Part shown: in pieces, positions 1-64,000 of the stretch | How the letters are laid out: each line of letters starts with the position of its first letter | How positions within the stretch are numbered: position 1 is the first letter of the stretch | Source of the DNA: Naegleria gruberi | Lineage: Eukaryota | Strand: one strand, 5' to 3' | Length of the DNA stretch: 64,000 nucleotides | Assembly: GCA_000004985.1 (NCBI GenBank) | Contig: GG738845.1 | Made by a program: the position numbers and the translations under genes | Notes under the pieces: model-generated | Databases searched by the model: none | The model's input: the letters and a program-made list of their open reading frames with translations, nothing else | Told to the model about the DNA's origin: nothing

Positions 1-76
1 GTCTCGAAAAAGAGGGAAAGAAACTGTAGGTTTGGTTTTAAATATGTTCGGATAGTATAACGTAGTTAAATATTAG

Positions 77-1544
77 AACTGAACGATCATTATTTCGTTG
101 GTCACCTGATTGGGATACAGCTGCTTCAAAATTTGAAAAAGCATCCTTGTTATATAAAAATTTAGGAAAGGATGATAAAGCTGTTGAGTGCTACTTGAGA
201 GCAGGTATGTGGTCTTCCTACTAAAATATTAATAATAATTGAATATAAATTAATTTAGGAGTTTGTCATGAAAAGAATAAAATGTTCTACTCTGCAGGAA
301 AATCCTATGAAATGGCAGCCAACATTTATCAAAATACAATTAAAGACTACATCAGTGCCTTTAAAAATTATAAAGATGCAGCCCGTCTCTATCTTGATGA
401 TGGAAAGAATGATCGTGCAGCTGAGGTTCTTGTCAAGGCAGCAAAATCAATGGAAAAGGAACCAAATTGTTTGAATCAATGTGTGGAACTATACAAGGAA
501 GGAATTGAAGCTTCAACCATGAATGGAAAATATCACAATGTAACTGATATTCTTCGTAATTTTAATAACTTTCTAATAAGACATAAATTATATACTGAAG
601 CTATTCAAAATTTAGAAACACAAATTAATGCTTTTAGATCTCTATCTCAACCAAACAATGAAAGAAAAGCCATGCTGGCGATTATTATTCTCTATTTGAA
701 GAATGATGACCCAGTTGCTGCTCAAAATGCTTTGGACAAATTCACCAATGATAGTGGATCTTCTGGATTTTGTGAGAATGATGAAGGTGACGTTGCAATT
801 CAATTAGTGAGTTCTTTTGAAAATAGAGATGAAAGAATGTTGGATCAAGCAAAAACAAGCTCTGTAATCAAGTTTTTGGAAGGTCCAGTCTCAAAGATTG
901 GTTTGACATTGTCATTAAACCCTCTTCTTGATGAACTCAATGAAAAGAAAAAGAAGGCAAACACTCCAGTCAGCCCTTCAGTGAGTGGCACAGCAAAAGG
1001 CGGAACTAGGTCTAGCTCTAGCTCTGGTGGTAAGGCTAGAGGTAAGGCAGCACTTTTCGATACTGGTAGTGATGATGAAGAGGAAGATCCTAAGGCATCC
1101 AGAAGAACTGGTAATAACTCATTCTTATCTGGTAGCAGTAGCAGTACAAACAAACCAAAAACAGCCTTTGCTCAAATGCCTTCAAAAGAGGAATTGACAG
1201 CCCTTCAAAAAAAGCAAGAAGCAGCTTTCGAACAAAGACAACAGGAGCGTAGGGAAAGATTGGAAAGAGGAGAATCTGAATTCGATGATGACGAAGAAGA
1301 GGATGGACAAGATGCAGAGATTCCAAATGGAGAGGGAGACGACTTGACTGGTGCAACTGATTCAAAACAAAAAGCACCACAATCAAACGATGATGACGAT
1401 CTTGAATATGTTCCCTCAACTAAACCAACACAACAAACAGATGATTTCTCTAAACCAGTAGGAATCGCTCCTTCTGCCCCAGCCGAAATTGACGATGAGG
1501 AAGATGAAAACCAAGATATTTTCGACCCTACCGATCTTACTTAA
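77..1544 (+). CDS. SEC17: alpha-SNAP (soluble NSF attachment protein, Sec17 orthologue); 5' end lies outside the window. Exons about 77..198 and 259..1544, with a 60-nt GTATGT...TTTAG intron at 199..258
   Basis: Translation 102..198 (SPDWDTAASKFEKASLLYKNLGKDDKAVECYLRA) joins in frame to 259 onward (GVCHEKNKMFYSAGKSYEMAANIY...DAARLYLDDGKNDRAAEVLVKAA...). This matches the alpha-SNAP TPR-like fold. An in-frame stop at 63-65 and the acceptor AG at 75-76 imply an upstream exon. The SNAP-like part ends near nt 960, but the frame stays open to TAA at 1542-1544. Confidence 0.7.
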
Positions 1545-1569
1545 AAAACTTATTAAAGCTTGTAGTATT

Positions 1570-3303
1570 TTATTGACCTCTCAACCTTTTATATTCAGCT
1601 AGAGTGATTCTCTTATTATTCGAATTTTTCTTCTTGTTTGTGGTTGGTTGAATTTTACGTGTTGTCATAATTGGTTGAGTTGTATCATTCAAATCAAGTT
1701 GGAAGTCATGAGCACTAACTAAACTGTTCTCTGGAGTTTCAGAAGTTTTACGGGATTCAGTTTGCTTTGATTGTTGTGATGTGGTTTCTTTGGCAGGGGT
1801 TGGTTCGTCTGTGTCAGCCAACACAAAGAAAGATGAGGCTGTTTTTCTTCTAGAGAATGGATCTAATTGACCAATAGCTTGATTTGCATTGCCGGCAGAA
1901 TTTTGATTTTTCTTTCTTTGCTCGTGTGCAGCTTGATCCATAGCTCTATTCTTGTTGTTGATATATCCCAAACGTTGTGCTGTTGGTGAAAGGAAATCGA
2001 TTTTAGAATATTCTCTCTCCAATTTTCTTAATTCTTCCTCCCATTTTTGTCTTTCTTGTTTTAGTGAGGATTCTGATTGAACTTCACTTCTACCATCATC
2101 TTCATCAAATTCAGAAAATTGATTAGGCTTGCTTTGATGTGTTCTCAAGTAGAGTTCATCATCAACTAGTTTGATCTTTGTTTTAACAGCACTTATTTCT
2201 CTGGCAATAGATTGCTTATTCTTGACTATAAGTCCTCCTTTTTGAGTTCTTCTTTCTTGAACCATGTTCTCAATTTGTTCATCTGTATATCTGAACTCCT
2301 TTAAAGATTTCCATTTTTGAATCTTTTCATCAATAAACTTTCTTGTTGGGAATTTCTCATTTACTTTTTCCATTTCAGCCTTCCATGCCTTATACTCATT
2401 CTCTTCTATTTCCTTGTTGTCACTAATAGCACTCATTTGCCAAGTTCTCTTTTGTACTCCAAATTTGAGAAGCAATCCCTTCTTAGTTTTTTCAGAATTA
2501 TTTGTTCCAAAAAGATAGTCCTTGGTCATGTCTTGAACTTGAATAATTTGGCACAATCTGTAGGTTTTCTTTTTTGCACGTTCATTGAATCCAACAAGAA
2601 CTCTAACAAAAGCTTTTTCCACGCTGCTGGCAAAGTATGGTTCTTTAAACTCCTTTTCCAATGCTGATCTTCTAATTAAAATTCTTTCTATATCTTTTTT
2701 AGTAATTTTACATTTTGAGGATTCCTCTTCATTATCACTACCATCACCAAATATATTTTGGTCTTCTTCGTCACTCTCTTCATGGTGTGACTGGCTTGTT
2801 TGTTGTTGTTGACGACCTCTGGATGGTTGTACAGGTTCTTGATCATCATCATCTTCGTAATCCTCATCATCATCAGAAGATGGTTTTGATCTTCTGGTAC
2901 GACGAGCTGTTGATGCCTTCTTTGTATTTTTCCTTACTGGTTCATCGTCTTCTTCGTCCAATGACAAGTCAACCTCATCATTTTGTTTTTGTTCAATAGG
3001 TTTACTTGCAGATTGTGGTTTTCTTCCTCTTTCTATCAATTTACCTTGTTTTCTAAGTACTTCCTTTTTCTTTCTTAGGTCGAGTCTTCTCTCGTATCTT
3101 TCCGAGATGATTTCTTCACGGTCGACATCACCCAGTGATTCCAAGTATCTTCTATCATTCTCATCACCCTTTAAATCATCATCATATCCATCATCAAGAT
3201 CCTCTTCATAAACAAAATCATCACCACTGGTTGGTTTTGTTTTCTTTGATTGATTTTCTAATTCGTCATCACTAATATTTTTTCCTCTACCTCGTTTAGA
3301 CAT
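1570..3303 (-). CDS. RTF1: Rtf1 (Paf1 complex subunit, Plus3 domain), 577 aa, no intron seen
   Basis: The Plus3-domain block ILIRRSALEKEFKEPYFASSVEKAFVRVLVGFNERAKKKTYRLCQIIQV and the C-terminal ITLAEYKRLRGQ resemble the Rtf1 Plus3 domain and C-terminus. There are acidic N-terminal stretches. Stop TAA. Confidence 0.85.
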   Translation of the reverse strand: MSKRGRGKNISDDELENQSKKTKPTSGDDFVYEEDLDDGYDDDLKGDENDRRYLESLGDVDREEIISERYERRLDLRKKKEVLRKQGKLIERGRKPQSASKPIEQKQNDEVDLSLDEEDDEPVRKNTKKASTARRTRRSKPSSDDDEDYEDDDDQEPVQPSRGRQQQQTSQSHHEESDEEDQNIFGDGSDNEEESSKCKITKKDIERILIRRSALEKEFKEPYFASSVEKAFVRVLVGFNERAKKKTYRLCQIIQVQDMTKDYLFGTNNSEKTKKGLLLKFGVQKRTWQMSAISDNKEIEENEYKAWKAEMEKVNEKFPTRKFIDEKIQKWKSLKEFRYTDEQIENMVQERRTQKGGLIVKNKQSIAREISAVKTKIKLVDDELYLRTHQSKPNQFSEFDEDDGRSEVQSESSLKQERQKWEEELRKLEREYSKIDFLSPTAQRLGYINNKNRAMDQAAHEQRKKNQNSAGNANQAIGQLDPFSRRKTASSFFVLADTDEPTPAKETTSQQSKQTESRKTSETPENSLVSAHDFQLDLNDTTQPIMTTRKIQPTTNKKKNSNNKRITLAEYKRLRGQ

Positions 3304-3370
3304 TTTTTAATATTTATTTTTATAAATTAAAGTTGTATGCGTTACTTTCACCCTTGTTTACTATTACACA

Positions 3371-5155
3371 TTATTGTTTGGAACAACCAAAACTCTTGTG
3401 GATAGAGTCGAAACTGGCCTTAACTTGATCGTTGTACATTTGTTGGTAAGTGTAACTCTTCACGTTGGCAATCTTCTTTGAAGGTAATAATAAACCAGTT
3501 TGATGCATTACCAAACTTTCATTACTCATTGGATCAACCATTGAGTAAATCATTGAGAAAGCATCAGAACCATCATTGAGTTTAATCATTCCATCTCTTT
3601 CAATGTTAACTGGTGAACCACCAGAGTACATTTGAATCATTTGTAATTCAGCCTTCATTAATTGGGACAAACCGTCTAAATCAGAAACTGGCATCATTTG
3701 ATTTGGTTCAGCAATTGAAACCATGGTTTCCAATGGAAGACTGTTTTCATCGTTTTGAGCCAACAACGTAACAACTGGATTGTCACTATTATTTTCCTTT
3801 GCTGTAGCTTGCAATTTAATTGGTTGGGAAATCTTAAAGTTGAATTCAGTATTTTCATAAATCAATGATGAACCAGATGAAGCATTAACATCTTCAAAGA
3901 ATTTCATCTTCTTTACCATAGTAAGGAAATCAACTTTGAATTTTTCACTAATTTGTGGCAATGATCTTCCTAAAATTGTGTAAATACTAGATCCACGTTG
4001 GAAATAAATTTCAATAAAATCATAGTCAGCTTGGACTTCAGACTTTTCTTTCTCGCTAGCAACATAAGAGTGAGCTTTATCGCTATAGGCAATAAGTTCA
4101 CCATTACTGTGTCCAATTTTCATTTGTCCAAGAGTCATGTATCCTGTCTTGGTTGAATGAAGAGACTTTTGTTCAGAAACAAACTGTTCAAAGTCTTGAG
4201 CTTCATTAGAGATGATGACAATTTCCTTATCAATATTATCTTCCTTTGAATAGTGAATCATATAAGTTTCAACATTCTTATTTCCCAAATAGAGAGCACG
4301 ATCAGTGGCAGATCCGATAGCTAGGAAATCAGTTGATGGCAAATTGAGAATATATCCAAGTTTGTCATTTCTGTAAGAAACTCTTCCAAACAATTCTCCC
4401 TTTTGCAATTTGACAGTACGAATAATATTTTTAGTTCTACCAATATTTGATTCAAAGGCCTTCATGTCAGTACCAATATGTTGGAACATTAAAACTTTGT
4501 TAGGTTCTTCTGGATTTTTGAAAGCAATGGCAAAGATTTTAACTTTTTGTTGTCCTGTTAATTCAGAAATCATTTGGCAGGCTTCAATTCCATTAACCTT
4601 GATACGATCAGTTTCTTCTAAAACTCTGAAAGGAACTTGAGTTTGAGCAAGAGCAGAAACGTTATTCTTCATATATTGCTTGATATCAAGCTCAGCTGGT
4701 ACGTCTTCAATAGTGATCATGGTAGCATCACCACCACCTCCCATCATCATATTCATATTAGAGGCATCAATGAGAGTAATTGTGGTAATTGGTCCTTGAG
4801 AGTGGACTTCCACTTCATATTGTGCTGGCATCTTGAAGGAAACTCCAATCTTTTTCTGATTGCAAACCTTCCATGATGAAATTCCAGAAGCGTCTTCAAC
4901 ATTGTACAAGATCCATTCAGGTTCAGTTGGAACTGGTGTAGCTACTTCAACAGGCTTTTCAGTTGCAGTCTTGATGGAAACCGCTAACTTTTTAGTACTC
5001 TTATTTTGAGAGAAAACTTTATAGAGAACGAAACCAACAACAGAAGCAGCAGCTGAGCCTAGTACTGTTGCAAGTCCCTTGTTTTCCTTCAATGCGTTGA
5101 CAATATTTTCCCACAATGAAGAATCGGATGAAGTTGTTGTAGAAGAATTAACCAT
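3371..5155 (-). CDS. Hypothetical 594-aa protein with one N-terminal hydrophobic anchor (GLATVLGSAAASVVGFVLYKVF); no recognisable domain
   Basis: Uninterrupted 1785-nt ORF with codon usage like its neighbours. Its stop lies only 67 bp upstream of the RTF1 ATG. Confidence 0.6.
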   Translation of the reverse strand: MVNSSTTTSSDSSLWENIVNALKENKGLATVLGSAAASVVGFVLYKVFSQNKSTKKLAVSIKTATEKPVEVATPVPTEPEWILYNVEDASGISSWKVCNQKKIGVSFKMPAQYEVEVHSQGPITTITLIDASNMNMMMGGGGDATMITIEDVPAELDIKQYMKNNVSALAQTQVPFRVLEETDRIKVNGIEACQMISELTGQQKVKIFAIAFKNPEEPNKVLMFQHIGTDMKAFESNIGRTKNIIRTVKLQKGELFGRVSYRNDKLGYILNLPSTDFLAIGSATDRALYLGNKNVETYMIHYSKEDNIDKEIVIISNEAQDFEQFVSEQKSLHSTKTGYMTLGQMKIGHSNGELIAYSDKAHSYVASEKEKSEVQADYDFIEIYFQRGSSIYTILGRSLPQISEKFKVDFLTMVKKMKFFEDVNASSGSSLIYENTEFNFKISQPIKLQATAKENNSDNPVVTLLAQNDENSLPLETMVSIAEPNQMMPVSDLDGLSQLMKAELQMIQMYSGGSPVNIERDGMIKLNDGSDAFSMIYSMVDPMSNESLVMHQTGLLLPSKKIANVKSYTYQQMYNDQVKASFDSIHKSFGCSKQ

Positions 5156-5356
5156 TTTTTTGTTTCAAATTTTATTAATTTTTTTCAATCAAAACGAATT
5201 AAAAAATAATAAAACTTAATAAAATTGGCTAGAAAATTTTTTGAATCAAAGAAACAGGTCAATAAAGAAACTTTATTGATTCATTATTTGCTATCAATTC
5301 TGTCAACATTCTTTTGCCATTTGAGTCACACATTTAAGGTTTGTCACTTTCCTCTT

Positions 5357-5932
5357 TTAAAAGAAGACATCAGTTTCCTTATGATATTGATATCTGTCTC
5401 CTTCATTGATAGGATGTTTGTAGTTCTTCTTTGGTTGGACTGGGCCTTTAACTCCAGTCTTTGTTTTGGCTTCATATTCAAGTTGTTCCATATAAATTTT
5501 GTACTTTTTAACTCTCTTTTCACATTGTATAGGTGTCCATTGTAGAATATTAACATCAGTATCCCAAGCCATTGCTGTATAGTTTTCCCCATGTTTGTCA
5601 ATTAGTGCTTGCAGAGTTTTTCTTTCCGATTCGTGAACAATAAAGCACAATCTCGATTTGAATTGTGGCTTTTTACTAATGATTTCATCTAAAATTTCTG
5701 GCTTTTTTTCTTTTGGTAGTGTTTCGGCAACTTGGTGATTCTCTTCTGACGGTTTGTTAGGGTCAGCCACGAGGTCCAATCGAGCATAATTGTATTTAGC
5801 AGTCAACTCCCTGTCCCATACTTTTCCGGTACTACTTTTTAATTGATATTGTCTTTTTTGTTTCTTCTTTTCCTTGTGAATTTCGGTTTTTGTTCTTCTG
5901 ATCGTCGACTTGAGAGCACTAAATTTTCCCAT
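5357..5932 (-). CDS. NOP16: Ribosome biogenesis protein Nop16-like (191 aa)
   Basis: Basic N-terminus (MGKFSALKSTIRRTKTEIHKEKKKQKR) and C-terminal block ERKTLQALIDKHGENYTAMAWDTDVNILQWT. The latter matches the Nop16 family pattern (L..L..KHGdDY..M..D..lN..Q). Confidence 0.6.
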   Translation of the reverse strand: MGKFSALKSTIRRTKTEIHKEKKKQKRQYQLKSSTGKVWDRELTAKYNYARLDLVADPNKPSEENHQVAETLPKEKKPEILDEIISKKPQFKSRLCFIVHESERKTLQALIDKHGENYTAMAWDTDVNILQWTPIQCEKRVKKYKIYMEQLEYEAKTKTGVKGPVQPKKNYKHPINEGDRYQYHKETDVFF

Positions 5933-5980
5933 TTTTTTTTGTTCTAACTTTTATTTGATGGTGTTACAATTAATGAAGGT

Positions 5981-6868
5981 TTAAAGCAAAGTGCATTTGC
6001 CTGGCTTCTTTTCTTGTGTCTTCTCTGTTGGAGGATACATACCATTATAGAGAGCTTCTTCGAAAACTTCTCTCACACCCTCATTCAACATGGCACTACA
6101 TTCCATAAATTTAACAGCTTTGATTGACTTGCAAATTTGGTTTGCTGCTTCAACAGAGACTGGTTCAACACCTTGATCCTTGAGTTTGGCCAACATGTTC
6201 TTGTCGTTTCTAATATCCGCCTTGGTTCCTACGAGAATGTAAGGACAATTTGGTCTGTGCTTTTTAACTTCTGGAACCCATTTATTCTTTACGTTTTCCA
6301 AAGAAGTTGGACTGTCGATGGAGAAACACAACAAGAATACATTAGCGTCAGGGTAGGAGAGTGGTCTATTAAGCTTTGATAAGGGAATTATTTTTCAAAA
6401 TATGATCACTTACCGAAGATTATCGTAGCTAATATTGTTAATCAATATAATTTTACACTTGAATTCACTTACTCTGTGAGGAATTAATATTAAGGTTCAT
6501 TATTATTTGTTATAATAGGAAAACTTGTTAACTTCAATATTTACCTTCCTACAAAAAGGTTCTTGCATTACATTTACGTTCGTACTTACTTGTCCAGCAG
6601 TATCCATCAATAAAAACTTGATGGTTTGATTGTTGAGTTCAATTTCTGATGAATAGTTATCGAAAATTCTAATAAGGAGAACGTTTTAAACATGTGGTTA
6701 TTGTAAATACATACGTTGGGATATACTTTTCAGGGAATACACCTTCAGCAAAGACGTGCAAGAGACATGTTTTACCCTGATAATAGATTTAAGGATTTTA
6801 AAATTATGCTCAGTACATACCACAGCACCATCTCCAACAACAACGAGACGAACAGTTTGACTTTCCAT
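5981..6868 (-). CDS. RHO1: RhoA/Rho1-type small GTPase with at least 4 introns. Exons 6821..6868, 6715..6776, 6590..6668, a probable 15-nt exon 6414..6428, and 5981..6365. The Switch-II segment is not cleanly resolved.
   Basis: Exon 1 MESQTVRLVVVGDGAV (P-loop start). Exon 2 GKTCLLHVFAEGVFPEKYIPT. Exon 3 IFDNYSSEIELNNQTIKFLLMDTAGQ. Last exon PLSYPDANVFLLCFSIDSPTSLENVKNKWVPEVKKHRPNCPYILVGTKADIRND...CSAMLNEGVREVFEEA...KKPGKCTLL (CAAX). Introns GTATGT...CAG (44 nt), GTATGT...TAG (46 nt), GTAAGT...TAG (48 nt). The last exon closely resembles RhoA/Rho1 (CFSIDSPDSLENI...PNVPIILVGNKKDLRND). Confidence 0.7.
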
Positions 6869-7172
6869 TTTTTTAATTAATAAATAAAAATCTAAAAATA
6901 AGGAAACAAAGGCAGCCTTAATATCAACGGAAAAGTTCAAGGAAGCGAAATTATTATTGTAAATTGTCCACAAATATATCACTATAAAACAATCAAAATA
7001 ATATCTCATAATACGATTTACGCTATCAATTTATTTAATGCTTCCAAATTCTTATTGAGTCAATGAAGTCTATTCAATTATGAAAAATAATCCTTCGTTT
7101 GTCCTATTCATTTTAAAAATGCTGAATGACTGACAGAAATCAAAACCTAATGTTAAATTTGAATTGAAATAT

Positions 7173-7922
7173 TTACCATGTTTTAAATGATGTTGGTAAA
7201 TATTCAGCTTTCTTTTTCAATTCAATATTGTTTTCTAAAATTTCAGATACCATAGTAATTGTTCCAGAAAAGAATGTATACTTGTAAATGTAAAATAATG
7301 CAGGATATTTGGCAAAAAATCGTCGATATCGATCTCTAACATTAGCCTTTGTCATGTATTTTGAATTAATATGGAATGCCTGTGGGTGGTGTCTTTTAGG
7401 ATTGTTAGGATCGAACAGTTTGAGCTCCTTGTTTAGACTAACGATCCACCTTTCCTTGTTCCATTTTCTGCCATGTTCCTCTGCTTCTGATTCCTCATTT
7501 TGCTCTTCTAACACACTAGTGCTTGGTTTATGATTTTGAAATAAATATTTAATTTTTTCCACAAATTCACAGTGTTTTTCGAATAGGTGTGGGGAACGAC
7601 CAGTAATGTATCTTATCAAACTTGAATATAATTCGGGATTTGTGACAGAACGACTGGATGTCCACTTTCTAAAAGTTTCTAGAGATGTTTTGTCTTCTTC
7701 CGATATGCTATTCAGCTCAATGCTTGATTTATTCTCCTCCTCATCATCAATATTTAAAATATTGGGAGATCGTTCATCATCACTTATCACATGTTCTGAA
7801 TCTTTTGGCATTTTTTTGGACGATCTTGACCGTACAATTTTGGCATGGAAAATGAGCACAGCACCCTCAAGTCGTTTAATAAGAAAGTGGCCAGAAAAAT
7901 ATTGTAGTGGGATCACTCCCAA
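7173..7922 (-). CDS. Hypothetical basic/acidic protein, possibly nucleolar. The true start may be the ATG at 7811 (MPKDSEH...) rather than 7922.
   Basis: Open frame of 249 codons. Low-complexity acidic stretch (NIDDEEENKSS) and basic C-terminal half (GRKWNKERW...KRHHPQAFHINSKYMTKANVRDRYRRFF). No confident family match. Confidence 0.5.
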   Translation of the reverse strand: MGVIPLQYFSGHFLIKRLEGAVLIFHAKIVRSRSSKKMPKDSEHVISDDERSPNILNIDDEEENKSSIELNSISEEDKTSLETFRKWTSSRSVTNPELYSSLIRYITGRSPHLFEKHCEFVEKIKYLFQNHKPSTSVLEEQNEESEAEEHGRKWNKERWIVSLNKELKLFDPNNPKRHHPQAFHINSKYMTKANVRDRYRRFFAKYPALFYIYKYTFFSGTITMVSEILENNIELKKKAEYLPTSFKTW

Positions 7923-8012
7923 AAAAAATGATGAAGGCGTTAGTAGGTTTTATTTTGAATGGTTTGATTTATTGTTTGAACCAATTTTTAATAGGGGCTT
8001 AAAGATATTCTT

Positions 8013-11000
8013 ATGAATTCTATAATGAAAGATTCATTTAGAACATTTTGTAAGCAAGTGTTATCCTGTGAAGAATTAATAGATTTGTGGACAGATATTC
8101 AAAACTACAGGAACATCAAAGACAATGAAGTGGAATTAAGAGTGAATACAGCAAAAAAGATATGGAACACCTACTTTGTTGCTGGTTCTATTGAAGTTCC
8201 GGAAGAGTTGCACTCAATTTTAGTGGATAATATGGATTCGGGCAGTATTGCTTTATACGATGAAGTGCAAACGTTGATAGAGGATGATCTTAAAGAAGAG
8301 GCCTACCATCTATTTATCAAAGATTTTATCAAACACGCAAATTCTTCATCTAACAATCCACTCTCCTCCCTTAATACTATTAGCAATGCACCTTCATCAA
8401 GTGATGATACAATTTCAAAAATCTTTCAACCAATCCATGAGATTTCTAACAGAAGAAGAAACAGCTTCCAAGAACAAACACCAACCAAATTGACCTTTCC
8501 AGTACCAAACACCAGCATTCCCACTGTTCCCCTTACTCCAATCTTGCACACAGTAATACCTCTCAATAATGATAGTAAGGTGTCATCACCACCACGCCTA
8601 CCACCTGCTCACACACCGCCACCATCAAATTCTGTTAAGAGGGGCGTTAGAATTGAGAGGCTTGGTGATAAAATTCAAGTGTATGGAAGATCTCCAACAA
8701 ATTTAACAAAACCAGGTGAGAATGCAGCCTCAAGTTTGGAAGAGTACAAATATAAAGGTCCTCTAATTCCTCCAAATCAGGAAATTAGAGCTACAGTTGC
8801 AGATATCGACTCATCATTCCTGAGGTCAAAAGGAGAAAAGGAACAATTCACACAGGTTACATGTTGTGAAGTCTCTGTTAATCTTCTATATCAAAAGATA
8901 CCAATAATCACACAAGGAAGCATTGAAGGAATGGCAGAAATGGCAAAGAAGTTATACAATTTAAAGGATTACCTTCAAACAGATGACGACTCATTTGTTA
9001 TGGATATTAATTCTATTCTAAATAGATGTGATCGTTACTCTGCTCACCTTCAAGTTGAGAATGTAGAGTCTATCAACAATTACGGTATTATTCAAATGTT
9101 TAAATCATCAGAAAAGAAGCCAATTTGCTGCATTCTAAAGGCACAAGTGATTGAGGAAGAGTCAAATAGTTTTAATGATTATTTGGTGGTATTTTATGAT
9201 GGAAATGAAAGTTATTGTCTATTCCACACATTTCAAAAACTCTTTCCAAAAAAAGGGTTGAGGGCTTGTGTTACCTATTTTGAAAATCTGGAAGTTATGG
9301 AAAGATTTTTAAATGATTTCCTTGCTCCTAATGAAATGAGCGCTTCAAAATTATCAAGCAATAAGAAATATATTTTAAAACAATTAATAACTTTGAGAAA
9401 GAAGGAGCATGGGTTGATCAAGAAATATTTAAATTATAGAGTTTCTCTTCAAGTTGAAGATTCTCCTATTGACAATATCGAGAAAAAATTATTCATCATG
9501 GAGGATATGCATAGAAATAGAATTGAAGATCTTTTAAACAAGTTGAAAGATATTGAGGGAAAAATTAAAAGTGGAAAACAGAAATTAGTTAATCCCAAGT
9601 CAGTAGAAGAAAGAGGGATAGAAAATTCAACTTTTGATCAAGATCTTACGGATGTAATGGTGAGACTGGAAGAGATTGATGAAAGGCAGCTGTCCCCAAG
9701 AAAAAGACAAACTCAAGAACAAAAAAACAAAACAGTTTCAGAAACTCTAAGTCAAACGACTTCTCCACAAAAGAGTGATATCATAACAGAGTATTTCATT
9801 AATAGACTTACCAGTATTGAATCTGAAATGAATGAAGTGAAGAATGCATATACCAAAAAGATGGAGAGCGTTGTAGAAAATCTTTCTAATTATGAGAAAC
9901 AAAACCATCCGGTTATGGAAAAAACAATAACCCAACATGAGAATTCAGATGCTAAATTAATTTATGAAATGAAAAAAGAGATTGAAATTATGAAAATGGC
10001 TAGGCTTCAAATTGAAAAGGATGTAAAAAACAAAGCATTTCACCAAAGTACCAACAATAGTGATTTGAATAAGATTATAGCCAACTCAACCTTTAACACT
10101 GAACCTTTATCTGAACCTTTAGAATCAAATTTACAACTACCAGAGGAAAAGGAGACAGAACCGCAGCTTATTTCCAATTATGAAAATTCTCCAGAACAAA
10201 TGATTATTCATCAATCACAAGTAATTGCACAAGAAACTAACACCAATCCTCAATCCGAATCAAAACTTGAATATGTATCAAGAGTGATAGAGGATTTGAA
10301 AACTGAATTGGCGAGTCTTAGGGATGAAATGAGTATCATTTCTAAAAGGAAATATGCTCATGAGGTATTGGGTACTATTTTTGAAAAGTCCAATAACGAC
10401 CAAGAAACCTTCAAGTTACCCCAACCTTCAGCTGATACTCAAATAGATGAGGTTGTTGAAAGAATCAATAATATTGAAAGTTATACTTACGAAAACATGT
10501 CAAACGTAAAACAATCACTTTATGAAGAGAAGAAGGACCGTTTTAACATGTTTGATGCTCTTCACACCAAAATTCAGTCCGTTGAAGAAAGTAATAAGGA
10601 ACATGCAAAGGAAACTAAAGAAATCAGCGACAAAGTTGATCAAATTAAGTCAGAAATTGATATGCTAAGATTTACATCATCTTTGCAAGCAAGAAACTCA
10701 GACACATCCTCAATAGTCTCTAAACTTGACGATTCTTTAGATGTCAGTTCAAATGCTTCCTCTCCAACAAAGTCTTTAGACTCTAATCAATTTATGTTCA
10801 TTCAGAATAATTTGAAGAAGGAAATAATACAACAAGTCAATCAACAAGTTAATCAACAAATTCATCAACAAATCAATAATATACCAAATGTTGAAAATTT
10901 GTTTCGTGAGTATAGGAAACAGTTTGATAATTTTGAAAGCAAAATTGAGAATAGATTCAATACTCAAACCTTTGTTAATGGTAATCAGGAAGAAATCGAA

Positions 11001-12380
11001 ACCCTTGATAGAAGGGTCTCTATTTTGGAAAATGATCTAAAGGAGCAATTGGAAAAAACAGTAGACTCTAAAATTGAGCAGTTTAATTTTATGAATAAGA
11101 ACCTCAATCAAATTGTCAATGTCAAAGTTGAATCCCTTGAAGAAAAGTGGGAGCATTTGAAAGAATTTATTCACATGAAAACAAGGGAAATGGAACTTAG
11201 TGCAATGAATATAGTTCCTCCAAACAACAATTTTATATCTGAAGGAGAGGAACCAACAACTCACTTTGAAAATGAAGTAATTCAAAACTTTATCTCCCAA
11301 CTTTCAAATATTCAACATACCCAATCAAATTATGATGAAAAACTCGACCTAATTTCCAAGCTCTATGACTCAAGTTGGACAAAAACAATTGAACTTTCAG
11401 AGAGCGTGAAGGATATTACAGATGTTAAAAATAATGTGGAATATCTCAAGCAAAACACAGACAATAGGGTTGGCCAATTACAGTCATCGGTAAAAAGAAT
11501 TGATAATCAAATTGAGTATTTATCAAGAAGACTACAACAAGTTGATCAGCAAAAGGATGAACAACATATTGAAAAGATGACTCTGTTCATCAATAGTCTC
11601 TCTTCAAGAGTGGATCAAGAATTGAGAAAGATGAACGAGTATTTCCAGAGAAAAGAAATACAACTTAACGACAAAGTTTTGGAGATTTTAACGAGAGAAA
11701 GAATGTTGAATATGAGAGAACAAAATCTTGAGGAGAGAGAGGACCATTTTATCAAACATACCAATGGCCACTCTGTCAGTGTTGCAAAAAGCGACAAGGC
11801 TGATGATAACCTTCTTCTTAAACAAGTTCAACACCACCTCAATGCCCCTAAAGTTGATTATTCCTTAGAATCAGTTCTTTACCCACTCTCATCAGTTGAT
11901 CCAGAAGTTTTGAAAACTCAACGTATTACTGATCCTTCGGAAAGAATTGCCAATGAGTTCAAAGATTCATTCTTGCTAAAAACTCCAGAATCTCTTTTCT
12001 CTTCCACAAGTTTTGCTTTACCAAGCTATTCTTTGAGTCAACCTTCAGCTAGTAATTCAAATTTTTTTTCTATTTTGAGCCCAAATGATACTGCATCATC
12101 TGTGCACTCAAATTCTACATCACCAACCAGTTCAACAACCTCAGCGTACCATCCTTTGTTGGTTACATCTTCTGGAATGCAAACTTTTGATGAGGATATG
12201 TTAAAGACCACAAACAATAGTGCTCCATCTACACCAATTGAAAGAAGTCGTAGAAGTTCTGGAAGTCAAACATACAAAACCCAGTTCAAAGAATACAAGA
12301 AAGAAGACAACTCTATTATAAGATCACCATTTAGAAAGTATGCAGAGCAAAAAGATACTCACAGCAGTTATTTTTTCTAA
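8013..12380 (+). CDS. Giant (1455 aa) protein with an N-terminal RGS-like domain followed by more than 1000 aa of predicted coiled coil and a Ser/Thr-rich tail; no intron seen
   Basis: The N-terminus FRTFCKQVLSCEELIDLWTDIQNYRNI...RVNTAKKIWNTYFVAGSIEVPEE...AYHLFIKDFIKH fits the RGS pattern F..F...E.S.EN..FW......Y....A..I...Y. The rest is heptad-rich E/K/L/Q sequence. ATG at 8013, TAA at 12378. Confidence 0.8.
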   Translation: MNSIMKDSFRTFCKQVLSCEELIDLWTDIQNYRNIKDNEVELRVNTAKKIWNTYFVAGSIEVPEELHSILVDNMDSGSIALYDEVQTLIEDDLKEEAYHLFIKDFIKHANSSSNNPLSSLNTISNAPSSSDDTISKIFQPIHEISNRRRNSFQEQTPTKLTFPVPNTSIPTVPLTPILHTVIPLNNDSKVSSPPRLPPAHTPPPSNSVKRGVRIERLGDKIQVYGRSPTNLTKPGENAASSLEEYKYKGPLIPPNQEIRATVADIDSSFLRSKGEKEQFTQVTCCEVSVNLLYQKIPIITQGSIEGMAEMAKKLYNLKDYLQTDDDSFVMDINSILNRCDRYSAHLQVENVESINNYGIIQMFKSSEKKPICCILKAQVIEEESNSFNDYLVVFYDGNESYCLFHTFQKLFPKKGLRACVTYFENLEVMERFLNDFLAPNEMSASKLSSNKKYILKQLITLRKKEHGLIKKYLNYRVSLQVEDSPIDNIEKKLFIMEDMHRNRIEDLLNKLKDIEGKIKSGKQKLVNPKSVEERGIENSTFDQDLTDVMVRLEEIDERQLSPRKRQTQEQKNKTVSETLSQTTSPQKSDIITEYFINRLTSIESEMNEVKNAYTKKMESVVENLSNYEKQNHPVMEKTITQHENSDAKLIYEMKKEIEIMKMARLQIEKDVKNKAFHQSTNNSDLNKIIANSTFNTEPLSEPLESNLQLPEEKETEPQLISNYENSPEQMIIHQSQVIAQETNTNPQSESKLEYVSRVIEDLKTELASLRDEMSIISKRKYAHEVLGTIFEKSNNDQETFKLPQPSADTQIDEVVERINNIESYTYENMSNVKQSLYEEKKDRFNMFDALHTKIQSVEESNKEHAKETKEISDKVDQIKSEIDMLRFTSSLQARNSDTSSIVSKLDDSLDVSSNASSPTKSLDSNQFMFIQNNLKKEIIQQVNQQVNQQIHQQINNIPNVENLFREYRKQFDNFESKIENRFNTQTFVNGNQEEIETLDRRVSILENDLKEQLEKTVDSKIEQFNFMNKNLNQIVNVKVESLEEKWEHLKEFIHMKTREMELSAMNIVPPNNNFISEGEEPTTHFENEVIQNFISQLSNIQHTQSNYDEKLDLISKLYDSSWTKTIELSESVKDITDVKNNVEYLKQNTDNRVGQLQSSVKRIDNQIEYLSRRLQQVDQQKDEQHIEKMTLFINSLSSRVDQELRKMNEYFQRKEIQLNDKVLEILTRERMLNMREQNLEEREDHFIKHTNGHSVSVAKSDKADDNLLLKQVQHHLNAPKVDYSLESVLYPLSSVDPEVLKTQRITDPSERIANEFKDSFLLKTPESLFSSTSFALPSYSLSQPSASNSNFFSILSPNDTASSVHSNSTSPTSSTTSAYHPLLVTSSGMQTFDEDMLKTTNNSAPSTPIERSRRSSGSQTYKTQFKEYKKEDNSIIRSPFRKYAEQKDTHSSYFF
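10830..10877 (+). repeat. In-frame 12-nt tandem repeat x4 (CAACAAGTCAAT-like) encoding QQVN-QQVN-QQIH-QQIN inside the RGS/coiled-coil gene
   Basis: Four consecutive near-identical 12-mers read directly from the sequence. Confidence 0.6.
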
Positions 12381-12510
12381 TAATTAATCTAATAAATTGT
12401 AAAATATGACCAACCTGCACATTATTAAATTATTATTTACACAAAATTTCGAAATAATTGAAATTATTTGTGCACTAGTGTGTTGGTAATTAAAGAAAAT
12501 CACAAAAAAA

Positions 12511-13109
12511 ATGCAAGGAATGCCTTCGGAAGTAGAAACCTCAGTGCTACGATTTCATAACTCTTTGAAGGTTGTAGAAGACATGGTAAAACCATTACTT
12601 GAACAACCACTCACCTCCAAAACATCTAAATTAGATCCAGAATCAAGAGCAAAAGTTAATCTTTGTTGTGCATACACAGTGAACACTCTATTTTATCGTA
12701 TGTTTATCAAATGTTAATTCCTATTCACAAACTTTATGATTTTTCTTCATCTATGGTGAACAACTGATTGATAATATTATTTGTTGGATGAAATTTTATT
12801 TGTTTTCTTTTTACATCATCAATTTGTTGTTGGTTACTTACTAATATATTAGTGTACCTAAAAACACAAGGAATAAATCCGGAGGAACACCCTGTGAAAC
12901 AAGAGATTGCAAGGATACAACTTTACTTTAAAAAACTGAAAGAAAAACAAAGAAAAGTTGCCCTCGAAAACCAGCCAACAAACGAAACTTCTGAAACAAG
13001 TATCAATTCAACAAGTGAAACCAAAGATGACAACTCTTCTGAAGATGGTGACAACAAAAAACGTAAGAACAAGGCCACAGACAACAAACAAAGAAAAAAG
13101 AAAAAGTAA
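12511..13109 (+). CDS. LRP1: C1D/Lrp1 (Sas10/C1D-family exosome cofactor). Two exons 12511..12697 and 12853..13109, with a 155-nt GTATGT...TTAG intron.
   Basis: Spliced product ...[47 protein letters not shown]. This resembles human C1D (...[41 protein letters not shown], recalled from memory), but only after removing the intron. The ORF track shows it as two ORFs (12511.. and 12852.. with a GTG start). Confidence 0.75.
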
Positions 13110-13251
13110 CCCAGTAGATTTTAATGGGAGGTTGTAACCCTTCCCTTTTGATAAGGTTGACTTTCGACTGGAATTTCCGACCAGTTGTGTACATACGAAT
13201 TTGTCAATACAAAAAAGAAAAAACATTAAAAAACAGAAATTGGCAAATAAT

Positions 13252-15531
13252 TTATTTTTGTTTTTCTTTCTCTTTCTTCCACAACATGGCCTTCTCCAAA
13301 ATTTTCAAATTGGATTTCTTTCCTGTTGATTCATCTTCATCATCTTTGAAGATAAAGTCAGCATATTCTGTGTAGCCTGATACTTCACCTTCTTGGTTGA
13401 AAATTTTTCTCTTTTTCCTAATTTTAGTTGGTTTCTTTTGGTTCAGTTTCTCTATCATATCTTGGTTATTTGGTATTGATTGCTCAAATGATAACCAAGA
13501 AATTAAAAGTTGGTATCTTTGCTCTCGCCTTGCAATTTGTATTTGGTCATCGACATTTTGTTGCCCTCCTTCTTCTATGGAGCCCTTTTTGAGGTAAGTG
13601 TATGCATCTTCATAAACTTGGCGTGTTTTTGCAAAATTATTGGATCCTAATGCTTTTTCGAAAAGTGCATAGCTAAGCCATACCTTAACATGTTTTGTTT
13701 TTTCGAGTAATCTTTTGTAAAGTAATCTAACCTTCTCGTATTCCTTTTGTTCAATTTCAAAATCAATATAACACTTCCAAATCAATTCTGGCATATCTAG
13801 ATTAGGTTGTGACACAGCTAGCTCATAAATAGCTCTTGTTCTTTGGATTTCCTTGACTTTTTGTTCTAGTTCAGCATAATTCTTCCATGCCTCACAGTTG
13901 GATGGAGATACTTCTAATTGTTTTTGGAATAAATGTCTTACACTATCAATGTTACCAAGAGAAAGCTCAACCTTGATATATTCCTTAAAAATTCTATCTT
14001 TTGGAATAATAGAGATTGCTGTATCTAAAATTTTTCTAGCCTCATCCATATTGTGCTGTCTTATTTCAAAGTGTGCAAACATTATCCAAATTTTAGAAAA
14101 ATAAATATTAGGAGAAGAGTACTCTTCATTTGCTAATAGCTCTAAGCATCCCTGGTACACTTGTCTTGCCCTAGTAATGTTTTTAGTTGTTATTTCTTCG
14201 AAAATAGCATAATTTATCCAAATATAAATATACCGCTTCCAGTATCTTTTTTCTTTTAGTGGTGGTACATTGGATATTGCTCTTTCGAATAAATCTCTTG
14301 TTTCTTCCAAGTTATCATTTCCATTTTGCTCTTTAGCCATTGTTAAATATTGAATCCATACGTCATAATTATTTGGATTTTCTTTGATATCATTTTCAAA
14401 ATCAAATCTTTTCTTATTGTAAATAACATTTTCTATACTGTGGGTATCACCGAATTGCTTTTGGAAAGATACAAACTTTTGATACAATACATCAGCATAA
14501 TCTTTTGTAACACGATCTAATAGGTACTTGTAAATTGAGTTGGCTCTTTCAACTTCCCCATTAACAACTTCAAAGTCAGCAAATGCAATGTACAATCCAA
14601 TTACTTCATCAAGGTTTTGTCTTGTAAAATTTTGGGCTTTAAGTAATACTTCCAAGTCAAATAGGGTAGTAGCTCTCTCAAATACCAGTCTAGCTTGAGT
14701 TTTCCCTTCTCTTCCTCCATATTTTTGTTCAAATTTAGCATAATAGAGCCATGTTTTGATGTCTGGATGAACACGAATAAATTTTTCATTAACTTTTCTA
14801 GCTTTTTCGACTTCTCCATATCTCAATTCAAAACTAATGTAAGATTTCCAGCCTTTTTCATCTGGTTGCCATTCCATCCATCTCTCGAAAAGCTGTCTAG
14901 CAGCATTTATATTTTTCATCATTTCCTCCATGTGAATATACTTGTACCAGAATTGGTCAGTTCGTGGTAACAAGCTGACAGCTCGATCCCAAATATTTCT
15001 AGCATGATTGATGAATTTGTTTCTCATTTCCATTTCAGCATACTTGAGCCAAATAATTGGTTCTCTATAATTTACATCGAGTGCTCGTTCAAAAATAGAT
15101 CTTGCTCTTTCAATTTGTTTTTGATTTTCTTCCCATTGTGCATATTTAATATAATTTGTCATTCTATGTCTATTTTTCCTAATAGTGTCTTCATATTGTT
15201 TTCTCATTCTTAATCTAAACTCCTCCAATTCCTCCATATCTTTGATATCTTGCTTTGGTGCTTTGATTTCCTTTTCGGATCTTTCAAAGGCCTCCCTAAT
15301 AATTTGCTCTGCAGTGATCTGAAGTTGAGAACTTCGTTTATCTTTCACCTTGGAACTACGGGATCTATCAACATTGCCATAATTATAGCTATATCCTTCG
15401 GGAAGGTTATCATCCTTTTTCTTATCTTGATCATTTCTTGATCTCTTTTTTCCGTGTTGTTTTTGTTCTTGTTCGTTTTGTTTTTGTTCGAATTGTTGTT
15501 GACGTTCTATCCGTTGTTGTATGTCATTCAT
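13252..15531 (-). CDS. CLF1: Crooked neck-like splicing factor Clf1/Syf3 (HAT/TPR repeats), 759 aa
   Basis: Tandem HAT repeats (NYIKYAQWEENQKQIERARSIFERALDVNYREPIIWLKYAEMEMRNKFINHARNIWDRAVSLLPRTDQFWYKYIHMEE...). No intron. Starts 118 bp downstream of the GDP-mannose pyrophosphorylase stop on the same strand. Confidence 0.85.
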   Translation of the reverse strand: MNDIQQRIERQQQFEQKQNEQEQKQHGKKRSRNDQDKKKDDNLPEGYSYNYGNVDRSRSSKVKDKRSSQLQITAEQIIREAFERSEKEIKAPKQDIKDMEELEEFRLRMRKQYEDTIRKNRHRMTNYIKYAQWEENQKQIERARSIFERALDVNYREPIIWLKYAEMEMRNKFINHARNIWDRAVSLLPRTDQFWYKYIHMEEMMKNINAARQLFERWMEWQPDEKGWKSYISFELRYGEVEKARKVNEKFIRVHPDIKTWLYYAKFEQKYGGREGKTQARLVFERATTLFDLEVLLKAQNFTRQNLDEVIGLYIAFADFEVVNGEVERANSIYKYLLDRVTKDYADVLYQKFVSFQKQFGDTHSIENVIYNKKRFDFENDIKENPNNYDVWIQYLTMAKEQNGNDNLEETRDLFERAISNVPPLKEKRYWKRYIYIWINYAIFEEITTKNITRARQVYQGCLELLANEEYSSPNIYFSKIWIMFAHFEIRQHNMDEARKILDTAISIIPKDRIFKEYIKVELSLGNIDSVRHLFQKQLEVSPSNCEAWKNYAELEQKVKEIQRTRAIYELAVSQPNLDMPELIWKCYIDFEIEQKEYEKVRLLYKRLLEKTKHVKVWLSYALFEKALGSNNFAKTRQVYEDAYTYLKKGSIEEGGQQNVDDQIQIARREQRYQLLISWLSFEQSIPNNQDMIEKLNQKKPTKIRKKRKIFNQEGEVSGYTEYADFIFKDDEDESTGKKSNLKILEKAMLWKKEKEKQK

Positions 15532-15649
15532 TTTTTTTTCTAAATATTAAAATTATTTTTTCCCCTAGCTGCTTGTTCAATAATGGCATCAAGCCAATAA
15601 TTTAATATTTATTAATAATTTATTTATTAATTTACAAATATAATTATAA

Positions 15650-16879
15650 TTACATAACAATTTGACCTGGTTCCAAAATATCTTCACCAACAGTCTTGTG
15701 AGGCAAAACCTTAACGTTGTTCACAAAGACTTCATCAGAAACGTGAGTATCCTCGCCCAAAACTGTATCATTAGCAATTCTGGACCATTTACCGACCGAA
15801 GATTTCCAACCAATGATTGAAGATTTTACAAGAGCATGTTCCTTTACATGAGCTGATTCAAAGATTGTTGATCTAGTAACTCTAGCACCTTCTCCAATAG
15901 TAACATTATCACCAAGAACAACATTAGGTCCAATTACAGCTCCTCTACCAATCTTGACATTTTCTCCCAATAGAACTGTTGATTCATTGATGATCTTGTA
16001 GGATCCATCCTCAGGATTCTTAGCAAAATGTTGAGAATTTTCTCTCAAATGTTTGTCACTTGACAGATACATGCACATACCAGTAATGTAATCCTTTGGT
16101 TGACCAATATCCATCCAGAAACCCTTTAAATCCATTGCATATAATTCCTTATCCCTGGCCATCAATGGGAAGATTTCTCTTTCAATACTGGTTGGTCTCA
16201 ATTCAATTCTTTCCAAAACTTTTGTGCTAAAAACATAAATACCAGCGTTGATTCTGTCGCCAACGAAAGTCTTTGGTTTCTCAACAAATTTTTCAATTTC
16301 ACCTTGTTTTCCATCTTGTGTAACAACTACACCATATTTACTTGGATCATCAACTTTAGTTACCATAATGGTTCCTTCCTTTCCATGATTTTTATGATAT
16401 TCCAAAAGTTCATCCAATGAATATTCACAAATAACATCAGAATTTAAAACAAAGAAGTATTCAGTTTCATCTGCACCGAGAATATCCCTGGCAAGGGCCA
16501 AAGGTCCAGCTGTACCTAATGGTTCATTTTCTACAGAATAGGTAATCTTAACTTGATACTTTTCTTCGTACTTCTTCATAGCATCAATCATTTCTTGTGG
16601 CTTATAATTTACAGCAAGAACAATTTCTGTACATCCAGCCTTCTTTAAAGCTTCAATTTGATGGACAACAATTGGTTTATTGGCAAAGTGAATCAAAGGC
16701 TTAGCAGTAGAGAAGGTGAGTGGTCTGAGTCTTGTTCCGTATCCACCAACAAGAATGCTACATGTTTTTTGATGTATTGTTGCAGTTATTATTTAATATT
16801 ATTAATAATTATTTTAATTCGTAAATATATTGATGAATAATAATTATTATCAACACACTTACAGTGCCTTTACTTTCAT
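15650..16879 (-). CDS. PSA1: Mannose-1-phosphate guanylyltransferase (GDP-mannose pyrophosphorylase). Two exons 16863..16879 and 15650..16757, with a 105-nt GTAAGT...TAG intron.
   Basis: Exon 1 ATGAAAGTAAAGGCACT plus exon 2 gives [43 protein letters not shown]...EPLGTAGPLALARDIL...VLNSDVICEY...WMDIGQPKDY. This matches the G1P nucleotidyltransferase signature and the C-terminal left-handed beta-helix (hexapeptide) region. The ORF track shows only exon 2, starting at an internal Met. Confidence 0.85.
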
Positions 16880-17051
16880 GTTGTACTCCTGAGTTTGTTG
16901 TTATTTTTTTGCTTGTTTATCTGTTTAATTTAAACAGTAACCGTTGTCATAGTGCCTCAACACGTGTTCAATAATAAGACAGGAAAATCATCATTTTCAC
17001 CTCAATCTGCTTTGCTAAATTGAACAATCCTGAGGAGTTTACGGAAATAGA

Positions 17052-17540
17052 TCACTTGATGAATTTGAATTTTTGTTCAAGAGCAAAATCAACAAAGTCC
17101 TTTCTTATTTCTCTTCTTCTTAGATAGATCCACCTATAATATAGATATCCACCCAATCCAAATATACAACCAATCAGCATACACACTCTTCCCGGGCCAA
17201 GTCCCTCTGAGGATGATATTATTTCAACAATGAATGAAATGATCTGTTCTAGGAATGAAACCTCTCCACGTTGTGTGCTTGATTTTGTCTCTTTCTTCTT
17301 ACTCAGTACGAAATTTTTCATAGGAAATAAATCACCAGTAAGAAAGTGAAGGGTTGCTTTCCAAGTTGATTTATTTGATTCCGAATCCTTGTCAAATTTA
17401 ATTTCCAAAATATTTCCATCATAGATTTTATCATCACTATCGTCATTATTAATGCATCCACTAGTTATTTCGGATGGTGTTGAAAAATTCTTATCACCAT
17501 TTTGTTTTCTCAAATGTTCCAACTTTTGAAAGAAGGACAT
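17052..17540 (-). CDS. Small (162 aa) protein with a C-terminal transmembrane segment (tail-anchored topology); unknown function
   Basis: ORF with hydrophobic stretch VCMLIGCIFGLGGYLYY near the C-terminus followed by a basic patch. Divergent from ROK1 with only 41 bp between the two ATGs. Could also be a spurious ORF in the ROK1 5' region. Confidence 0.45.
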   Translation of the reverse strand: MSFFQKLEHLRKQNGDKNFSTPSEITSGCINNDDSDDKIYDGNILEIKFDKDSESNKSTWKATLHFLTGDLFPMKNFVLSKKKETKSSTQRGEVSFLEQIISFIVEIISSSEGLGPGRVCMLIGCIFGLGGYLYYRWIYLRRREIRKDFVDFALEQKFKFIK

Positions 17541-17581
17541 TGATTCCCTCTAAATTTTTTTTGAATTATTTTTTAAAAAAG
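17541..17581. promoter_or_regulatory. 41-bp divergent spacer between the ATGs of the 17052..17540 gene (minus) and ROK1 (plus); putative minimal bidirectional promoter
   Basis: AT-rich run (cctctaaattttttttgaattattttttaaaaaa) between two opposed start codons. Inferred from gene arrangement only. Confidence 0.3.
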
Positions 17582-19624
17582 ATGCCCAAACTACCTTCTC
17601 ATGATGATAGGAAGCTTCTCGACATTGAAAATGATAATGTGGAGGATTCATCCGATTTATTCACATCACTCACAAAAACATTAGCTTATGATGCATCCCA
17701 AGTGAATAGTTTTAAACAACGTAACATTTCAAATATAAATGTTGACAGTCATTCATCTAAAACAAAAGCATCATTGACCGTACATAATATGGCTGATGAG
17801 AAACTTTTTGAACAATTACTTCCTGCTTCATCATTGGATTTTTTCGGCTCTTCAAAGTCATCATCAGTTTTGGATCGTATTAAAAAAGTGAAACAAGCAA
17901 ACGAGGAATCAAAGCAACAAACATCTCAAATTGAGGAAGAAGATGAGGAGGAAGATCTTTCTGACTTACCACCTCCATTGACAACAGCTGAGGAAATTAA
18001 GAAATTTAGAAAGCAAAACAAGATCAAGATAAAAGGTATTGTAAGCCAAATGGATCCAGACCTGCTTCTTGCTCCAAATATGAAAACTAATTCTCAAGAT
18101 GTTTATGTTTCCCCTTATAAACCATTCGTTTCTTTTTTGGAGTTAAAAAATAGATATCCAGATTTGGTTCGTGATTATTTATATAGAAATATTAGAACAA
18201 AGCTCAAATACAAACTTCCAACACCAGTTCAAATGCAAGCTGTTCCCGTCTTACTTTCTAAAAAAGATTGTCTGGTAGCTGCTCCAACTGGTTCAGGTAA
18301 AACTGTTGCATTTTGTTTACCAATGTTATGCCTATTAGGAAAACCAAAGAAGGAGGGTTTTAGAGGATTAATTATTACTCCAACAAAGGTTTTAGCTGAC
18401 CAAATATTTAGAAATTTAGAGGTACTAGGAAGTGGAAAGGATTGGAAGATTCGTCTAAATGATCAATCCGCAGCCGATAGTGAGGGAGGTGAGTCTCATG
18501 CAGTGAGGGATAACCACAAATTCCAATCAAAGAGAAACGATATTTTAATTTCAACTCCAATGCGTCTTTTAAGTATGATTAAGAGTGGAATAATTGATTT
18601 GACTAACGTGGAAATGCTTGTTTTTGATGAGGCTGATCGTTTGTTTGATTTAGGATTTATAGAACAGGTGGATGAAATTTTAGGTTTTTGCACTAATCCT
18701 AATTTGGTAAAGACATATTTCAGTGCTACTATTCCTTTAAGTTTGGAACATACTCTCAAAACTCAGACCTCTTTATTGAAAATAGACTCTGTCCAAGTTA
18801 GTATTGGTGTAAGAAATGCAGGTCCAGACACTATTGAACAAAAATTAATATTTGTTGGATCTGAGGAAGGAAAATTACTTGCTCTTAAGGAAAGAATAAG
18901 AATTGAAGGATTGAAACCTCCAGTACTTATTTTCGTTCAATCAATAGATAGAGCAAAACAATTATATAAGGAATTATTATTTACATTGACAAGCACTACA
19001 GGAATGTCTTCAAGTTCAAATGAAACTGGTGCATCAGATCCTCTTGACTATTGCGTAGATTACATTCACGGAAAGAGAAGTGATAAGAAAAATCATGAAG
19101 TAATTCAGAATTTCAGAACTGGTAAAACTTGGGCTTTAATTTGTACAGATGTCATGGCTCGTGGTTTGGATTTTAAGAATATTAGTTGTGTTATTAATTA
19201 TGACTTTCCAACCTCAGTACCAAATTACATTCACAGAATTGGTAGAACTGGTAGAGCTGGACAAAAAGGTGAAGCTCTTACATTCTTTACGTATGCAGAT
19301 ATTCCTCTTTTAAAGAACATTGCTGATGTATTGAAAAATTCAGGATGTCCTGTACCTGATTACATGTCAGAAATTAAGCTTGTTTCTGAGGAAAAGATGA
19401 TCAAAACAGCTTTGGAAAATATCAAGTCAACCAGGATTGGTCACTCTAAAAAGGAAGATGGTAAAACATTGGACAAGAAGGAAAAGAGAAAGGCTTTCGT
19501 GACAGGCTCTAAAAAAAATAACAAACCAAAGAAAACCAAAGAAATAGTATCACAAAACACAACACAAAACGAAAAGAAGAGAAAGAGAGTTTCATTACTG
19601 GAAGGCAAACCAAATAAAAAGTAA
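17582..19624 (+). CDS. ROK1: DEAD-box ATP-dependent RNA helicase, Rok1/DDX52-like; 680 aa from the first ATG (MPKLPSHDD)
   Basis: Motifs PTPVQMQAVP (Q), AAPTGSGKTVAF (I), ITPTKVLADQ (Ia), VFDEADRLFD (II), FSAT (III), HRIGRTGRAG (VI). N-terminal acidic and C-terminal basic extensions are typical of Rok1. The ORF-track start at 17474 is a non-ATG upstream extension overlapping the minus-strand gene. Confidence 0.8.
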   Translation: MPKLPSHDDRKLLDIENDNVEDSSDLFTSLTKTLAYDASQVNSFKQRNISNINVDSHSSKTKASLTVHNMADEKLFEQLLPASSLDFFGSSKSSSVLDRIKKVKQANEESKQQTSQIEEEDEEEDLSDLPPPLTTAEEIKKFRKQNKIKIKGIVSQMDPDLLLAPNMKTNSQDVYVSPYKPFVSFLELKNRYPDLVRDYLYRNIRTKLKYKLPTPVQMQAVPVLLSKKDCLVAAPTGSGKTVAFCLPMLCLLGKPKKEGFRGLIITPTKVLADQIFRNLEVLGSGKDWKIRLNDQSAADSEGGESHAVRDNHKFQSKRNDILISTPMRLLSMIKSGIIDLTNVEMLVFDEADRLFDLGFIEQVDEILGFCTNPNLVKTYFSATIPLSLEHTLKTQTSLLKIDSVQVSIGVRNAGPDTIEQKLIFVGSEEGKLLALKERIRIEGLKPPVLIFVQSIDRAKQLYKELLFTLTSTTGMSSSSNETGASDPLDYCVDYIHGKRSDKKNHEVIQNFRTGKTWALICTDVMARGLDFKNISCVINYDFPTSVPNYIHRIGRTGRAGQKGEALTFFTYADIPLLKNIADVLKNSGCPVPDYMSEIKLVSEEKMIKTALENIKSTRIGHSKKEDGKTLDKKEKRKAFVTGSKKNNKPKKTKEIVSQNTTQNEKKRKRVSLLEGKPNKK

Positions 19625-19639
19625 AATTTATTGAAAAAA

Positions 19640-20830
19640 ATGAACATTTTAAAGACACGGTCAAAAATTGTGAAACCACTCTCACAAATCGCAACTCTCC
19701 ATAAAACATTAGCAATTGGAACAATTAATAACCAATCATTTACACAAAATAATAGCACGGAATCAAGACTATATACATTTTCTGCCAATAATACCATTCG
19801 CTATTATCATAATAATTTAGTAATCAACAAGCAAGAAACTACTTCACACTCATGTAGTCATCAACAAGTGCAAACAATTTCATGGCCTCAAAAAATGGTT
19901 GACTCTTCACCTGCCTCTATTAGACCATACTTACGTTTAATGAGACTAGATAAACCAATTGGAACTTGGTTGCTATTGTATCCTTGTTTGTGGAGTTTAG
20001 GATTGGCAGATATTAATTCATTAATACCATCACCATATTATGCAAGTTTATTTGCAATAGGTTCGATTATAATGAGAGGAGCAGGATGTACAGTTAATGA
20101 TTTATGGGATAGAGATTTTGATAAAAAGGTGGAAAGAACTAAAACCAGACCTATTGCAAGTGGAGAAATATCAGTGAGAAATGGTATAATATTTTTAGGC
20201 GCCCAATTGTTGACTGGATTGGCTGTTCTTGTCCAATTTAATATGTATACTATTGCAGTAGGAGCCAGTTCATTATTCTTAGTTTTTACTTATCCTTTAA
20301 TGAAAAGAATAACTTATTGGCCACAAAGTTATTTGGGATTGACTTTTAACTGGGGTGCTTTTGTGGGCTATTCTGCTCTTGCTGGTTTTTGCGATTGGTC
20401 AATAGTTGTTCCACTTTATTTAGGAAGTATTGCTTGGACAATTGTTTATGATACCATTTACGCCCACCAGGACAAGAAAGATGACAAACAAATTGGAGTC
20501 AAATCAACTGCCTTACTTTTTGGAGAAAGAACAAGAGAAATTTTGACAGGATTTTCCTTAATTTTTGGTGCCTTGATGACTATTACTGGTTATAATGCTG
20601 GATATGATTTTATCGAGCAATGGCCATATTACACAGCTGTTTATTCTTCTCTTTTGGCAGCTGTTTACAAAATTCATACCATTGACTATAATAATTCTGA
20701 ACAATGTATGAAAACTTTTGTTCAAAACAAATGGATTGGCTTGGTAATATTTATTGGTATTATTCTTGCAAATCTCACTAAAAGAAAGAAGCAAGCAGAT
20801 AATCAAACAGAAAAAGTGGAAGCCAAATAA
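19640..20830 (+). CDS. COQ2: 4-hydroxybenzoate polyprenyltransferase (UbiA family, COQ2), with a predicted mitochondrial presequence
   Basis: UbiA signature NDLWDRDFDKKVERTKTRPIASG and multiple TM helices (LRLMRLDKPIGTWLLLYPCLWS...). The ATG at 19640 is only 15 bp after the ROK1 stop. Confidence 0.85.
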   Translation: MNILKTRSKIVKPLSQIATLHKTLAIGTINNQSFTQNNSTESRLYTFSANNTIRYYHNNLVINKQETTSHSCSHQQVQTISWPQKMVDSSPASIRPYLRLMRLDKPIGTWLLLYPCLWSLGLADINSLIPSPYYASLFAIGSIIMRGAGCTVNDLWDRDFDKKVERTKTRPIASGEISVRNGIIFLGAQLLTGLAVLVQFNMYTIAVGASSLFLVFTYPLMKRITYWPQSYLGLTFNWGAFVGYSALAGFCDWSIVVPLYLGSIAWTIVYDTIYAHQDKKDDKQIGVKSTALLFGERTREILTGFSLIFGALMTITGYNAGYDFIEQWPYYTAVYSSLLAAVYKIHTIDYNNSEQCMKTFVQNKWIGLVIFIGIILANLTKRKKQADNQTEKVEAK

Positions 20831-20832
20831 AT

Positions 20833-22004
20833 TTATCTTGATGTATTATTAATAGAATGAGATAGGGATGACACTCTCTTCTTCTTTTCTGTCAAACGTT
20901 TGTCTATTTCTTCGAATAATTGCTTAGACAATCGAGTTGCTTCATGATTTTCGCCAAGAATTTGTTCTCTTAATTTGAAAGCTTTTTGAAAGTAGGTGAG
21001 CGATTGAGGAAGGTTTCTATCCTTAAACAATATGAGTCCCATGTTATGGAGGGCTAAAGCATAATCATAGGTGTTCACTCCCAAATGCTTTTTCCGTATG
21101 GCAATAACTTTGTTTTGAAATTCTATCGCCTTTTTAAATTTTTTTACATCCTTAAGAACTTGAGCCATATTTTCATAGGTAAGGGCTGTAATTGGATGAG
21201 TGTCACCCAATATTTTTTCCCTAATTCGAATAGATTTATCATAATAATCAATGGCATCCTCTAATCTTGATTGGTGATCATAAATTACTCCAATGTTATG
21301 ATAAATATCTGACAAACATAATCTATCGTCTCCAAGAATATCTATATAGGTTGTTGTAGAATAGATACAGTTACATACTTACTTTCAGCTAATTTTTGAG
21401 CTCTCTGAAAGGTTACCAAAGCTTCATCATACTTTTTTTGATTAGTATATATTAAGGCAATATTCACCATTGGTGACACTATTCCAGGGAAGTTTTTTCC
21501 AAATTTAACTTCCAACCTCTGGATACATCTATTGTACAGTTCCAATGCAGATTCATCATCTCCGTTGCCATAATATGAAATTCCCATTGCAAGGAAAATG
21601 TTAGCACACATTTCCGCATCTTCAATTTTTGATTTCATGAAAATATTTAGACAGTCATTGAAACGATCTAGGGCCTCCTCAAATTTACCCTTATCGTATA
21701 GGACCATACCCCTCTCATATTCATTTAAAATCTTTCCAATTTTTTGATCCTCTGGAATCATGTTTGTGGAAGAGTGGGAAGTATCTTTTGTAGTCTCTTT
21801 TCTTTGATAGTAATTTTGAGTTTGGGTGGATGAAGTGTAAGAAGTCGGGATGAGATCATTGTTATTTGATGTTGGCTGAGGTTTTTTAGGTATGACAGCA
21901 CTTTTAGGTCTTTGTTTTAAAGATGATGCTTGTTGGAGTGAGGGATTATTTTGTGGCTCCTGTTGTGGCAGTAGTGGGTTAGAGGAGAAGGAAAACAGTG
22001 ACAT
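20833..22004 (-). CDS. TPR-repeat protein with kinesin-light-chain-like TPR_12 repeats. Two exons 21383..22004 and 20833..21341, with a 41-nt GTAAGT...TAG intron (phase 1).
   Basis: Spliced product ...FQRAQKLAENILGDDRLCLSDIYHNIGVIYDHQSRLEDAIDYYDKSIRIREKILGDTHPITALTYENMAQV...KAFKLREQILGENHEAT. This is the classic ALxIxEkxLGxxHPxxA repeat. Its stop is 2 bp from the COQ2 stop (convergent). Confidence 0.7.
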
Positions 22005-22048
22005 TTTTTTGAGTTATATTTTGGCGGGATTGTAATTTCTAAGGTTTA

Positions 22049-22951
22049 TTAGTAACAAGAGGCATCACTCAATACATCATGGTCATTAACTTTTTTCGAA
22101 ACAATATTATAACTGGAGGCTGATTTTTTCTTCTCATTAAAGTACTTTCTCTTTTTCTTCTCCATCACATATTCTTCATAACCTGGATCACCTTTTCTAA
22201 TCTTTGGTTTGGATTCGAACAGAATCTCTCTTGTGTGAATATATCTAGGCATTTGTTTTGATATTACCATAGCATCTATCATGCATTTGGGAGAAAATCT
22301 CTTTTCATGTAATAACATGTACTTCTCCACACCTAGAATACTTGTGCAATCCATTGATCTATATGTTGTTCGTCTTAATTCATCTGCCTTCTTTATCATC
22401 TTTTGATTATTCTCAATTCTGAATTTTTGTTTGGTTTGTAGTGGTGTTATTGTTTTCTTATCTGAATTACTTCTTTTGATTGTTATTTTAACATTTTCAT
22501 CTCCTTTTGAGGGTGTGACTACCCCCGCTTTTACTAATCCAAATTCTAAACTTGTTATAACAGCTTTTGCAGCAGTCACTTTCTTGGCAGCGTTTCTAAA
22601 CTGTTCAAGGGCTGCTCCTGATTTTTTAGGTTTATCTTCAAAGTCTGCAGTATCAACAACACCCGATCCAACCTCTCCAAAAACATCATCAGTACTTTTT
22701 GATAAATCCTTAATACTAGGTGTTTTTTCCATATCCAACTGTACAAGTTTTCTTGCAATTTCTTTCTTCTCATTTTCAATTTCCTCTTTATATGATTGAT
22801 ATATTACATCTTTTTGAATGGCTCCATACACCTTATTTGCTGATTGTTCTCTTCCCCTTACGGAACTAAGGTTGTTTCCCTCAGCAACAACCAAGTCTCT
22901 GTTCGACTTCATAGGAGAAGAATAATTTAAAGGAGCTTCATCTGTATTCAT
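22049..22951 (-). CDS. Hypothetical 300-aa protein, Lys-rich C-terminus; no confident homology
   Basis: Continuous ORF with ATG and TAA. C-terminal block EKYMLLHEKRFSPKCMIDAMVISKQMPRYIHTREILFESKPKIRKGDPGYEEY looks conserved, but I cannot place it. Confidence 0.5.
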   Translation of the reverse strand: MNTDEAPLNYSSPMKSNRDLVVAEGNNLSSVRGREQSANKVYGAIQKDVIYQSYKEEIENEKKEIARKLVQLDMEKTPSIKDLSKSTDDVFGEVGSGVVDTADFEDKPKKSGAALEQFRNAAKKVTAAKAVITSLEFGLVKAGVVTPSKGDENVKITIKRSNSDKKTITPLQTKQKFRIENNQKMIKKADELRRTTYRSMDCTSILGVEKYMLLHEKRFSPKCMIDAMVISKQMPRYIHTREILFESKPKIRKGDPGYEEYVMEKKKRKYFNEKKKSASSYNIVSKKVNDHDVLSDASCY

Positions 22952-23213
22952 TTTCTCTATTTACAAGTTGGAGGTCCAACAAAACGTTTAATAAAAAATT
23001 TAAGGGTTTAAATTGCTGTAGTTTTTTTAGATGTGGTTTTGCCCAAGCCAAATTTGTTATCATTACGATACCTGCAACATAGTGAGAGTTCGCTGTGTGA
23101 CGAGTTTCCAGATCATCTTTCCATTTCATAAAAAAATTGTCAATTAATATTTTCACTTATCAATTTACATATTATTTATTAGTGTTTTTATTTATTGGAC
23201 AGGTGCTAGTAAT

Positions 23214-25056
23214 ATGGATCCATCCTACAATCAACAAGAATCATCTAGTTTTGATGATAATCATCAAACTCAAACTTATGCATCATCCTCTGAATCTGCA
23301 TCACCACCCGCCAATAGTCTAGGACAAGAGAATGCCCTGTCGGAGAAGCAGCAAAATTATTTCATAAAGACGTCACCAGGTAATATTACTACACTTCCAA
23401 CAGGTGTTGTTAAACAATCTTTAGTGAAAAAATATAGTATGGAGAATAGTAGTGCTCTAAATTCTTCTCTTATCCTTCATGATCAATCACACAAATCAAA
23501 AACATCATTTAAATTTTATTTAAAACCAAAACAAAGAAATTTAAGACATTTACGAGCAATACACGTCAGAAATATTCAAAGCTCGGAAGTTTTGAATAGT
23601 TTTGCTAGTGGACATTTAGAAAAGGAAAATACAAGTAATCAAATTTTCAGAACAGGAATTATTGAACAGTCAATTGTATGTTACTGATGATTTACATTTT
23701 ATTGTTAAACAAATTAGAATCCTTCTTGGAGTTTTGAACTAAATATTAGTAACTTAACAGATGAAAACGAAACAAAATTCATTACAGAACACGAGAGTGA
23801 AATTACTAACTTGGCTGTAAAAATATTTAGTGTACAATCCAATATACAGCATGAATCTTACATCCCTCACCCAAATATTGACCTAGATTTGAGAGAACAA
23901 ATAATTTGTGAGGATAGGTTTAATTTTAACACATTAACATTCATAGGTGTATCAATGAGAGATTTGAATATACCTGATCTCCCAATTAATTGTATATTAT
24001 TAGAATTTGTTGATGGTATATTTATTTCAGAACATGCAGACCTTGCATTGAGGAATCATGGCTCTCTTTCCAATGAAAAAGTATCTAGAAAAAGCTTTAG
24101 AATTGACCATACTTCCCAAGATGTATCACTATTTGATTTACAATTTTCAATTGAAAAACTTTGTGGTATTCAGTTTGCCATTGAAGAATCTCAAAGAAAC
24201 TCTAGATTTATTCAAGATGATGTAAAGAAAGAATTGGAAAGAAGGAAAATTCTGACAGAGTATAAACAAAATATTGAACTCAGAAAAAGTAGGATAAAAC
24301 GATTGAGAGGCGTAATTGAGGAAACAAAAAAATCAATAGAGGAAAGAAAGAAAGAACTTGAAGAAAGGAGAGTTTCGTTAAAAGAAAAACACAAAATTTT
24401 ATTAGAGTCTCAACAGGATTTATTAGATCAAAGATTATCTCTATCACGTGAGCAAACTGGATCTTTGTCAACACAAAAGGAGGAGCTTTCTATATTGGAA
24501 CAAAAATACAAACATAGACAGGCAATGATAGTACAACAATTGAGCAGTATTTATATGATTGGACCTCATCCTCAAAAACAAACTAATGATCTGTACATTA
24601 ATGGATTAACTATTTGTAGAGGAGAGCAACCAAACAATGATGATGAAGCAGCTAGTGCACTTGGTTTTGTTGCTCATTGTGTTAGAATTTTATCCAAGTT
24701 ATTCCAAATACCACTCAAGTATCAAATTTACGCTCTATCTTCCAGAAGTTTTGTGAGTGAGGAGGGTCAAAATGATCAAAATGTTCTGTAAGTACAATTA
24801 CTCTAATTTTTGCGAATAATTTATTATCGTCAGTCTGCCTCTTTTCATGTTAAGAGGAAGTGAAAGACCTAAATACTACAAGGCCATTATTTTACTCAAC
24901 CTTAATTTACAGCATGTAAGTAAAAATGTAATATTATTTTACGATTGAGTTAAAAAGATATTGAAAGTTAAAGGATTTAAGAGAGCGATGAAGAGTGAGC
25001 GAAAGTTCGATGTTTTGGACAACCTCCAATTTTTATTTAAGAATTTACAAAAATAA
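23214..25056 (+). CDS. Coiled-coil protein resembling the UVRAG/Vps38-Atg14 family (PI3K complex subunit). Exons 23214..23675, 23718..24787, 24834..24915, and a tentative 24958..25056.
   Basis: Introns 23676..23717 (GTATGT...TTAG, 42 nt) and 24788..24833 (GTAAGT...GTCAG, 46 nt) restore one frame across the two track ORFs. The central coiled coil (ELERRKILTEYKQNIELRKSRIKRLRGVIEETKKSIEERKKELEERR) is followed by the block LYINGLTICRGE...ASALGFVAHCVRILSKLFQIPLKYQIYALSSRSFV, which is the basis for the tentative UVRAG/Atg14-family assignment. A third intron (24916..24957) and last exon ending TAA at 25054-25056 are inferred; the alternative is read-through to TGA at 24946. Confidence 0.5.
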
Positions 25057-25575
25057 TTTTTAAACTCAATTTAAATAAAGGCATTATGATTAATTACAAG
25101 ACCTGTGGAATATTGAGTTTGGCAAAAATTTAATTTGTATTTGTCGATCGTTTCTTATGGTTAACTTTGTCCAAACTTTGGGATTGTAACTTGTAGGCGT
25201 GACAAAGACTACCTAAACTGTTGGAATCTCCCACTCTACACACTGTTGAAATCAAATGTGGTTTGGAATGTTACTTTATTTGTTTTTTCCTCTTATTTGT
25301 AATAAGTTCAAAAAATCAATTTTGCAAACTCAATAATCACAACATTTGCAAAGTATCAAAAAAAATTCACTGGCAATTTTTCCTATTACGGCCTCATCAC
25401 CTAAGTAACGATCACGTCAATTATTTTTTTATTTTTAATTTAAAATCAAAAAAAATTCTCTAGCAACGCTTGACGTTATTTCAAACAACACCAACTTTTA
25501 GGTCTTCCTCTTGGCATTTGGATAAACTTATTGAGAGGATTAAAAATCGGAATTACAATCTATTTATCTTATAGA

Positions 25576-28500
25576 ATGGATCTTTTACTTCACCTGAATG
25601 CCTATCATACACTGAAAGGCCAAACACAAAATGCGGAAACAGAATCTGCTCTTACCAAAAGACAATTGGAAAGAACAGAAAGAAAGGCTAGGAATGATCA
25701 TTTGGAGTTGGTAAAACAAAAGAAAGGTCTTCAAAATTATATGGAAGAGTTACAAACTAAATATCGATTATTGCAGGAAAAGATTGCAACTCAACAACTG
25801 GAACATAAAGAATTACAATTAGCTTTGGAAAACAAAATTAATAACCTTACCCAAGAATTTCAAGGCAAGGAAGTGCAAATGAATCAAATCATTAAACAAA
25901 AACATCAAGATATTGAAAATTTACAAAGAATGATCAAAACAGAAGAAGAACAGCACAACCAAAAGAAACAACAGCTCGAAAATGAAATATCACAATTAGA
26001 AAATCATGTATCCAATTTGGAAACTACTATTGAAAGTTTGAATAGTAGTCTTTCTGCCTCTCAACACAATTATGAAGATTTAAAGAAATATTCCGAAAAT
26101 CAAATCGAATTGTTAGATCAGGAAAAGAGTCGAATTATTGCTGATATTGAAGAGTTGCAAACTTCCTTCAATAACGAAAGGCAACAACTACTTAGGGAAT
26201 TATCACAGACAGAGCTTCAACTCTCCCAATCGCAACAGGAATATATGGTACTAAGTGAGGAGCGAAATCAACTTATTTCCCAATCTCATACAATTGCTCA
26301 CCTATTAGATGAAGCCAACTCACAAAATTCTACGTTGGCTTCTGACATTTCAAGTGTTAGAAACGAACTTGAACTTGTTACACAAGAAAAGCTTGAATTA
26401 GTTCAAAAACTTTCGGATTCAGAGAAGGTTCAAACAACCTTGAACTCTCAGTTGAATGATTTGAAGAATCAATATGTAGAACTCCAAAAGAAAATTGCTT
26501 CCAAAGAATCAGAATTACAAAAGGCCGAAAATACCCTTTCTGATGTAAGAGAAACACTCTTAAGAAGAGAAAGCGAGATACAGAAAGAAGAAAACGAGTT
26601 GAGAAACAAGGAAAAGGTCTTGAGAGAGGAAATTTCTTCAATGGATGAGAAAATCAATGCTCTCCAAAACCAGATAGATCAAAAAGAAATTGAAAAAACA
26701 AGTTTGAAAGAAAAGTTAGAAAGTGAAATTTCTTCCATCAAGTCACAATTGAATGAAAAAGAACAAGCCATTTCAAAATTAGAAACAGAAAAAGAGCAAT
26801 TATTATCTCAAATGAAGCAGGCAATTGACGACCTAAACATTAAAATTTCCGATCAAGCTGTGCAAATACATCACCAAAAAGAAGAGTATGAAACTATGAA
26901 GGATAATTTTGAGCATTCCACCACAGAGCTAAAAAATACCATATTTCTAAGGGAAGAGGATCTTAGAAAAAGTAATGATTTGAATCAAATAATTGTTGAA
27001 CAATTACAATCTTCAATCCAAAACCTTACCCAAACTGTTTCTCAAAAAGAGATGGATCTTTCAAAGCAAAAAGTGGAGCATGAAAGCACCACTAGTAAGT
27101 TAGAAAAGGAGCTTGAGGATATCAAATTAGCATTAACAAAGAAGGAGAGCGAGCTCTCAAGAAAAGAACAAGAAAATGCCCAACAAATTAGCGAGCTCAA
27201 CAAGAATCTAGATCTTATGAGAAATATTTTGAACAAAAAAGAAGAAGGTCTTCATGAGAAGGAAGAAGAAAACTCATCCTATATCCAAGGTCTTAACAAG
27301 ATTATAGATGATCTTAGAAATACTATTTCCAACAAGGATATAGAATTGAAGAGATTGGAGTCTGAGCATTTAAATGAAATTGATTCTTTAAAGCAAACCA
27401 TTTCTCAATTTCAAAATCAAATCAAATTGTCCAAGGAAACAGATATTGAAAAGGAGGAATTAATTAATCAATTAAGAGTAGAAATCTCCAAGCTATACTC
27501 TGAGAAGGAAAATCTTGCAAACAAGGAAGACTTGAAAACCAAGAAGGAGGAAAACTCATTGAAAGAAAAGCTTGACGAAGCCAACAGAAATGTATCTAGA
27601 ATACAAACACTTTTTGAAAAGGAGCGAGAAGATAAGGTTAAAATTAATAACGAAAAAACCAAACTTGAAAACGACGCCAAGAAGGCCATTTCGTTATTGA
27701 ACAGTCTCAACAATAACCAAAATCAAAGTCTCAACCTTAAGGTTACACAGCAAATGACAGCCTACGAAGAAAAGTTACAAGAACTCTCAAAAACAATTTA
27801 TTCTCTTCAAAATAACTACAAGAATAATCTTAACAAGTTGACCCAAGATAAGATTAAACTAGAAACTGATTTGAAGAAGGCTCTCTCCACAGCCCAAAAT
27901 ACCATTCCAACTCATGAAATTCCTTCTGTGCATATTCACAATCCTATTGGTACTCCTATTTCAAGAAATTCCATTAATGAGATTCCAAGCACAGAAACAC
28001 CAACTAACAAGCAAATATCCACTCCTGTTACTCCTCAAACCAACACAAACGTGTCCACGCCAACATCTGTTGCTACACCACCAGTTGCACTCTCACCAGC
28101 TCTTCAATTCCTTTTGCGAATGAAACAAGAAGGATTTAAGCTTGAAGATCAACCATACTATGCTGAATTAATGGAGTCAATGAAAGGTAAATCAGTTATG
28201 GCACTCTTTAGAAGAGCCCAACAAGCAATCCCTGGTGATTTGGACTCTAAACAATTATACTACTTTACTGAAAAGGCTGTATCCAAATGGATAAGTACAA
28301 TCTGCAAGGAGGATTACAATTCTACTTTGACTTTTTATGATAACTTGAGAGATGGTATTTTATTGTGTAAAATTGTAAATAGTAATATTTTCCCTGAATT
28401 CTACTCCGGTGCTGGTGGCTCACAAGTGTGTAACTCTAAAACTCCAATTAACAAGTCGGTAGAATTAGAGAACGTTAATCAATACCTCAAGTTTTGTGGT

Positions 28501-28995
28501 ATTTTGAATGTGAAACCAATATTTACCTATGACCAACTTTGTAAGACAACAACAAGTGCTCCTGAAAAACAAATAATTCTGCAAAACCTCTGCATGCTCT
28601 TTGAATTGAGTATGGTATGCCAACAAAACAAGAAGAGAAAGTTTGAATTTATGGAAATTTTAAAGAAAAACCTCTCCAACAACCAACAAGCTCCAAACAC
28701 TACACCATCTAGGACATCATTAGGTTCAACACCAACCAATAATAGTACACCTTCCTTAGTTCCAAACCCATCAACACCACAAATTTCAGAGCAAGACATT
28801 ACCGATGATAAGAGAAAGGCAAGATTTAGCTTGAGCCCTGGCTCATTTACTGGTATCAAAGACGGCCTCAAAGATGCATTGTTTAAGGGACTGAATAAGA
28901 AGGTACTTCAAGGTAAGGATGTAAAACCACTAATGGACGATGAAGAACCAAATTCCCAACAAAAATCTGCATCAGCAGATGACTACTTTAATTAA
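25576..28995 (+). CDS. Large (1140 aa) coiled-coil protein with a C-terminal calponin-homology (CH) domain, a cytospin/SPECC1-like architecture
   Basis: More than 800 aa of heptad repeats (LQ..L..K...LE...). A Pro/Thr-rich linker follows, then ...FTEKAVSKWISTICKEDYNSTLTFYDNLRDGILLCKIVN...QYLKFCGILNVKPIFTYDQLCK, matching the CH-domain pattern (KWiN...i.dl..dl.DG..L..L). First ATG is at 25576; the track start at 25531 is TTG. The acceptor-like cttatag just before the ATG hints at a 5' UTR intron. Confidence 0.75.
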   Translation: MDLLLHLNAYHTLKGQTQNAETESALTKRQLERTERKARNDHLELVKQKKGLQNYMEELQTKYRLLQEKIATQQLEHKELQLALENKINNLTQEFQGKEVQMNQIIKQKHQDIENLQRMIKTEEEQHNQKKQQLENEISQLENHVSNLETTIESLNSSLSASQHNYEDLKKYSENQIELLDQEKSRIIADIEELQTSFNNERQQLLRELSQTELQLSQSQQEYMVLSEERNQLISQSHTIAHLLDEANSQNSTLASDISSVRNELELVTQEKLELVQKLSDSEKVQTTLNSQLNDLKNQYVELQKKIASKESELQKAENTLSDVRETLLRRESEIQKEENELRNKEKVLREEISSMDEKINALQNQIDQKEIEKTSLKEKLESEISSIKSQLNEKEQAISKLETEKEQLLSQMKQAIDDLNIKISDQAVQIHHQKEEYETMKDNFEHSTTELKNTIFLREEDLRKSNDLNQIIVEQLQSSIQNLTQTVSQKEMDLSKQKVEHESTTSKLEKELEDIKLALTKKESELSRKEQENAQQISELNKNLDLMRNILNKKEEGLHEKEEENSSYIQGLNKIIDDLRNTISNKDIELKRLESEHLNEIDSLKQTISQFQNQIKLSKETDIEKEELINQLRVEISKLYSEKENLANKEDLKTKKEENSLKEKLDEANRNVSRIQTLFEKEREDKVKINNEKTKLENDAKKAISLLNSLNNNQNQSLNLKVTQQMTAYEEKLQELSKTIYSLQNNYKNNLNKLTQDKIKLETDLKKALSTAQNTIPTHEIPSVHIHNPIGTPISRNSINEIPSTETPTNKQISTPVTPQTNTNVSTPTSVATPPVALSPALQFLLRMKQEGFKLEDQPYYAELMESMKGKSVMALFRRAQQAIPGDLDSKQLYYFTEKAVSKWISTICKEDYNSTLTFYDNLRDGILLCKIVNSNIFPEFYSGAGGSQVCNSKTPINKSVELENVNQYLKFCGILNVKPIFTYDQLCKTTTSAPEKQIILQNLCMLFELSMVCQQNKKRKFEFMEILKKNLSNNQQAPNTTPSRTSLGSTPTNNSTPSLVPNPSTPQISEQDITDDKRKARFSLSPGSFTGIKDGLKDALFKGLNKKVLQGKDVKPLMDDEEPNSQQKSASADDYFN

Positions 28996-29069
28996 CATTA
29001 CAATAAACATTTTGAGAGTGATTTAATTTTTTGAATTTATATACCTAGGTTTTATAGAATATTTATTGT

Positions 29070-31428
29070 TTACAAATTGTTTAAAATATCATCGAAGCTG
29101 TCTTCCAAGTTTCTTCCAAAGTTGGGCACTTCAGTTGTAGCAGATGATTGTGGAATATTCTCATTAGGTATGTTAATAAATATTGGTTGTTGTTGGTTAC
29201 TGTTTACAGCTTCTCCATTGTTGTTGTGGAACAGGCTGTAAATAGATGACAAATGTTCCTGGGATAGGAAACTCTTGTCAAAGTTGATTTTTCCATCACC
29301 ATTTCGCATGGATTTGAGTCGTTCTATCTCGTTTACCACAAGCTTTGATACTTCCATCTCCCTTCTTCGTTTAATGGATTCTAAACGGTAAATAATCTGA
29401 GAGTAACGTTTACGAACTCTTCCAAATTGCTTTTCCAAATAATTCATAGCCTTGATATCCTTATCAATCATGGAATAATAATCAACTCCAAACTCAAAGT
29501 TACTTCTAGCTCCACTCTCTATTTCTTCAATGATAGCAATATGTACCTGACAAGTAGCTATCACAGAAGACATATACAGTGGAGATGCAAACCCAATAGA
29601 AATTTCATTAGAAAAAATTTCTGCAATTCTATTAGCTGCATCTTCCAAGACCTTTCCCTTATAGCCGCATTGTTGAAGTATTAAAACACGAGTACCATTG
29701 ATAAAAGCGTCACAAATTGCTTTTGAAATTTCTTCTTGTTCAGGAGTAAGACTTTTTTGTCTATTGGCTTCGTGTTGTGTTACTAGTTTGGTAATCATAT
29801 CAAATAATGTCAAGTATAGGAATATTGTATCCTGATTGATTGTTTGTGAGGTTATTTGTAATAATTCTGGAGGAACCTTCTTTTTTCCTGTTGTATACTT
29901 GTAAAAGCCAACCAAAAGATTAGCAACATCATGATGACATTGTTTGCTTAGGGATTCTGCATCCACCTCTGCCAACTCATCATAAATTGGTTTCTCACTG
30001 CATACACCAATACCTGCTGCCATCTCGGCGATAGACTTGAGATATCGTAGATTTTGCTGTCCTAGTGAAAATTTTTCCTTCAACTGAGAGAAATAATAGT
30101 CCACAAAGCTCAAATAAAATACTGCGTCTGCATCGTTTCCCTCTCCTGAGCAATAAATTGAAAGATTGCAATATGTACATGCTGTTAAGAAAGATCTCCA
30201 TTGATCAAATACACTAGAAAGCATTGCTCTTGTTTTTTCGTATGCTCTTTCAGATTCTTCTTTGAATCCTCTTCTTTGACACATAAGCATGTGGATACTA
30301 TACAGAAAACAATTTGCTTCCGCACTACGTTTTTCAGAGAAGAAAATTTGTTCAACTGATCGTTGATCAATGAGTGGCATTGATGTGGATCTGTAATAGT
30401 CATCAACTGTTAATCTTTTCATTAGTTGTTTGTTTAAATCTCTGCTCATCCTTATTAATGCCATTAAACTTTCATTATTAAAATCGACGTGTGGCATTTG
30501 TGAGAAGCCTGCCATATCAATTTCTGTTTCATTCATCATGATTGGGTTAGTAGTGGAGCTAGAGGCAACCCGACTCAATTGCTAGTATGAAATTAGGTCA
30601 ATTAAAATGTAAAATTGGTATCACTTACAGTTTCTGTTTGTTGTTGTTTTAAATTTTGTTGTTGATTGAAAAACCACCCAGTCATGTCACCAGAATTTTG
30701 AGGGAATTCGTCCATTTGGAAATTTTGGTTGGCTGTGCTGATCATAGTTGAAGTTGACTCTGGAAATGTAGGAACTCTATTACCATTCATTTCGCTCTCA
30801 TCATCTTCAGTAGATTGACCATTCTTATTCTTAGTGCTTGGCCTCCCTCTTTTTTTTGGTTTGCGATACTAGTGAGAGTAAAGATTGATAGGAATAAGTA
30901 TTTGTACTTACCTGACATGTTAGTCCATGTTTTATGCAATATGTACAGTGAGGAAGTTTTTTGTCTAAAAAAGTAATTGTGATTCAAATAGGAAAGATTA
31001 AAAAACGTACCACACTTGATATGTTTCTCTCTACAAGCAGTGCAAGCAATATGAAAGGAGGCTGATGTTAGGGAGGAAAGATCATTATGTTTTTTGAAAG
31101 GATCTTCGGCTGTTGTTGTGTTTGGTGGAGATAGTTTGAGATCATTGTCTGATGTTGGAAAAGGATTCATTAACTCTCCTGATGTTGAAGGTGTAGAAAA
31201 TGAAAAACCATTAATTGGATCATCGTCTTGGAATCCTAAAAGTTGGGTCATCCCTCCCGAAGAGTTTGAAGGAGATGGAAAGTTTGGTTTGGATTTTAAC
31301 GGAGATTGTTGCTCATATGATTCCCAAACGAATTCAACGTTCTTTTTCGCATTTGTTTGTTGTGGTGCAGAACTTTCTGGATAGGGTTGTTTGTTGTGGT
31401 GAGAAATTGTTTTTGATTCTTTAGGCAT
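29070..31428 (-). CDS. Fungal Zn(II)2Cys6 (Gal4-type) transcription factor. Four exons 31011..31428, 30912..30964, 30629..30868 and 29070..30581.
   Basis: Introns of 46 nt (GTACGT...TTAG), 43 nt (GTAAGT...CTAG) and 47 nt (GTAAGT...ACTAG). The spliced product contains CTACREKHIKCDKKLPHCTYCIKHGLTCQ, an exact C-x2-C-x6-C-x6-C-x2-C-x6-C binuclear cluster, followed by a basic linker. The large last exon has the features of a fungal middle-homology region. Confidence 0.8.
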
Positions 31429-32098
31429 GATTTAATGATTTTGAAAATTAGATCGTCAATGATTGACTATTAATACTATTAATACAAAGTTAATGTCCAA
31501 TATTTTCTTCCAATATTGTTGTTACTATTTCCTCACTCTAACGACTATTTTTCAAATATTTTTTCAAGAGGCCTGTGATGATTCTTAGGCATACGAGTAT
31601 TTTTTTCTATTTGTAAAATACGTTTCAAAAGTTAGAGATGATTTAAATCTTTCCTCACTATTAAAACTCTTTTTGATTTCAATTAAAAGCGCTATTTTAT
31701 TAGCAAACAATTGCAATGAAAAGTGTTTGTATGTTAAAAGCTCAATAATATGTTAATTATCAATTAATCTTCCAATCTCTGGTGATTTCCAAAATTGAAA
31801 AATTCGCGATTTATCCATTTGGAATTGAATTACTTGTTGTAAACTGATGACAATTGAATATAAAATAGGGCCATCACCAATATTTAGCCTCTGCTTTCCA
31901 TTGCCTTTTTCATGTTCTAATTTAATTAGGACGTATTTGTGAGCATGATAAAAGTTAGTCTATCTAAGAAATAGATGAAGAGGTAGTAGGTATTGTGCTG
32001 TTTTTTTTTCTATAGGTAGTTCGGTTAATTGTTTTAATTCTGGTGATTTTTTCGATTTTACAACGCAAGAAAGTACTTTGGATTAGTAAGGTTTAAAT

Positions 32099-34114
32099 TT
32101 ATGTTTTTCTTGTTCCCTTTCCACTAGAGCCTCGTGAAGCTGTTTTCCTTCCCTTCTTTTTCTCTCTCTTCTTCTTGGGTTGCTCAATTACATCAACATA
32201 AACAACAGTGGAAGAAGACTTTGGAAGAGATTTAAGACATTCCTCAATAGGCCTATCCTCAGGCGTTATGATTGCTCTTCTAAGGGTGGAGCTAGGGATG
32301 AATACACCCTCCTTAGAAAGCAGTATCTTAATCTTGTCGCATTGATCCATGGCCATATTCTTCTGTAGTGTTGGTGGGCCACCAATTGGTTCGACTTCAA
32401 CTTTCTCTGCTGGCTTGACTTCTGTTTTTGGCACGGCACCATCCTTCTTGTTTGGGGTTGATGTCTTTTTAGGATCAGCTTTACCAGTCCTACCAGGTGA
32501 AGAAGGAGCTCTTTTCTTCTTAGGGTTGTTCTTTTCTGACTGTTGTTTTGTGAACAAATCGAATACATTGTGAGAAATAACCTTGTACTTGGAAGTTTCT
32601 CCAGCTTCTCTTGTCGTAGAACTTGTGAGAGGCCTTACATTACCTGTCGATTCTCTAGTAACAGTTTTATCACTTAATGTCCTTACAGTCTTTCCTCTTC
32701 CATAAAGTTGACCTGAAGTAGCAGGTCTAGGATGTGGCACCTCCACAAACTCATTTACAAAGAAGTTACTAAAGGGAGCCTGAGAAGCAAAGTCCACAAT
32801 TTTTGGAGTTTGAAAGCCCTTAGGATTTTGTACAGATGGCCCTTGATTACTGTTAGATGTTGTTGCTAACTCATCCCCAGCCTGTTTTGCATGGAATGCA
32901 TCTTCAGCACTATATGGAGTAAGGTAACTTGTATTTACATCTGAAAGACTTGAGCTTGTTTCAAGTTCTTCAATCCTAGTTGTTTTGCTAATTTTTGATG
33001 GAGGTTGAGCTCCTTTCTTTGAGCTTGCATCACTGGAAGCACTTTTTGGTCTCCTTTCATCTTCTTCATCACTACTCTCATCCAAAATATTTTCCCTCTT
33101 GATTAGTGTTGGCAGTTTGTAGTTCTTAATTTTATGAACTACTGTCCCTGTTTGAGAAGAAAAGGTTTGGCTTTCCAGTCTTCTCTGTATTTCTTCTTCT
33201 ATTCTTCCTCTATTAACTCTCCATGAATGTACAGCATCTCTAAACTCCATCTCTTCAATCTTTTCCTCTGCTTCCCTTGCTCTGAACATTGTCCAACTTT
33301 TCATTATATTTTCCACACTTCCAGTTCCTCTAACATCCTCAGAATACATTGAAAAAAGATCTCTTTGCGTTTGAATTGGAGGGGCTATCACCTTAGCTGA
33401 AGTATGGCTTCTTTGAGTATCCAAACGAGAAGTTTCTCTTGTTGAAGGTGTTTTCTCCTCAGATATTGTTGTTTCCTTATCATCATATGTACCATTCATT
33501 CTTTCATCGTATGATTTTGCCAAATTTCTTCTGCAATATTGTTTCAACTTGTGATTAATATTGGCCTTTCGTTTCTTTTCCTCACTGGCATAGAAAGGAA
33601 CTTTGGGATCTTTTGAAGGTTTCGATAATACATCGAAAGAGATAACTCTAGGATCCAAAGAATGACCAACATTATTCTTATCCCTTTTTGGTTTTTCTGA
33701 TTGAATTGTTGAAAATGTGTCATCTTCTTCATAGTCAAAGTTTGGTATAAATGGTTGGGAAGATGTGTTCCTAGATGAGGTATCTTGAGTGCTGTGCGTA
33801 GAAAGAGCTGATGGTTGTCTAGAGGAGGTTGTTGTCTGTCCAATATCTAAATGAAGTTGAGATTGAATTGATGAAGGAAGTGCACTCTGATTTCTTGCTG
33901 ATTGTTTAGAGGCAACTTTTCTTTGTTTCATATCCTGTTGTTGGATGGCTAATCTGAATTCCAACAATTTTCTCCTCTTGTCTCTATACCATGAGTAGGC
34001 TTTTTCTATCATTTCCTTTCTGATAAAAACATCACTGTACAAGGAAATACAATCTCTCAATAAGCTCTTCAATTGTCCAGCTACAAATACATAGATCTTA
34101 TCAATAGGTGCCAC
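32099..34114 (-). CDS. Hypothetical 671-aa Ser/Thr-rich basic protein (likely nuclear); the N-terminal exon or exons are not resolved
   Basis: Long ORF. The track start at 34114 is GTG and an in-frame stop lies just upstream, so the true start is either an internal ATG (KEMIEK) or an upstream exon. C-terminal KKKREKKKGRK-type basic clusters. Confidence 0.6.
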   Translation of the reverse strand: MAPIDKIYVFVAGQLKSLLRDCISLYSDVFIRKEMIEKAYSWYRDKRRKLLEFRLAIQQQDMKQRKVASKQSARNQSALPSSIQSQLHLDIGQTTTSSRQPSALSTHSTQDTSSRNTSSQPFIPNFDYEEDDTFSTIQSEKPKRDKNNVGHSLDPRVISFDVLSKPSKDPKVPFYASEEKKRKANINHKLKQYCRRNLAKSYDERMNGTYDDKETTISEEKTPSTRETSRLDTQRSHTSAKVIAPPIQTQRDLFSMYSEDVRGTGSVENIMKSWTMFRAREAEEKIEEMEFRDAVHSWRVNRGRIEEEIQRRLESQTFSSQTGTVVHKIKNYKLPTLIKRENILDESSDEEDERRPKSASSDASSKKGAQPPSKISKTTRIEELETSSSLSDVNTSYLTPYSAEDAFHAKQAGDELATTSNSNQGPSVQNPKGFQTPKIVDFASQAPFSNFFVNEFVEVPHPRPATSGQLYGRGKTVRTLSDKTVTRESTGNVRPLTSSTTREAGETSKYKVISHNVFDLFTKQQSEKNNPKKKRAPSSPGRTGKADPKKTSTPNKKDGAVPKTEVKPAEKVEVEPIGGPPTLQKNMAMDQCDKIKILLSKEGVFIPSSTLRRAIITPEDRPIEECLKSLPKSSSTVVYVDVIEQPKKKREKKKGRKTASRGSSGKGTRKT

Positions 34115-34139
34115 TCTCTTTAAGAAGGTTAAAATTTAC

Positions 34140-34460
34140 GACATTATAAACTTGCCTTACAATACTCCTCCGAACAAAACTTATTTACATCCTTAATCAT
34201 CTCAAGAAAGTGAGTATCGTTCATAAGGGATTTATCTACTTCAATAAGTGCATTTAGTGAGAAGCTTTTTTCATTACTATTATTACTATCCACAAAAACC
34301 TTGATATCCAACTTGTTGTAGTCTTGGCGATGATCCTTAAAGGTGGTGATGAACCGCTTTTCAGCTTGTTCTCTATTAATTCCATTTCATCGGAAGAAGT
34401 ATTCTTCGTAAAAACGTATCTACGATTTACTTACAGTTTTTCATCAAACCTTTTTTCCAT
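34140..34460 (-). CDS. Putative small two-exon gene: exon 1 34434..34460 (MEKRFDEKT), a GTAAGT...AAAAG intron, exon 2 ending TAA at 34144-34146. Predicted product about 80 aa. It might instead be the 5' exons of the 32099..34114 gene.
   Basis: About 64 codons are open in one minus-strand frame (..RFITTFKDHRQDYNKLDIKVFVDSNNSNEKSFSLNALIEVDKSLMNDTHFLEMIKDVNKFCSEEYCKASL*). An upstream ATG is followed immediately by a canonical GTAAGT donor. Not in the ORF track because it is split by the intron. Confidence 0.3.
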
Positions 34461-34579
34461 CTTTTTTTTTTAAGTTCTTGTCGTTAAACATCTCTGCTGT
34501 TGTACGTTTTTACTTCTGCAGGTTTGTGTAACGGTTTTTGCCGCTCTTTTTGTTTTTGTGGATATCAAATTCAAAAAAA

Positions 34580-37254
34580 ATGTCAAAACGAAAGGCACAC
34601 CTCTTGGAAGCACTCAACCAAAATAATACTAAAGCAAACAATCCTTTTGGATCAATGCCATTTTCAATTAATGGAATGAATACAAGTTTTTTAGGACCAG
34701 TTACACCCATCGGAAATGTGCAATCATCCACAACACACAATGAAGATTCTTCATCTCGTAATAATTTCGTTATTCCAATGATACAGAATAACAAGCGATT
34801 AAAAACAAATAGTACACAAAATAGATTGGCAGGTAAATCTTTTTATCAGGTACAAGAGGAAATGGAAAAGGAACACCAAAAAGAAATCCAAGAGAGGGAA
34901 GAATTAGAAAAGGAAAACAAAACATGGTGTGAAAAATTAGAAAAGAAGGAGGCTCACAAGCCAGCATTCAAATCAGAGCCAAATTTTGTAAAACTAAACA
35001 TGAAGAGGAAGGGTTTCAAATCAAAAAAACGATTTAAACCCTCTGGAGCAAGATTTTCTAACAATTTATCAAAAAAGAATTTTAACAAACTGAACAATAC
35101 TGAAGAAGACCAATCATTAGATCAAGAAATTACAAATGATACTTATTCTGATATTGAAGAGAAGGAATCTACAAACTTCGATGACACCATTTCACTTAAG
35201 TATTCAATGGACGAAATTATTCGATCCAAGGAAAAAGCTGAAGAAATTCTACAAGAGTTCTTCTCTCATGAATCATTTAGACCAGGTCAATTCGAAACAA
35301 TTTCAAGAATTATGAACAACCAATCATCATTGCTTATTTCAGGAACTGGAAGTGGAAAATCTACTTGTTATCAATTTCCTGCGCTCTGCATGACATTAGG
35401 TAAATTAGAATTTGCTATTGTTGTTTCTCCTCTCATATCCTTAATGGAAGATCAGCTGAAAAATCTTATTCCGACCCTACCAGGTTCTATACTTACCAAT
35501 AATCAGTCCAGTCAACAAAAATCTAAAATTATTAATGATATTAGAAAGGGGATCACCAAGATATTATTTATATCACCTGAAAGATTATGCGACCCAAAAT
35601 TTATTGAACAATTAAGGCAACTTCCTAAAATTTCATTTGCATGCATCGATGGTAAGTATTATATTAATAATAGCATGTTTAATAAGGCGTCTAAAAAGAG
35701 GCTCACTGTATGTCTGAATGGTCTCACAACTTTAGACCTTCATATTTAAGCATTAAAAATGTATTGGGGAAGGATTTGGGAGTGACCACTATATTAGCAA
35801 TGACAGGTACTGCTACAAGACACACAGAAGAATCTATTTGTGAATATCTTCATATTGAAAAGGATGGTATTTATAGACAGACTTTAGCGAGACACAACCT
35901 GATAAAGACCATTTCTTTGGGAATTCCAAGCAAGTTTACAGCCGTACTAAACCTTCTAAATAGTGAAAGAATGAGGAATTGCAAAGAGTCCATAATTATT
36001 TATGCAATGCAAAGACGAGATGCAGAGCAGTTATGTAGCCACTTAATTATGAATGGTATTCATGCAATTCCATACCATGCAGGTCTCGACACTTCCAAAA
36101 GAAAAGAAATCCAAAACAAATTTGTAAAAAAGGAAATTAACATTATTGTTGCTACAGTAGCCTTTGGAATGGGAATCAATATTTCAAACGTTCAGGCTGT
36201 CATTCATTTCAATTTACCAAAATCTATAGAAAGTTATATTCAAGAGATTGGTAGAGCTGGTAGAGACGGGTCTCAAGCCCAATGTCACATGCTGTTGGAT
36301 GATGATGACTACCTGTTGATAAGATCATTGTGTTACAGTAACTATGTAGATGTCTTTACTGTGAAAAAACTAATTCAAAAGGTATTTAAAGACAATGAAA
36401 TTGGAACTGTTATTGCAATGGGAATTAAGCAGTTGGAAAAACATTTAGATTTGAAAGAGGAAGTCATCTCAACAATATTAACCCTTTTACAAAGCAAAGG
36501 CTATGTAAAAGTCTTGCCTCAAATGAACCACATATTCACCATTTATTTTATGAAAAGTACACCAGTAGAACTTTCTAAAAAGCATGCATGGATTAAGATT
36601 GCTCTCCAAAATTCCAAATCTACAAAGTTTGAAATTGACATCTCCAAACTCTCAAAAGAAGCCTCCATAACTCTCTCACAATTAGAGATGGAAATTATAG
36701 GATTGAAGGAAATTGGAGAAATCAAATATGAATCAAAATCTGAAGCCTTTTGTTTAGAAGTTGTAAAAGATGTCGATGATATTATTCAAGTGTCTACAAT
36801 AATAACAGAGGAAATGAAATCATTAGAAAAAATCAATGTACACAAATCCAAAGCAATGTATAAACTTGCCAGAGAATTCATTATTTCAGATGAAGAATCT
36901 CAAAAATCTCAACCAAAAAGAAAAACAGGGATGGACGAACTAATAGATAGTTATTTCACAAGCGAAAAGGAAGAGGATTTTCTATCAAGTGAAAATGATA
37001 TTGCAAAAACAGAATTGAAAGGAAATGACAGGATTACAATTCAAGCTGATTGTTTTGTATTATTGAGAAAGTATGAATCAATTCCTAATGCAAAGGTACT
37101 AGCAAAAATACTTACTGGTCTTTCAACTCCAAATTTTAATGTTGAATTTTGGAAGAGTTGTGGAATGTGGGGTAGATATAGAAATGTGGATTTTTATTCT
37201 TTATTAGAAGTTGCCACTGATGTTTTTACCAGACATAAAGTAGAAAACTTGTGA
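34580..37254 (+). CDS. RecQ-family ATP-dependent DNA helicase (875 aa). Two exons 34580..35651 and 35699..37254, with a 47-nt GTAAGT...AAAAAG intron (phase 1) splitting the DEAH box.
   Basis: SFRPGQFETISRIMNNQSSLLISGTGSGKSTCYQFPAL (motifs 0 and I). FACID followed by EAHCMSEWSHNFRPSY regenerates the DEAH box and the downstream aromatic-rich loop only after splicing. Later motifs are LAMTGTAT, IIYAMQRRDAEQL, ATVAFGMGINISNVQAVIHFNLPKSIESYIQEIGRAGRDG. The canonical 4-Cys zinc subdomain is not obvious. Confidence 0.85.
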
Positions 37255-37311
37255 ATTCCATAAAACAATCATGCAAAATTGCTTTTAAATAAAAAATTGA
37301 ACACTCAAAAA

Positions 37312-37755
37312 ATGTCATCACCAAACACTACTCCTGTTAATAATGTAGTTCGTCTCCCATTCTCTCACGATTCAAAGGGAGAATACAAGCCAGAAAATAT
37401 TGTTTCACAATTAATTCCACAAGCTATGGTTAATAATATTTATACTGATAGATCGGGTCACATGAGTTGCGGAGTTTGGTCATCAACCAAAGGAAAGTGG
37501 TGGTTTGACCAAGGAGATAATGCAGAGGAATTCTGTTGTTTAATTTCTGGTAAAGTAAGACTTGTTGCTGATGGAGAAATCTCGGAAGGTGTTCAAGAAT
37601 TTAGTGCTGGTGATGCTTTCATCATTCCAGTTGGATTCAGAGGTACTTGGGAAACAGTTGAGGATGTAAAGAAGTTTTATTGTGTTTTTGAAAAGAAGGT
37701 TGCCAACTCTAGTGTTGTTCCACACCCAACCTCAAGCACAGAAAGTAAACTCTAA
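37312..37755 (+). CDS. Small cupin-fold protein (cupin_3/DUF861-like), 147 aa
   Basis: ...GHMSCGVWSSTKGKWWFDQGDNAEEFCCLISGKVRLVADGEISEGVQEFSAGDAFIIPVGFRGTWETVEDVKKFYCVFE. This is the typical two-motif cupin pattern G(X)5HXH-like / G(X)5PXG. First ATG at 37312. Confidence 0.6.
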   Translation: MSSPNTTPVNNVVRLPFSHDSKGEYKPENIVSQLIPQAMVNNIYTDRSGHMSCGVWSSTKGKWWFDQGDNAEEFCCLISGKVRLVADGEISEGVQEFSAGDAFIIPVGFRGTWETVEDVKKFYCVFEKKVANSSVVPHPTSSTESKL

Positions 37756-37893
37756 TCATCAAACCACACGAATAAAAAGTAGAAACTTCTTCCCGCCTAA
37801 ACCACATTTTCAACTACAAAATTTCCCTCCATTTAAACAGACTGTTTTGCAATTTTAAAAAAAATAGAAAATTGTGTTGTTGTTTCCATCATC

Positions 37894-39066
37894 ATGAGTA
37901 AGGAACAATCACCAACAATGCAAAAAGGACCAACCTTTGATGATATTTTGCAAATGCTCAAAAAATCCTTCATAGAGGAAACAAAAGAGCTTAGAGAGGA
38001 ATTAATGGATTGGAAAGTAAAATGCAAAGAATTGGAAAAGCAAAACAATATTCTTGATTATAGGATCAAAGGATCAAGCAATAGAATATCTGAATTGGAA
38101 AAAAAGCTAGAGGAAACAGAAGAATTGAAAAATTCTACAATGAGAAAATATTATGATTTGAAAAGAGACTATGATGACTTGAACCAATTCAAAACATCAA
38201 TAACACACATGGTTAGCCCAACAAAAGACAAGACAAAGCAATCTATCAATCCAGCTACAAATTTAACTTCTAAATTTTCTTCTCCAGAAGTGAGAAAAAC
38301 AAGTTCATTTGTGTTCAACTCAGAAGATGACCTTTGCACCCCAAGTAATCACTCCAATATAAGTAATATTTCTGTAAGACATGACTCATATGACCCTATC
38401 CTGACAAGTGTGCACCAAAGAAATAAGTATGGATCTGATTCTCCAATAATATTTAACAGAACACCTCAAAAGTCTAGGGATCAAACAGTAAGAAGTAGAA
38501 GTGCAACACTCTCAAATAGAAAGAGAACCTCAATTCTAAAAGATCCATCATCATTTACTTCCAGAGAAAAGAATGTAAAGTTTTCACCAAGTACAAAAAC
38601 TGCTGAGCTAGGAGAAAAAGAAGTGCCAGTGGATACACCATTTTCTGCTCCTCCTACACCACATTCATCGTTTGGAGTTCAATACACTAAGAAGCCAGAT
38701 TTGAAAGAGGAATCCCATGACAAGGTAGTAGCTGATAGATTTGTATCCACACCATCAAGGCGAACCTATTCAAGTCAAGAATCGGCAAATAACTACACAA
38801 AGAATTCTAATCGATTAGCAAGTAGTATTGCAAGTAGCGACTTGGAAGAGATTAGTGCTGATGTAACAGCTCAAGAGTTGTATCTGAGAGTGAAGAAGGC
38901 TCTCTCACCAGATGAGTTTAAGAACTTTAGCACAAATATCAGAAAATTGAACATGGGTGAACAATCCATCACCACAACCCTAGTTAATCTGCGAGAAATT
39001 ATTGGAGAAGAACGTCAGAACTTGTACTCACATCTGAAGAGAGTAATATCTGCTGGAGAAATGTAG
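37894..39066 (+). CDS. Hypothetical 390-aa protein: N-terminal coiled coil, a central Ser/Thr/Pro-rich region with many SP/TP sites, and a conserved-looking C-terminal block
   Basis: Continuous ORF from ATG to TAG. C-terminal AQELYLRVKKALSPDEFKNFSTNIRKLNMGEQSITTTLVNLREIIGEERQNLYSHLKRVI. No family assignment. Confidence 0.55.
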   Translation: MSKEQSPTMQKGPTFDDILQMLKKSFIEETKELREELMDWKVKCKELEKQNNILDYRIKGSSNRISELEKKLEETEELKNSTMRKYYDLKRDYDDLNQFKTSITHMVSPTKDKTKQSINPATNLTSKFSSPEVRKTSSFVFNSEDDLCTPSNHSNISNISVRHDSYDPILTSVHQRNKYGSDSPIIFNRTPQKSRDQTVRSRSATLSNRKRTSILKDPSSFTSREKNVKFSPSTKTAELGEKEVPVDTPFSAPPTPHSSFGVQYTKKPDLKEESHDKVVADRFVSTPSRRTYSSQESANNYTKNSNRLASSIASSDLEEISADVTAQELYLRVKKALSPDEFKNFSTNIRKLNMGEQSITTTLVNLREIIGEERQNLYSHLKRVISAGEM

Positions 39067-39214
39067 CAATAAAGGTTAGTTCGATTTTGCAGAAAGTTAG
39101 AAAAATATTAAAATGAATTTTGAATAAAACAGGAAAGATAGTGTTTGGGACAAAATGTCTTTTATTTAGCTTCATTCAGGAGGAATGAGCAGGAAATTCC
39201 TGCAAGCAAACAAT

Positions 39215-39340
39215 TTATTTAGCTCTTTGCTTCATCTGTAAAATATGTAAGAAACAAACTCGATAAATTTAATTATCACTTACCTTCCTTCTCTTTTTCT
39301 TAAGTCTACGCATACGCTTCTTCTTCCACTTTTCACGCAT
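39215..39340 (-). CDS. RPL41: Ribosomal protein eL41 (25 aa). Exons 39284..39340 and 39215..39235, with a 48-nt GTAAGT...TTTACAG intron.
   Basis: Spliced product [25 protein letters not shown]. Compare [25 protein letters not shown] in animals. The gene is too short and too split to appear in the ORF track. Confidence 0.8.
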
Positions 39341-39856
39341 TGTGAGGTTTTTTTTTTGCGAAAATTACAATTCGTGCCGCAATGCTGCGCTACTTGAATG
39401 TAGAAAAGCTTGTAATTGGTTGGGTGGAGCGTTGACCATAAATTTACAATGAAAACTCTTGCCCTGCATTGTCTAGTGCTAAACTTGTGCTCTCCAACAT
39501 TGTCAAGAAATCAATTTATTTTAATTGGTATTAAGTTAGCAATGACTCTAGTCAACGACATTATGTCATATTGTTTAAATATTGGTATTCACCATATGAG
39601 TTACGAGAGGTATTTTTAGGTTTTTGACTCTTGCAATAAATAATTGTACATCAATTTGAAAATGAATCCCACCATGAAAACCAAAGTAAGCCTTGCTTTG
39701 TCAAAGGAGAAGAAGTGATGTATGATTAAATTGAACCTATGACAAGTTTATTGTTTAATTTTTATGTACATTAGTTCTCTTGTTAATATTTCAATTCTGT
39801 TTGGTTATTATTTACATTATTTTGAAGTGTTCAATTGTATTGGACATTTGGCGTCA

Positions 39857-40480
39857 TTAAATTAGTTGTAATCTTTGATTGGTTTTATCATCAGTCGACT
39901 TATTCCATTTCCATACAATTACTTTGCTTTCTCCTGGGAATGAGCTCCTTTTAGTTCTCTTTTTAGCTGTTGTTGTTGAACTATTATTGCTTCCTCTCCT
40001 TCTACGTTTTGGAGATTTGTCTTTCAAGGATTTAACTTCTTTTTCTGAATTGCTTGCATTATTGTTTTCAAATTCGTTTAAATTTGATTCTTCAGTACTA
40101 CCAATCTCAGATAAAAAACTGAACTCATCTTGAAGTTTTGTTATTTGTCCTTTATCATTACTTGTCGTTATCTGAGCAATGCTGGATGGACTGTCAAGAG
40201 ATGTTAAAAAATCATCCACATCCAACTTTAGAAAAGTTAAATCCTCATCTTCATTTACTTTAAAGTAACTTATGAGGTCTAGAGAGGCAACACTTTGGGA
40301 TGTGGTTGTTGTCAAGTCAGATTTTACATCTTCCTCACAAGTTGGAGGTGATATTACTCCACTATTGTTAGTATTTAATCGTGATAACAGTAATTTTTCA
40401 TTTATGTTGGGTATTGAGTGCAAGTAATCGGCAATGAGTTTGCACTCATAACATCCACAACTCACAAAGTTTGCACTCAT
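39857..40480 (-). CDS. Hypothetical 207-aa acidic protein with a C-terminal basic NLS-like patch (KRRRRGSNNSSTTTAKKRTKR)
   Basis: Continuous ORF. N-terminal CGCYECK motif. No family match. Confidence 0.5.
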   Translation of the reverse strand: MSANFVSCGCYECKLIADYLHSIPNINEKLLLSRLNTNNSGVISPPTCEEDVKSDLTTTTSQSVASLDLISYFKVNEDEDLTFLKLDVDDFLTSLDSPSSIAQITTSNDKGQITKLQDEFSFLSEIGSTEESNLNEFENNNASNSEKEVKSLKDKSPKRRRRGSNNSSTTTAKKRTKRSSFPGESKVIVWKWNKSTDDKTNQRLQLI

Positions 40481-40770
40481 TCTTTTTTATGCAATCTGGA
40501 TTGTCCGTTACCAGAGAACCTACGAGTGTTGGATGATGCACCTTAATAGACCATCGTACACAAGCTTCCTATTCAGTACAGATCAGTACCAACCTTGGCT
40601 GTCTAACCGAACAACTAACATCATGTTATGATCCTAAACAGCGACATCAAATAGTGGAATTTCTAAGGTTTTTCGTTGCATAACTCACTACAATAGGCCA
40701 TGAACATTCAATGTATACAACAATCTTCCAATAAAAAAATAACATTGTAAATGGTTTACAATTAATAGTT

Positions 40771-41910
40771 TTACTTGTTAATTTTTATACCAGAACATTT
40801 TGGAACAGTTCTCTTCATCATATCATACCATGCACCAAGTTGAGGTACTTCCTTGGTCAATTCATTAAAGGTTCTCAAACCTTCAATAGATGTCAAAATA
40901 CCATAGGCAGCAAGATCTGCAAGATCTGGTTTATCACCACCATGGAAACGTCCATTTGGTAAAACAGCTTCATTAATCCACTTTTTACCACAAGAAAAAA
41001 TGGCTTCTCTTTCATCTTCAATACCATACTTTTTCTTCAGTCTCTTGGCTACTGCATACATGGTAAATGAACCTCCATATAAAACTGCTTGCTTTTGGAA
41101 CCAACTGAAACCATTTTGTTCAGAAATGTATTCAAATGCCTCTACGGCTTCTTCATTAGTTCTATAAATGTTTGGAGCAAGAGTATGTACGAAAGTATCA
41201 TCAACCCATTTTCTCCACTTGACAGTATCCTTAGTGTTCATTGTTTTAGTTTCATCGAGAACATCATTCAAGTGAGTAATAATTCTGGAAGAATCGTTCA
41301 ATTGATTATTAATAAGTCCATCAATGACAACTATTGGTACTTTTCTGTAATCTTTGGAAAATTTAATTTCTGATTTGAATAATGGATTGACTTCAATAAT
41401 TTTGTATGGGATTTGATTAAAATCCAAATATGCTCTAACCTTACAACAGAAAGGGCATACTTGATATTGATAGAGAGTAATGTTATATTCATTCTTGTTC
41501 TTTCCTTTGAGAACCTCTCTCAAAATATTCATGTTATCTTCAATTTCATATCTATTGATAGATTCCTCCTCACGAACAGTGCTTTGTGGGGTGACTGGTT
41601 GTTTGACCTCTTCTGCTTTAACTTCGGAATCAGACATTACCATAGAAACACCTGTACCCAATCCAACCAAAGCCAAAACAAGAGCCATCATCTTTTTATC
41701 GATTTTTTGAGATCCACTAGTATTATTATTATTATTGCTTTGATGTTGTTGGAAAAATCCTCTACTCAAATTGAAATTTCGTTGTTGATTAATCACGATA
41801 GAATTAACATTATATTTGGTAGTGAAAGATGTTGTCTTGGTGTTGAATGATACAATACCACGAGCAGAGCAACGTGAGGCAATTCTAGCAAGTGTGGACA
41901 TTTTTTTCAA
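40771..41910 (-). CDS. Glutaredoxin-2 / prostaglandin-E-synthase-2-like thioredoxin-fold GST-C protein with an N-terminal mitochondrial-type presequence and a TM segment
   Basis: CPFC active site in LYQYQVCPFCCKVRAYLDFNQIPYKIIEVNPLFKSEIKFSKDYRKVPIV, plus a C-terminal GST-like helical domain (...GGDKPDLADLAAYGILTSIEG...). Confidence 0.65.
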   Translation of the reverse strand: MKKMSTLARIASRCSARGIVSFNTKTTSFTTKYNVNSIVINQQRNFNLSRGFFQQHQSNNNNNTSGSQKIDKKMMALVLALVGLGTGVSMVMSDSEVKAEEVKQPVTPQSTVREEESINRYEIEDNMNILREVLKGKNKNEYNITLYQYQVCPFCCKVRAYLDFNQIPYKIIEVNPLFKSEIKFSKDYRKVPIVVIDGLINNQLNDSSRIITHLNDVLDETKTMNTKDTVKWRKWVDDTFVHTLAPNIYRTNEEAVEAFEYISEQNGFSWFQKQAVLYGGSFTMYAVAKRLKKKYGIEDEREAIFSCGKKWINEAVLPNGRFHGGDKPDLADLAAYGILTSIEGLRTFNELTKEVPQLGAWYDMMKRTVPKCSGIKINK

Positions 41911-42014
41911 AAAGTTGGGTTGTGAAAGCTCCGCTATTGTTATTTATCGGACTACTTCAATCAATTTGATTAAATATTTTGTGAATTTCCTCATTTCCTT
42001 TCTGCAAGGTTGGT

Positions 42015-44073
42015 TTATTGATTACTGATTTGTTTACGTTTGAGAGTGACAATTTGTTCCCTTACATTATTATCTTTATCTCGGTGCTTTTCAAATTCGA
42101 TATCTTGATTAAGTTTCTCCTTTTCTTTTGGTGACAGATTGGTATTGTCGAGTCTGGATTGTAAATCTTGATTTACAAGTTGAGAGGTTGATTCAATATA
42201 ACCAAAAATAAGATCCAATTTGGAACTGGTTGGAAGCTCATAACCTAAATACACATCACGTGATTCTTCAAATTTTCTCTTGGCTTTTTCATTCATATTC
42301 ATTTTCAAGTAGGTTTTACCCAATTCCAAGCATAAATCACCAACATCTGGATGGTATTGAGTTGGAAAAGATGCATCATAGGCTTTATAAGAAGCGACAT
42401 AGTGTTTTTCAGCTTCTTCATAATTTTCTTGATTGAAAAAGAATTTACCCTTTAAAGATTCAATAATCACAATTAGTAACATTACTTACAATATTCATCA
42501 ATGCAGTTGCAACAACGTGATTATTTCCTTCCTTAATTGACTTGGCAATAATGTAAGCCTTTTGGTAATAAGCAAGGGCTTCTTCTGGTAAGTTCTTTTG
42601 TTCTGAGATTTTACCCAAACTATTCAAAATGAAGGCAATATCGAATGTAGTATTTGAATCTTGAGATCCAGCAGATTTCATCTTATTGTGGATATCTAAT
42701 GAACGTTTAAGCATATCCTCCGCATTGGAGAAATCCTTCTTATTCAAATATAGTGTTCCTAGTGTGAGATAACATTTACCAGTTTCCAACAGTTTACGAA
42801 TTTGTTCACCATGAGGTAGATCCATTTCAGAGTCGGTCATGGAAAAGACTTCGAGTGCCCTCTTTGTAAATTCTTCAGAGTGGTCAAAGTCCCCCTTTGA
42901 TGCATACAAGACCCCCAAAGAGTATAACAAGCTACCAATCTTTGGATGTTTGCTGCCCAAAACTTTTTCAATAAAAGTGATGGCATTTTGATATAACACT
43001 TCAGCTTTTTCAGACATTTCCAGATATAGCGCACAATTTGCCATATTCAAATAAACATTTCCAATAATTTCAAATGCTTCTTGAGAAATGACATTGTCTG
43101 ATACCTTGTCAAAATGGTGTTGATATTGGACAGCTCTACTGAAAGTAACGTAGGCATCTTCATATTCTTTCAAACGATATTGAACAGTTCCCAAATTATC
43201 TAATGATTTTAACAAATCAATTGGCACAAATTCTAATTCTCTAATATTTGATTTTGGCATAGTTGATTTGTATTTGAGATATTCAGCAGACTCTTTGATT
43301 GGAGCATCTTTGATTTCCATAAATGGCTTTGAAATATTTTTTGCTTTTTCATAATCATTTCTTATTTCTCGTTCTTCTTTTTGGTAGATTGGATTTAATG
43401 TTTGTTCGAATAACTTGACAGACTTTTGGAATGTTTTTTTGGCATCTGTTAAATTACCTTGTTTCATTGCAATCTCCCCCAAATAATTCCATTCTGATGA
43501 CAGGTCAAATGTTAACTCTTTTGATTTTTTTTCCAAAAATGATGTAGTCTTGATTCTGATACATTCAGATTGATATTGATAAGCTGGTTTTAACTTGTCA
43601 ACAGCTACATTTATGACACTCAATTTATGGTATGCATTACCAAGTGCAAGAGTAGATTTACCATATAATTTACTACTTAATTCAATATATTTAAGTGTCA
43701 TATTTTCTGCTTTTTCATATCTATAAATTTTGCAATATAGATCGCTAACTTCTTCATAAATTTCGCAAAGTTTCTTTTCTTCCATATTACTTTCGTTATA
43801 TTGTAATAACTCTTCGATTTCATAAATACGTTCTTCAATTTGTTTAACATTTTTTGGAGCATACTTTTCTGCTTCTAAAACAATTGCTGTGATAGGATCG
43901 ATATTTAATTTTGACAATTTTGTGGAAAAAAATTTGCAATTATTATTACTATTACTTTTGAGCGAGAATTGATAGATAGAAGCAAGATTAAACTTTACGG
44001 AAGACTTGGTTTGTTGTACCAAGGTTCTGCGCAAGAGTGGTGATGTGGTGATGTTTTTGAGCAGATGACTCAT
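42015..44073 (-). CDS. TPR-repeat protein (about 672 aa), possibly mitochondrial. Two exons 42490..44073 and 42015..42449, with a 40-nt GTAAGT...TTTAAAG intron.
   Basis: ...VATALMNI joins in frame to GKFFFNQENYEEAEKHYVASYKAYD.... There are repeated TPR-like AxxYxxA...G motifs throughout. The two track ORFs overlap by the intron. Confidence 0.7.
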
Positions 44074-44112
44074 TTTTTCTTTTGATTCAAAATTAAAATA
44101 TTTTTAAATTTA

Positions 44113-47100
44113 TTATTGATTGGAGTGTGAAAGGACAACTTGTTCAAAGAAAGACTTAACTCCCGCAATATTTTCCTCCAAACTCTTAACTTTAGCATTA
44201 CATTCATCTTGAATTTCCTTCTCTCTGATTTTCATCTTTTCCTTTTCTTTTTCAAGTTGAATTACTTTTTGCTTCTCTTTGTTCAATGTTATACGAAGAT
44301 TTTGACTTTCTGCTTGACTCTTCTCCAAATCATTTCCCAAATCCTCATATGATTTAATCTTTAGTTGTGCAATGTGGAGGGAATTTTGCAGAGATTTAAT
44401 TTGTTCCTCATAATTTGAATTGTCATTTTGCTTTGTCAATTTGTTTTGAGATATTAGGAGGTCGTTATGTGTCTTCAATTTGATAAGTTCATTTGAAAAT
44501 TTAACGAATTCAGATTCAAATCTCTTCATCTCTGATTCATATTTTGAAACTAGGAAGGTGTTTTGTTTTTCTAATTGGAGAACGTCCAGACTTTTTTCTT
44601 CTACTTGTCTGGTCAAATCTACTATTAAATCATTGTACTTTTTGTTTTGTTCGTTTTGCTCATCCTGGGTCTTTTTGACTGATTCATTACTTGAGTGCAC
44701 GTATTGTAAGTTGGATTGGAGTTGGTCATGCAACGCCTTTATGGTTTCTTCATTGGACTCTATTCTCTGGAGCAAGGATAGTTTCATTGATTCCTTGTCG
44801 TTTTGAACTGAAACAAGTTGATATCTGGCTTGTGCTAAATTACTTTCTAGAGAGATCTTTTCCTCCCTTATCTTTTGTATTTGATTTGCACAACCAGTCA
44901 ATTCACAAACTAGACCTTCTATTTCTTTTTCCATATCAGTAATCTTTGATTCAAGTCTCTCGTTGTGAAGTCTCAGCTCTTCTTTAAACGAGGAGTCAAT
45001 CACTGGTAATTTTGTGCCTTTTCTTCTTAATTCCAACTCAGTTTCCAAAGTTGAAATGATTGAGTCTTTTTCTTGTAGTTTGATTTGATATACTCGTTTG
45101 TCATTTTCTATTTTCTCTTCCTGCTTTTGAGTGATTGATTCTATTAAAACAATATGAGATTTGATGTCTTGCAATTTGTTGGTCCACATTTCTTCAACTC
45201 TTTTAGCTTCTGATTTCAAATAATCTCTTTCCTTTTGCAGTATTAAGAGTTGATTATTTAGAGATATGTTTTCTTCTGTTTGTTTTTTTAATTGTTGAGA
45301 CAGGGATTCGTGTGAATTAGACGAAGAACCTATTCTTTTTTTGGTGTCTTCTAAATCTTTGTTCAGGTGCTGAACTACCTTTGTGTAGTTTTTAATATCA
45401 TCCTCGAATTTTTGTCGTTCTCTGTTCTTTTCTTCGACAAGTTTTGCATTCGAACATTTTTGATCTTCAAGTTGAGAGAGTATGTTATGGTTTCTCTCTG
45501 CAAGATCTCTCATTTCTGCTCTTAAGGAAGACTCGATTTTTTCCATGTAAGCTAGATGGGATTTCTCTTTGCTAAGTTCTCTTGAGGCCCTCAATAATTC
45601 TGTTTTGGCACTTTCTGATTCTTCGCCGAGGTGAATTAATTGTTTTTCACTTGTAATTTTCACCCTGTGTAGATCCTCTCTTAATTGTTTTTCTGCTTGC
45701 TGCCTTTCTTCTATTTCAATATCCTTTTTTCTAACAATTTCTTTCAATGACTCTATCTTCTGCATAAACAATAAATTTTTTTCGTTCAGTTGCTCAATCT
45801 CTTTTTGCATTACTTGCTTCAATGATTCAGAGTCTACTGAAATCAACTCCATTTCACTACAAATTTCATTAAAATACTTTTGAATTTCTTCAAAGTTTGA
45901 ACTTATGGACTTGAAATCATCGTTAATTTTAAGGGAAGAAACAATCTTTTCTTTTAGAACTTGTTTTACAAGTTTTTCTTGTTTCTCAAATTTTTCATTT
46001 GAGTTTTTAAGATTGGATATTTTCTTGGTATACGATTGGTATCTATCATCATATTTGGATTTCAATTCCAATATTTCGTTCTCATATCTTTGTTTCAAGG
46101 AGGTAATGTCAGATTCGTAGTTGCTCTTCTCCAAAGAATTAGTCTTCTCCCGAGTATCAAGTAAACTCTGCAAGTTTTCATTAGCTACCTTTACAATTTT
46201 ATATTCCTCCTCCAGAATTGAATGTTTTTTTGAAATATTTTCTTTTCCCTCTTCAAGATCTGTTAAGCTCTTTTCATGTTCGCGAATGGTATGTTGTAAA
46301 TTTTTAAAAAGTTCCTCATAAACTGTCTGGAGAGACTCTTTTTGAGAAGTAAGATTAATAATATCTTCTTTAAGGTGGGTGCTTGTTAATTGTTCCTTCT
46401 TTATATCACTTTCCAAAGCAATATTCACCATTTCATTTCGAATTATCTTCCCCTCTAATTCACTAATTATTTTCGTTGATTCTTTTAATTGTTCCTGAAG
46501 AGATTGTAGCTCTAATTTTTCAAATTCAAATTCTTGATTGAGTTGGAGATTTTTCAATTTCAAATCTTCTATTGTTTTGTACAAGGTTTCAAGTTGAATT
46601 TGATAGGCTCTGGACATTTTTTCCATTCTTTCTTTTATGAAACTGGTTTCTTCTATTTTAATATCTTTAGAATCATTTTCTAATTGTTTCTTCAAGGCTT
46701 CATTTTCAATAGTTTGATCTTCCAACAATTTCTTAAGAGTATATTCATTTTCTCTTGATTCTTTACTCATCTTTTGAATGTAGTTCAAATGTTCCTCATT
46801 TGCTTTTCAATGTTAGGCAAGGGCTCAAACAACTATTAAACTTACTCTTATCCATTTTTTCTTTCCACATCCTGCCAAAATCAATATTTTGAGTTTCAGA
46901 CGAATATTTTTGAGATTTCAATATTTCTTCATACTCTCTAACTCTCATTAAAAGTATTGCATTTTCTTGTTCTAATTTTTTTTTATCTTTCTCTAACTCT
47001 GACTGCTTGTTGTGGTGTTGTAAAAGTAGATTGGCCTCGTTTTTTCTAAAGTTATCCTCTGTTTTTTTGTTAGATTCCATAACGACCATATTCATTTTTT

Positions 47101-48319
47101 CAATTGTTTCTTGAAGAGATTTAATCTCTGTCTTCATTCTTTCAACTTGGATCTGATTTTTAGACTCATCCTGTAAAGCAGGAACAAGTAATTGTTGGAT
47201 TCTTATGTTTTCTGATTTTTCTTTTTCTAGATCTTCTTTTAACTTGTTAATTGTGGACTCGTATTTGTCTTTTTCCTCTTTCCCAGTTTGGTCCTCCTTT
47301 TCGTCACTTGAGCTTTTACTTTCAGAAAAAAGAAGAGCCTTGCGGAGTTCTTCATTTCTACTTAGCACTACCGATAGCTGGTGAAGGAGGTCTTCATTCT
47401 GCATAACTAAACTTTTCATTCTTTTTTGTGCTAAATCCTTTTCAGACAAATCCTCACCATACTGAATATGTTCAGAGGCATTTGATGAGCTGTCATCAAA
47501 ATCAGTTTGACAAAATGCAGTTAAATAGGTTGGCGAGTTTGAAATCAGCCTGGAGGGTGATCCTTCAGAGAAGGAGAGTAGGGATGGGCTTTCAAATGAA
47601 TTGTTTTCCTCTTCATTTCGATTTTCCTTCTTTGTTTGCCTTGTTTGATTTGAAATTGCCAGTGTTTTTAAAGGTAGTGAAAGAGGTGAAATAAGAGCCG
47701 TGTTTCCTAAGTCAGATTTTTGAGGCTCCAAATCTTGACCTGAGAGATGGGCTTTGATTGGTGTTGTATTGTCGAAATCCAAAACCCTGAAAGTATTACT
47801 TCTCTCGCTTACTGAACTGCCGATATATGGTGAATCATTATTCTTAACAGAGCTGTTTGGTGTTGTCATATTAGTATAACTTGTTGAGGGTGACCCTATT
47901 TCAGAAGAATTAGTGGAAAATGGATTTTGAAAATTTTGTGATGGAGATTCTGTAGCAAGCTCTTCAGTAGTTGGATTATTGGGGGTTGTTTCGGGATCAT
48001 TTGACTTTTGTGTTCTCTCAATACCTCGAGACTGTACAATCCTGTTCCAATCATCGATTATACTATCGAAATAGTTGTTTGTTTGATTATTAGCACCGTT
48101 TGTTTTATCTTTCTTAATTATCATTGTATCCTCCATAGTTGTTATTGTTCTATTCAAAACATTGGTGTATTGGCTGAGAAGTGTGTTATAGAAGGATGAT
48201 GACGATCCCGATTCTTGATAATGTCTCGTGGTTGTATTGTTTAATGTATTCTCCTCTCTTGTTTTTAGGATGTCTCCCTCATTTGCCGTTGGCCCTATTG
48301 CCGAGCTAGTTGGAATCAT
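44113..48319 (-). CDS. Giant coiled-coil protein (about 1387 aa). Two exons 46846..48319 and 44113..46802, joined across a 43-nt GTAAGT...TTGAAAAG intron.
   Basis: The upstream track ORF ends with an atypical TGA inside ...EKMDK-gtaagt. Splicing at the CTAAC-containing intron gives ...EKMDKTNEEHLNYIQKMSKES..., continuous with the 891-aa downstream ORF. The N-terminal 350 aa are Ser/Thr/Asn-rich low complexity; the rest is continuous heptad repeats. Confidence 0.7.
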
Positions 48320-48403
48320 TTTTATTTAAATTGAATAACGAGAACGCATTGGCGGCACTGATAAAGTGTACTGAAAGTTTTCTTAATTAAAAAAAAATTA
48401 AAA

Positions 48404-51400
48404 ATGACCCAAACAAAAAGAAGAATATTTCGAAAAGATAGGTCTGCTTCTCCTTCCACAACTTCATCAGGCGCGGAAACGAATCCAACACTTCAGCAAC
48501 CAGAATTAACAACAACAGAAGCCAAAACGCCAATCAGAATGAAGCATGTTACCACTGATCAAGCTGATTTGTTTGACTTTTCAAAATGGGATTCCGAAAT
48601 ATCACCAATGTATGTTGTTAACAAAATATTCAATAGTCATCACAATTATTCCAGACAAACATATTTATTATCTGTCCTTTCAAAGCAATTAGAAATTACA
48701 ATCAAACATAACATTCTTTCTCATTTCTTTTTTAATTTGCTTAACCAACAAAACAAGATATCAACACAAAAGTTCTTAGAATTAATCCAATCCATATCTT
48801 CACAACATCCCGATCAAAAGAATACTTTATTAATATCTCTTGCACTTTCCATAGAGTTACAATCAAATAGATTGCCAGAAGAACACAATGATTACGTATA
48901 TCTGGTAAATATCACAAAGTCTCTTTTAGAAAACTCTGTTTTTCAAATTGGTTTACTTAAACAATTGATGAATTTTGATTTTTTAGGAGCTTGTGGAATC
49001 TCGACTAGGAATATGTTTTTAAAAAGCAAAACTCGAGAATTATATACGCAGGACCGTTTTAATCTTTTACACGAAGAAAATGAAGGATTCTCAAAACTAA
49101 TTTCAATCATCATAGATCCAAATAATTTGTCAATTCAAAAGTTGGAACAAATAACCAATGAAATTATTCAAATCATAGGATTTTTCAACCTTGAACCAAA
49201 TAGGGTACTTGATATTCTATTGGATGCTTACGAAAATAATTTAGACAGTGATGTTTTACTGAATCTTGTTAGGTCCCTTTTTAATAATCAACATTTGAAG
49301 CATGTTATTGGATTTAAACTTTCAAGCTATCATAACAAGGTTACTCCAACAAGTTTGATTGTAATGATTGTTAAATTGATGCAAAAAGAACTTTTTATTT
49401 TTCAAGATATTATGTATTATTTAGGTCCACATTCTGTTGATGATTTGGAGCATTTTCATCATGAATACGAAACAGAATTGAAAAGAAGTAGAGAATACAC
49501 AATTACAGTTGATGGAGCAGTTGAAAAAATCGAACCCAGATTTGAAAAATCGTATCCAGAGTTTCAAAAGGATCAAAAATTTGGATTATTAATCCAACTT
49601 TTGAACTTTGATATGATAGCTGAAGCTATCAGCATGTTAGACATCCTATCAAAATATGACCCTCATTGGAATTATGATATTTCCATTGCTTGCTGTAAAT
49701 CTATTGAAAAAATTTCTACTCCTCTATATGAAAAATATACTGTATTGAACAACTATATTTCAATAACCAATGATGACAAATCAACTATTGAAAATTACCT
49801 CTTTCCTCTTATTTGCCATACCAAATATGAACTGTATAGAGAAATCAAATCCCTTACAAAGCTCATACGTCTACTTAAATTATATATGAAACAACCAAAC
49901 GACCATCATCAAAAACTAGTGCAAGTTTTAGCATCAATTCTCTCATCACTATGCTTTGTAGGAATGAACACTTCTATAGTTTCAGAATTTTGGAGTATTT
50001 TGGCTCTATTACCCTATCAAACCAGATATGAAATTTATGGCTTTACAAGGCAACACGGTTATGAGAAACAACCCAAAATGCTCGCTCAACAAAATTGGGT
50101 GTCGAGAGGTATTAGACATATATTTAATAGAATTTCCTTTGCAAATGTGAGAACAAAAGCAAGAGAGATACTTCCATATACTGTATCAAATCCAATTATC
50201 GTATGTGAAGAGTATATTAGAAAATGTGAAACCTACGATAATCAAATACCCCTTTGTGTAGATGTATCTCAATTCTCTCCAGAAATTTCCCATGACATTA
50301 TGCAATACTGTTTACTTAATAGATTACTTTCCAATCAAAGCAGTAACATTAAGGAAGATGGTATTTCTATAGCAACTTGGCTCTCTAATTTAGCTAGTTT
50401 ATATGGGCTGTTTTTCAAAACATACCCATTTGTGGATATGAAACCTGTTCTTAACTATTTAACCCAAAGATTGAAGGAGGGACTTTGGGAACATTTGGTA
50501 ATTTTGACTGAAATTATCAAAAATACCTCAACCTTGGAATATTCTGAAGAGATTAATCAACATCAACTAGAGGCACAAGCAGGAGGAAAAGTTTTACACA
50601 GTCTAGCAGGAACTTTTTCTCCAAACTCTAAAAATACAGGCGTAGAATCAATGAAAAAACTTAAAGATACAATACTGTCAAGTGGAAGTGGTGTATCACT
50701 GGTTTTGTTGCTTGCAAAGCTCAGTAATTATGGAATTCATATCCATGAAGATTATCAAGAATGGAAGCATGTTGCAGATTCAAAGGATATGTGCCATGTA
50801 GCCTACCTTTTATTATTGAAATTCCTCATTTCAGAAATCAAGTTTGTCTTTGAAGAAGAGGCTTTGGGTAATGAACTTAACTCTTCCCTACTTATTCCAA
50901 GTGTGGATACCTTGAAAGCATATGATTTGTCAACACCATTTATTTTTTCAATTGTAAGACTTACACGCTCTTCCATCCCACCAAATATATTACAAAGCCT
51001 ATTACCATTAGACATAAGCAATAATGTCACTTCTCAATTTTATAACTTTTTCTGGATGAAAGACCTTTCAGATATTTATGTACCAACTTCCCTTTACAAC
51101 AGTACCATGAATGAATATGGCAATCATAGATCCTCCTTAGTAAGAGAAAAGGACGAGCAAAATCAAAAATATGAAGCATCTATGAAAGAATTCAAGGAAA
51201 TTTGTCACAAATTCTTTATGGCTGAATCTGAATTTGTGGACATGACTACTATTCTCCAACATTGCTTTCTTCCTAGAGCTTTGTTTTCTGCAGCTGACTC
51301 TTTATACTGTGCAAAACTTGTCCATCTATTACATACTAGTGAAACTCCAAAGTTTTCGTTCAATCTCTTTTTACAATATTTATTGGAATATGTGCCTGGC

Positions 51401-53455
51401 TTACTGTTGACCTGTACAGAAAATGAAGCTAAAAGATTGAGTAGACTTGTTCAATTTTTACTCCCAACAGCAAATAGATGGTATGAAAGCCAAAATGAAT
51501 TCAATCGGGAATGTAAAAACAAGCCTGGTTCGTTTGTATCTGTAAAGAAATATCCTCAACTATCTAGCTCAACAGACGATATATACACCAAACTAGATTT
51601 TGAAAATTATCAAAAATTCCACTTTTTAATAATGGAAAATATGCTCAACAATTGCATTTTGCTACTCAAGAGTAATGATCATATCAAAATTCGAATTGCC
51701 ATGTTATTTCTATCTCCTCTTGTCAAGACAAACACTTTCCCGTTCTATTCCCGTCACTGTGATGCTCTTTTAGAGATATCAGATTCATTGAAAGAGCACC
51801 ACGTTGAAAATATCAAGGTTTTATCTAACACATATTTCCCATTGATAACCTCCATCAGAAAGAAGAGTGAAAATCCAAGCTTTATCAAACCCCTATTGAA
51901 ATTCTCTGTTAAGCCAACTAATATCAATATTCCCTCCAGAGATAATGAAATTCCAGCAAACTCAATAACTCCAAATACTGCTATTTCAGAAAGTGAACTT
52001 ACCTCTCTCACTCCCCAAAAACAAGAAGACACTCTCGGTGACTTTTCTGATTCTGGTAGTACCTCACTTTCTCCACCAACAACCCTTTCCACAAATATTG
52101 AAGCAACAATTGTTGTTCGAGGAGAAGATTCGACTATCCCTCCTATTGAGAATACTCCTCTTGAAACACCTACAGTGGAAGATGTTAAAATGTCGGAGGC
52201 CTCAAATGAAGCAATTCAACCTTATGATACAAGTTTACCTGAATCTAATGTAGAGGCTGCTTCACAAGATGCTCCTGTGGAGGATGTTCCTAAAGCAGAA
52301 ACTGTGGTTACAATTTCTGTGGAAGAAACAAAGAATACCACACCAACCATTACAGAGGAAAAACCCCAAGAGGAAGCTGTTGATATTGAGAAATCTCTAA
52401 CAGAAGAACCAAAATCTCCAGAATACGTCCCAATTGAACAACAATTAGAAAATGAGTACAAATCTCAAGTACAAGAATCTGATAACATTTTAGATAGTTC
52501 CAATTCTGAAAATACCCAATCTGATCAAAATATGATGAACTCCAAATTGGTACAGCTCCTCAAACAGAAACAACAAACAAAATCAGAGGATAAATCTGAG
52601 GAAGTTAAGGACTATGTTAAAGACATTCAACAATTACTCATTCTTCCAATTAACAATCCACTCCAAGTAATCAAGCAATCACAAAGAACAACTGAAAACA
52701 CAGCTCCATCCTCTGAAAGAAAACAAGGCAATGACTCGAAGGAGATTCGTTCTCTACAATCATCCAGAAGAATTGATGATAATCTAAAACGTGACACACA
52801 CCCCTCTTCACAAGAAAGAAGACTATCATCAAATGCTTCTTCAACTAGTAGTAAGGAATCATCCCAAAAAAAAGAATCAGAAACCAAGACAAACAAATCT
52901 AATGAAGATAAGTCAGACATTAGATATGAAAGTTCAAGAAGTAGGAACGATTCAAGAGAGACTCAAAAAAATGAAAATAGCTCACAAAAGAATGACAATT
53001 CTCGTTTGAATAGAAGTGAAGGCAGAAACCTTGACAATAGAAACGACAGAAGTGATAATAGTAGAAACGATAGAAGTGATAATAGAAACTTTGACAACCG
53101 TGATGCTTCCAGATACAGCGACAGATATAACGATAGAAGAAGTTCTTCACAAAGCAGTTCCAATAGGGATAATCGAAATAATGATTTTAGAAGAAATGAT
53201 TCTTCTTCAAACAGATCTGATAAGGGAACATCCGGCAATGATAGACGAGATACAAGAGGAGCTGGTGACTCGTACCAATCTGATAAGAGAAATAGTTTGG
53301 GTGGAAATAGTACATCCTCTGATAATAACAGAAGAGGATCCTCTTCTGGCGAATTGAAAAGACAATACAGTAATGAATCATCCTCAAGTAGCTCCAGCAA
53401 CAATAGACAATCAGAACACGAATCAGAAACAAAGAAAAAACGATTCCACAGATAA
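48404..53455 (+). CDS. THO2: THO complex subunit 2 (Tho2/THOC2), 1683 aa; no intron seen
   Basis: Central conserved region ...CFLPRALFSAADSLYCAKLVHLLHTSETPKFSFNLFLQYLLEYVPGLLLTCTENEAKRLSRLVQFLLPTANRWYESQNEFNRECKNKPGSF... resembles metazoan THOC2. The C-terminal 300 aa form an R/D/S/N/K-rich RS-like tail, as in Tho2 proteins. Confidence 0.75.
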   Translation: MTQTKRRIFRKDRSASPSTTSSGAETNPTLQQPELTTTEAKTPIRMKHVTTDQADLFDFSKWDSEISPMYVVNKIFNSHHNYSRQTYLLSVLSKQLEITIKHNILSHFFFNLLNQQNKISTQKFLELIQSISSQHPDQKNTLLISLALSIELQSNRLPEEHNDYVYLVNITKSLLENSVFQIGLLKQLMNFDFLGACGISTRNMFLKSKTRELYTQDRFNLLHEENEGFSKLISIIIDPNNLSIQKLEQITNEIIQIIGFFNLEPNRVLDILLDAYENNLDSDVLLNLVRSLFNNQHLKHVIGFKLSSYHNKVTPTSLIVMIVKLMQKELFIFQDIMYYLGPHSVDDLEHFHHEYETELKRSREYTITVDGAVEKIEPRFEKSYPEFQKDQKFGLLIQLLNFDMIAEAISMLDILSKYDPHWNYDISIACCKSIEKISTPLYEKYTVLNNYISITNDDKSTIENYLFPLICHTKYELYREIKSLTKLIRLLKLYMKQPNDHHQKLVQVLASILSSLCFVGMNTSIVSEFWSILALLPYQTRYEIYGFTRQHGYEKQPKMLAQQNWVSRGIRHIFNRISFANVRTKAREILPYTVSNPIIVCEEYIRKCETYDNQIPLCVDVSQFSPEISHDIMQYCLLNRLLSNQSSNIKEDGISIATWLSNLASLYGLFFKTYPFVDMKPVLNYLTQRLKEGLWEHLVILTEIIKNTSTLEYSEEINQHQLEAQAGGKVLHSLAGTFSPNSKNTGVESMKKLKDTILSSGSGVSLVLLLAKLSNYGIHIHEDYQEWKHVADSKDMCHVAYLLLLKFLISEIKFVFEEEALGNELNSSLLIPSVDTLKAYDLSTPFIFSIVRLTRSSIPPNILQSLLPLDISNNVTSQFYNFFWMKDLSDIYVPTSLYNSTMNEYGNHRSSLVREKDEQNQKYEASMKEFKEICHKFFMAESEFVDMTTILQHCFLPRALFSAADSLYCAKLVHLLHTSETPKFSFNLFLQYLLEYVPGLLLTCTENEAKRLSRLVQFLLPTANRWYESQNEFNRECKNKPGSFVSVKKYPQLSSSTDDIYTKLDFENYQKFHFLIMENMLNNCILLLKSNDHIKIRIAMLFLSPLVKTNTFPFYSRHCDALLEISDSLKEHHVENIKVLSNTYFPLITSIRKKSENPSFIKPLLKFSVKPTNINIPSRDNEIPANSITPNTAISESELTSLTPQKQEDTLGDFSDSGSTSLSPPTTLSTNIEATIVVRGEDSTIPPIENTPLETPTVEDVKMSEASNEAIQPYDTSLPESNVEAASQDAPVEDVPKAETVVTISVEETKNTTPTITEEKPQEEAVDIEKSLTEEPKSPEYVPIEQQLENEYKSQVQESDNILDSSNSENTQSDQNMMNSKLVQLLKQKQQTKSEDKSEEVKDYVKDIQQLLILPINNPLQVIKQSQRTTENTAPSSERKQGNDSKEIRSLQSSRRIDDNLKRDTHPSSQERRLSSNASSTSSKESSQKKESETKTNKSNEDKSDIRYESSRSRNDSRETQKNENSSQKNDNSRLNRSEGRNLDNRNDRSDNSRNDRSDNRNFDNRDASRYSDRYNDRRSSSQSSSNRDNRNNDFRRNDSSSNRSDKGTSGNDRRDTRGAGDSYQSDKRNSLGGNSTSSDNNRRGSSSGELKRQYSNESSSSSSSNNRQSEHESETKKKRFHR
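53036..53095 (+). repeat. Short imperfect tandem duplication (AGAAACGAYAGAAGTGATAATAG units) encoding NRNDRSDNS-RNDRSDN in the Tho2 C-terminal low-complexity tail
   Basis: Repeat units visible directly in the sequence. Confidence 0.4.
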
Positions 53456-53484
53456 AATTCCCAATAAGTTTGAGTTTTTACTAT

Positions 53485-53806
53485 TTAAAAATGTTTTTGT
53501 GGCATGGTCATCTTGCTTTCATCGGATTCACCATTGAAAGTGGTATTAACAACAGGATAGTTTGTTCCGTTGGCAATTTGTCTCCTCATCTTGACACGAT
53601 TATTAGCAAGAACCTATTAAATAACTTACCTGATCTTGCTTGAATTTAGTGTAGAAAAAGTATGGAAGAACACCAACAAAAACGAAAGCGTATAATGTAT
53701 TCTTTGGTGTAAACTTGAAATTTCTATGAATGTGATCACGATAATTGGCGAAGGCTTCAATCTTTGGATCCAATTTAACTCCAGTTTCTCTTGGTCTGTT
53801 CCACAT
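53485..53806 (-). CDS. NADH:ubiquinone oxidoreductase subunit B15 (NDUFB4-like). Two exons 53630..53806 and 53485..53589, with a 40-nt GTAAGT...CAAG intron containing CTAAT.
   Basis: MWNRPRETGVKLDPKIEAFANYRDHIHRNFKFTPKNTLYAFVFVGVLPYFFYTKFKQDQ resembles NDUFB4 (...[27 protein letters not shown]...) followed by a single TM helix. The second exon (MRRQIANGTNYPVVNTTFNGESDESKMTMPQKHF) is inferred. Confidence 0.6.
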
Positions 53807-54013
53807 CTGTTGTTTATATTATTATAATTCCATCATTAATGTTATCATCCAATACATAAATAATTTAGTGCAACAAATCCGAACCGGCATGAATAACACA
53901 AAAAATGAGGGAAAAACGCACCTAGTTTATGAATATTTTTTATATTTATTATTTAATATTTGAAATTAAATTGTTGAGATTAAATAACACTATTGGGTGA
54001 AAATCCTTTATCT

Positions 54014-55021
54014 TTAAGTACCAGGTTCCTTCTTTAAATCTGAATCCTTTTGATAGGCAGTTTCTCTGATGTGGTCGTTATCACTTGACATTACTCCGGC
54101 TTGCTTCATTATGAAAATTTCTGCAGCATTATCCTCCCCCAATGCCTGTTTGGATTGTTTTGCTTTAGCTCTATATCTCAAATCGATTTGAATTGATTCA
54201 CTAAGAGGGAATATCCATGCTTCTATATGATTAATTTCAAAATCAGAGTCACTCGACAATTGGGGACTGTATGAATAAGTAAGTAAATCTCCAACAGTCC
54301 TCCCAAACCTCCAGTCCTCTTCAATACAAAGAGAAAAGCATCCCATTTTTCCTCCAAATGCAAGGCCATTGTATGGATTATACTTATTTCCATAATTAAA
54401 GTATACATAATTTTCATTTCTATTACTGGACCTGTAAATTTGCACATTCGTTTCCTGATTTTCATTTGTTTCAATTTTGAACAATAAACAGTTGTTATTT
54501 CCATAAAAATTAGGTTTCCTATCCAGAGAAACACTTGTAAAAGCTCCAAATATATTTCCTTCAATATCTTCAATTATGATTATCATTGGTCCGTGATGCA
54601 TTACTATTTCACCAAAAGTTGCTATCGAAGCTCCATTTCTCCAATTTGCATAGAGTAATGTCCATTCATTATGTTGCTTTTGTTCTTGAGGAAGTGCAAG
54701 TCTTAATTGTTGAATAATTGATTTTCCCTTCTCTCCGATTAGTATTTTTGATTCTCCAACGAGATTGGGAGCATTATAGGAAGTTGTTGTATTGGAGGAG
54801 AGACTTGAAGTTGAAGAAGATGATGTTATTTGAAAATTATTCTGATCATTTGATGGGATATTCAATGTTGTCGCATCGGAAGTTGTACAACTGCTGTTAA
54901 AATTGGTATTTACTTGTTGATTTTCAGAAGGGGTAAGTGACTGATCTTGTTTCGTTGTGACTGGGGAGTGTTTGTTTTGTTCTCTTTGTGGCAGCGAACT
55001 GGTCGTATTATTGTTTCCCAT
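54014..55021 (-). CDS. TLDc-domain protein (Oxr1/NCOA7/MEAK7 family) with an N-terminal myristoylation consensus (MGNNNTT)
   Basis: ...HNEWTLLYANWRNGASIATFGEIVMHHGPMIIIIEDIEGNIFGAFTSVSLDRKPNFYGNNNCLLFKIE.. plus GLAFGGKMGCFSLCIEEDWRFG match the TLDc fold signature. A Ser-rich linker precedes the domain. Confidence 0.65.
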   Translation of the reverse strand: MGNNNTTSSLPQREQNKHSPVTTKQDQSLTPSENQQVNTNFNSSCTTSDATTLNIPSNDQNNFQITSSSSTSSLSSNTTTSYNAPNLVGESKILIGEKGKSIIQQLRLALPQEQKQHNEWTLLYANWRNGASIATFGEIVMHHGPMIIIIEDIEGNIFGAFTSVSLDRKPNFYGNNNCLLFKIETNENQETNVQIYRSSNRNENYVYFNYGNKYNPYNGLAFGGKMGCFSLCIEEDWRFGRTVGDLLTYSYSPQLSSDSDFEINHIEAWIFPLSESIQIDLRYRAKAKQSKQALGEDNAAEIFIMKQAGVMSSDNDHIRETAYQKDSDLKKEPGT

Positions 55022-55229
55022 TCTTTCAAGATTTTTATCTATTTTTTATTAAATTAAATGATTAAAGGAATTTTGCTATTAATTATTGATCCTTTTTACT
55101 TTTGTAATGATGATGAGGATTGTAGCAGTTCAAATAAAGATGCATCACCAGCGTATTTTAAAAGTATTGGATCGATAAAAACCAATTACCAATCAAATCA
55201 TCACAACCAAACAAAATAATAATAAAAAA

Positions 55230-57947
55230 ATGAGTTCAAACGGGACTGATTCATCATCAAATAATTCCCAAACTCCTTCCAAGAGTACCTCCCAGAAGGT
55301 ACTTCCAACTGTACCTTCTCCTTCCTCAGCTGGAAGTAGATCAAGAACAACAATTAGACCTTTACCAAGTAGCAGCGGAATGGGATCAAAAGGTTCTAAA
55401 GGCAGTTTGCCGCTTCTTCCAACACAAGATAATTTAGGAGCAAATACTCATCATCTTGTTAGTGTTAACAAGACACCACTCGATTATGATCAATTTTCCC
55501 AAGTCATGACCACAAGCCCAAGGTTTGTTTTATTATTAACAATGTGATTTAACTTGTTCAGTTTACTCTCTGCTCTTTATACTCAGAGATTGCTTTCAAC
55601 TTCAGAGTTGGACGAAATGGCCTTTGCACTCTATCAATTATCTTCATCTTTATCAACATCTTGCTTCATGAATAAGATTCTAATTGGAATTGAATTTGAA
55701 AGAAGTTCTTCCGATACCGGCAATGGAATGGTAATAATGAGAGGAAATACTGTTGCAACCAAAGTAATGGACAATGTTGTTAAAGCAGAAGCTGTAGATT
55801 ATTTGAAAAATATTCTTATTGAACCAATGAAGAAGATCATTCTCGATGAAGTTTTAGATTTGGAAATTGATCCAACAAAAGTAATTACAAGAATTGAATC
55901 TGAAATTGATCTCTCTTCTAAAGATATTGATCAACAACAGCCTGAAGTTGCAGAAAAAGCTGTTATTCAAAACTTAGAAAATTTATTGACTTATTGCCGA
56001 TACTTTTTGGATAGAATGTTATCACAAGAGGCTCTTGAATCTATGCCTTTCAATATGAGATATATTTGTAAAATTATTAACGAAATGTGTCGCGACAAGT
56101 ACAGAATGGAAAATTCTGAAACTATAATTGCAAGTTTTGTTTTCTTGAGATTATTCAATCCAACTATTGTCTATCCTGAATCGAGAGATATTTTCCCACC
56201 TGAAGTCAAGATTCATTCAAAACAAAGAAGAAATTTGGTTTTAATTTCTAAAGTGATTCAACAAATTGCCAATGGGTTTGAATTTGGAGCCAAAGAATCA
56301 TTTATGATTCCACTCAATCCTCTTATTAATGAATACATACAAAAGGCTAAAAAATTCTTGATCGAATGTTCAAACTTGGATAGTGACAAGATATTGGACG
56401 AATTGGAAAAGAGCGTGCCAGACAAAGTTAAAAACAAAATCATTTCTTCTGATGAAAAATTACTTCAACATGCTATGAACATTCAAATGTTAGTTAAAAC
56501 TCATGAAAAGTCTCTCACAGAAAAAACAAATACTTCTAAAGATTTGATTGGAGTATTAAATAGACTTCCTAAAATTGAAGAAGCTATCAAATCTGAATCA
56601 TCCATCCTCTCAAGAAATGATTCCATTAGTAGTAACACAACTACATCAACAACTAATGAGAAGAAATATCAAGATTCTGAAAAGTATTTGGAAATGCTGG
56701 AAAAAGCTAAACAAGAAGATGTTAGAGATTTAGAGGCTATGAATGTAATTTCATGCAGAACATGTGATACTGAGGGTAGACCTGTTATTATCTTTTCTGA
56801 AGAAAAAATCAAGAAGGAAGATTTGGAAAGAACATTGCTCTATATGATTTTAAAACTTGATAAGTTTGTGGAAAGAGATTATGTAATGATTTGGTGTGTC
56901 AGTAACTCTACCTCTCAATCTCGTCCTGGATTTTCATGGATGTTAAACGTTTACAAAACCATTACTAGAAAATATAAGAAGAATTTAAAGTCGCTTTATA
57001 TTGTTCATCCAACTATGATGATCAAGGTTATCATGAAATGCTTTTCACCATTTGTTAGTGAAAAGTTTTGGAAGAAACTTCATCTTGCTGATACTGTACA
57101 AGATATATTCAAAGATATCCCAGAACATATACTACCACTTCCTCCAACAGTCATTGCTTATGATTTGATGCAAAATAATATCAAAAGCAATCAACCTTCC
57201 CTTTTCTCTACATCTTTGGAAGAGTTAATTAAATCAAGAAAGGATTGTGCAAACTCCTTGGTACCATCACCAATTAAGAAATGTATGGACTTCTTGAAAG
57301 AGCATCATGCCAACACTAAAGGAATTTTCAGAATTAGTGGTAATCAAGCCACTGTCAACCAGCTCAAGATTTTGATTAACCATGGCTCTAATGTTGATTT
57401 GCACCATGTTGATTGCCATGTTTTGGCCAGTCTTATCAAACTTTTCTTCCGTGAACTTCCTGATCCACTTTTTATGTTCTCTATTTATGATGAATTAATT
57501 TCAGCAGTTAAAGGTATGTTTCAAGAATTATTTTATTTACGAATTATCTAAGAAAATGGAAACTCTGTTCCAGATGTAATTGAGACGGTCAAAAAAATTG
57601 TTCCTAAAATGCCACAATGCCATTTTGAGCTTGCTAAAGAGCTTTTTGCATTGCTCAACTACGTACAATCACTTAGTGAAGAAAATATGATGAATGCTCA
57701 TAATTTGGCAATTGTTTTGGGTCCAAATATCATTAGATCAAATAGTCCAAATCCATTATTAGCATTACAGGATAATGGTCCACTCACTTATATAACTGAA
57801 ATAATGATTGGCCACCACGAACAAATTTTCCAATCTGGAAATGCTACAAACGCAACAATTCAACGTGGATCAAGAAGACCTCAAGCTCTTATGGAAGGTG
57901 ATTTGGAAAAGCTCAAATCTCTTAATTTTGATGATAGTGATGAATAG
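55230..57947 (+). CDS. Sec14 (CRAL-TRIO)-RhoGAP domain protein, 872 aa. Exons 55230..55522, 55562..57512 and 57573..57947.
   Basis: Intron 1 is 55523..55561 (GTTTGT...TTCAG, 39 nt). Intron 2 is 57513..57572 (GTATGT...TTCCAG, 60 nt); an alternative in-frame acceptor lies 21 nt upstream at CTAAG. CRAL-TRIO region ...RDYVMIWCVSNSTSQSRPGFSWMLNVYKTITRKYKKNLKSLYIVHPTMMIKVIMKCFSPFVSEKFWKKL. RhoGAP region IFRISGNQATVNQLKILINHG...LIKLFFRELPDPLF...MPQCHFELAKELFALLNYV...NAHNLAIVLGPNIIR, including the Arg finger. Confidence 0.75.
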
Positions 57948-58064
57948 TCAAAATTTTCAATGAACAAGTAGAAATTCATCAACAAATAAATTATTTTTAA
58001 AAACTTCATGCAATAATTTAAAAATAACCTCGTTGTATGTAGTTTTTAAAAATAATTAGAAAAA

Positions 58065-59586
58065 ATGTCAGAAGAAGAAATTGCTAAAGAAATCAAACAA
58101 ATGACCCTAAACGCTGGCGACAGCTGGGCTGATACTGTAGAAGCTCCTGTAACAACAAGTATGTGATCAAGTCATCAACAAGATTTTCTAAATTATTTTA
58201 TTGTAATTTCGTTCCATGATGGTTTTATTCTTCTTTGTGATGATGATGGTTTTATTAAAACAAACAAACAATATCAACAACAACGGATATGGTGATTGAA
58301 CAATAATAATAGCTTCACTTTTGGATGAAGAATTGGATAAACAACAACATGATCCAACAAATCCTCTCTACAGTCAACAAATTAAATTCGAGAATATGAA
58401 ATTAAAGCCTGAACTTTTGAAAGGAATTTACTCTATGCACTTTAAAGAACCATCTAGTATTCAAGCAAAATCACTTCCTATTATTTTGGAAGAAGATGTT
58501 AACTTGATTGCCCAATCACAAAGTGGTACTGGTAAGACTGCTTGCTTTGGTCTTGCCATGCTTCAGGCTGTTGACGAAAGTGTTAACTCAACCCAAGCAA
58601 TTTGTATTTGTCCTGCTCTTGAATTGGCCACCCAAATTTATTCTGTTGTCAAAGGATTGGGTCAACATACAGGAATTAAAATCTATGCCGCTCTCAAAGG
58701 ACAAGAAATTCCAAGAAATTTGACTGATCATATTGTGATTGGTACACCTGGTACAGTTAATGAAATGATTAGACGTAGATCTATTAATACCAAGACTGTC
58801 AAAATTTTGGCTGTTGATGAAGCAGACCAAATGTTGGAAGAAGGAAATAGTCAATTACGTGATCAAACTATTTTAATCAAGAAGGGTTTGCCTGAAAAAT
58901 GTAGAGTATTACTCTTCTCTGCTACATTTAAGGAAGAAGATGATGACAAGGAAGGTGCTGAAAAAGAAAAGAAAGTATTGGATTTTGCTGAAAAGGTTGT
59001 ACCACAACCTCTGAAGACAATCTTGATACCTAAGGAAAAGCTTACATTGAAGCACATGAAACAATTTGTTGTTAAATGTGTAGATGAAACTCAAAAGATT
59101 CAAGTTATTAAGGATATCTACGAAACACTCAAAGTTGGACAAAGTATTATTTTTGTCAACAGTAAGAATTATGCTGAAAAGTTGGCCAATGTTCTCCAAG
59201 AAAACAAATTTACTGTCAGTGTCACTCATGGTGGTTTAGATCCAGAAGTCAGAAAGAAGGTCATGTCAGAATTTGTTGCTGGTACAGCCAAGGTTTTGAT
59301 TACAACAAACGTTCTTGCTCGTGGTGTAGATATTGCCACAGTTACACACGTAATTAACTTTGATCTTCCAGTTGTCTATGATGAAAAAACACCTGGATCA
59401 GACCGTGAACCAGATTATGCCACTTATTTGCATCGTGTTGGTAGAACTGCTAGGTTTGGTAAGAAGGGTTATGCCATTAATATTTGTAGAGATAGAGAAT
59501 ACCGTATCATTGAAGCTTTCAGAAAGAATTTACAAGCTGAAATCAAAGATGTACCACCAGAAGATCTAGATGAACATATTAAATAA
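58065..59586 (+). CDS. DBP5: DEAD-box helicase Dbp5/DDX19-like (mRNA export), 455 aa. Exons 58065..58158 and 58313..59586, with a 154-nt GTATGT...ATAG intron (phase 1).
   Basis: Exon 1 MSEEEIAKEIKQMTLNAGDSWADTVEAPVTT plus exon 2 TSLLDEELDKQQHDPTNPLYSQ... Motifs FKEPSSIQAKSLP, QSQSGTGKTACF, VDEADQML, SAT, YLHRVGRTARFGKKG are the DDX19/Dbp5-type variants of I and VI. The ORF track shows only exon 2 from an upstream TTG. Confidence 0.8.
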
Positions 59587-59851
59587 ATCATTAAGTTAAA
59601 CTATGTACATTTTCCTATTACGAATATCAAAATATTTTTAATGGGTAACAAAAATGAAAACCACAATAATACTCAAAAGCTTTGCCAAATATTTTAGTTT
59701 TGCCCTTGAAAAAACTGAATTTTCCTTATGTAATGATGTATCAACCAATTATTTATTATTTCTGACACTTCTAGTCCGAATAAACCTTGTGGATAGAAAA
59801 TATTCTGATGCTCTGTTTGAAAGCTTTTGTTTGAAGAAATAAAAAAGAAAA

Positions 59852-61063
59852 TTAAGCACGATTTAATAAGTAAATAGACCCTGTTCCACAACCAACAGCA
59901 ATATGATGTTGATTTTTAGAAAAAGCCATACAGTAAACAGCTTTTTCTAATTCTCTTATTGCTCCAATAATTCTACCAGAAGATCTAGTCATTATTAATG
60001 CTTCATTTGTTCCGGATCCTCCTACAGCAAGAATGGATCCTGAGCTATCTCCAAACTGTGCACAGTAAGCGTTAAGTGTTGATGGACCTCCTGAATGAGG
60101 TATTGGAATATTCTTTTAATTGTTACTAAAAACAATTCCATCACTTTTACATACCTCAATTAAATTTCCAGATCCAAAGTCCCATAACTGAAGTTGGTCA
60201 TCAGGTCTCCAAGAACCCGTCAATATGGAATTATTAGAATCAATATCAATGGCATCTCCACAAATGTGAGGTCCAAAAATTCTTCTTGCAGCATAATCCA
60301 TTCTCTTATCCCAAATTTGAACTCTGAAATACTCAACATAAAGTTACTTATTAAATAAGATACATACGTATTATCCCATCCTCCAGTTAGAATTATATTG
60401 TCATCATTTGGGTGGAATTTAAGAGAAAATATTCTGTTGGTATGACCAGCACTTGTTACTCCATTTCCACCTCTCATTTTCATTACACAAACATTGGTTT
60501 CTTCATCATACAATCTAACTGTTGAATCTTTACCTGCTGTTGCAAAATAAGCTCCATCCTTTCTATAGTCCACTACATAAGCTTGGTTTTCCTCCTCTTG
60601 AATTTCATTTAAAAGCTTTCCTGATGTCACATGCCAATGTTGAACAACACCTTTTGATCCAGATACAAGTAATACATTTTGAGCTGAATTTGGGTTAAGG
60701 GATGGTCTAAATTTTAAAGATGTTACTGGGAGAGGTAATTGTTGCTTAGTGGCTGTATTCAATGAGTAAAGTAATTTCCCATCATTTACATTAAACACTC
60801 TAACAATACCATCACTACATCCTGCTGCCAAACTCTTTGAATCAGAGCTAAATCTAATACAAAACACTTCCGAATCAGCAGTAAATAATTTATTCTTTGA
60901 AACGGTGTATGAAGATCCTCCTTGAAACCACAAAACAATTATTAAATAATAAAAATATTTACAAACCTCCTGCTGTATTATCCAAACTATCGGCAACACC
61001 TATTGTCGTTGTTGATGATGAAGATGATGCATTATTAGGTGGTGAAAAGTATCGATGATTCAT
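59852..61063 (-). CDS. WD40-repeat protein (359 aa). Four exons 60967..61063, 60368..60920, 60155..60323 and 59852..60112.
   Basis: Introns 60921..60966 (GTTTGT...TTCAAG, 46 nt), 60324..60367 (GTATGT...TTTCAG, 44 nt) and 60113..60154 (GTATGT...AAAAG, 42 nt). Spliced product MNHRYFSPPNNASSSSSTTTIGVADSLDNTAGGGSSYTVSKNKLFTADSEVFCIRFSSDSKSLAAGCSDGIVRVFNVNDGKLL...ILTGGWDNTVQIWDKRMDYAARRIFGPHICGDAIDIDSNNSILTGSWRPDDQLQLWDFGSGNLIENIPIP...IAVGCGTGSIYLLNRA, with several WD (GH...WD) repeats. Lengths sum to 1080 nt (360 codons). Confidence 0.75.
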
Positions 61064-61179
61064 TTTTAAGGTTTTTTCTTTAAGGATAATCTGTTTTTTG
61101 TATTTTGAATAAACACTCAACAACAATAATACAATGAGAGAACAACCTTATTTTAGCATGTCAACAAGTTTAAAAAAAA
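61064..61179. promoter_or_regulatory. 116-bp divergent intergenic spacer between the WD40 gene (minus) and the GT-like gene (plus); putative bidirectional promoter
   Basis: Position between two divergent ATGs. No motif identified. Confidence 0.3.
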
Positions 61180-62484
61180 ATGTTACCCAAAGCGCTCATC
61201 ATTTTATTGCTTGTTCAATTTACTACACTGTCAGGTGTCTTTATTTTTAAAAATTACTTTTCGGAATCCAAGTGTGATGTAACTTTTTTAATTCAAGCAA
61301 ATCCAAGGGCTGATATGGAAAAGAATAGTTTCTTTTTATTAGAAAAAACCATGACAAGTATTGCTAATATGAAACATCGTTTATTTAATCCTTGTATTTC
61401 GATATTCAGTACAAAAGGATCAGCCTATGATGAAGATATCGATGAAATATTGGAAAAGTTTCCATCCTCTATTCGAATCAACGTTATTCACAGAGAGGGT
61501 CATGGAGACCATAATTTTAAAAATAGTGATATGGGAAAGTCTGAGAAACACATTGCCAATGAATTTTTCGATATGATCAAAACCTTTCACGACCGTGTTA
61601 AAATAACCGATGATATTCCAATTATTTTAATGGATGATAATTTTGTATTTTGTGAACACGCATTCATTCATCTCCTCTCAATTTTTAATAGGATTAACTC
61701 ATTGGAGAGTGATGGATTGGATTGGGCAGGGTTTCGTTTCTCACATGGAATTGTTGGTACAATGGTTCAAAGGAGAGATCTTGCAGGTCTCATTCAATAT
61801 ATGCAAAGAGAAGCTGAAGGTACTGGTTCAATTGATGCCCTTTTGGATCGTTTCTTTCAAAAGATTAACCCATTTGGAAAAGTACAATTTCACAAGAGAA
61901 TTTTCTATACCTATAGGTATCAATTATTGAAGTCTTCAGAATCTATGAATACTGCAAACCCTCAATGTTTTGAAAGTTTAACTCATACCTATCATGCTTT
62001 CCAAAATGAAAAATGTTCCAATTCTCTCTTCTTCCCATGTAATTCAACCATTTCCACTAGTCAGACAAATAGAATCAATAGCAATCAGTTAAATAATTTG
62101 AGAATGAAGGAAGAATTTGAGCATGATACTCTTTTAATGCCATCTATTCCACCTTCTGCTGATTATTCTCTTTCAGAATTGAGACGAGTAAGATCCACTC
62201 TAACAGAACCTAGTGAAAGCTGTCAATCAGCATGCAAGAAAATTGGAGCTGATTGTGATGCCAGATTTTTTACATTTATCAATAGGTGTGAAGAAATTAG
62301 ACAATTCTACCCAGATTGTAAATGCACAACAGAATTCTCAACTATGAACGCTCCATTCTTCTTAAAGAGTGAAGGTAAGGAACTTTGTGTTCTAGGTACA
62401 AATCCTTCCAGATTTAAATGTGAAAGTCAGACTACAGCAGGTATTAGAGTTTGTCCTTGTTTTAGGCATACAACCACAAAATAA
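61180..62484 (+). CDS. Type II membrane, glycosyltransferase-like protein with a Cys-rich C-terminal domain; weak resemblance to the GT54 (GnT-IV/MGAT4) catalytic region
   Basis: N-terminal signal-anchor MLPKALIILLLVQFTTLSGVFIF. PIILMDDNFVFCEHAF and WAGFRFSHGIVGTMVQRRDL resemble the LEDDIIV and EFSQLGFIGKMFQAPDL blocks of MGAT4. The C-terminal 130 aa carry about 14 Cys (CQSACKKIGADCDARFF...CPCFRH). Divergent from the WD40 gene with a 116-bp spacer. Confidence 0.55.
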   Translation: MLPKALIILLLVQFTTLSGVFIFKNYFSESKCDVTFLIQANPRADMEKNSFFLLEKTMTSIANMKHRLFNPCISIFSTKGSAYDEDIDEILEKFPSSIRINVIHREGHGDHNFKNSDMGKSEKHIANEFFDMIKTFHDRVKITDDIPIILMDDNFVFCEHAFIHLLSIFNRINSLESDGLDWAGFRFSHGIVGTMVQRRDLAGLIQYMQREAEGTGSIDALLDRFFQKINPFGKVQFHKRIFYTYRYQLLKSSESMNTANPQCFESLTHTYHAFQNEKCSNSLFFPCNSTISTSQTNRINSNQLNNLRMKEEFEHDTLLMPSIPPSADYSLSELRRVRSTLTEPSESCQSACKKIGADCDARFFTFINRCEEIRQFYPDCKCTTEFSTMNAPFFLKSEGKELCVLGTNPSRFKCESQTTAGIRVCPCFRHTTTK

Positions 62485-62530
62485 ACCCATTTCTCATGCA
62501 ATGTTGTGTGGTTAACGAATATTAAAAAAA

Positions 62531-64000
62531 ATGAATGACTACAATAACAGTTCCTCTTCTTGTTATTCTCCAATTCATAATGATGCCCCATTTTCTGATG
62601 AATTATGTGGTAGTGAAAACAGCCTTCATTCCGAACTGGATAATAGGATTAAAATTAATGAAAATATGTTAGCATTGGTGAGGGAGTATTTTACAAATCA
62701 TGATTCAAATGAAGATGATCAACTATCATCATCTTCATATTTTAGTAGGGAGAGTAAGGATGATTTTGGATATGGTGAGGATTCAACACAAGTTGTGGTA
62801 GTTGAGAGTGATGATAAATGTGTGACATTTCATATTTCAATATCACCTACAATGTATGGAATGAGTTTGGTAGTGGAACAATTATGTGGATCAATGAGCA
62901 ATGCTATATCTTTTGAATGGAAATTAGACAAATCGTTTAGATTAGTTTTGGATGGAGAGGACATACTGTTGGTGGAACCATTGGAATTGAATATTAATCA
63001 CAATTCATTTGAAATTGATAGAAATTGTTTGAATAGTATGGAAATAGGTTCAATTGGAATTGTAACCATTCAAGTGGGTAAATTTGAAATTTACATTGGC
63101 TTTGTAATGAATGAAACTCTTTACGATGTACAGTTATCAAAGGCTTGTCCAACAACACAGGAAGATGTCCAATCTTTTATATTTACCAATTCAGATGATT
63201 GTATAGATCCAAGCAATATGAAATTATCATATTGCAAATTTGACAAGGATATTTCACTTTTTGAGATTGTGATAGAGAAGGATGATTTTACGTTGTTTAC
63301 ACCCAGATCGGATACGCCTTCTCTTGTGATTCTCTATGATAACAATACTCACAAAATCCCTCTTTCAAGAGCAATCGATATAGGAAGGAAACTGGTATTA
63401 TATTTCCGTTCTGAAGAGCTTGTATTAGAAAATGAAAAGTTGCTAGTACAATTCAACGATTCAAGGCTGTTGAAAAGTTTTGAAATAGATACAGTTTCAA
63501 ATTTGTCAATTGAAGAACCTCACAATGAGGAATGTGCACATTTAATAGATGGTATGAGTTTTAAACATCTCTTCACTGATCTATCGGAAAGAGTTGAGCA
63601 TAAATTCATAGAAATTGCTAAACAATACAAGTACAATGTAGACAGTTTAGGGTTCAATATATTGCAAATTCTCATTTCATTGGGAAGAAGAGAACATGTA
63701 AAAACACTAATTGAAAAAATGGGATTTGATCCAATAGATATGGACACAATTAAATGGGTAGAGTATTTCAAAAATCCAAATGGTATTTCAGAAGATTTCC
63801 TCCTTAAATGTTTTTCCAATTACATTTATTCAAAAGACAATGGGGATGAAATCTCTCTTTCATTACGAGTTAAATCCATCATGTCTAAACTGGCAATATC
63901 AACATTAAATGAGGAGGCAGCAATTAATATTCAGAATTATGTAATCCCTCACTGTTACCTTTCTCATCACTTTTACATTAGTAAGGAAGAAATGTTATCT
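62531..64000 (+). CDS. Hypothetical protein, 5' 490 codons present; the ORF runs off the 3' end of the window
   Basis: ATG at 62531, then an open frame to nt 64000 without a stop (MNDYNNSSSSCYSPIHNDAPFSDEL...NYVIPHCYLSHHFYISKEEMLS). It is absent from the ORF track only because it is unterminated. Confidence 0.5.
   Translation, partial: MNDYNNSSSSCYSPIHNDAPFSDELCGSENSLHSELDNRIKINENMLALVREYFTNHDSNEDDQLSSSSYFSRESKDDFGYGEDSTQVVVVESDDKCVTFHISISPTMYGMSLVVEQLCGSMSNAISFEWKLDKSFRLVLDGEDILLVEPLELNINHNSFEIDRNCLNSMEIGSIGIVTIQVGKFEIYIGFVMNETLYDVQLSKACPTTQEDVQSFIFTNSDDCIDPSNMKLSYCKFDKDISLFEIVIEKDDFTLFTPRSDTPSLVILYDNNTHKIPLSRAIDIGRKLVLYFRSEELVLENEKLLVQFNDSRLLKSFEIDTVSNLSIEEPHNEECAHLIDGMSFKHLFTDLSERVEHKFIEIAKQYKYNVDSLGFNILQILISLGRREHVKTLIEKMGFDPIDMDTIKWVEYFKNPNGISEDFLLKCFSNYIYSKDNGDEISLSLRVKSIMSKLAISTLNEEAAINIQNYVIPHCYLSHHFYISKEEMLS

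Follow-up and report, generated by a model that had tools for sequence, protein, structure and literature searches.

A Rho-family GTPase gene of Naegleria gruberi with a likely one-nucleotide exon among the micro-exons that encode Switch II

The window analyzed here, a stretch of 64,000 nt with a G+C content of approximately 33%, belongs to Naegleria gruberi NEG-M (contig GG738845.1 of assembly GCA_000004985.1) and carries, on its minus strand from 6868 to 5981, a gene for a Rho-family GTPase. We propose that this gene is very likely intact and functional, with its Switch II region distributed over micro-exons of 4, 1 and 15 nt, and that the mature mRNA very likely uses the tetranucleotide GAAG and a single A as exons, a reading drawn from genomic sequence and its comparison with related species. 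Furthermore, N. gruberi probably splices the one-nucleotide exon constitutively, beside the 4- and 15-nt exons, its lineage having gained two introns no more than 5 nt away from a donor already in place.

The gene is located between an upstream ORF identical to XP_002683490.1 and the gene for Nop16, whose ORF (5357-5932, minus strand) is identical to XP_002683488.1 (NAEGRDRAFT_45108). It was also observed that a 594-aa ORF at 3371-5155 (-) clusters at 90% identity with the public protein EFC50743.1 (NAEGRDRAFT_61368), which has 928 aa, so that the public model of the latter must join this ORF to additional sequence. Translation of the seven-exon model of the Rho-family gene gives a stop-free protein of 197 aa containing QEDYDNLRPLSYP, with the P-loop motif GxxxxGK[ST] at residues 12-19 (GDGAVGKT), Switch I, the TKAD and ECSA motifs, and a C-terminal CAAX box reading CTLL. 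This protein matches the Pfam Ras family (PF00071) with 168.6 bits (E = 1e-49), and its alignment to Rac1 (5fi0_B) is free of gaps over residues 107-185, with the Rho insert lying within this region. The complete Switch II motif, that is, DTAGQE together with DYDxLRPLSYP, is obtained only under the micro-exon model, where it reads DTAGQEDYDNLRPLSYPD. The original prediction had named the gene Rho1; its membership in the Rho family is borne out, but the more specific name is not, as the best scores against PDB entries were about equal for Rac1 (216.7 bits), Cdc42 (214.7 bits), and Rho1 and RhoA (both approximately 208 bits). A protein clearly closer to RhoA/Rho1 than to Rac/Cdc42 would have been regarded as a Rho1/RhoA orthologue, and such scores do not support that identity. 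In databases the public N. gruberi protein is named 'rho family small GTPase', and a literature search found no paper citing the gene.

The exons encoding the P-loop, Switch I, DTAGQ and the C-terminal part, which the original prediction had considered unambiguous, are all present in the sequence as it described them, and the end of exon 3 and the 15-nt exon are found where it had placed them (Table 1). It had also remarked that the expected Glu and Asp codons are missing where these two exons meet, and indeed 5 nt (GAR GA, the Glu codon and two bases of the Asp codon) are absent from a direct join, which results in a frameshift. From this it had been concluded that a canonical Switch II could not be assembled with ordinary GT-AG splicing. 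That conclusion does not hold: GAAGA is found in two pieces, both accompanied by splice signals, namely ...CCTTTTTGTAG/GAAG/GTAAAT... at 6548-6545 and ...TTCCTCACAG/A/GTAAGT... at 6473 (slashes mark exon borders), and GT-AG introns of 41, 71 and 44 nt connected through GAAG and A give QEDYD. All introns of the model are of the GT-AG type, and the non-canonical splice site offered earlier as a possible explanation is not needed. A micro-exon GAAG at about 6547-6550 had been another suggestion, which proved right as an explanation once its place was corrected, but incomplete, as the single A had been overlooked. Dropping either GAAG or A shifts the frame, and the codon for Asp65 is pieced together from three exons, providing G, A and C. 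Under this model, the junction expected in the mRNA would be GCTGGACAA-GAAG-A-CTACGATAATCTTCG-ACCACTC, and transcripts would carry the diagnostic sequence GATACTGCTGGACAAGAAGACTACGATAATCTTCGACCACTCTCC, as well as GAAGACTACGATAATCTTCG, which is incompatible with the public gene model. A collection of 15 billion proteins contains no exact copy of the 197-aa protein, and exact protein look-ups for contigs with the N. gruberi locus or its transcript returned one ENA genomic contig and nothing else.

Table 1. Exons and introns of the proposed micro-exon model, in order of transcription (positions in the window; slashes mark exon borders).
Feature	Position	Strand	Length (nt)	Sequence features
Exon 1	6821..6868	-	48	ATG at 6868-6866; encodes MESQTVRLVVVGDGAV, start of P-loop; 48 nt also in N. 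fowleri, N. lovaniensis and W. magna
Intron 1	6777..6820	-	44	GTATGT...TATCAG; position common to all four species
Exon 2	6715..6776	-	62	Remaining P-loop and Switch I (GKTCLL...EKYIPT)
Intron 2	6669..6714	-	46	GTATGT...TATTAG
Exon 3	6590..6668	-	79	Ends GAT ACT GCT GGA CAA (DTAGQ), phase 0, followed by GTAAGT
Intron 3	6549..6589	-	41	GTAAGT...TTTTTGTAG; phase 0, between Q63 and E64; N. gruberi only among the species compared
Putative micro-exon GAAG	6545..6548	-	4	Codon for E64 and first base of D65; between TTTTTGTAG and GTAAAT
Intron 4	6474..6544	-	71	GTAAAT...CCTCACAG; phase 1, within the D65 codon; N. gruberi only among the species compared
Putative one-nucleotide exon A	6473..6473	-	1	Second base of D65 (G/A/C); between CCTCACAG and GTAAGT
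Intron 5	6429..6472	-	44	GTAAGT...ATATTAG; phase 2; position kept in N. fowleri and N. lovaniensis
Micro-exon of 15 nt	6414..6428	-	15	C TAC GAT AAT CTT CG; third base of D65, Y D N L, two bases of R70; between TTAG and GTAAGT
Intron 6	6366..6413	-	48	GTAAGT...TTAATAG; phase 2; position kept in N. fowleri and N. lovaniensis
Last exon	5981..6365	-	385	Includes TAA; starts A CCA CTC TCC TAC CCT; (R)PLSYPD..., TKAD, ECSA, Rho insert, CAAX box CTLL

To establish how many splice paths could connect exon 3 with the 15-nt exon, all GT-AG paths over the intervening 161 nt (6589-6429) were listed, allowing up to three introns of at least 30 nt each. There were 49 such paths, 10 of them in frame and free of stop codons, and only one of these 10, the path through GAAG and A, restored QEDYD. 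Likewise, mapping of the corrected protein to the genome yielded one GT-AG solution. In shuffled versions of the 161-nt interval, any GT-AG path retaining GARGA was present in 18 of 20,000 cases (0.09%), and in 1 of 20,000 (0.005%) when donors had to fit GTA[AT][AG]T and acceptors YAG. Moreover, the other likely introns of the window, recognized as joining long ORFs, measure 39-47 nt and start with a GTAAGT or GTATGT donor, and the proposed introns are similar to them. A YAG-like acceptor 1-5 nt ahead of a GTAAGT- or GTAAAT-like donor was also observed at 24913-24915 (+), 54928-54932 (+), 58432 (-) and 7022 (-); no clear sign of a gene on the plus strand was found in the context of the first two, and these further juxtapositions in the window may be chance matches.

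The weakest signal in the micro-exon model is the donor of intron 4 (GTAAAT), which is without the G at +5 that is present in all other donors of this gene and of its orthologs. When the joining of ORFs within the window was used as a test, GTAAAT was found to act as a donor in 2 of 82 cases, GTAAGT in 4 of 31 and GTATGT in 3 of 31. The AAG on the exon side may offset the weakness of this donor. The only two candidate short introns of the window that have GTAAAT donors and join long ORFs are located at 34118-34188 (-) and 22907-22964 (-), in genes for low-complexity, apparently lineage-specific proteins.

We then focused on the closest proteins, which are those of N. fowleri (P0004, 80% identity), N. 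lovaniensis (P0124, 79%) and Willaertia magna (P0029, 66%). The three genes are regarded as orthologs because each lies directly upstream of Nop16, as does the gene in the window. Throughout the four species, the Rho GTPase and Nop16 genes form a pair on the same strand, 50-130 nt apart (window 5357-6868 (-); contigs L001 3001-4507, L009 1501-3039 and L002 3001-4380). Switch II of all three orthologs reads QEDYDHIRPLSY (also given as DTAGQEDYDHIRPLSY). Exact splice mapping determined exons of 48, 62, 84, 15 and 382 nt in N. fowleri, and of 48, 62, 84, 15 and 385 nt in N. lovaniensis; in both, the 84-nt exon 3 has GAAGA attached and ends ...GGA CAR GAA GA/GTAAGT, and the 15-nt exon reads Y TAT GAY CAY ATT CG. 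In W. magna, Switch II is free of introns and GAAGA(Y) is contiguous. The GTAAGT donor after A6473, at codon position GA/Y, therefore occupies a conserved intron position, since exon 3 of N. fowleri and N. lovaniensis ends GAAGA/GTAAGT at that same point. Overall, the 15-nt exon and its two introns are common to the three Naegleria species, and the N. gruberi structure differs by two extra introns within 5 nt, at CAA/GAAG and GAAG/A; the GAAG and A exons occur in this one species only and hence have no cross-species conservation of their own.

These comparisons suggest a possible history for the region. The donor following A6473 would be the ancestral one, as retained in N. fowleri and N. lovaniensis, and two introns would have been gained in the N. 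gruberi lineage at CAA/G and AAG/A, both resembling proto-splice sites, splitting GAAG and A from exon 3. With W. magna as the outgroup and four taxa in the comparison, two gains on the N. gruberi branch would be the most parsimonious course, requiring fewer events than an ancestral gain followed by loss in N. fowleri and N. lovaniensis. As to the source of the introns, pairwise local and 5'-end alignments that included the introns of N. fowleri and N. lovaniensis gave no significant similarity of introns 3 and 4 to one another, to neighbouring introns or to orthologous ones. The idea that introns 3, 4 and 5 arose by tandem duplication or from a common source was rejected, with the best relevant p at 0.05-0.06 among 28 pairs, which is not significant after multiple testing, and introner-like copies of introns 3-5 were likewise rejected, as the matches elsewhere in the window were chance ones of 9-16 nt. 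Among further relatives of Naegleria sought in metagenomes, the best match was 48% identical and of no use for dating the introns, and a cross-species multiple alignment of the intronic region was uninformative, the introns being unalignable. A stretch resembling ATTTTGAAAA is common to intron 6 (6366-6413) and to the intron of N. fowleri at GA/C (L001 3313-3378), which lie at different positions; the local alignment has p of approximately 0.003, uncorrected for 28 comparisons, and the likeness is probably due to chance in AT-rich sequence.

The possibility was considered that the locus yields no functional protein, either as a pseudogene, which the original prediction had suggested, or because two insertions within Switch II, of 41 and 71 nt, have disabled the gene. 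The frame is broken without the two micro-exons, and, of the species compared, N. gruberi alone has the two interruptions. Nevertheless, the interruptions start with GTAAGT or GTAAAT, end in YAG after a pyrimidine-rich stretch and restore the frame exactly, and the remaining exons and splice sites are all intact. Moreover, comparison of N. gruberi with N. fowleri and N. lovaniensis gave a saturated pS of 0.72-0.79 and a pN of 0.14, values that indicate that the gene is under purifying selection; over such a divergence an unused 15-nt exon and its reading frame would have decayed, which argues against a pseudogene. The single nearby SNP in a second assembly (contig L003, see below) is synonymous. 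In addition, this is the only syntenic ortholog, and the homologs included no N. gruberi copy that was closer. Altogether, we consider a disabled gene improbable.

The public gene model (EFC50745.1 / XP_002683489.1 / D2UY73) offers a different solution. Mapped to the window, it lengthens exon 3 by 12 nt to 6578, removes one GT-AG intron of 204 nt (6577-6374) and begins the last exon at 6373, 8 nt early; the 15-nt exon is skipped, and EDYDNL is replaced by translated intron sequence, QVSTNLNR. Were this model correct, the gene would encode a Rho protein with an atypical Switch II, DTAGQVSTNLNRPLSYP, and the mRNA would show the junction GGACAAGTAAGTACGAAC-CTTAATAGACCACTC and the diagnostic sequence GCTGGACAAGTAAGTACGAACCTTAATAGACCACTC. 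Its splice sites are legal GT-AG ones, its donor is likewise GTAAAT, the frame is preserved, and its length is also 197 aa, which matches that of the corrected protein by coincidence. The intron of 204 nt is, moreover, very close to the average of 203 bp reported for annotated introns of N. gruberi (PMC8296547); for this reason we dropped the argument that it would be abnormally long, and the case against the public model rests on conservation instead. In this respect, the model loses EDYDNL, a stretch conserved across N. fowleri, N. lovaniensis and W. magna, and its substitute residues begin at a consensus GTAAGT donor. It also skips an exon of 15 nt whose coding sense and both splice sites persist in three Naegleria species despite saturated silent sites. 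Furthermore, its Pfam Ras score is 15 bits lower than that of the corrected protein (153.5 versus 168.6 bits), and it leaves the splice signals that flank GAAG and A, which resemble the consensus, without explanation. Based on this comparison of sequences, XP_002683489.1 is most likely wrong, and we regard it as very improbable that the atypical Switch II is the real one.

Another of the 10 in-frame, stop-free GT-AG paths would need one micro-exon rather than two: a 116-nt intron (6589-6474), a 5-nt exon AGTAA (6473-6469) and an intron with a GTGAAT donor, giving Q-S-N-Y-D-N-L-R. However, it lacks the Glu-Asp pair present in all three orthologs, chooses a weak GTGAAT donor over the adjacent GTAAGT, shifts the intron off the conserved GA/Y position that it has in both N. 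fowleri and N. lovaniensis, and disregards the splice signals that flank GAAG. We consider this path highly implausible.

The integrity of the reference sequence was evaluated with an independent assembly. An ENA contig (L003, 4,840 nt, from the 'metagenome' assembly ERZ929261 of run ERR1078381) aligns to window positions 6746-1907 with 4 mismatches and no gaps, and it is identical to the window throughout 6366-6746. The four single-base differences are at 6350, 5750, 2266 and 2007; the one nearest to the micro-exons, at 6350, changes CCT to CCA and is synonymous. Since it carries 4 SNPs over 4,840 nt, the contig is not a copy of the reference, and a strain or haplotype of N. gruberi almost identical to NEG-M is present in the ERR1078381 data. 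Although the discrepancy amounts to just 5 nt, and a sequencing indel had been raised in the original prediction, the identity of the two assemblies over 6366-6746 therefore excludes, to within a vanishingly small chance, that an indel in the reference deleted or displaced the Glu-Asp codons.

Returning to the micro-exon model, its introns of 41-71 nt would probably each be recognized as a unit, that is, by intron definition, and removed one after another. As 1 nt separates the CACAG acceptor of intron 4 from the GTAAGT donor of intron 5, their simultaneous engagement seems improbable, and removal would probably be sequential, with either order being workable. If intron 4 were removed first, the result would be GAAGA/GTAAGT; if intron 5 were removed first, it would be CACAG/ACTACGAT (CACAG/ACTACG), an ordinary acceptor for intron 4. 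The context of the intron 5 donor would be CAGA/GTAAGT before the removal of intron 4 and AAGA/GTAAGT after it, so that AGA stands on the exon side both ways, and thus no step would need recognition of the one-nucleotide exon as such. A role of RNA structure in drawing the splice sites towards each other was rejected, given that predicted folding of the pre-mRNA was no better than that of shuffled sequences (z = +0.57).

Two known arrangements resemble this one in part. Drosophila ratchet points, or recursive splice sites, lie in very long introns and leave no nucleotide in the mRNA. The Naegleria site shares with them a YAG 3' splice site set against a consensus GTAAGT, implying stepwise removal of the flanking segments, but it would retain one A in the mRNA, and its introns are of 71 and 44 nt. 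A recursive splice site with a zero-length exon was ruled out, as the A between AG and GT is needed in the mRNA. In stwintrons, the spliceosomal twin introns of fungi, one intron sits inside a splice signal of another, so that the outer one cannot be removed first. The two Naegleria introns are similarly so close that their removal must be successive; however, the upstream one lies in exon sequence at -1, and GTAAGT is intact both before and after its removal, so that either order is possible. With GTAAGT intact at 6472-6467 and intron 4 ending 1 nt upstream of it, a stwintron was also ruled out.

The remaining comparison is with one-nucleotide exons, and three features bear on it: the A immediately follows an AG acceptor and immediately precedes a GT donor (CCTCACAG/A/GTAAGT at 6473); relative to uninterrupted relatives it is needed for both frame and motif, lying on the only path that gives QEDYD; and its genomic sequence is independently confirmed by the ENA contig L003. 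The one-nucleotide exon of APC11 in Arabidopsis thaliana was proven by cDNA sequencing and base mutation (Guo & Liu 2015, PMC4674806). As in Naegleria, it consists of a single A flanked by an AG acceptor and a GT donor, within a segment that the annotation had treated as one intron; it is needed for the frame, the public annotation was wrong, and the genomic sequence was independently confirmed (PMC4674806). In contrast to that experimentally proven exon (PMC4674806), the one in Naegleria is inferred. Moreover, the APC11 exon lies 333 nt into a 422-nt interval (PMC4674806), whereas that of Naegleria is flanked by introns of 71 and 44 nt, adjoins exons of 4 and 15 nt, and belongs to a heterolobosean protist and not to a plant.

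The one-nucleotide exon of the Fusarium CYP621A P450 genes was deduced by comparison and supported by SRA reads, and the paper counts its own case as the second example (PMC12940212). In both Fusarium and Naegleria, the exon was recognized from a phase mismatch in a conserved motif by comparison with an intron-lacking relative, its only nucleotide occupies the second position of a codon, and automatic gene prediction goes wrong there (PMC12940212). The Fusarium exon, AG/G/GT, is conserved in 24 genes with SRA reads (PMC12940212), whereas the Naegleria exon is deduced in one species. They also differ in the origin proposed for them: rescue by a cryptic exon after the loss of a base in Fusarium (PMC12940212), and, as the sister species of N. 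gruberi suggest, a new intron 1 nt upstream of an existing donor in Naegleria. Overall, the Naegleria case probably joins those of APC11 and CYP621A as a one-nucleotide exon. Literature searches combining Naegleria with microexon or micro-exon found nothing relevant.

If the micro-exon model is true, the Naegleria exon would bring the count given in PMC12940212 to three nuclear one-nucleotide exons and, as far as literature searches show, would be without precedent in two respects: it belongs to Discoba, outside plants and fungi, and it adjoins another ultra-short exon. What is particular to the Naegleria case is the run of 4-, 1- and 15-nt exons, together with very short flanking introns, a protist host and sister species in which the sequence is uninterrupted. 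It would also mean that intron-defined splicing of introns of approximately 40-70 nt requires essentially no exon sequence. In practical terms, gene finders can mask micro-exon problems by reading into intron sequence, and the Switch II of XP_002683489.1 / D2UY73 (QVSTNLNR) would mislead comparative and structural work on Rho signalling in Naegleria. Should transcripts confirm the model, the lower limit represented by a one-nucleotide exon would apply not only in plants and fungi but also in a deeply diverging lineage of protists, and the gene would provide a natural case of exon origin, in which a new intron arose 1 nt upstream of an existing donor, with the sister species representing the 'before' state.

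Follow-up and report, generated by a model that had tools for sequence, protein, structure and literature searches.

A large RGS-bearing coiled-coil protein of a Naegleria-type amoeba with a predicted viral-tegument-like deubiquitinase fold

Organization of the locus

The window, that is, the entire stretch of 64,000 nucleotides that was analysed, carries on its plus strand a long open reading frame whose product combines an N-terminal RGS domain, a conserved globular domain with a predicted viral-tegument-like deubiquitinase (VTD, MEROPS C76) fold and a segmented coiled-coil rod. Orthologues of 1343–1655 aa are present in N. lovaniensis, where the protein carries the name ‘RGS domain-containing protein’, in N. 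fowleri and on one metagenome contig. The following features were delineated:

8013..12380, plus strand: open reading frame of the RGS / VTD-like / coiled-coil protein, unbroken, 1455 aa including the stop codon
7928..7994, plus strand: possible 5' mini-exon (7928-7942, 15 nt, MMKAL) and 52-nt intron (7943-7994, GTAGGT...AATAG)
8022..8324, plus strand: RGS homology domain, aa 4-104 (PF00615, 51 bits, E 2.2e-13, covering 10-111 of the 117 profile positions)
8325..8624, plus strand: low-complexity Ser/Thr/Pro/Asn-rich linker, aa 105-204 (53% S+T+P+N; identity 13-28%)
8625..8708, plus strand: short conserved motif VRIERLGDKIQVYGRSP, aa 205-232 (orthologue identity 50-61%; limited to RGS-bearing members)
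8775..9452, plus strand: predicted VTD / peptidase-C76-like papain-fold domain, aa 255-480 (about 225 aa; AF2 model and Foldseek), with the highest conservation in the protein
8862..8864, plus strand: Cys284, candidate counterpart of the catalytic cysteine of VTDs, invariant in 8/8 members (motif QVxCCEVSxNLLYQ)
9186..9236, plus strand: beta-hairpin VVFYDGNESYCLFHTFQ, aa 392-408, located where VTDs carry their Asp-x-His motif (alternative registers D396-G-N398 and H405-T-F407)
9453..11762, plus strand: segmented coiled-coil rod, aa 481-1250 (about 770 aa; about 10 segments by heptad score)
10440..10562, plus strand: conserved island within the rod, aa 810-850 (ERINNIESYTYENMSNVKQ...; 41-59% identity versus 13-27% for the whole rod)
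11595..11762, plus strand: family-wide C-terminal block 1, aa 1195-1250 (DKVLEIL..., EREDHFIKHT; alignment)
11925..11990, plus strand: family-wide C-terminal block 2, aa 1305-1326 (DPSE...SFLLKTP; alignment)
11991..12308, plus strand: Ser/Thr-rich disordered tail, aa 1327-1432 (39% S+T)
12309..12347, plus strand: C-terminal motif IIRSPFRKYAE, aa 1433-1445 (62-77% orthologue identity; family form SP[FL]RKYA)

An earlier note on this DNA had described the frame as uninterrupted and intron-less. The former holds over the full 1455 aa, but the latter is uncertain, for the putative mini-exon and intron upstream of the frame would complete the RGS domain. We regard this 5' structure as possible and put it forward with low confidence. 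The in-frame codons at 7995-8012 (GLKDIL) begin right behind a TAG; with them included, the RGS score climbs from 52.4 to 56.6 bits and the match reaches back to profile position 2. For comparison, the Rho gene nearby has introns of 44-46 nt (GTATGT...YAG). In the N. fowleri orthologue, a first exon of 36 nt is followed by an intron of 108 nt.

The RGS domain and the coiled-coil rod

The N-terminal RGS box proposed in the earlier note, together with a HMMER check, was confirmed: residues 1-200, scanned alone, matched PF00615 with 51 bits, compared to a gathering cut-off of 23.9 bits. When the entire protein was used as the query, hmmscan returned no RGS match, so that the absence of a significant hit, which had been named as grounds for refuting the assignment, can arise falsely. 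Among the orthologues, the PF00615 scores are 51.2 in P0001 (with the upstream extension), 29.3 in P0002 and 22.4 in P0003. The PDB sequence matches of the N-terminus are the RGS domains of axin and RGS4 (E 2e-4 to 1e-3), the best of them, over aa 8-115, being axin (E 1.9e-4).

The contact of RGS4 with G-alpha depends critically on Asn128, Asn88 and Asp163 (PMC8252600). The Asn88 equivalent is Leu in all four orthologues, and that of Asn128 is Pro or Ser according to phmmer and a gap according to MAFFT (Pro or a gap in the window protein), while MAFFT places Glu, Gln, Asp and Asp opposite Asp163, and Leu, Ala, Gly and Gly opposite Arg167. In the RGS4 sequence used for the MAFFT alignment, the numbering agreed with the expected residues. 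The R4-type switch-contact set (RGS4 Asn128, Asn88 and Asp163) is thus incomplete, with the equivalents of Asn88 and Asn128 missing, and for this reason the domain most likely serves for binding, to activated G-alpha or, as in axin, another partner, rather than as an efficient GAP. The axin RGS domain (1DK8/1EMU), representing non-GAP RGS-homology domains, likewise has not kept the R4-type contacts and occupies an N-terminal position in a scaffold; unlike axin, the window protein has neither a DIX domain nor a beta-catenin- or GSK3-binding region.

For N. fowleri, Bosch et al. (2022, PMC9283941) report 28 7TM-RGS proteins and one RGS-RhoGEF, along with 79 further RGS proteins, and the window protein is one among the many lineage-expanded RGS-domain proteins of Naegleria. 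Those characterised, built on a 7TM or RhoGEF frame, act as canonical GAPs (PMC9283941), whereas the window protein has a VTD-like and coiled-coil chassis and no Asn88 or Asn128 equivalents. Naegleria RGS domains are divergent, and missing R4-type contacts are therefore no proof of lost GAP activity.

A coiled coil of more than 1000 aa, almost entirely heptad repeat, had been thought to start straight after the RGS box. Instead, aa 105-480 consist of a disordered linker, the motif at aa 205-232 being modelled as a beta-hairpin with low confidence only, and then the conserved globular domain. Heptad periodicity was assessed with an ad hoc a/d-occupancy score (not COILS or MARCOIL), the threshold being the 99th percentile of shuffled 28-residue windows. 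On this score, 455 of the 770 residues of aa 481-1250 pass (59%), compared to 6 ± 5% (maximum 19%) in shuffled rods and 100% in the tropomyosin control, and none passes outside the rod (aa 1-480 and 1251-1455). The signal is segmented, the rod being interrupted by prolines (18 in all), Pro-rich gaps and low-complexity stretches; no tandem DNA repeats of note were found in it. The island at aa 810-850 matches P0002 with a BLAST E value of 8e-10. Downstream of the rod, the Ser/Thr-rich tail was borne out. C-terminal block 1 aligns in the window protein and P0001; the alignment is stronger in P0004, P0006 and P0007 (RRDHFLRYSNKY), the same three relatives that also carry the SP[FL]RKYA motif.

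It had also been suggested that cytoskeletal and G-protein functions are over-represented locally. A Rho-type GTPase and a Sec14-RhoGAP open reading frame are both found in the window, as claimed, but the case for over-representation is weak: most of the approximately 30 open reading frames are unrelated housekeeping genes, the neighbours including SNAP, Plus-3, Clf1, DEAD-box helicases, THO2, UbiA and GMPPB. The N. fowleri orthologue is not syntenic and resides in another gene neighbourhood. Local functional clustering around the open reading frame is not supported.

These data bear on the simplest reading of the protein, namely, an RGS box on a continuous coil exceeding 1000 aa, whose GAP activity would be placed by a cytoskeletal scaffold and which would be functionally linked to the neighbouring Rho/GAP and coiled-coil genes. 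The significant RGS match, the long heptad-rich region and the nearby Rho GTPase and GAP genes are all consistent with it. Nevertheless, this reading leaves out the most conserved domain, at aa 255-480, extends the coil well beyond the 455 heptad-passing residues, and gives the central role to an RGS domain which is less conserved, missing from the wider family and devoid of the Asn88 and Asn128 equivalents, in a neighbourhood that is mostly unrelated and differs in N. fowleri. We consider it decidedly unlikely.

Fold and active site of the VTD-like domain

As judged from identity to the orthologues, the strongest constraint within the protein falls on the VTD-like domain, which reaches 47-65%, while the RGS domain reaches 25-32% and the rod 13-27%. 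The AF2 model of aa 250-485, built on 8 sequences only, reached a pLDDT of 80.4 and a pTM of 0.83, with all five models at 78-80; a model from 4 sequences was poor (pLDDT 41). In a Foldseek search of the PDB with the AF2 model, the best five matches were VTDs, each with a probability of 1.00, the next reaching at most 0.33. In BFVD, six of the seven best matches were named herpesvirus large tegument or C76 proteins and one was unnamed, all seven with a probability of at least 0.99. The predicted model of aa 255-480 thus displays a papain-like fold closest to VTD structures, the nearest being the herpesvirus UL36/M48/BPLF1 USP, the Helitron DrT1-VTD2 (8ADD) and the Waddlia Wc-VTD1 (8ADB/8ADC).

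Sequence identity to these structural matches is 7-13%. A Pfam scan of eight family domain sequences at E values up to 10 produced no match, a PDB profile search with the domain did not retrieve VTDs, and hhalign against the HSV-1 UL36 USP yielded two local alignments, each with a non-significant E value of 0.3. Hence, aa 255-480 are predicted to have a VTD fold that is undetected by sequence methods. The shallow alignment, the poor 4-sequence model and the low identity would all fit a different account, in which the VTD resemblance is an artefact of AlphaFold modelling and aa 255-480 form a novel fold; this account appears highly improbable. Hardly more probable is an affiliation with the YopT/AvrPphB/Mcf (C58-like) branch, in which case the domain would act on, or bind, lipidated small GTPases such as Rho, a function fitting an RGS partner. 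Foldseek assigns high probability only to VTDs and herpesvirus tegument proteins in the PDB and BFVD; YopT, AvrPphB and Mcf, bacterial effectors with a conventional Cys-His-Asp triad, are not ranked highly, and the VTD-like domain shows no evident conserved Cys-His-Asp set at the usual spacing. The earlier note had overlooked this domain, the part of the protein with the highest conservation.

VTDs are defined by a Cys and an invariant Asp-x-His motif, and inactive iVTDs exist (PMC9741609). In the VTD-like domain, the first long helix carries an invariant Cys, the candidate Cys284, which hhalign, in the non-significant alignment (E 0.3), places opposite the catalytic Cys of HSV-1 UL36. In the AF2 model, as read by DSSP, Cys284 lies mid-helix (A3 positions 24-45), not at the helix N-terminus. 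By contrast with VTDs, the Asp-x-His motif of the window protein is intact in neither register, that is, neither at D396-G-N398 nor at H405-T-F407, on which hhalign aligns the UL36 D-P-H motif. Positions 396-398 read D-G-H in N. lovaniensis and N. fowleri only, the other members having D-A-K, D-G-L or no motif (position 398 across the eight members: N, N, H, H, K, L, D, N). Because the Cys is kept but the Asp-x-His motif defining VTDs is not intact, the domain in the window species is most likely a non-catalytic pseudo-deubiquitinase that would recognise ubiquitin, a ubiquitin-like modifier or another ligand. In this respect it resembles the inactive iVTDs of insects (Erven et al., 2022, PMC9741609), the active-site motif being likewise incomplete. 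The D-G-H triplet of the N. lovaniensis and N. fowleri orthologues makes activity possible in some species.

Alternatively, the domain could be an active cysteine protease or DUB, employing Cys284 together with His345, His405 or the D-G-H of the orthologues, and the protein would then be a G-protein-linked DUB on a coiled-coil tether. Consistent with this, Cys284 and Gln281 are invariant in 8/8 members, His345 and an acidic residue at 349 are each kept in 7/8, two orthologues carry D-G-H, and the ‘C..S.NLLYQ’ motif may resemble the Cys-boxes of other DUBs. Furthermore, M48 accepts a second histidine as a partial substitute (PMC9741609), and a separate short N. fowleri VTD, Nf-VTD (FDP41_009013), which is distinct from the domain of the window protein, is an active K6-directed DUB. 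However, Asp-x-His is invariable in active VTDs (PMC9741609) and broken here in both registers, His345 is the sole candidate His kept across the family, the modelled Cys284 is not at a helix N-terminus and the three invariant cysteines may be mere core residues. An active enzyme is thus unlikely, and the pseudo-deubiquitinase reading is retained below. Separately, His345 could take the role of the base, much as His141 of M48 does in part (PMC9741609).

Family distribution and a proposed scaffold

A profile search of 1.84 billion (1.84e9) cluster representatives recovered only seven relatives, P0001-P0007, the distant members at E values of 5e-27 to 8e-12. By BLAST, the middle domain and the C-terminal region each have a counterpart in P0004, P0006 and P0007, and every member of this tiny, protist-restricted family has the VTD-like domain, a rod and C-terminal motifs. 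The C-terminal signatures (DKFLE.L, ER[ER]DHF[IL][KR], SFLLK[ST]P and SP[FL]RKYA) are shared by the window protein. The proposed search for orthologues with a shared architecture did uncover RGS-bearing relatives, all of them Naegleria-type. Since the RGS domain is confined to the four Naegleria-type members, it is, by its distribution among the relatives, a lineage-specific addition to an apparently older family of VTD-like domain, rod and C-terminal motifs. The architecture described previously, RGS followed by a coiled coil of more than 1000 aa and a Ser/Thr-rich tail, accordingly consists of real modules but missed the ~225-aa VTD-like domain and overstated the length of the coil.

On balance, we think it fairly probable that the protein, from a heterolobosean amoeba of the Naegleria type, is a large scaffold with several domains, composed, from the N- to the C-terminus, of the RGS domain, the motif-bearing linker, the VTD-like domain, the ~770-aa rod and the Ser/Thr-rich tail, and acting as a dimeric tether. 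The RGS domain would bind activated G-alpha or another partner, and the VTD-like domain would recognise ubiquitin, a ubiquitin-like modifier or another ligand without catalysis. The rod would dimerise the protein and serve as a spacer, whereas the conserved C-terminal motifs might anchor it to a partner or structure, so that G-protein-linked input and a ubiquitin-type recognition module would be brought to one cellular site. With the VTD-like domain as its best-conserved part, the protein would join G-protein and ubiquitin-type modules. We found no description of a protein joining such modules in this order; the RGS–VTD-like–coiled-coil architecture is absent from the main text of PMC9741609, and ‘Naegleria’ is unmatched in its supplements.

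The herpesvirus large tegument protein (UL36 / pUL48 / BPLF1) has a similar overall layout: near the N-terminus lies a C76/VTD-type domain, which is followed by a very long helical rod and, at the C-terminus, by a short conserved element with an anchoring role. The rods and C-termini of the viral and the window proteins show no sequence relationship, and the viral domain is catalytically active. The window protein is a cellular protist protein with an added RGS domain. In P0006 and P0007, the C76/VTD-type domain forms the very N-terminus.

Conserved middle domain of a small protist family

Three relatives of the window protein were found among 5.8 billion proteins, all of them RGS-bearing orthologues:

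P0001: ENA metagenome protein
P0002: Naegleria lovaniensis C9374_010241, with the UniRef name 'RGS domain-containing protein'
P0003: Naegleria fowleri FDP41_010859

As the regional identities to these orthologues show, the conserved core of the window protein lies outside both the RGS domain and the rod.

Table. Identity of the window protein to the three orthologues, by region
Middle domain (aa 255-480): 65 / 47 / 52%
RGS domain: 30 / 32 / 25%
Rod: 27 / 13 / 15%

When a profile of the middle domain was searched against 1.84 billion cluster representatives, only seven proteins were retrieved, namely the three orthologues and four distant family members, P0004-P0007, all hypothetical and of metagenomic origin (E-values of 5e-27 to 8e-12). 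The distant members share with the window protein the middle domain, the coiled coil and the C-terminal blocks DKFLE.L, ER[ER]DHF[IL][KR]YSNKY, SFLLK[ST]P and SP[FL]RKYA. None of the four carries an RGS domain. In its place P0004 shows a weak C2 match, and P0006 and P0007 have the middle domain at their N-terminus. Because it is present in all four Naegleria-type members (51, 51.2, 29.3 and 22.4 bits) and missing from the distant ones, the RGS domain is a lineage-specific module, joined to the N-terminus of a family that is older. A PDB sequence profile search with the alignment of the C-terminal region found nothing, and a scan of metagenome contigs re-found only those of P0006 and P0009.

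Pfam scans of all eight middle domains at E-values of up to 10 yielded nothing relevant, nor did a PDB sequence profile search with the eight-sequence alignment find a match. AlphaFold with four sequences gave an unusable model (pLDDT of 41); AF2 with the eight-sequence alignment reached a pLDDT of 80.4 and a pTM of 0.83, with all five models at 78-80. The top five Foldseek matches of this model in the PDB were exclusively viral tegument-like deubiquitinases (VTD; E-values of 5.6e-5 to 6e-3, probability 1.00), the next match having a probability of 0.33. In BFVD, six of the top seven matches were named herpesvirus large tegument protein or peptidase C76 and the seventh was unnamed, all with probabilities of at least 0.99. 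Since the two fold searches agree, the middle domain is predicted to have the fold of the VTDs, a family on which Erven et al. (2022; PMC9741609) reported. The domain, revealed only by structure prediction on a hand-collected alignment of eight sequences, is real and was previously unrecognised, although no new principle is claimed. No description of the RGS-VTD-coiled-coil architecture was found in the literature searched; the main text of the VTD paper does not mention it, and the supplements contain no match to 'Naegleria' (PMC9741609).

RGS domain, gene structure and rod

The N-terminal RGS domain proposed in the earlier note is well founded. Pfam RGS (PF00615) matched aa 4-104 at 51 bits when residues 1-200 were scanned alone (gathering score 23.9; E-value of 2.2e-13; profile positions 10-111 of 117), a score far beyond chance, and phmmer against PDB sequences matched the RGS domains of axin and RGS4 at E-values of 2e-4 to 1e-3; on these two grounds, the call is correct. 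The whole-protein Pfam scan of the window protein did not detect the domain and those of P0001-P0007 returned nothing relevant, RGS being visible in N-terminal fragments only. A full-length scan would thus falsely suggest that the RGS call, which the earlier note had staked on a significant HMM match, should be abandoned. The lesson for annotation is that real domains can be hidden in whole-protein scans of long, compositionally biased proteins.

The critical contacts of RGS4 with G-alpha are Asn128, Asn88 and Asp163 (PMC8252600). Across the four orthologues, the equivalent of Asn88 is uniformly Leu, that of Asn128 is Pro or Ser (phmmer) or a gap (MAFFT), that of Asp163 is Glu, Gln, Asp and Asp, and that of Arg167 is Leu, Ala, Gly and Gly. 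The best PDB match of the window-protein RGS domain is axin, in which the RGS domain is a protein-binding module. We infer a role in recruitment or binding rather than efficient GAP activity. N. fowleri encodes 28 7TM-RGS proteins and a single RGS-RhoGEF, besides 79 other RGS proteins (PMC9283941), so that one more RGS fusion in the lineage is, taken alone, no surprise.

The ORF at 8013..12380 (plus strand) is real, comprising 1455 codons without a stop. The window has 33% G+C along its whole length, which, together with the best matches to Naegleria, points to a heterolobosean of the Naegleria type. Although it is a single open frame, its description as intron-less is uncertain, because a short exon and an intron possibly lie upstream of its ATG and would complete the RGS domain:

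7928-7942, plus strand: candidate first exon, 15 nt, encoding MMKAL
7943-7994, plus strand: candidate intron, 52 nt, GTAGGT...AATAG

The codons at 7995-8012 (GLKDIL) are in frame, directly 5' of the ATG at 8013 and preceded by TAG at 7992-7994. With the candidate exon included, the RGS score rises from 52.4 to 56.6 bits (+4.2) and the match reaches profile position 2. Consistent with this gene model, the Rho gene nearby has introns of 44-46 nt (GTATGT...YAG), the N. fowleri orthologue has a first exon of 36 nt and an intron of 108 nt, and the P0001 contig encodes the RGS N-terminus upstream of the called Met, in a stretch devoid of an in-frame ATG.

According to the earlier note, the protein also has a coiled coil that exceeds 1000 aa and is made up almost wholly of heptad repeats. 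We scored a/d hydrophobic occupancy in 28-residue windows, with the 99th percentile of shuffled windows as the threshold and in place of a standard predictor; tropomyosin, the control, scored 100%. Within aa 481-1250, 455 of the 770 residues (59%) passed, versus 6 +/- 5% (maximum 19%) in shuffled rods, and by the same score none passed in aa 1-480 or 1251-1455. A long coiled coil is thus present, but its length and regularity had been overstated. The rod consists of about ten segments parted by Pro-containing low-complexity stretches (18 Pro), and it is not made of tandem DNA repeats, so that an origin by tandem repetition was rejected. The Ser/Thr-rich tail was recovered at aa 1327-1432 (39% S+T). 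In the orthologue alignment, small conserved islands occupy aa 205-232, 810-850, 1195-1250, 1305-1326 and 1433-1445, the first of which (8625..8708, plus strand; VRIERLGDKIQVYGRSP) is kept in all four RGS-bearing proteins inside an otherwise unconserved linker.

Catalytic status and possible roles

Gln281, Cys284, Cys339 and Cys372 are shared by every one of the eight family members. The family was compared by hhalign with the HSV-1 UL36 USP (sequence 100% identical to PDB 6cgr_n). After realignment, Cys284 stands opposite the catalytic Cys of UL36; the Viterbi alignment pairs VFYDGNESY with LFRDGDTAY of UL36 and thereby places the viral D-P-H on H405-T-F407. Both are short, non-significant local alignments (E-value of 0.3) and no more than suggestive. 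Aligned by eye, Asp-x-His, the motif defining VTDs, would instead fall at D396-G-N398. The hhalign alignments imply two different registers for Asp-x-His, and the active-site equivalences are therefore tentative. Whichever register is taken, the window protein lacks an intact Asp-x-His, and in the AF2 model Cys284 lies mid-way along a 22-residue helix, not at a helix N-terminus; on both counts, its middle domain is most likely a pseudo-deubiquitinase. Insect iVTDs without active-site residues are likewise presumed inactive (PMC9741609). Alternatively, activity may be exerted through His345, which is kept in seven of the eight members, or in those species in which the 396-398 triplet reads D-G-H, namely N. 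lovaniensis and N. fowleri; elsewhere, the triplet is D-G-N, D-A-K or D-G-L, or is absent.

The domain composition and family relationships of the window protein are established, and it is best read as a rod-like scaffold, presumably dimeric, which would be anchored via the conserved C-terminal motifs. Such a scaffold would present to putative ligands a recognition module of the VTD fold, probably non-catalytic in the window species, and, in Naegleria, also the RGS-homology domain. If this is true, the VTD fold family gains a branch that is invisible to sequence methods, coiled-coil-tethered, probably non-catalytic and limited to a few protists, and the very large set of RGS proteins in Naegleria contains one that is fused to a module of the ubiquitin-system type. 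Whether the middle domain binds or cleaves ubiquitin and whether the RGS domain binds G-alpha·GDP·AlF4- are cheaply testable questions. Orthologue FDP41_010859, with its D-G-H triplet, belongs to a lethal human pathogen, N. fowleri.

A more far-reaching joint reading, which we regard as improbable, likens the family to the herpesvirus large tegument protein, with its C76/VTD-type papain-fold domain, very long helical rod and short conserved C-terminal anchor. Such a layout in a cellular protist family, combined with the gain of RGS in Naegleria, would make a G-alpha-regulated deubiquitinase or ubiquitin-reader tether, with candidate catalytic competence at least in the D-G-H-bearing N. fowleri and N. 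lovaniensis orthologues. Heterotrimeric G-protein signalling would then be tied, physically and directly, to the editing of ubiquitin chains. The protist family could also be cellular kin of the ancestor from which the viral tegument protein arose.

Genomic neighbourhood

The local over-representation of cytoskeletal and G-protein functions suggested by the earlier note found no support. The window carries an ordinary eukaryotic gene mix, encoding SNAP, a Plus-3 protein, a Rho GTPase (with introns), Clf1/crooked-neck, GMPPB, DEAD-box helicases, UbiA, TPR proteins, ATG14, a weak-CH coiled-coil protein, THO2, a TLDc protein, a RasGAP-Sec14-RhoGAP protein, a WD40 protein and a glycosyltransferase, and the neighbourhood of the N. 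fowleri orthologue is different. A functional gene cluster was rejected on the same two grounds. Several of the neighbours merit description:

~5981..6880, minus strand: Rho-family GTPase, at least three short introns (44-46 nt, GTATGT/GTAAGT...YAG), ending in a CAAX-like CTLL
25531..28992, plus strand: coiled-coil protein of 1154 aa with a weak CH match
34538..35749 and 35710..37254, plus strand: overlapping ORFs with DEAD and Helicase_C
44113..48319, minus strand: two ORFs without a Pfam match
55554..57548, plus strand: dual Ras/Rho GAP, 665-aa ORF; RasGAP (119.9 bits), divergent CRAL/TRIO (Sec14; 95 bits), RhoGAP (80.7 bits)

The Rho-family gene had been correctly recognised, and the protein labelled 'Sec14-RhoGAP' does contain both domains, but the label omits its RasGAP domain. 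The RasGAP-Sec14 module is neurofibromin-like, and the RhoGAP match is cut at the end of the ORF, so that a further exon probably follows. The CH domain, said to be C-terminal, is the only Pfam match of its protein, scores below the gathering score (24.9 vs 26 bits) and lies at aa 914-1005, short of the extreme C-terminus, whereas the supposed giant coiled coil at 44113..48319 is not a single frame. The two helicase ORFs are parts of a single gene, split by either an intron or a frameshift.

The N. fowleri orthologue (VFQX01000007.1, 8298..18285) is flanked by a Peptidase_C97 (PPPDE/DeSI) + PUL gene and a zf-RING gene. Both are ubiquitin-system components, an arrangement that may be coincidental and is lacking from the window. 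A convergent Frag1 (PF10277) gene follows both P0006 and P0007 (5476..5892 in locus L001 and 7952..8533 in locus L006), an adjacency by which micro-synteny is conserved in two uncultured eukaryotes, each with ~38% GC.

Follow-up and report, generated by a model that had tools for sequence, protein, structure and literature searches.

Several described systems squeeze neighbouring genes together. In Naegleria gruberi, which shares ultrashort 3′ UTRs with Giardia, the study describing them (PMC11529991) reports that AAUAAA frequently lies on or beside the stop codon, including dual-use stop codons that the signal overlaps; cleavage sites fall about 15–20 nt downstream of AAUAAA, and the median 3′ UTR is 39 nt, or 22 nt where the signal overlaps the stop. 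In the microsporidia Encephalitozoon cuniculi and Antonospora locustae, spacers are too short for a separate promoter and terminator, control sequences and transcripts enter neighbouring genes, and one gene is translated per transcript (PMC2742732, PMC3629993). Euglenozoa, the sister lineage within Discoba, transcribe co-directional genes with short spacers as polycistronic units of tens to hundreds of genes, with spliced-leader trans-splicing. Finally, in termination–reinitiation, as known from caliciviruses and influenza B M1/BM2, only a few nucleotides separate a stop codon from the following start on the same strand; the process needs a specific RNA element upstream, able to base-pair with 18S rRNA, and stop and start usually overlap or adjoin. 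Here we analyse a tandem junction in N. gruberi and compare it with these systems.

The ROK1–COQ2 junction and its genes

The window, by which we mean the whole 64-kb stretch of DNA that was analysed, carries a gene for a ROK1/DDX52-type DEAD-box helicase followed on the same strand by COQ2, encoding 4-hydroxybenzoate polyprenyltransferase (Table 1). An earlier note on this DNA had placed the ROK1 stop only 15 bp from the COQ2 start, and direct reading confirms it: TAA (19622–19624) and ATG (19640–19642) are separated by the 15 nt AATTTATTGAAAAAA. A second assembly agrees: one further sequencing run, ERR1078381, was the source of ENA contig L006 and, through a separate assembly, of Logan contig L007, and both hold the junction. 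Over 521 aligned positions L006 and the window show 3 differences (~99.4% identity); L006 has an identical spacer sequence and also yields a call of the 396-aa COQ2. Because both contigs reproduce it, an assembly artefact is excluded and the junction is real. In an exact-protein look-up, the only contigs with the exact ROK1 protein were those of ERR1078381, and our literature search found no mention of the project behind this run. The two ORFs also share one frame, with the TAA and five sense codons between them, a point missing from the earlier note.

Table 1. Features at and around the ROK1–COQ2 junction, in window positions
Feature	Position	Strand	Comment
ROK1/DDX52-type DEAD-box helicase CDS	17582..19624	+	680 aa from the probable start at 17582; stop TAA 19622–19624
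A-rich, ATG-free zone	19461..19639	+	last 162 nt of the ROK1 CDS plus spacer; 55% A
AATAAA, predicted ROK1 poly(A) signal	19613..19618	+	spelled by Asn–Lys codons near the ROK1 end
Spacer AATTTATTGAAAAAA	19625..19639	+	short T-rich stretch, then an A6 run before the ATG; no AG dinucleotide
COQ2 CDS, full-length reading	19640..20830	+	396 aa; stop TAA 20828–20830
COQ2 N-terminal extension	19640..19894	+	85 codons absent from the public 311-aa model; ends in SWPQK
Met86 codon	19895..19897	+	first codon of the public model for N. gruberi COQ2; alternative start of the earlier note
AATAAA overlapping the COQ2 stop	20826..20831	+	contains TAA 20828–20830; dual-use stop/poly(A) signal

The identities first proposed, ROK1-like and COQ2, are borne out by domains, named relatives and a family-level score. 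The helicase matches Pfam DEAD (PF00270, 9e-38) and Helicase_C (PF00271, 4e-26), and its F348-D349-E350-A351-D352 is invariant in the orthologue alignment. Outside Naegleria its best matches, 40–47% identical, carry the names RNA-dependent ATPase rok1, DDX52/ROK1 or plant RH57, and the subfamily call follows these names of the closest matches. The mechanical ORF opens earlier, at 17474, and the gene caller on L006 likewise chose the Met at 17582 as the protein start. COQ2 belongs to UbiA (PF01040, 1.2e-56) and scores 362 bits against the TIGR01474 equivalog (cutoff 275), its residues 95–378 covering model positions 2–281 of 282. Polyprenyltransferases of this kind bind Mg-diphosphate through the Asp-rich motifs NDxxDxxxD and DxxxD, and the corresponding N153, D154, D157, D161, D278, D281 and D282 are invariant among the aligned orthologues. 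Residues 86–396 are 100% identical to N. gruberi XP_002683169.1 (NAEGRDRAFT_29145), which places the DNA in a heterolobosean and not, as had been supposed, in a fungal nuclear genome.

The surroundings are similarly dense, with about 35 genes in the window, in a genome that is reportedly 41 Mb in size. Tandem spacers in the window measure 15, 39, 44, 57 and 67 bp, the shortest being that between ROK1 and COQ2; a 25-bp pair (46796/46770) was left out of the tandem junctions, having no Pfam matches and perhaps representing one gene. Measured from AATAAA to the next ATG, the tandem junctions span 15, 24, 27, 41 and 46 nt, and by this distance there are tighter ones than ROK1–COQ2 (27 nt). Where genes converge, 2 and 25 bp separate their stop codons. 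The 2-bp case is COQ2 itself, whose stop is followed by that of a convergent TPR gene, a layout found also in Willaertia (L002) and Naegleria sp. (L003) at 2–7 bp. The 12 annotated tandem spacers in the fetched N. lovaniensis and Willaertia loci are all longer than 15 bp (minimum 55 bp). The ROK1–COQ2 gap thus looks like the tight end of normal N. gruberi gene packing and not like an operon.

The start codon of COQ2

The width of the gap depends on where COQ2 begins. The public 311-aa model aligns from Met86 of the 396-aa reading, that is, from the in-frame Met in QKMVDSS that the earlier note had named as the start that would refute its view; the public model does use this codon, but comparative evidence favours 19640. 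If the public annotation were correct, COQ2 transcription would start downstream of 19640 and translation at 19895, the gap would widen to about 270 bp with space for a conventional promoter, and the 85 open codons would be an untranslated leader or promoter. Beyond the NCBI/JGI model itself, two observations suit this reading. Met86 has A at five of the six positions from −6 to −1, a context frequent at gene starts (7 of 29) and rare at internal ATGs (9 of 315), and the coding score of 19640–19894 is low, at +0.06 per codon against a mean of +0.22 for N. gruberi CDS. The same score is −0.50 and −0.64 in the other two frames, with a mean of −0.32 for non-ORF windows.

Orthologues argue for the longer protein. 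The SWPQ(K/R) directly upstream of position 86 is kept as protein in four other Naegleria sequences (Willaertia has SFPQL), and all other aligned Naegleria and Willaertia orthologues have Leu or Phe in place of Met86, whose A-rich context can be read as a by-product of the conserved Gln-Lys codons. The aligned orthologues carry presequence-like N-terminal extensions of about 80–95 residues, and together with most eukaryotic COQ2 proteins they span a range of 60–95 residues. Eukaryotic COQ2 homologues, typically 370–400 aa long, aligned only to about residues 86–396 of the query. A protein starting at Met86 would lack a presequence and begin only 9 residues ahead of a bacterial-type UbiA core.

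Chance is also a poor account of the open frame. The 85-codon stretch stayed free of stops in 53 of 20000 shuffles of the region (0.27%), and of 4465 equally long non-ORF windows 23 lacked a stop (0.5%); that such a run should open with an ATG in A6 context five codons past a stop is improbable by chance. The AAAAAA context of the 19640 ATG occurs at 8 of 29 gene starts and at none of 315 internal ATGs, AAAAA-ATG is common to all five orthologous COQ2 starts, and in the KozakExplorer ranking N. lovaniensis is one of the genomes whose start context is strongest. We consider a start at Met86 unlikely, and 19640 is, on this evidence from sequence, very probably the true COQ2 start.

Eukaryotic COQ2 members carry an N-terminal mitochondrial targeting extension. 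Here, 94 residues of presequence-like composition precede the UbiA core, and the first 40 residues include 5 Lys/Arg and no Asp/Glu and have an amphipathic profile. The presequence had earlier been said to look genuine; composition, amphipathic profile and orthologue extensions are compatible with that, and mitochondrial targeting of the 396-aa protein is predicted. XP_002683169.1 (311 aa) is probably truncated, with 85 N-terminal residues absent, among them the predicted mitochondrial presequence.

Transcription across the junction

ROK1 and COQ2 are neighbours in N. gruberi only, as far as the comparison with N. lovaniensis, metagenomic Naegleria sp. and Willaertia extends: their adjacency is kept in none of these relatives. 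ROK1 is followed by different genes in N. lovaniensis (L010) and Naegleria sp. (L008, L009), and COQ2 is preceded by different genes in N. lovaniensis (L001), Naegleria sp. (L003, L004/L005) and Willaertia (L002). Because the adjacency is absent in relatives, we read the pair as a recent synteny breakpoint and not as a conserved operon, which would keep its genes adjacent and co-directional across related species. A scan of JGI metagenome contigs with COQ2 for further relatives of the junction gave only a distant match (41% identity). Operonic genes would also be expected to have a trans-splice acceptor between them and no 3′-end signal on the upstream gene; AATTTATTGAAAAAA contains neither AG nor a pyrimidine tract usable as an acceptor, and the AATAAA of ROK1 is conserved. 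Heterolobosea as a group have about two genes per same-strand run, like single-gene transcribers, and spacers of equal length within and between such runs (bioRxiv 10.64898/2026.07.29.740908).

The conserved, predicted 3′-end signal of ROK1 is the sole AATAAA or ATTAAA between 19500 and 19760. Its codons directly precede the stop in Naegleria sp. L008 (AAG AAT AAA TAG) and N. lovaniensis L010 (CGT AAT AAA TAA), and the C-terminal tail of the protein, when aligned with Naegleria orthologues, reaches a point 3 residues or fewer from where they end. In N. gruberi the last base of the hexamer lies 3 nt before the TAA, inside the CDS, and the stop is not overlapped. Given this position and a cleavage distance of 15–20 nt, the predicted 3′ end of the ROK1 mRNA falls within the spacer or on the ATG of COQ2.

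Because the 15-nt spacer is too small for a conventional core promoter, the COQ2 promoter would overlap the ROK1 coding region, and the A-rich zone in Table 1 is where promoter and transcription start would have to fall. The zone encodes the Lys-rich, poorly conserved ROK1 tail; the nearest ATG upstream of 19640 in any frame is at 19458, and the resulting ATG-free run of 179 nt is permissive for a long 5′ UTR and not significant as a sign of one (P=0.07, shuffling). It had been claimed that promoter and 5′ UTR both lie inside ROK1: spacer size supports the overlap of the promoter, whereas the 5′ UTR could fit within the spacer. Were the COQ2 transcript to start upstream of 19613, its 5′ UTR would carry the ROK1 AAUAAA, and this promoter-proximal site would have to be ignored. 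The positions of the ROK1 cleavage site and of the COQ2 transcription start are thus given here as predictions. Exact-protein look-ups with the window COQ2 and the NCBI model returned no record and no N. gruberi RNA-derived contigs, and a literature search found no Naegleria 5′ UTR lengths, core promoter elements or transcription starts. A separate candidate, a second role of AATAAA as a TATA-like box some 25 nt ahead of start codons, was dropped as not significant (P=0.11): among 34 genes without a close tandem neighbour, the interval from −30 to −15 held 7 occurrences of [AT]ATAAA, where column shuffles gave an expectation of 4.1.

Taken together, we propose, with a probability of roughly 0.6, that this is an ordinary though extreme tandem junction between two single-gene transcription units, which lie end to end or share between a few and some tens of nucleotides. 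The ROK1 mRNA would be cleaved and polyadenylated through the AAUAAA of its own last Asn-Lys codons, with a 3′ end at about 19633–19640. COQ2 would be transcribed from a start of its own. If that start is in the spacer, the 5′ UTR would be no longer than 15–20 nt; otherwise it would lie in the coding sequence of the ROK1 Lys tail, an A-rich, poorly conserved region that may double as COQ2 promoter DNA. Translation from 19640 would then yield a precursor of 396 aa that begins with a mitochondrial presequence. The adjacency itself would have arisen by lineage-specific rearrangement and would have no operon-like function.

Co-transcription, raised in the earlier note as an alternative, has only proximity in its favour at this locus. 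A dicistronic ROK1–COQ2 mRNA would have COQ2 translated by termination–reinitiation 15 nt after the stop, or released by some processing step; same strand, short gap and the ATG-free 179 nt ahead of the COQ2 start would all accommodate it. Reinitiation after an ORF of 680 codons is very inefficient in known eukaryotic systems, and the junction showed no structured RNA (z = −1.7) and no Rfam family match. The canonical, conserved AATAAA at the ROK1 end, the unconserved adjacency, the acceptor-free spacer and a heterolobosean gene arrangement typical of single-gene transcription all count against it as well. Precedents point both ways: Euglenozoa, the sister group, transcribe polycistronically (bioRxiv 10.64898/2026.07.29.740908), and multi-gene transcripts are known in compact genomes such as those of microsporidia, but there the extra gene stays untranslated (PMC2742732). 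We judge a dicistron quite improbable. More specifically, if no more than 15 bp of the original DNA upstream of COQ2 survived a rearrangement, ROK1 read-through would provide a transcript free of charge; that the essential COQ2 is now expressed from such a dicistronic RNA after a recent rearrangement, reinitiating 15 nt after the stop, strikes us as very improbable. If true, it would be the first functional dicistron described in a heterolobosean, possibly a snapshot of how discoban polycistrony begins, and the junction would be a natural minimal-promoter experiment in which COQ2 retains no more than 15 bp of upstream DNA.

Both COQ2 starts might also be in use: the mitochondrial form of 396 aa would come from a long mRNA, and a Met86 form without presequence from a shorter one or through leaky scanning. 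Both ATGs have a strong A-rich context, and Met86 occurs only in N. gruberi, the lineage whose upstream region was cut to 15 bp. The conserved residues, however, account for the Met86 context, scanning ribosomes seldom pass a first ATG in perfect context, and we know of no function for a COQ2 without targeting sequence; dual use of starts is decidedly unlikely. Finally, readthrough of the in-frame TAA into a ROK1–COQ2 fusion protein, or an assembly error, is already largely refuted and has next to no chance of being right: the ORFs share a frame only 6 codons apart, but a shared frame has a 1 in 3 chance, the ROK1 end coincides with orthologue ends, a nucleolar helicase joined to a mitochondrial membrane enzyme is without precedent among the COQ2 or ROK1 protein-search matches, and contigs from another sequencing run carry the same junction.

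Significance and comparison with known systems

Three points are of practical use. The probable truncation of the COQ2 reference model matters for organelle proteome predictions, and gene finders that impose a minimum spacer will systematically shorten downstream genes in the N. gruberi genome. ROK1 shows clearly how a poly(A) signal can be contained in the last codons; the signal is conserved across Naegleria species and is 27 nt away from the next start codon. A mapped COQ2 5′ end would set an upper bound on the upstream DNA that a Naegleria promoter needs, and the locus is informative on this minimum because rearrangement removed the ancestral COQ2 upstream region. Apart from these points, the junction is an ordinary outcome of a compact protist genome.

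Among the systems introduced above, reinitiation in caliciviruses and influenza B differs in that no structure or motif was found at the ROK1–COQ2 junction and the upstream ORF has 680 codons. The polycistronic units of Euglenozoa resemble the pair in co-directional genes and a short spacer, but same-strand runs in Heterolobosea hold about two genes, the spacer is without a splice acceptor, the pair is not conserved and ROK1 ends with a poly(A) signal of its own. Microsporidian spacers are, as here, too short for a separate promoter and terminator; unlike microsporidia, Naegleria is free-living and has a canonical AAUAAA system, and transcript overlap between ROK1 and COQ2 is predicted only. 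There is also a likeness to the ultrashort 3′ UTRs of N. gruberi and Giardia (PMC11529991). The passages of that study considered here hold no discussion of what stop-proximal signals mean for the promoter of the next gene; the study concerns the same organism and the same hexamer, with AAUAAA at the very end of the CDS, so that almost no 3′ UTR is needed. Within the types it describes, the COQ2 stop is a textbook dual-use case, and the ROK1 hexamer, embedded in the CDS, is not strictly dual-use.

The ROK1–COQ2 junction

Across the junction, the + strand reads ...CCA AAT AAA AAG TAA aatttattgaaaaaa ATG AAC..., with 15 nt between the helicase stop codon and the next ATG, and direct reading of the sequence returned both codons at the positions reported in the earlier note. 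That description of the gap was correct and lacked one element: the ROK1 and COQ2 ORFs share one reading frame, with only the TAA and five sense codons between them. The ROK1–15 bp–COQ2 arrangement recurs in two contigs from run ERR1078381, one from ENA (L006) and one from Logan (L007); near the junction, L006 and the window disagree at 3 of 521 aligned bases. The junction is thus no assembly artefact of one project.

The upstream gene encodes DEAD and Helicase_C domains, and its best matches beyond Naegleria carry the names ROK1/DDX52. The downstream gene encodes a UbiA domain in which both Asp-rich motifs are invariant in the orthologue alignment, and scores 362 bits on TIGR01474 (4-hydroxybenzoate polyprenyltransferase equivalog), above the curated cutoff of 275. 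With 100% identity between residues 86–396 of the COQ2 ORF and Naegleria gruberi XP_002683169.1 (NAEGRDRAFT_29145), the window belongs to the nuclear genome of an amoeba of the Heterolobosea; the earlier assumption of a fungus was wrong. It is very gene-dense (about 35 genes per 64 kb), with ~33% G+C. Among the protein matches to ROK1, NCBI N. gruberi proteins were absent, and the sole 100%-identical protein came from ENA/Logan contigs; a ROK1 model may be missing from the N. gruberi reference proteome, or may be very different there.

Positions of features at the junction and of multi-ORF genes in the window
Feature	Position	Strand	Details
ROK1	17582–19624	+	680 aa from the probable start
AATAAA in ROK1	19613–19618	+	within the last codons, Asn-Lys-Lys
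ROK1 stop codon	19622–19624	+	TAA
Spacer	19625–19639		15 nt
COQ2	19640–20830	+	396 aa from the probable start
Met86 codon of COQ2	19895–19897	+
COQ2 stop codon	20828–20830	+	TAA in AATAAA (20826–20831), from sequence
TPR gene	20833–22004	-	ORFs 20833–21315 and 21342–22004 joined by splicing; uninterrupted 376 aa
TPR gene intron	21342–21382	-	41 nt, GTAAGT...TAG; splicing joins both TPR ORFs
Helicase gene	34580–37254	+	two overlapping ORFs
RhoGAP gene	55617–57947	+	domain divided over adjacent ORFs 55617–57551 and 57609–57947

The COQ2 start codon

The public COQ2 model comprises 311 aa and begins at Met86 (19895), the Met of QKMVDSS—exactly the scenario that, according to the earlier note, would reduce the finding to an ordinary one. 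Five observations speak for a model that lacks its true N-terminus. The residues SWPQK/R are kept just before the Met86 position in N. lovaniensis and two metagenomic Naegleria, with SFPQL in Willaertia magna, and the Met86 position itself is Leu or Phe in all four. Because these upstream residues are conserved, the coding sequence must extend upstream of Met86, and the sole in-frame ATG there is 19640, which has an in-frame stop six codons before it. The 85 codons from 19640 are free of stops, an outcome that arose in 53 of 20000 shuffles and in 23 of the 4465 non-ORF windows. In frame, their codon score is +0.06, as against −0.50 and −0.64 out of frame, and this in-frame value is below that of typical coding sequence (mean +0.22).

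The start context at 19640 is AAAAAA-ATG. Six of six A occurs at none of the 315 internal ATGs of the window, and at least five A at −6 to −1 precede 15 of 29 first ATGs versus 9 of 315 internal in-frame ATGs. The orthologous COQ2 starts all have the same A-rich, AAAAAA-ATG-type context, and in an independent survey (KozakExplorer), N. lovaniensis ranks with the genomes whose start-codon context is strongest. Finally, the bacterial-type UbiA core of COQ2 starts at residue 95, which would leave a protein initiated at Met86 too short ahead of the core to carry a targeting sequence. Counted from 19640, the first 40 residues contain five Lys/Arg and no acidic residues, have an amphipathic profile and resemble orthologue N-termini, and most eukaryotic COQ2 proteins are 370–400 aa long. 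Together, the conserved SWPQK/R, the open frame, the A6 context and the protein architecture support 19640 as the COQ2 start, as first proposed, with a probability that we put at roughly 0.8.

Translation from Met86, with COQ2 transcription starting downstream of 19640, is unlikely. Met86 also has an A-rich upstream context (5/6 A), for which the preceding conserved codons for Gln-Lys (CAA AAA) account, and the conserved residues upstream are what chiefly contradict this start. As a useful by-product, placing the start at 19640 probably corrects the reference COQ2 model. The A-run before start codons in the window helps in choosing starts in this genome; its role may be translational or that of a transcription initiator.

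Gene order in relatives and spacing in the window

The outer flanks of the pair are conserved, with a small divergent gene upstream of ROK1 and a convergent TPR gene after COQ2; with 2–7 bp between them, TPR and COQ2 are likewise convergent in Willaertia (L002, 7125/7128) and in a metagenomic Naegleria (L003, 1427/1435). The inner neighbours differ. Downstream of ROK1 lies a convergent gene in N. lovaniensis (L010) and, at a distance of 198 bp, an NFYB-like gene in another Naegleria (L008, L009). The gene ahead of COQ2 is another same-strand one, 53–55 bp upstream, in two Naegleria (L001 of N. lovaniensis, and L003) and a divergent one in Willaertia (L002). Neither of these COQ2-upstream neighbours lies in the 64-kb window. 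Conserved outer flanks with differing inner neighbours place a synteny breakpoint in the 15-bp spacer or a few bases from it. The ROK1–COQ2 pairing is specific to the N. gruberi lineage, which argues against an operon-like unit.

COQ2 closely trails a same-strand gene in several lineages, with a differing partner; in L003 (241–246) and L001 (~5941–5946), the TAA of that gene lies inside AATAAA. In the metagenomic Naegleria (L008, 2985–4112), the NFYB-like gene comes after ROK1; its N. lovaniensis homologue (L010, 2236–3165) flanks ROK1 on the opposite side and is encoded on the other strand, pointing to local inversions around ROK1 within Naegleria.

The 15-bp spacer is the shortest tandem stop-to-ATG distance in the window (others are 39, 44, 57, 67, 113, 118 bp and more), where some seeming tandem pairs are one gene with an intron, such as the TPR and, probably, the RhoGAP gene; it is the extreme of a continuum. 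The RhoGAP and helicase genes are each probably one gene with short introns, and ORF lists therefore overcount tandem pairs. From AATAAA to the next ATG, the distance of 27 nt at ROK1–COQ2 falls within the spread of the other junctions (15, 24, 41 and 46 nt). Tandem spacers in the fetched annotated loci of N. lovaniensis and Willaertia span 55–270 bp, so N. gruberi is tighter at ROK1–COQ2 than these examples. Convergent gene ends in the window are 2 and 25 bp apart; the TPR stop (20833–20835) is 2 bp from that of COQ2, and their 3′ UTRs must consequently overlap on opposite strands. The probable ROK1 start lies 41 bp from the divergent ATG (17540) of a conserved 162-aa gene of unknown function; the corresponding spacings are 106 bp (L008) and 202 bp (L010). 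Two promoters and leaders either fit in the shared 41 bp or enter each other's coding regions (17540–17582). Overlap of control regions with adjoining genes must be a common feature of the N. gruberi genome.

Transcript boundaries and known systems

The alignment of the ROK1 tail reaches within three residues of Naegleria orthologue C-termini. In a metagenomic Naegleria (AAG AAT AAA TAG) and in N. lovaniensis (CGT AAT AAA TAA), the stop follows immediately on the same AAT AAA codons, and the ROK1 hexamer is the only AATAAA or ATTAAA in 19500–19760. In a direct RNA sequencing study (PMC11529991), N. gruberi transcripts are cleaved about 15–20 nt past AAUAAA, the median N. gruberi 3′ UTR is 39 nt, and 11–13% of stop codons overlap AAUAAA, with a median 3′ UTR of 22 nt there. 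Given the hexamer's position, this published rule and the lack of another hexamer, ROK1 cleavage is predicted at ~19633–19640, which places it in the spacer or on the COQ2 ATG; ROK1 would require nearly no 3′ flank.

ROK1 and COQ2 are most likely two independent single-gene units whose boundaries abut or overlap. Cleavage of ROK1 RNA would occur near 19633–19640, and COQ2 RNA would start at or before 19639: a start in the spacer would leave a very short leader, and the alternative is a start in the final ~150 nt of ROK1. Translation from 19640 would yield a mitochondrial COQ2 precursor. Together with the spacer, the end of ROK1 is 55% A and free of ATGs for 179 nt; it encodes a poorly conserved Lys-rich tail and can thus tolerate promoter constraints. 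No promoter element was located for COQ2, and the junction contains no Rfam family or unusual RNA structure. A second role of AATAAA as a TATA-like box found no significant support across 34 gene starts (P=0.11).

A dicistronic ROK1–COQ2 RNA with reinitiation is less probable than a Met86 start: ROK1 has a conserved poly(A) signal and a long ORF upstream of COQ2, a splice acceptor is absent, the adjacency is not conserved, and the reported genome architecture of Heterolobosea is of single-gene type (bioRxiv 10.64898/2026.07.29.740908). Of the earlier interpretation, the 19640 start is retained; co-transcription, like the fungal genome, is not. Use of both 19640 and Met86 is more improbable again, and a readthrough fusion or assembly artefact is scarcely credible.

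The nearest precedents are N. gruberi and Giardia genes with ultrashort 3′ UTRs and dual-use stop codons (PMC11529991); compact genomes of the microsporidian type, with overlapping transcripts (PMC2742732), are also near. Strictly taken, ROK1 is no case of a dual-use stop, whereas COQ2's own stop is one. Compared with an operon, the junction lacks the features open to testing. The ROK1–COQ2 junction is a further example of known genome compaction, ordinary for N. gruberi.
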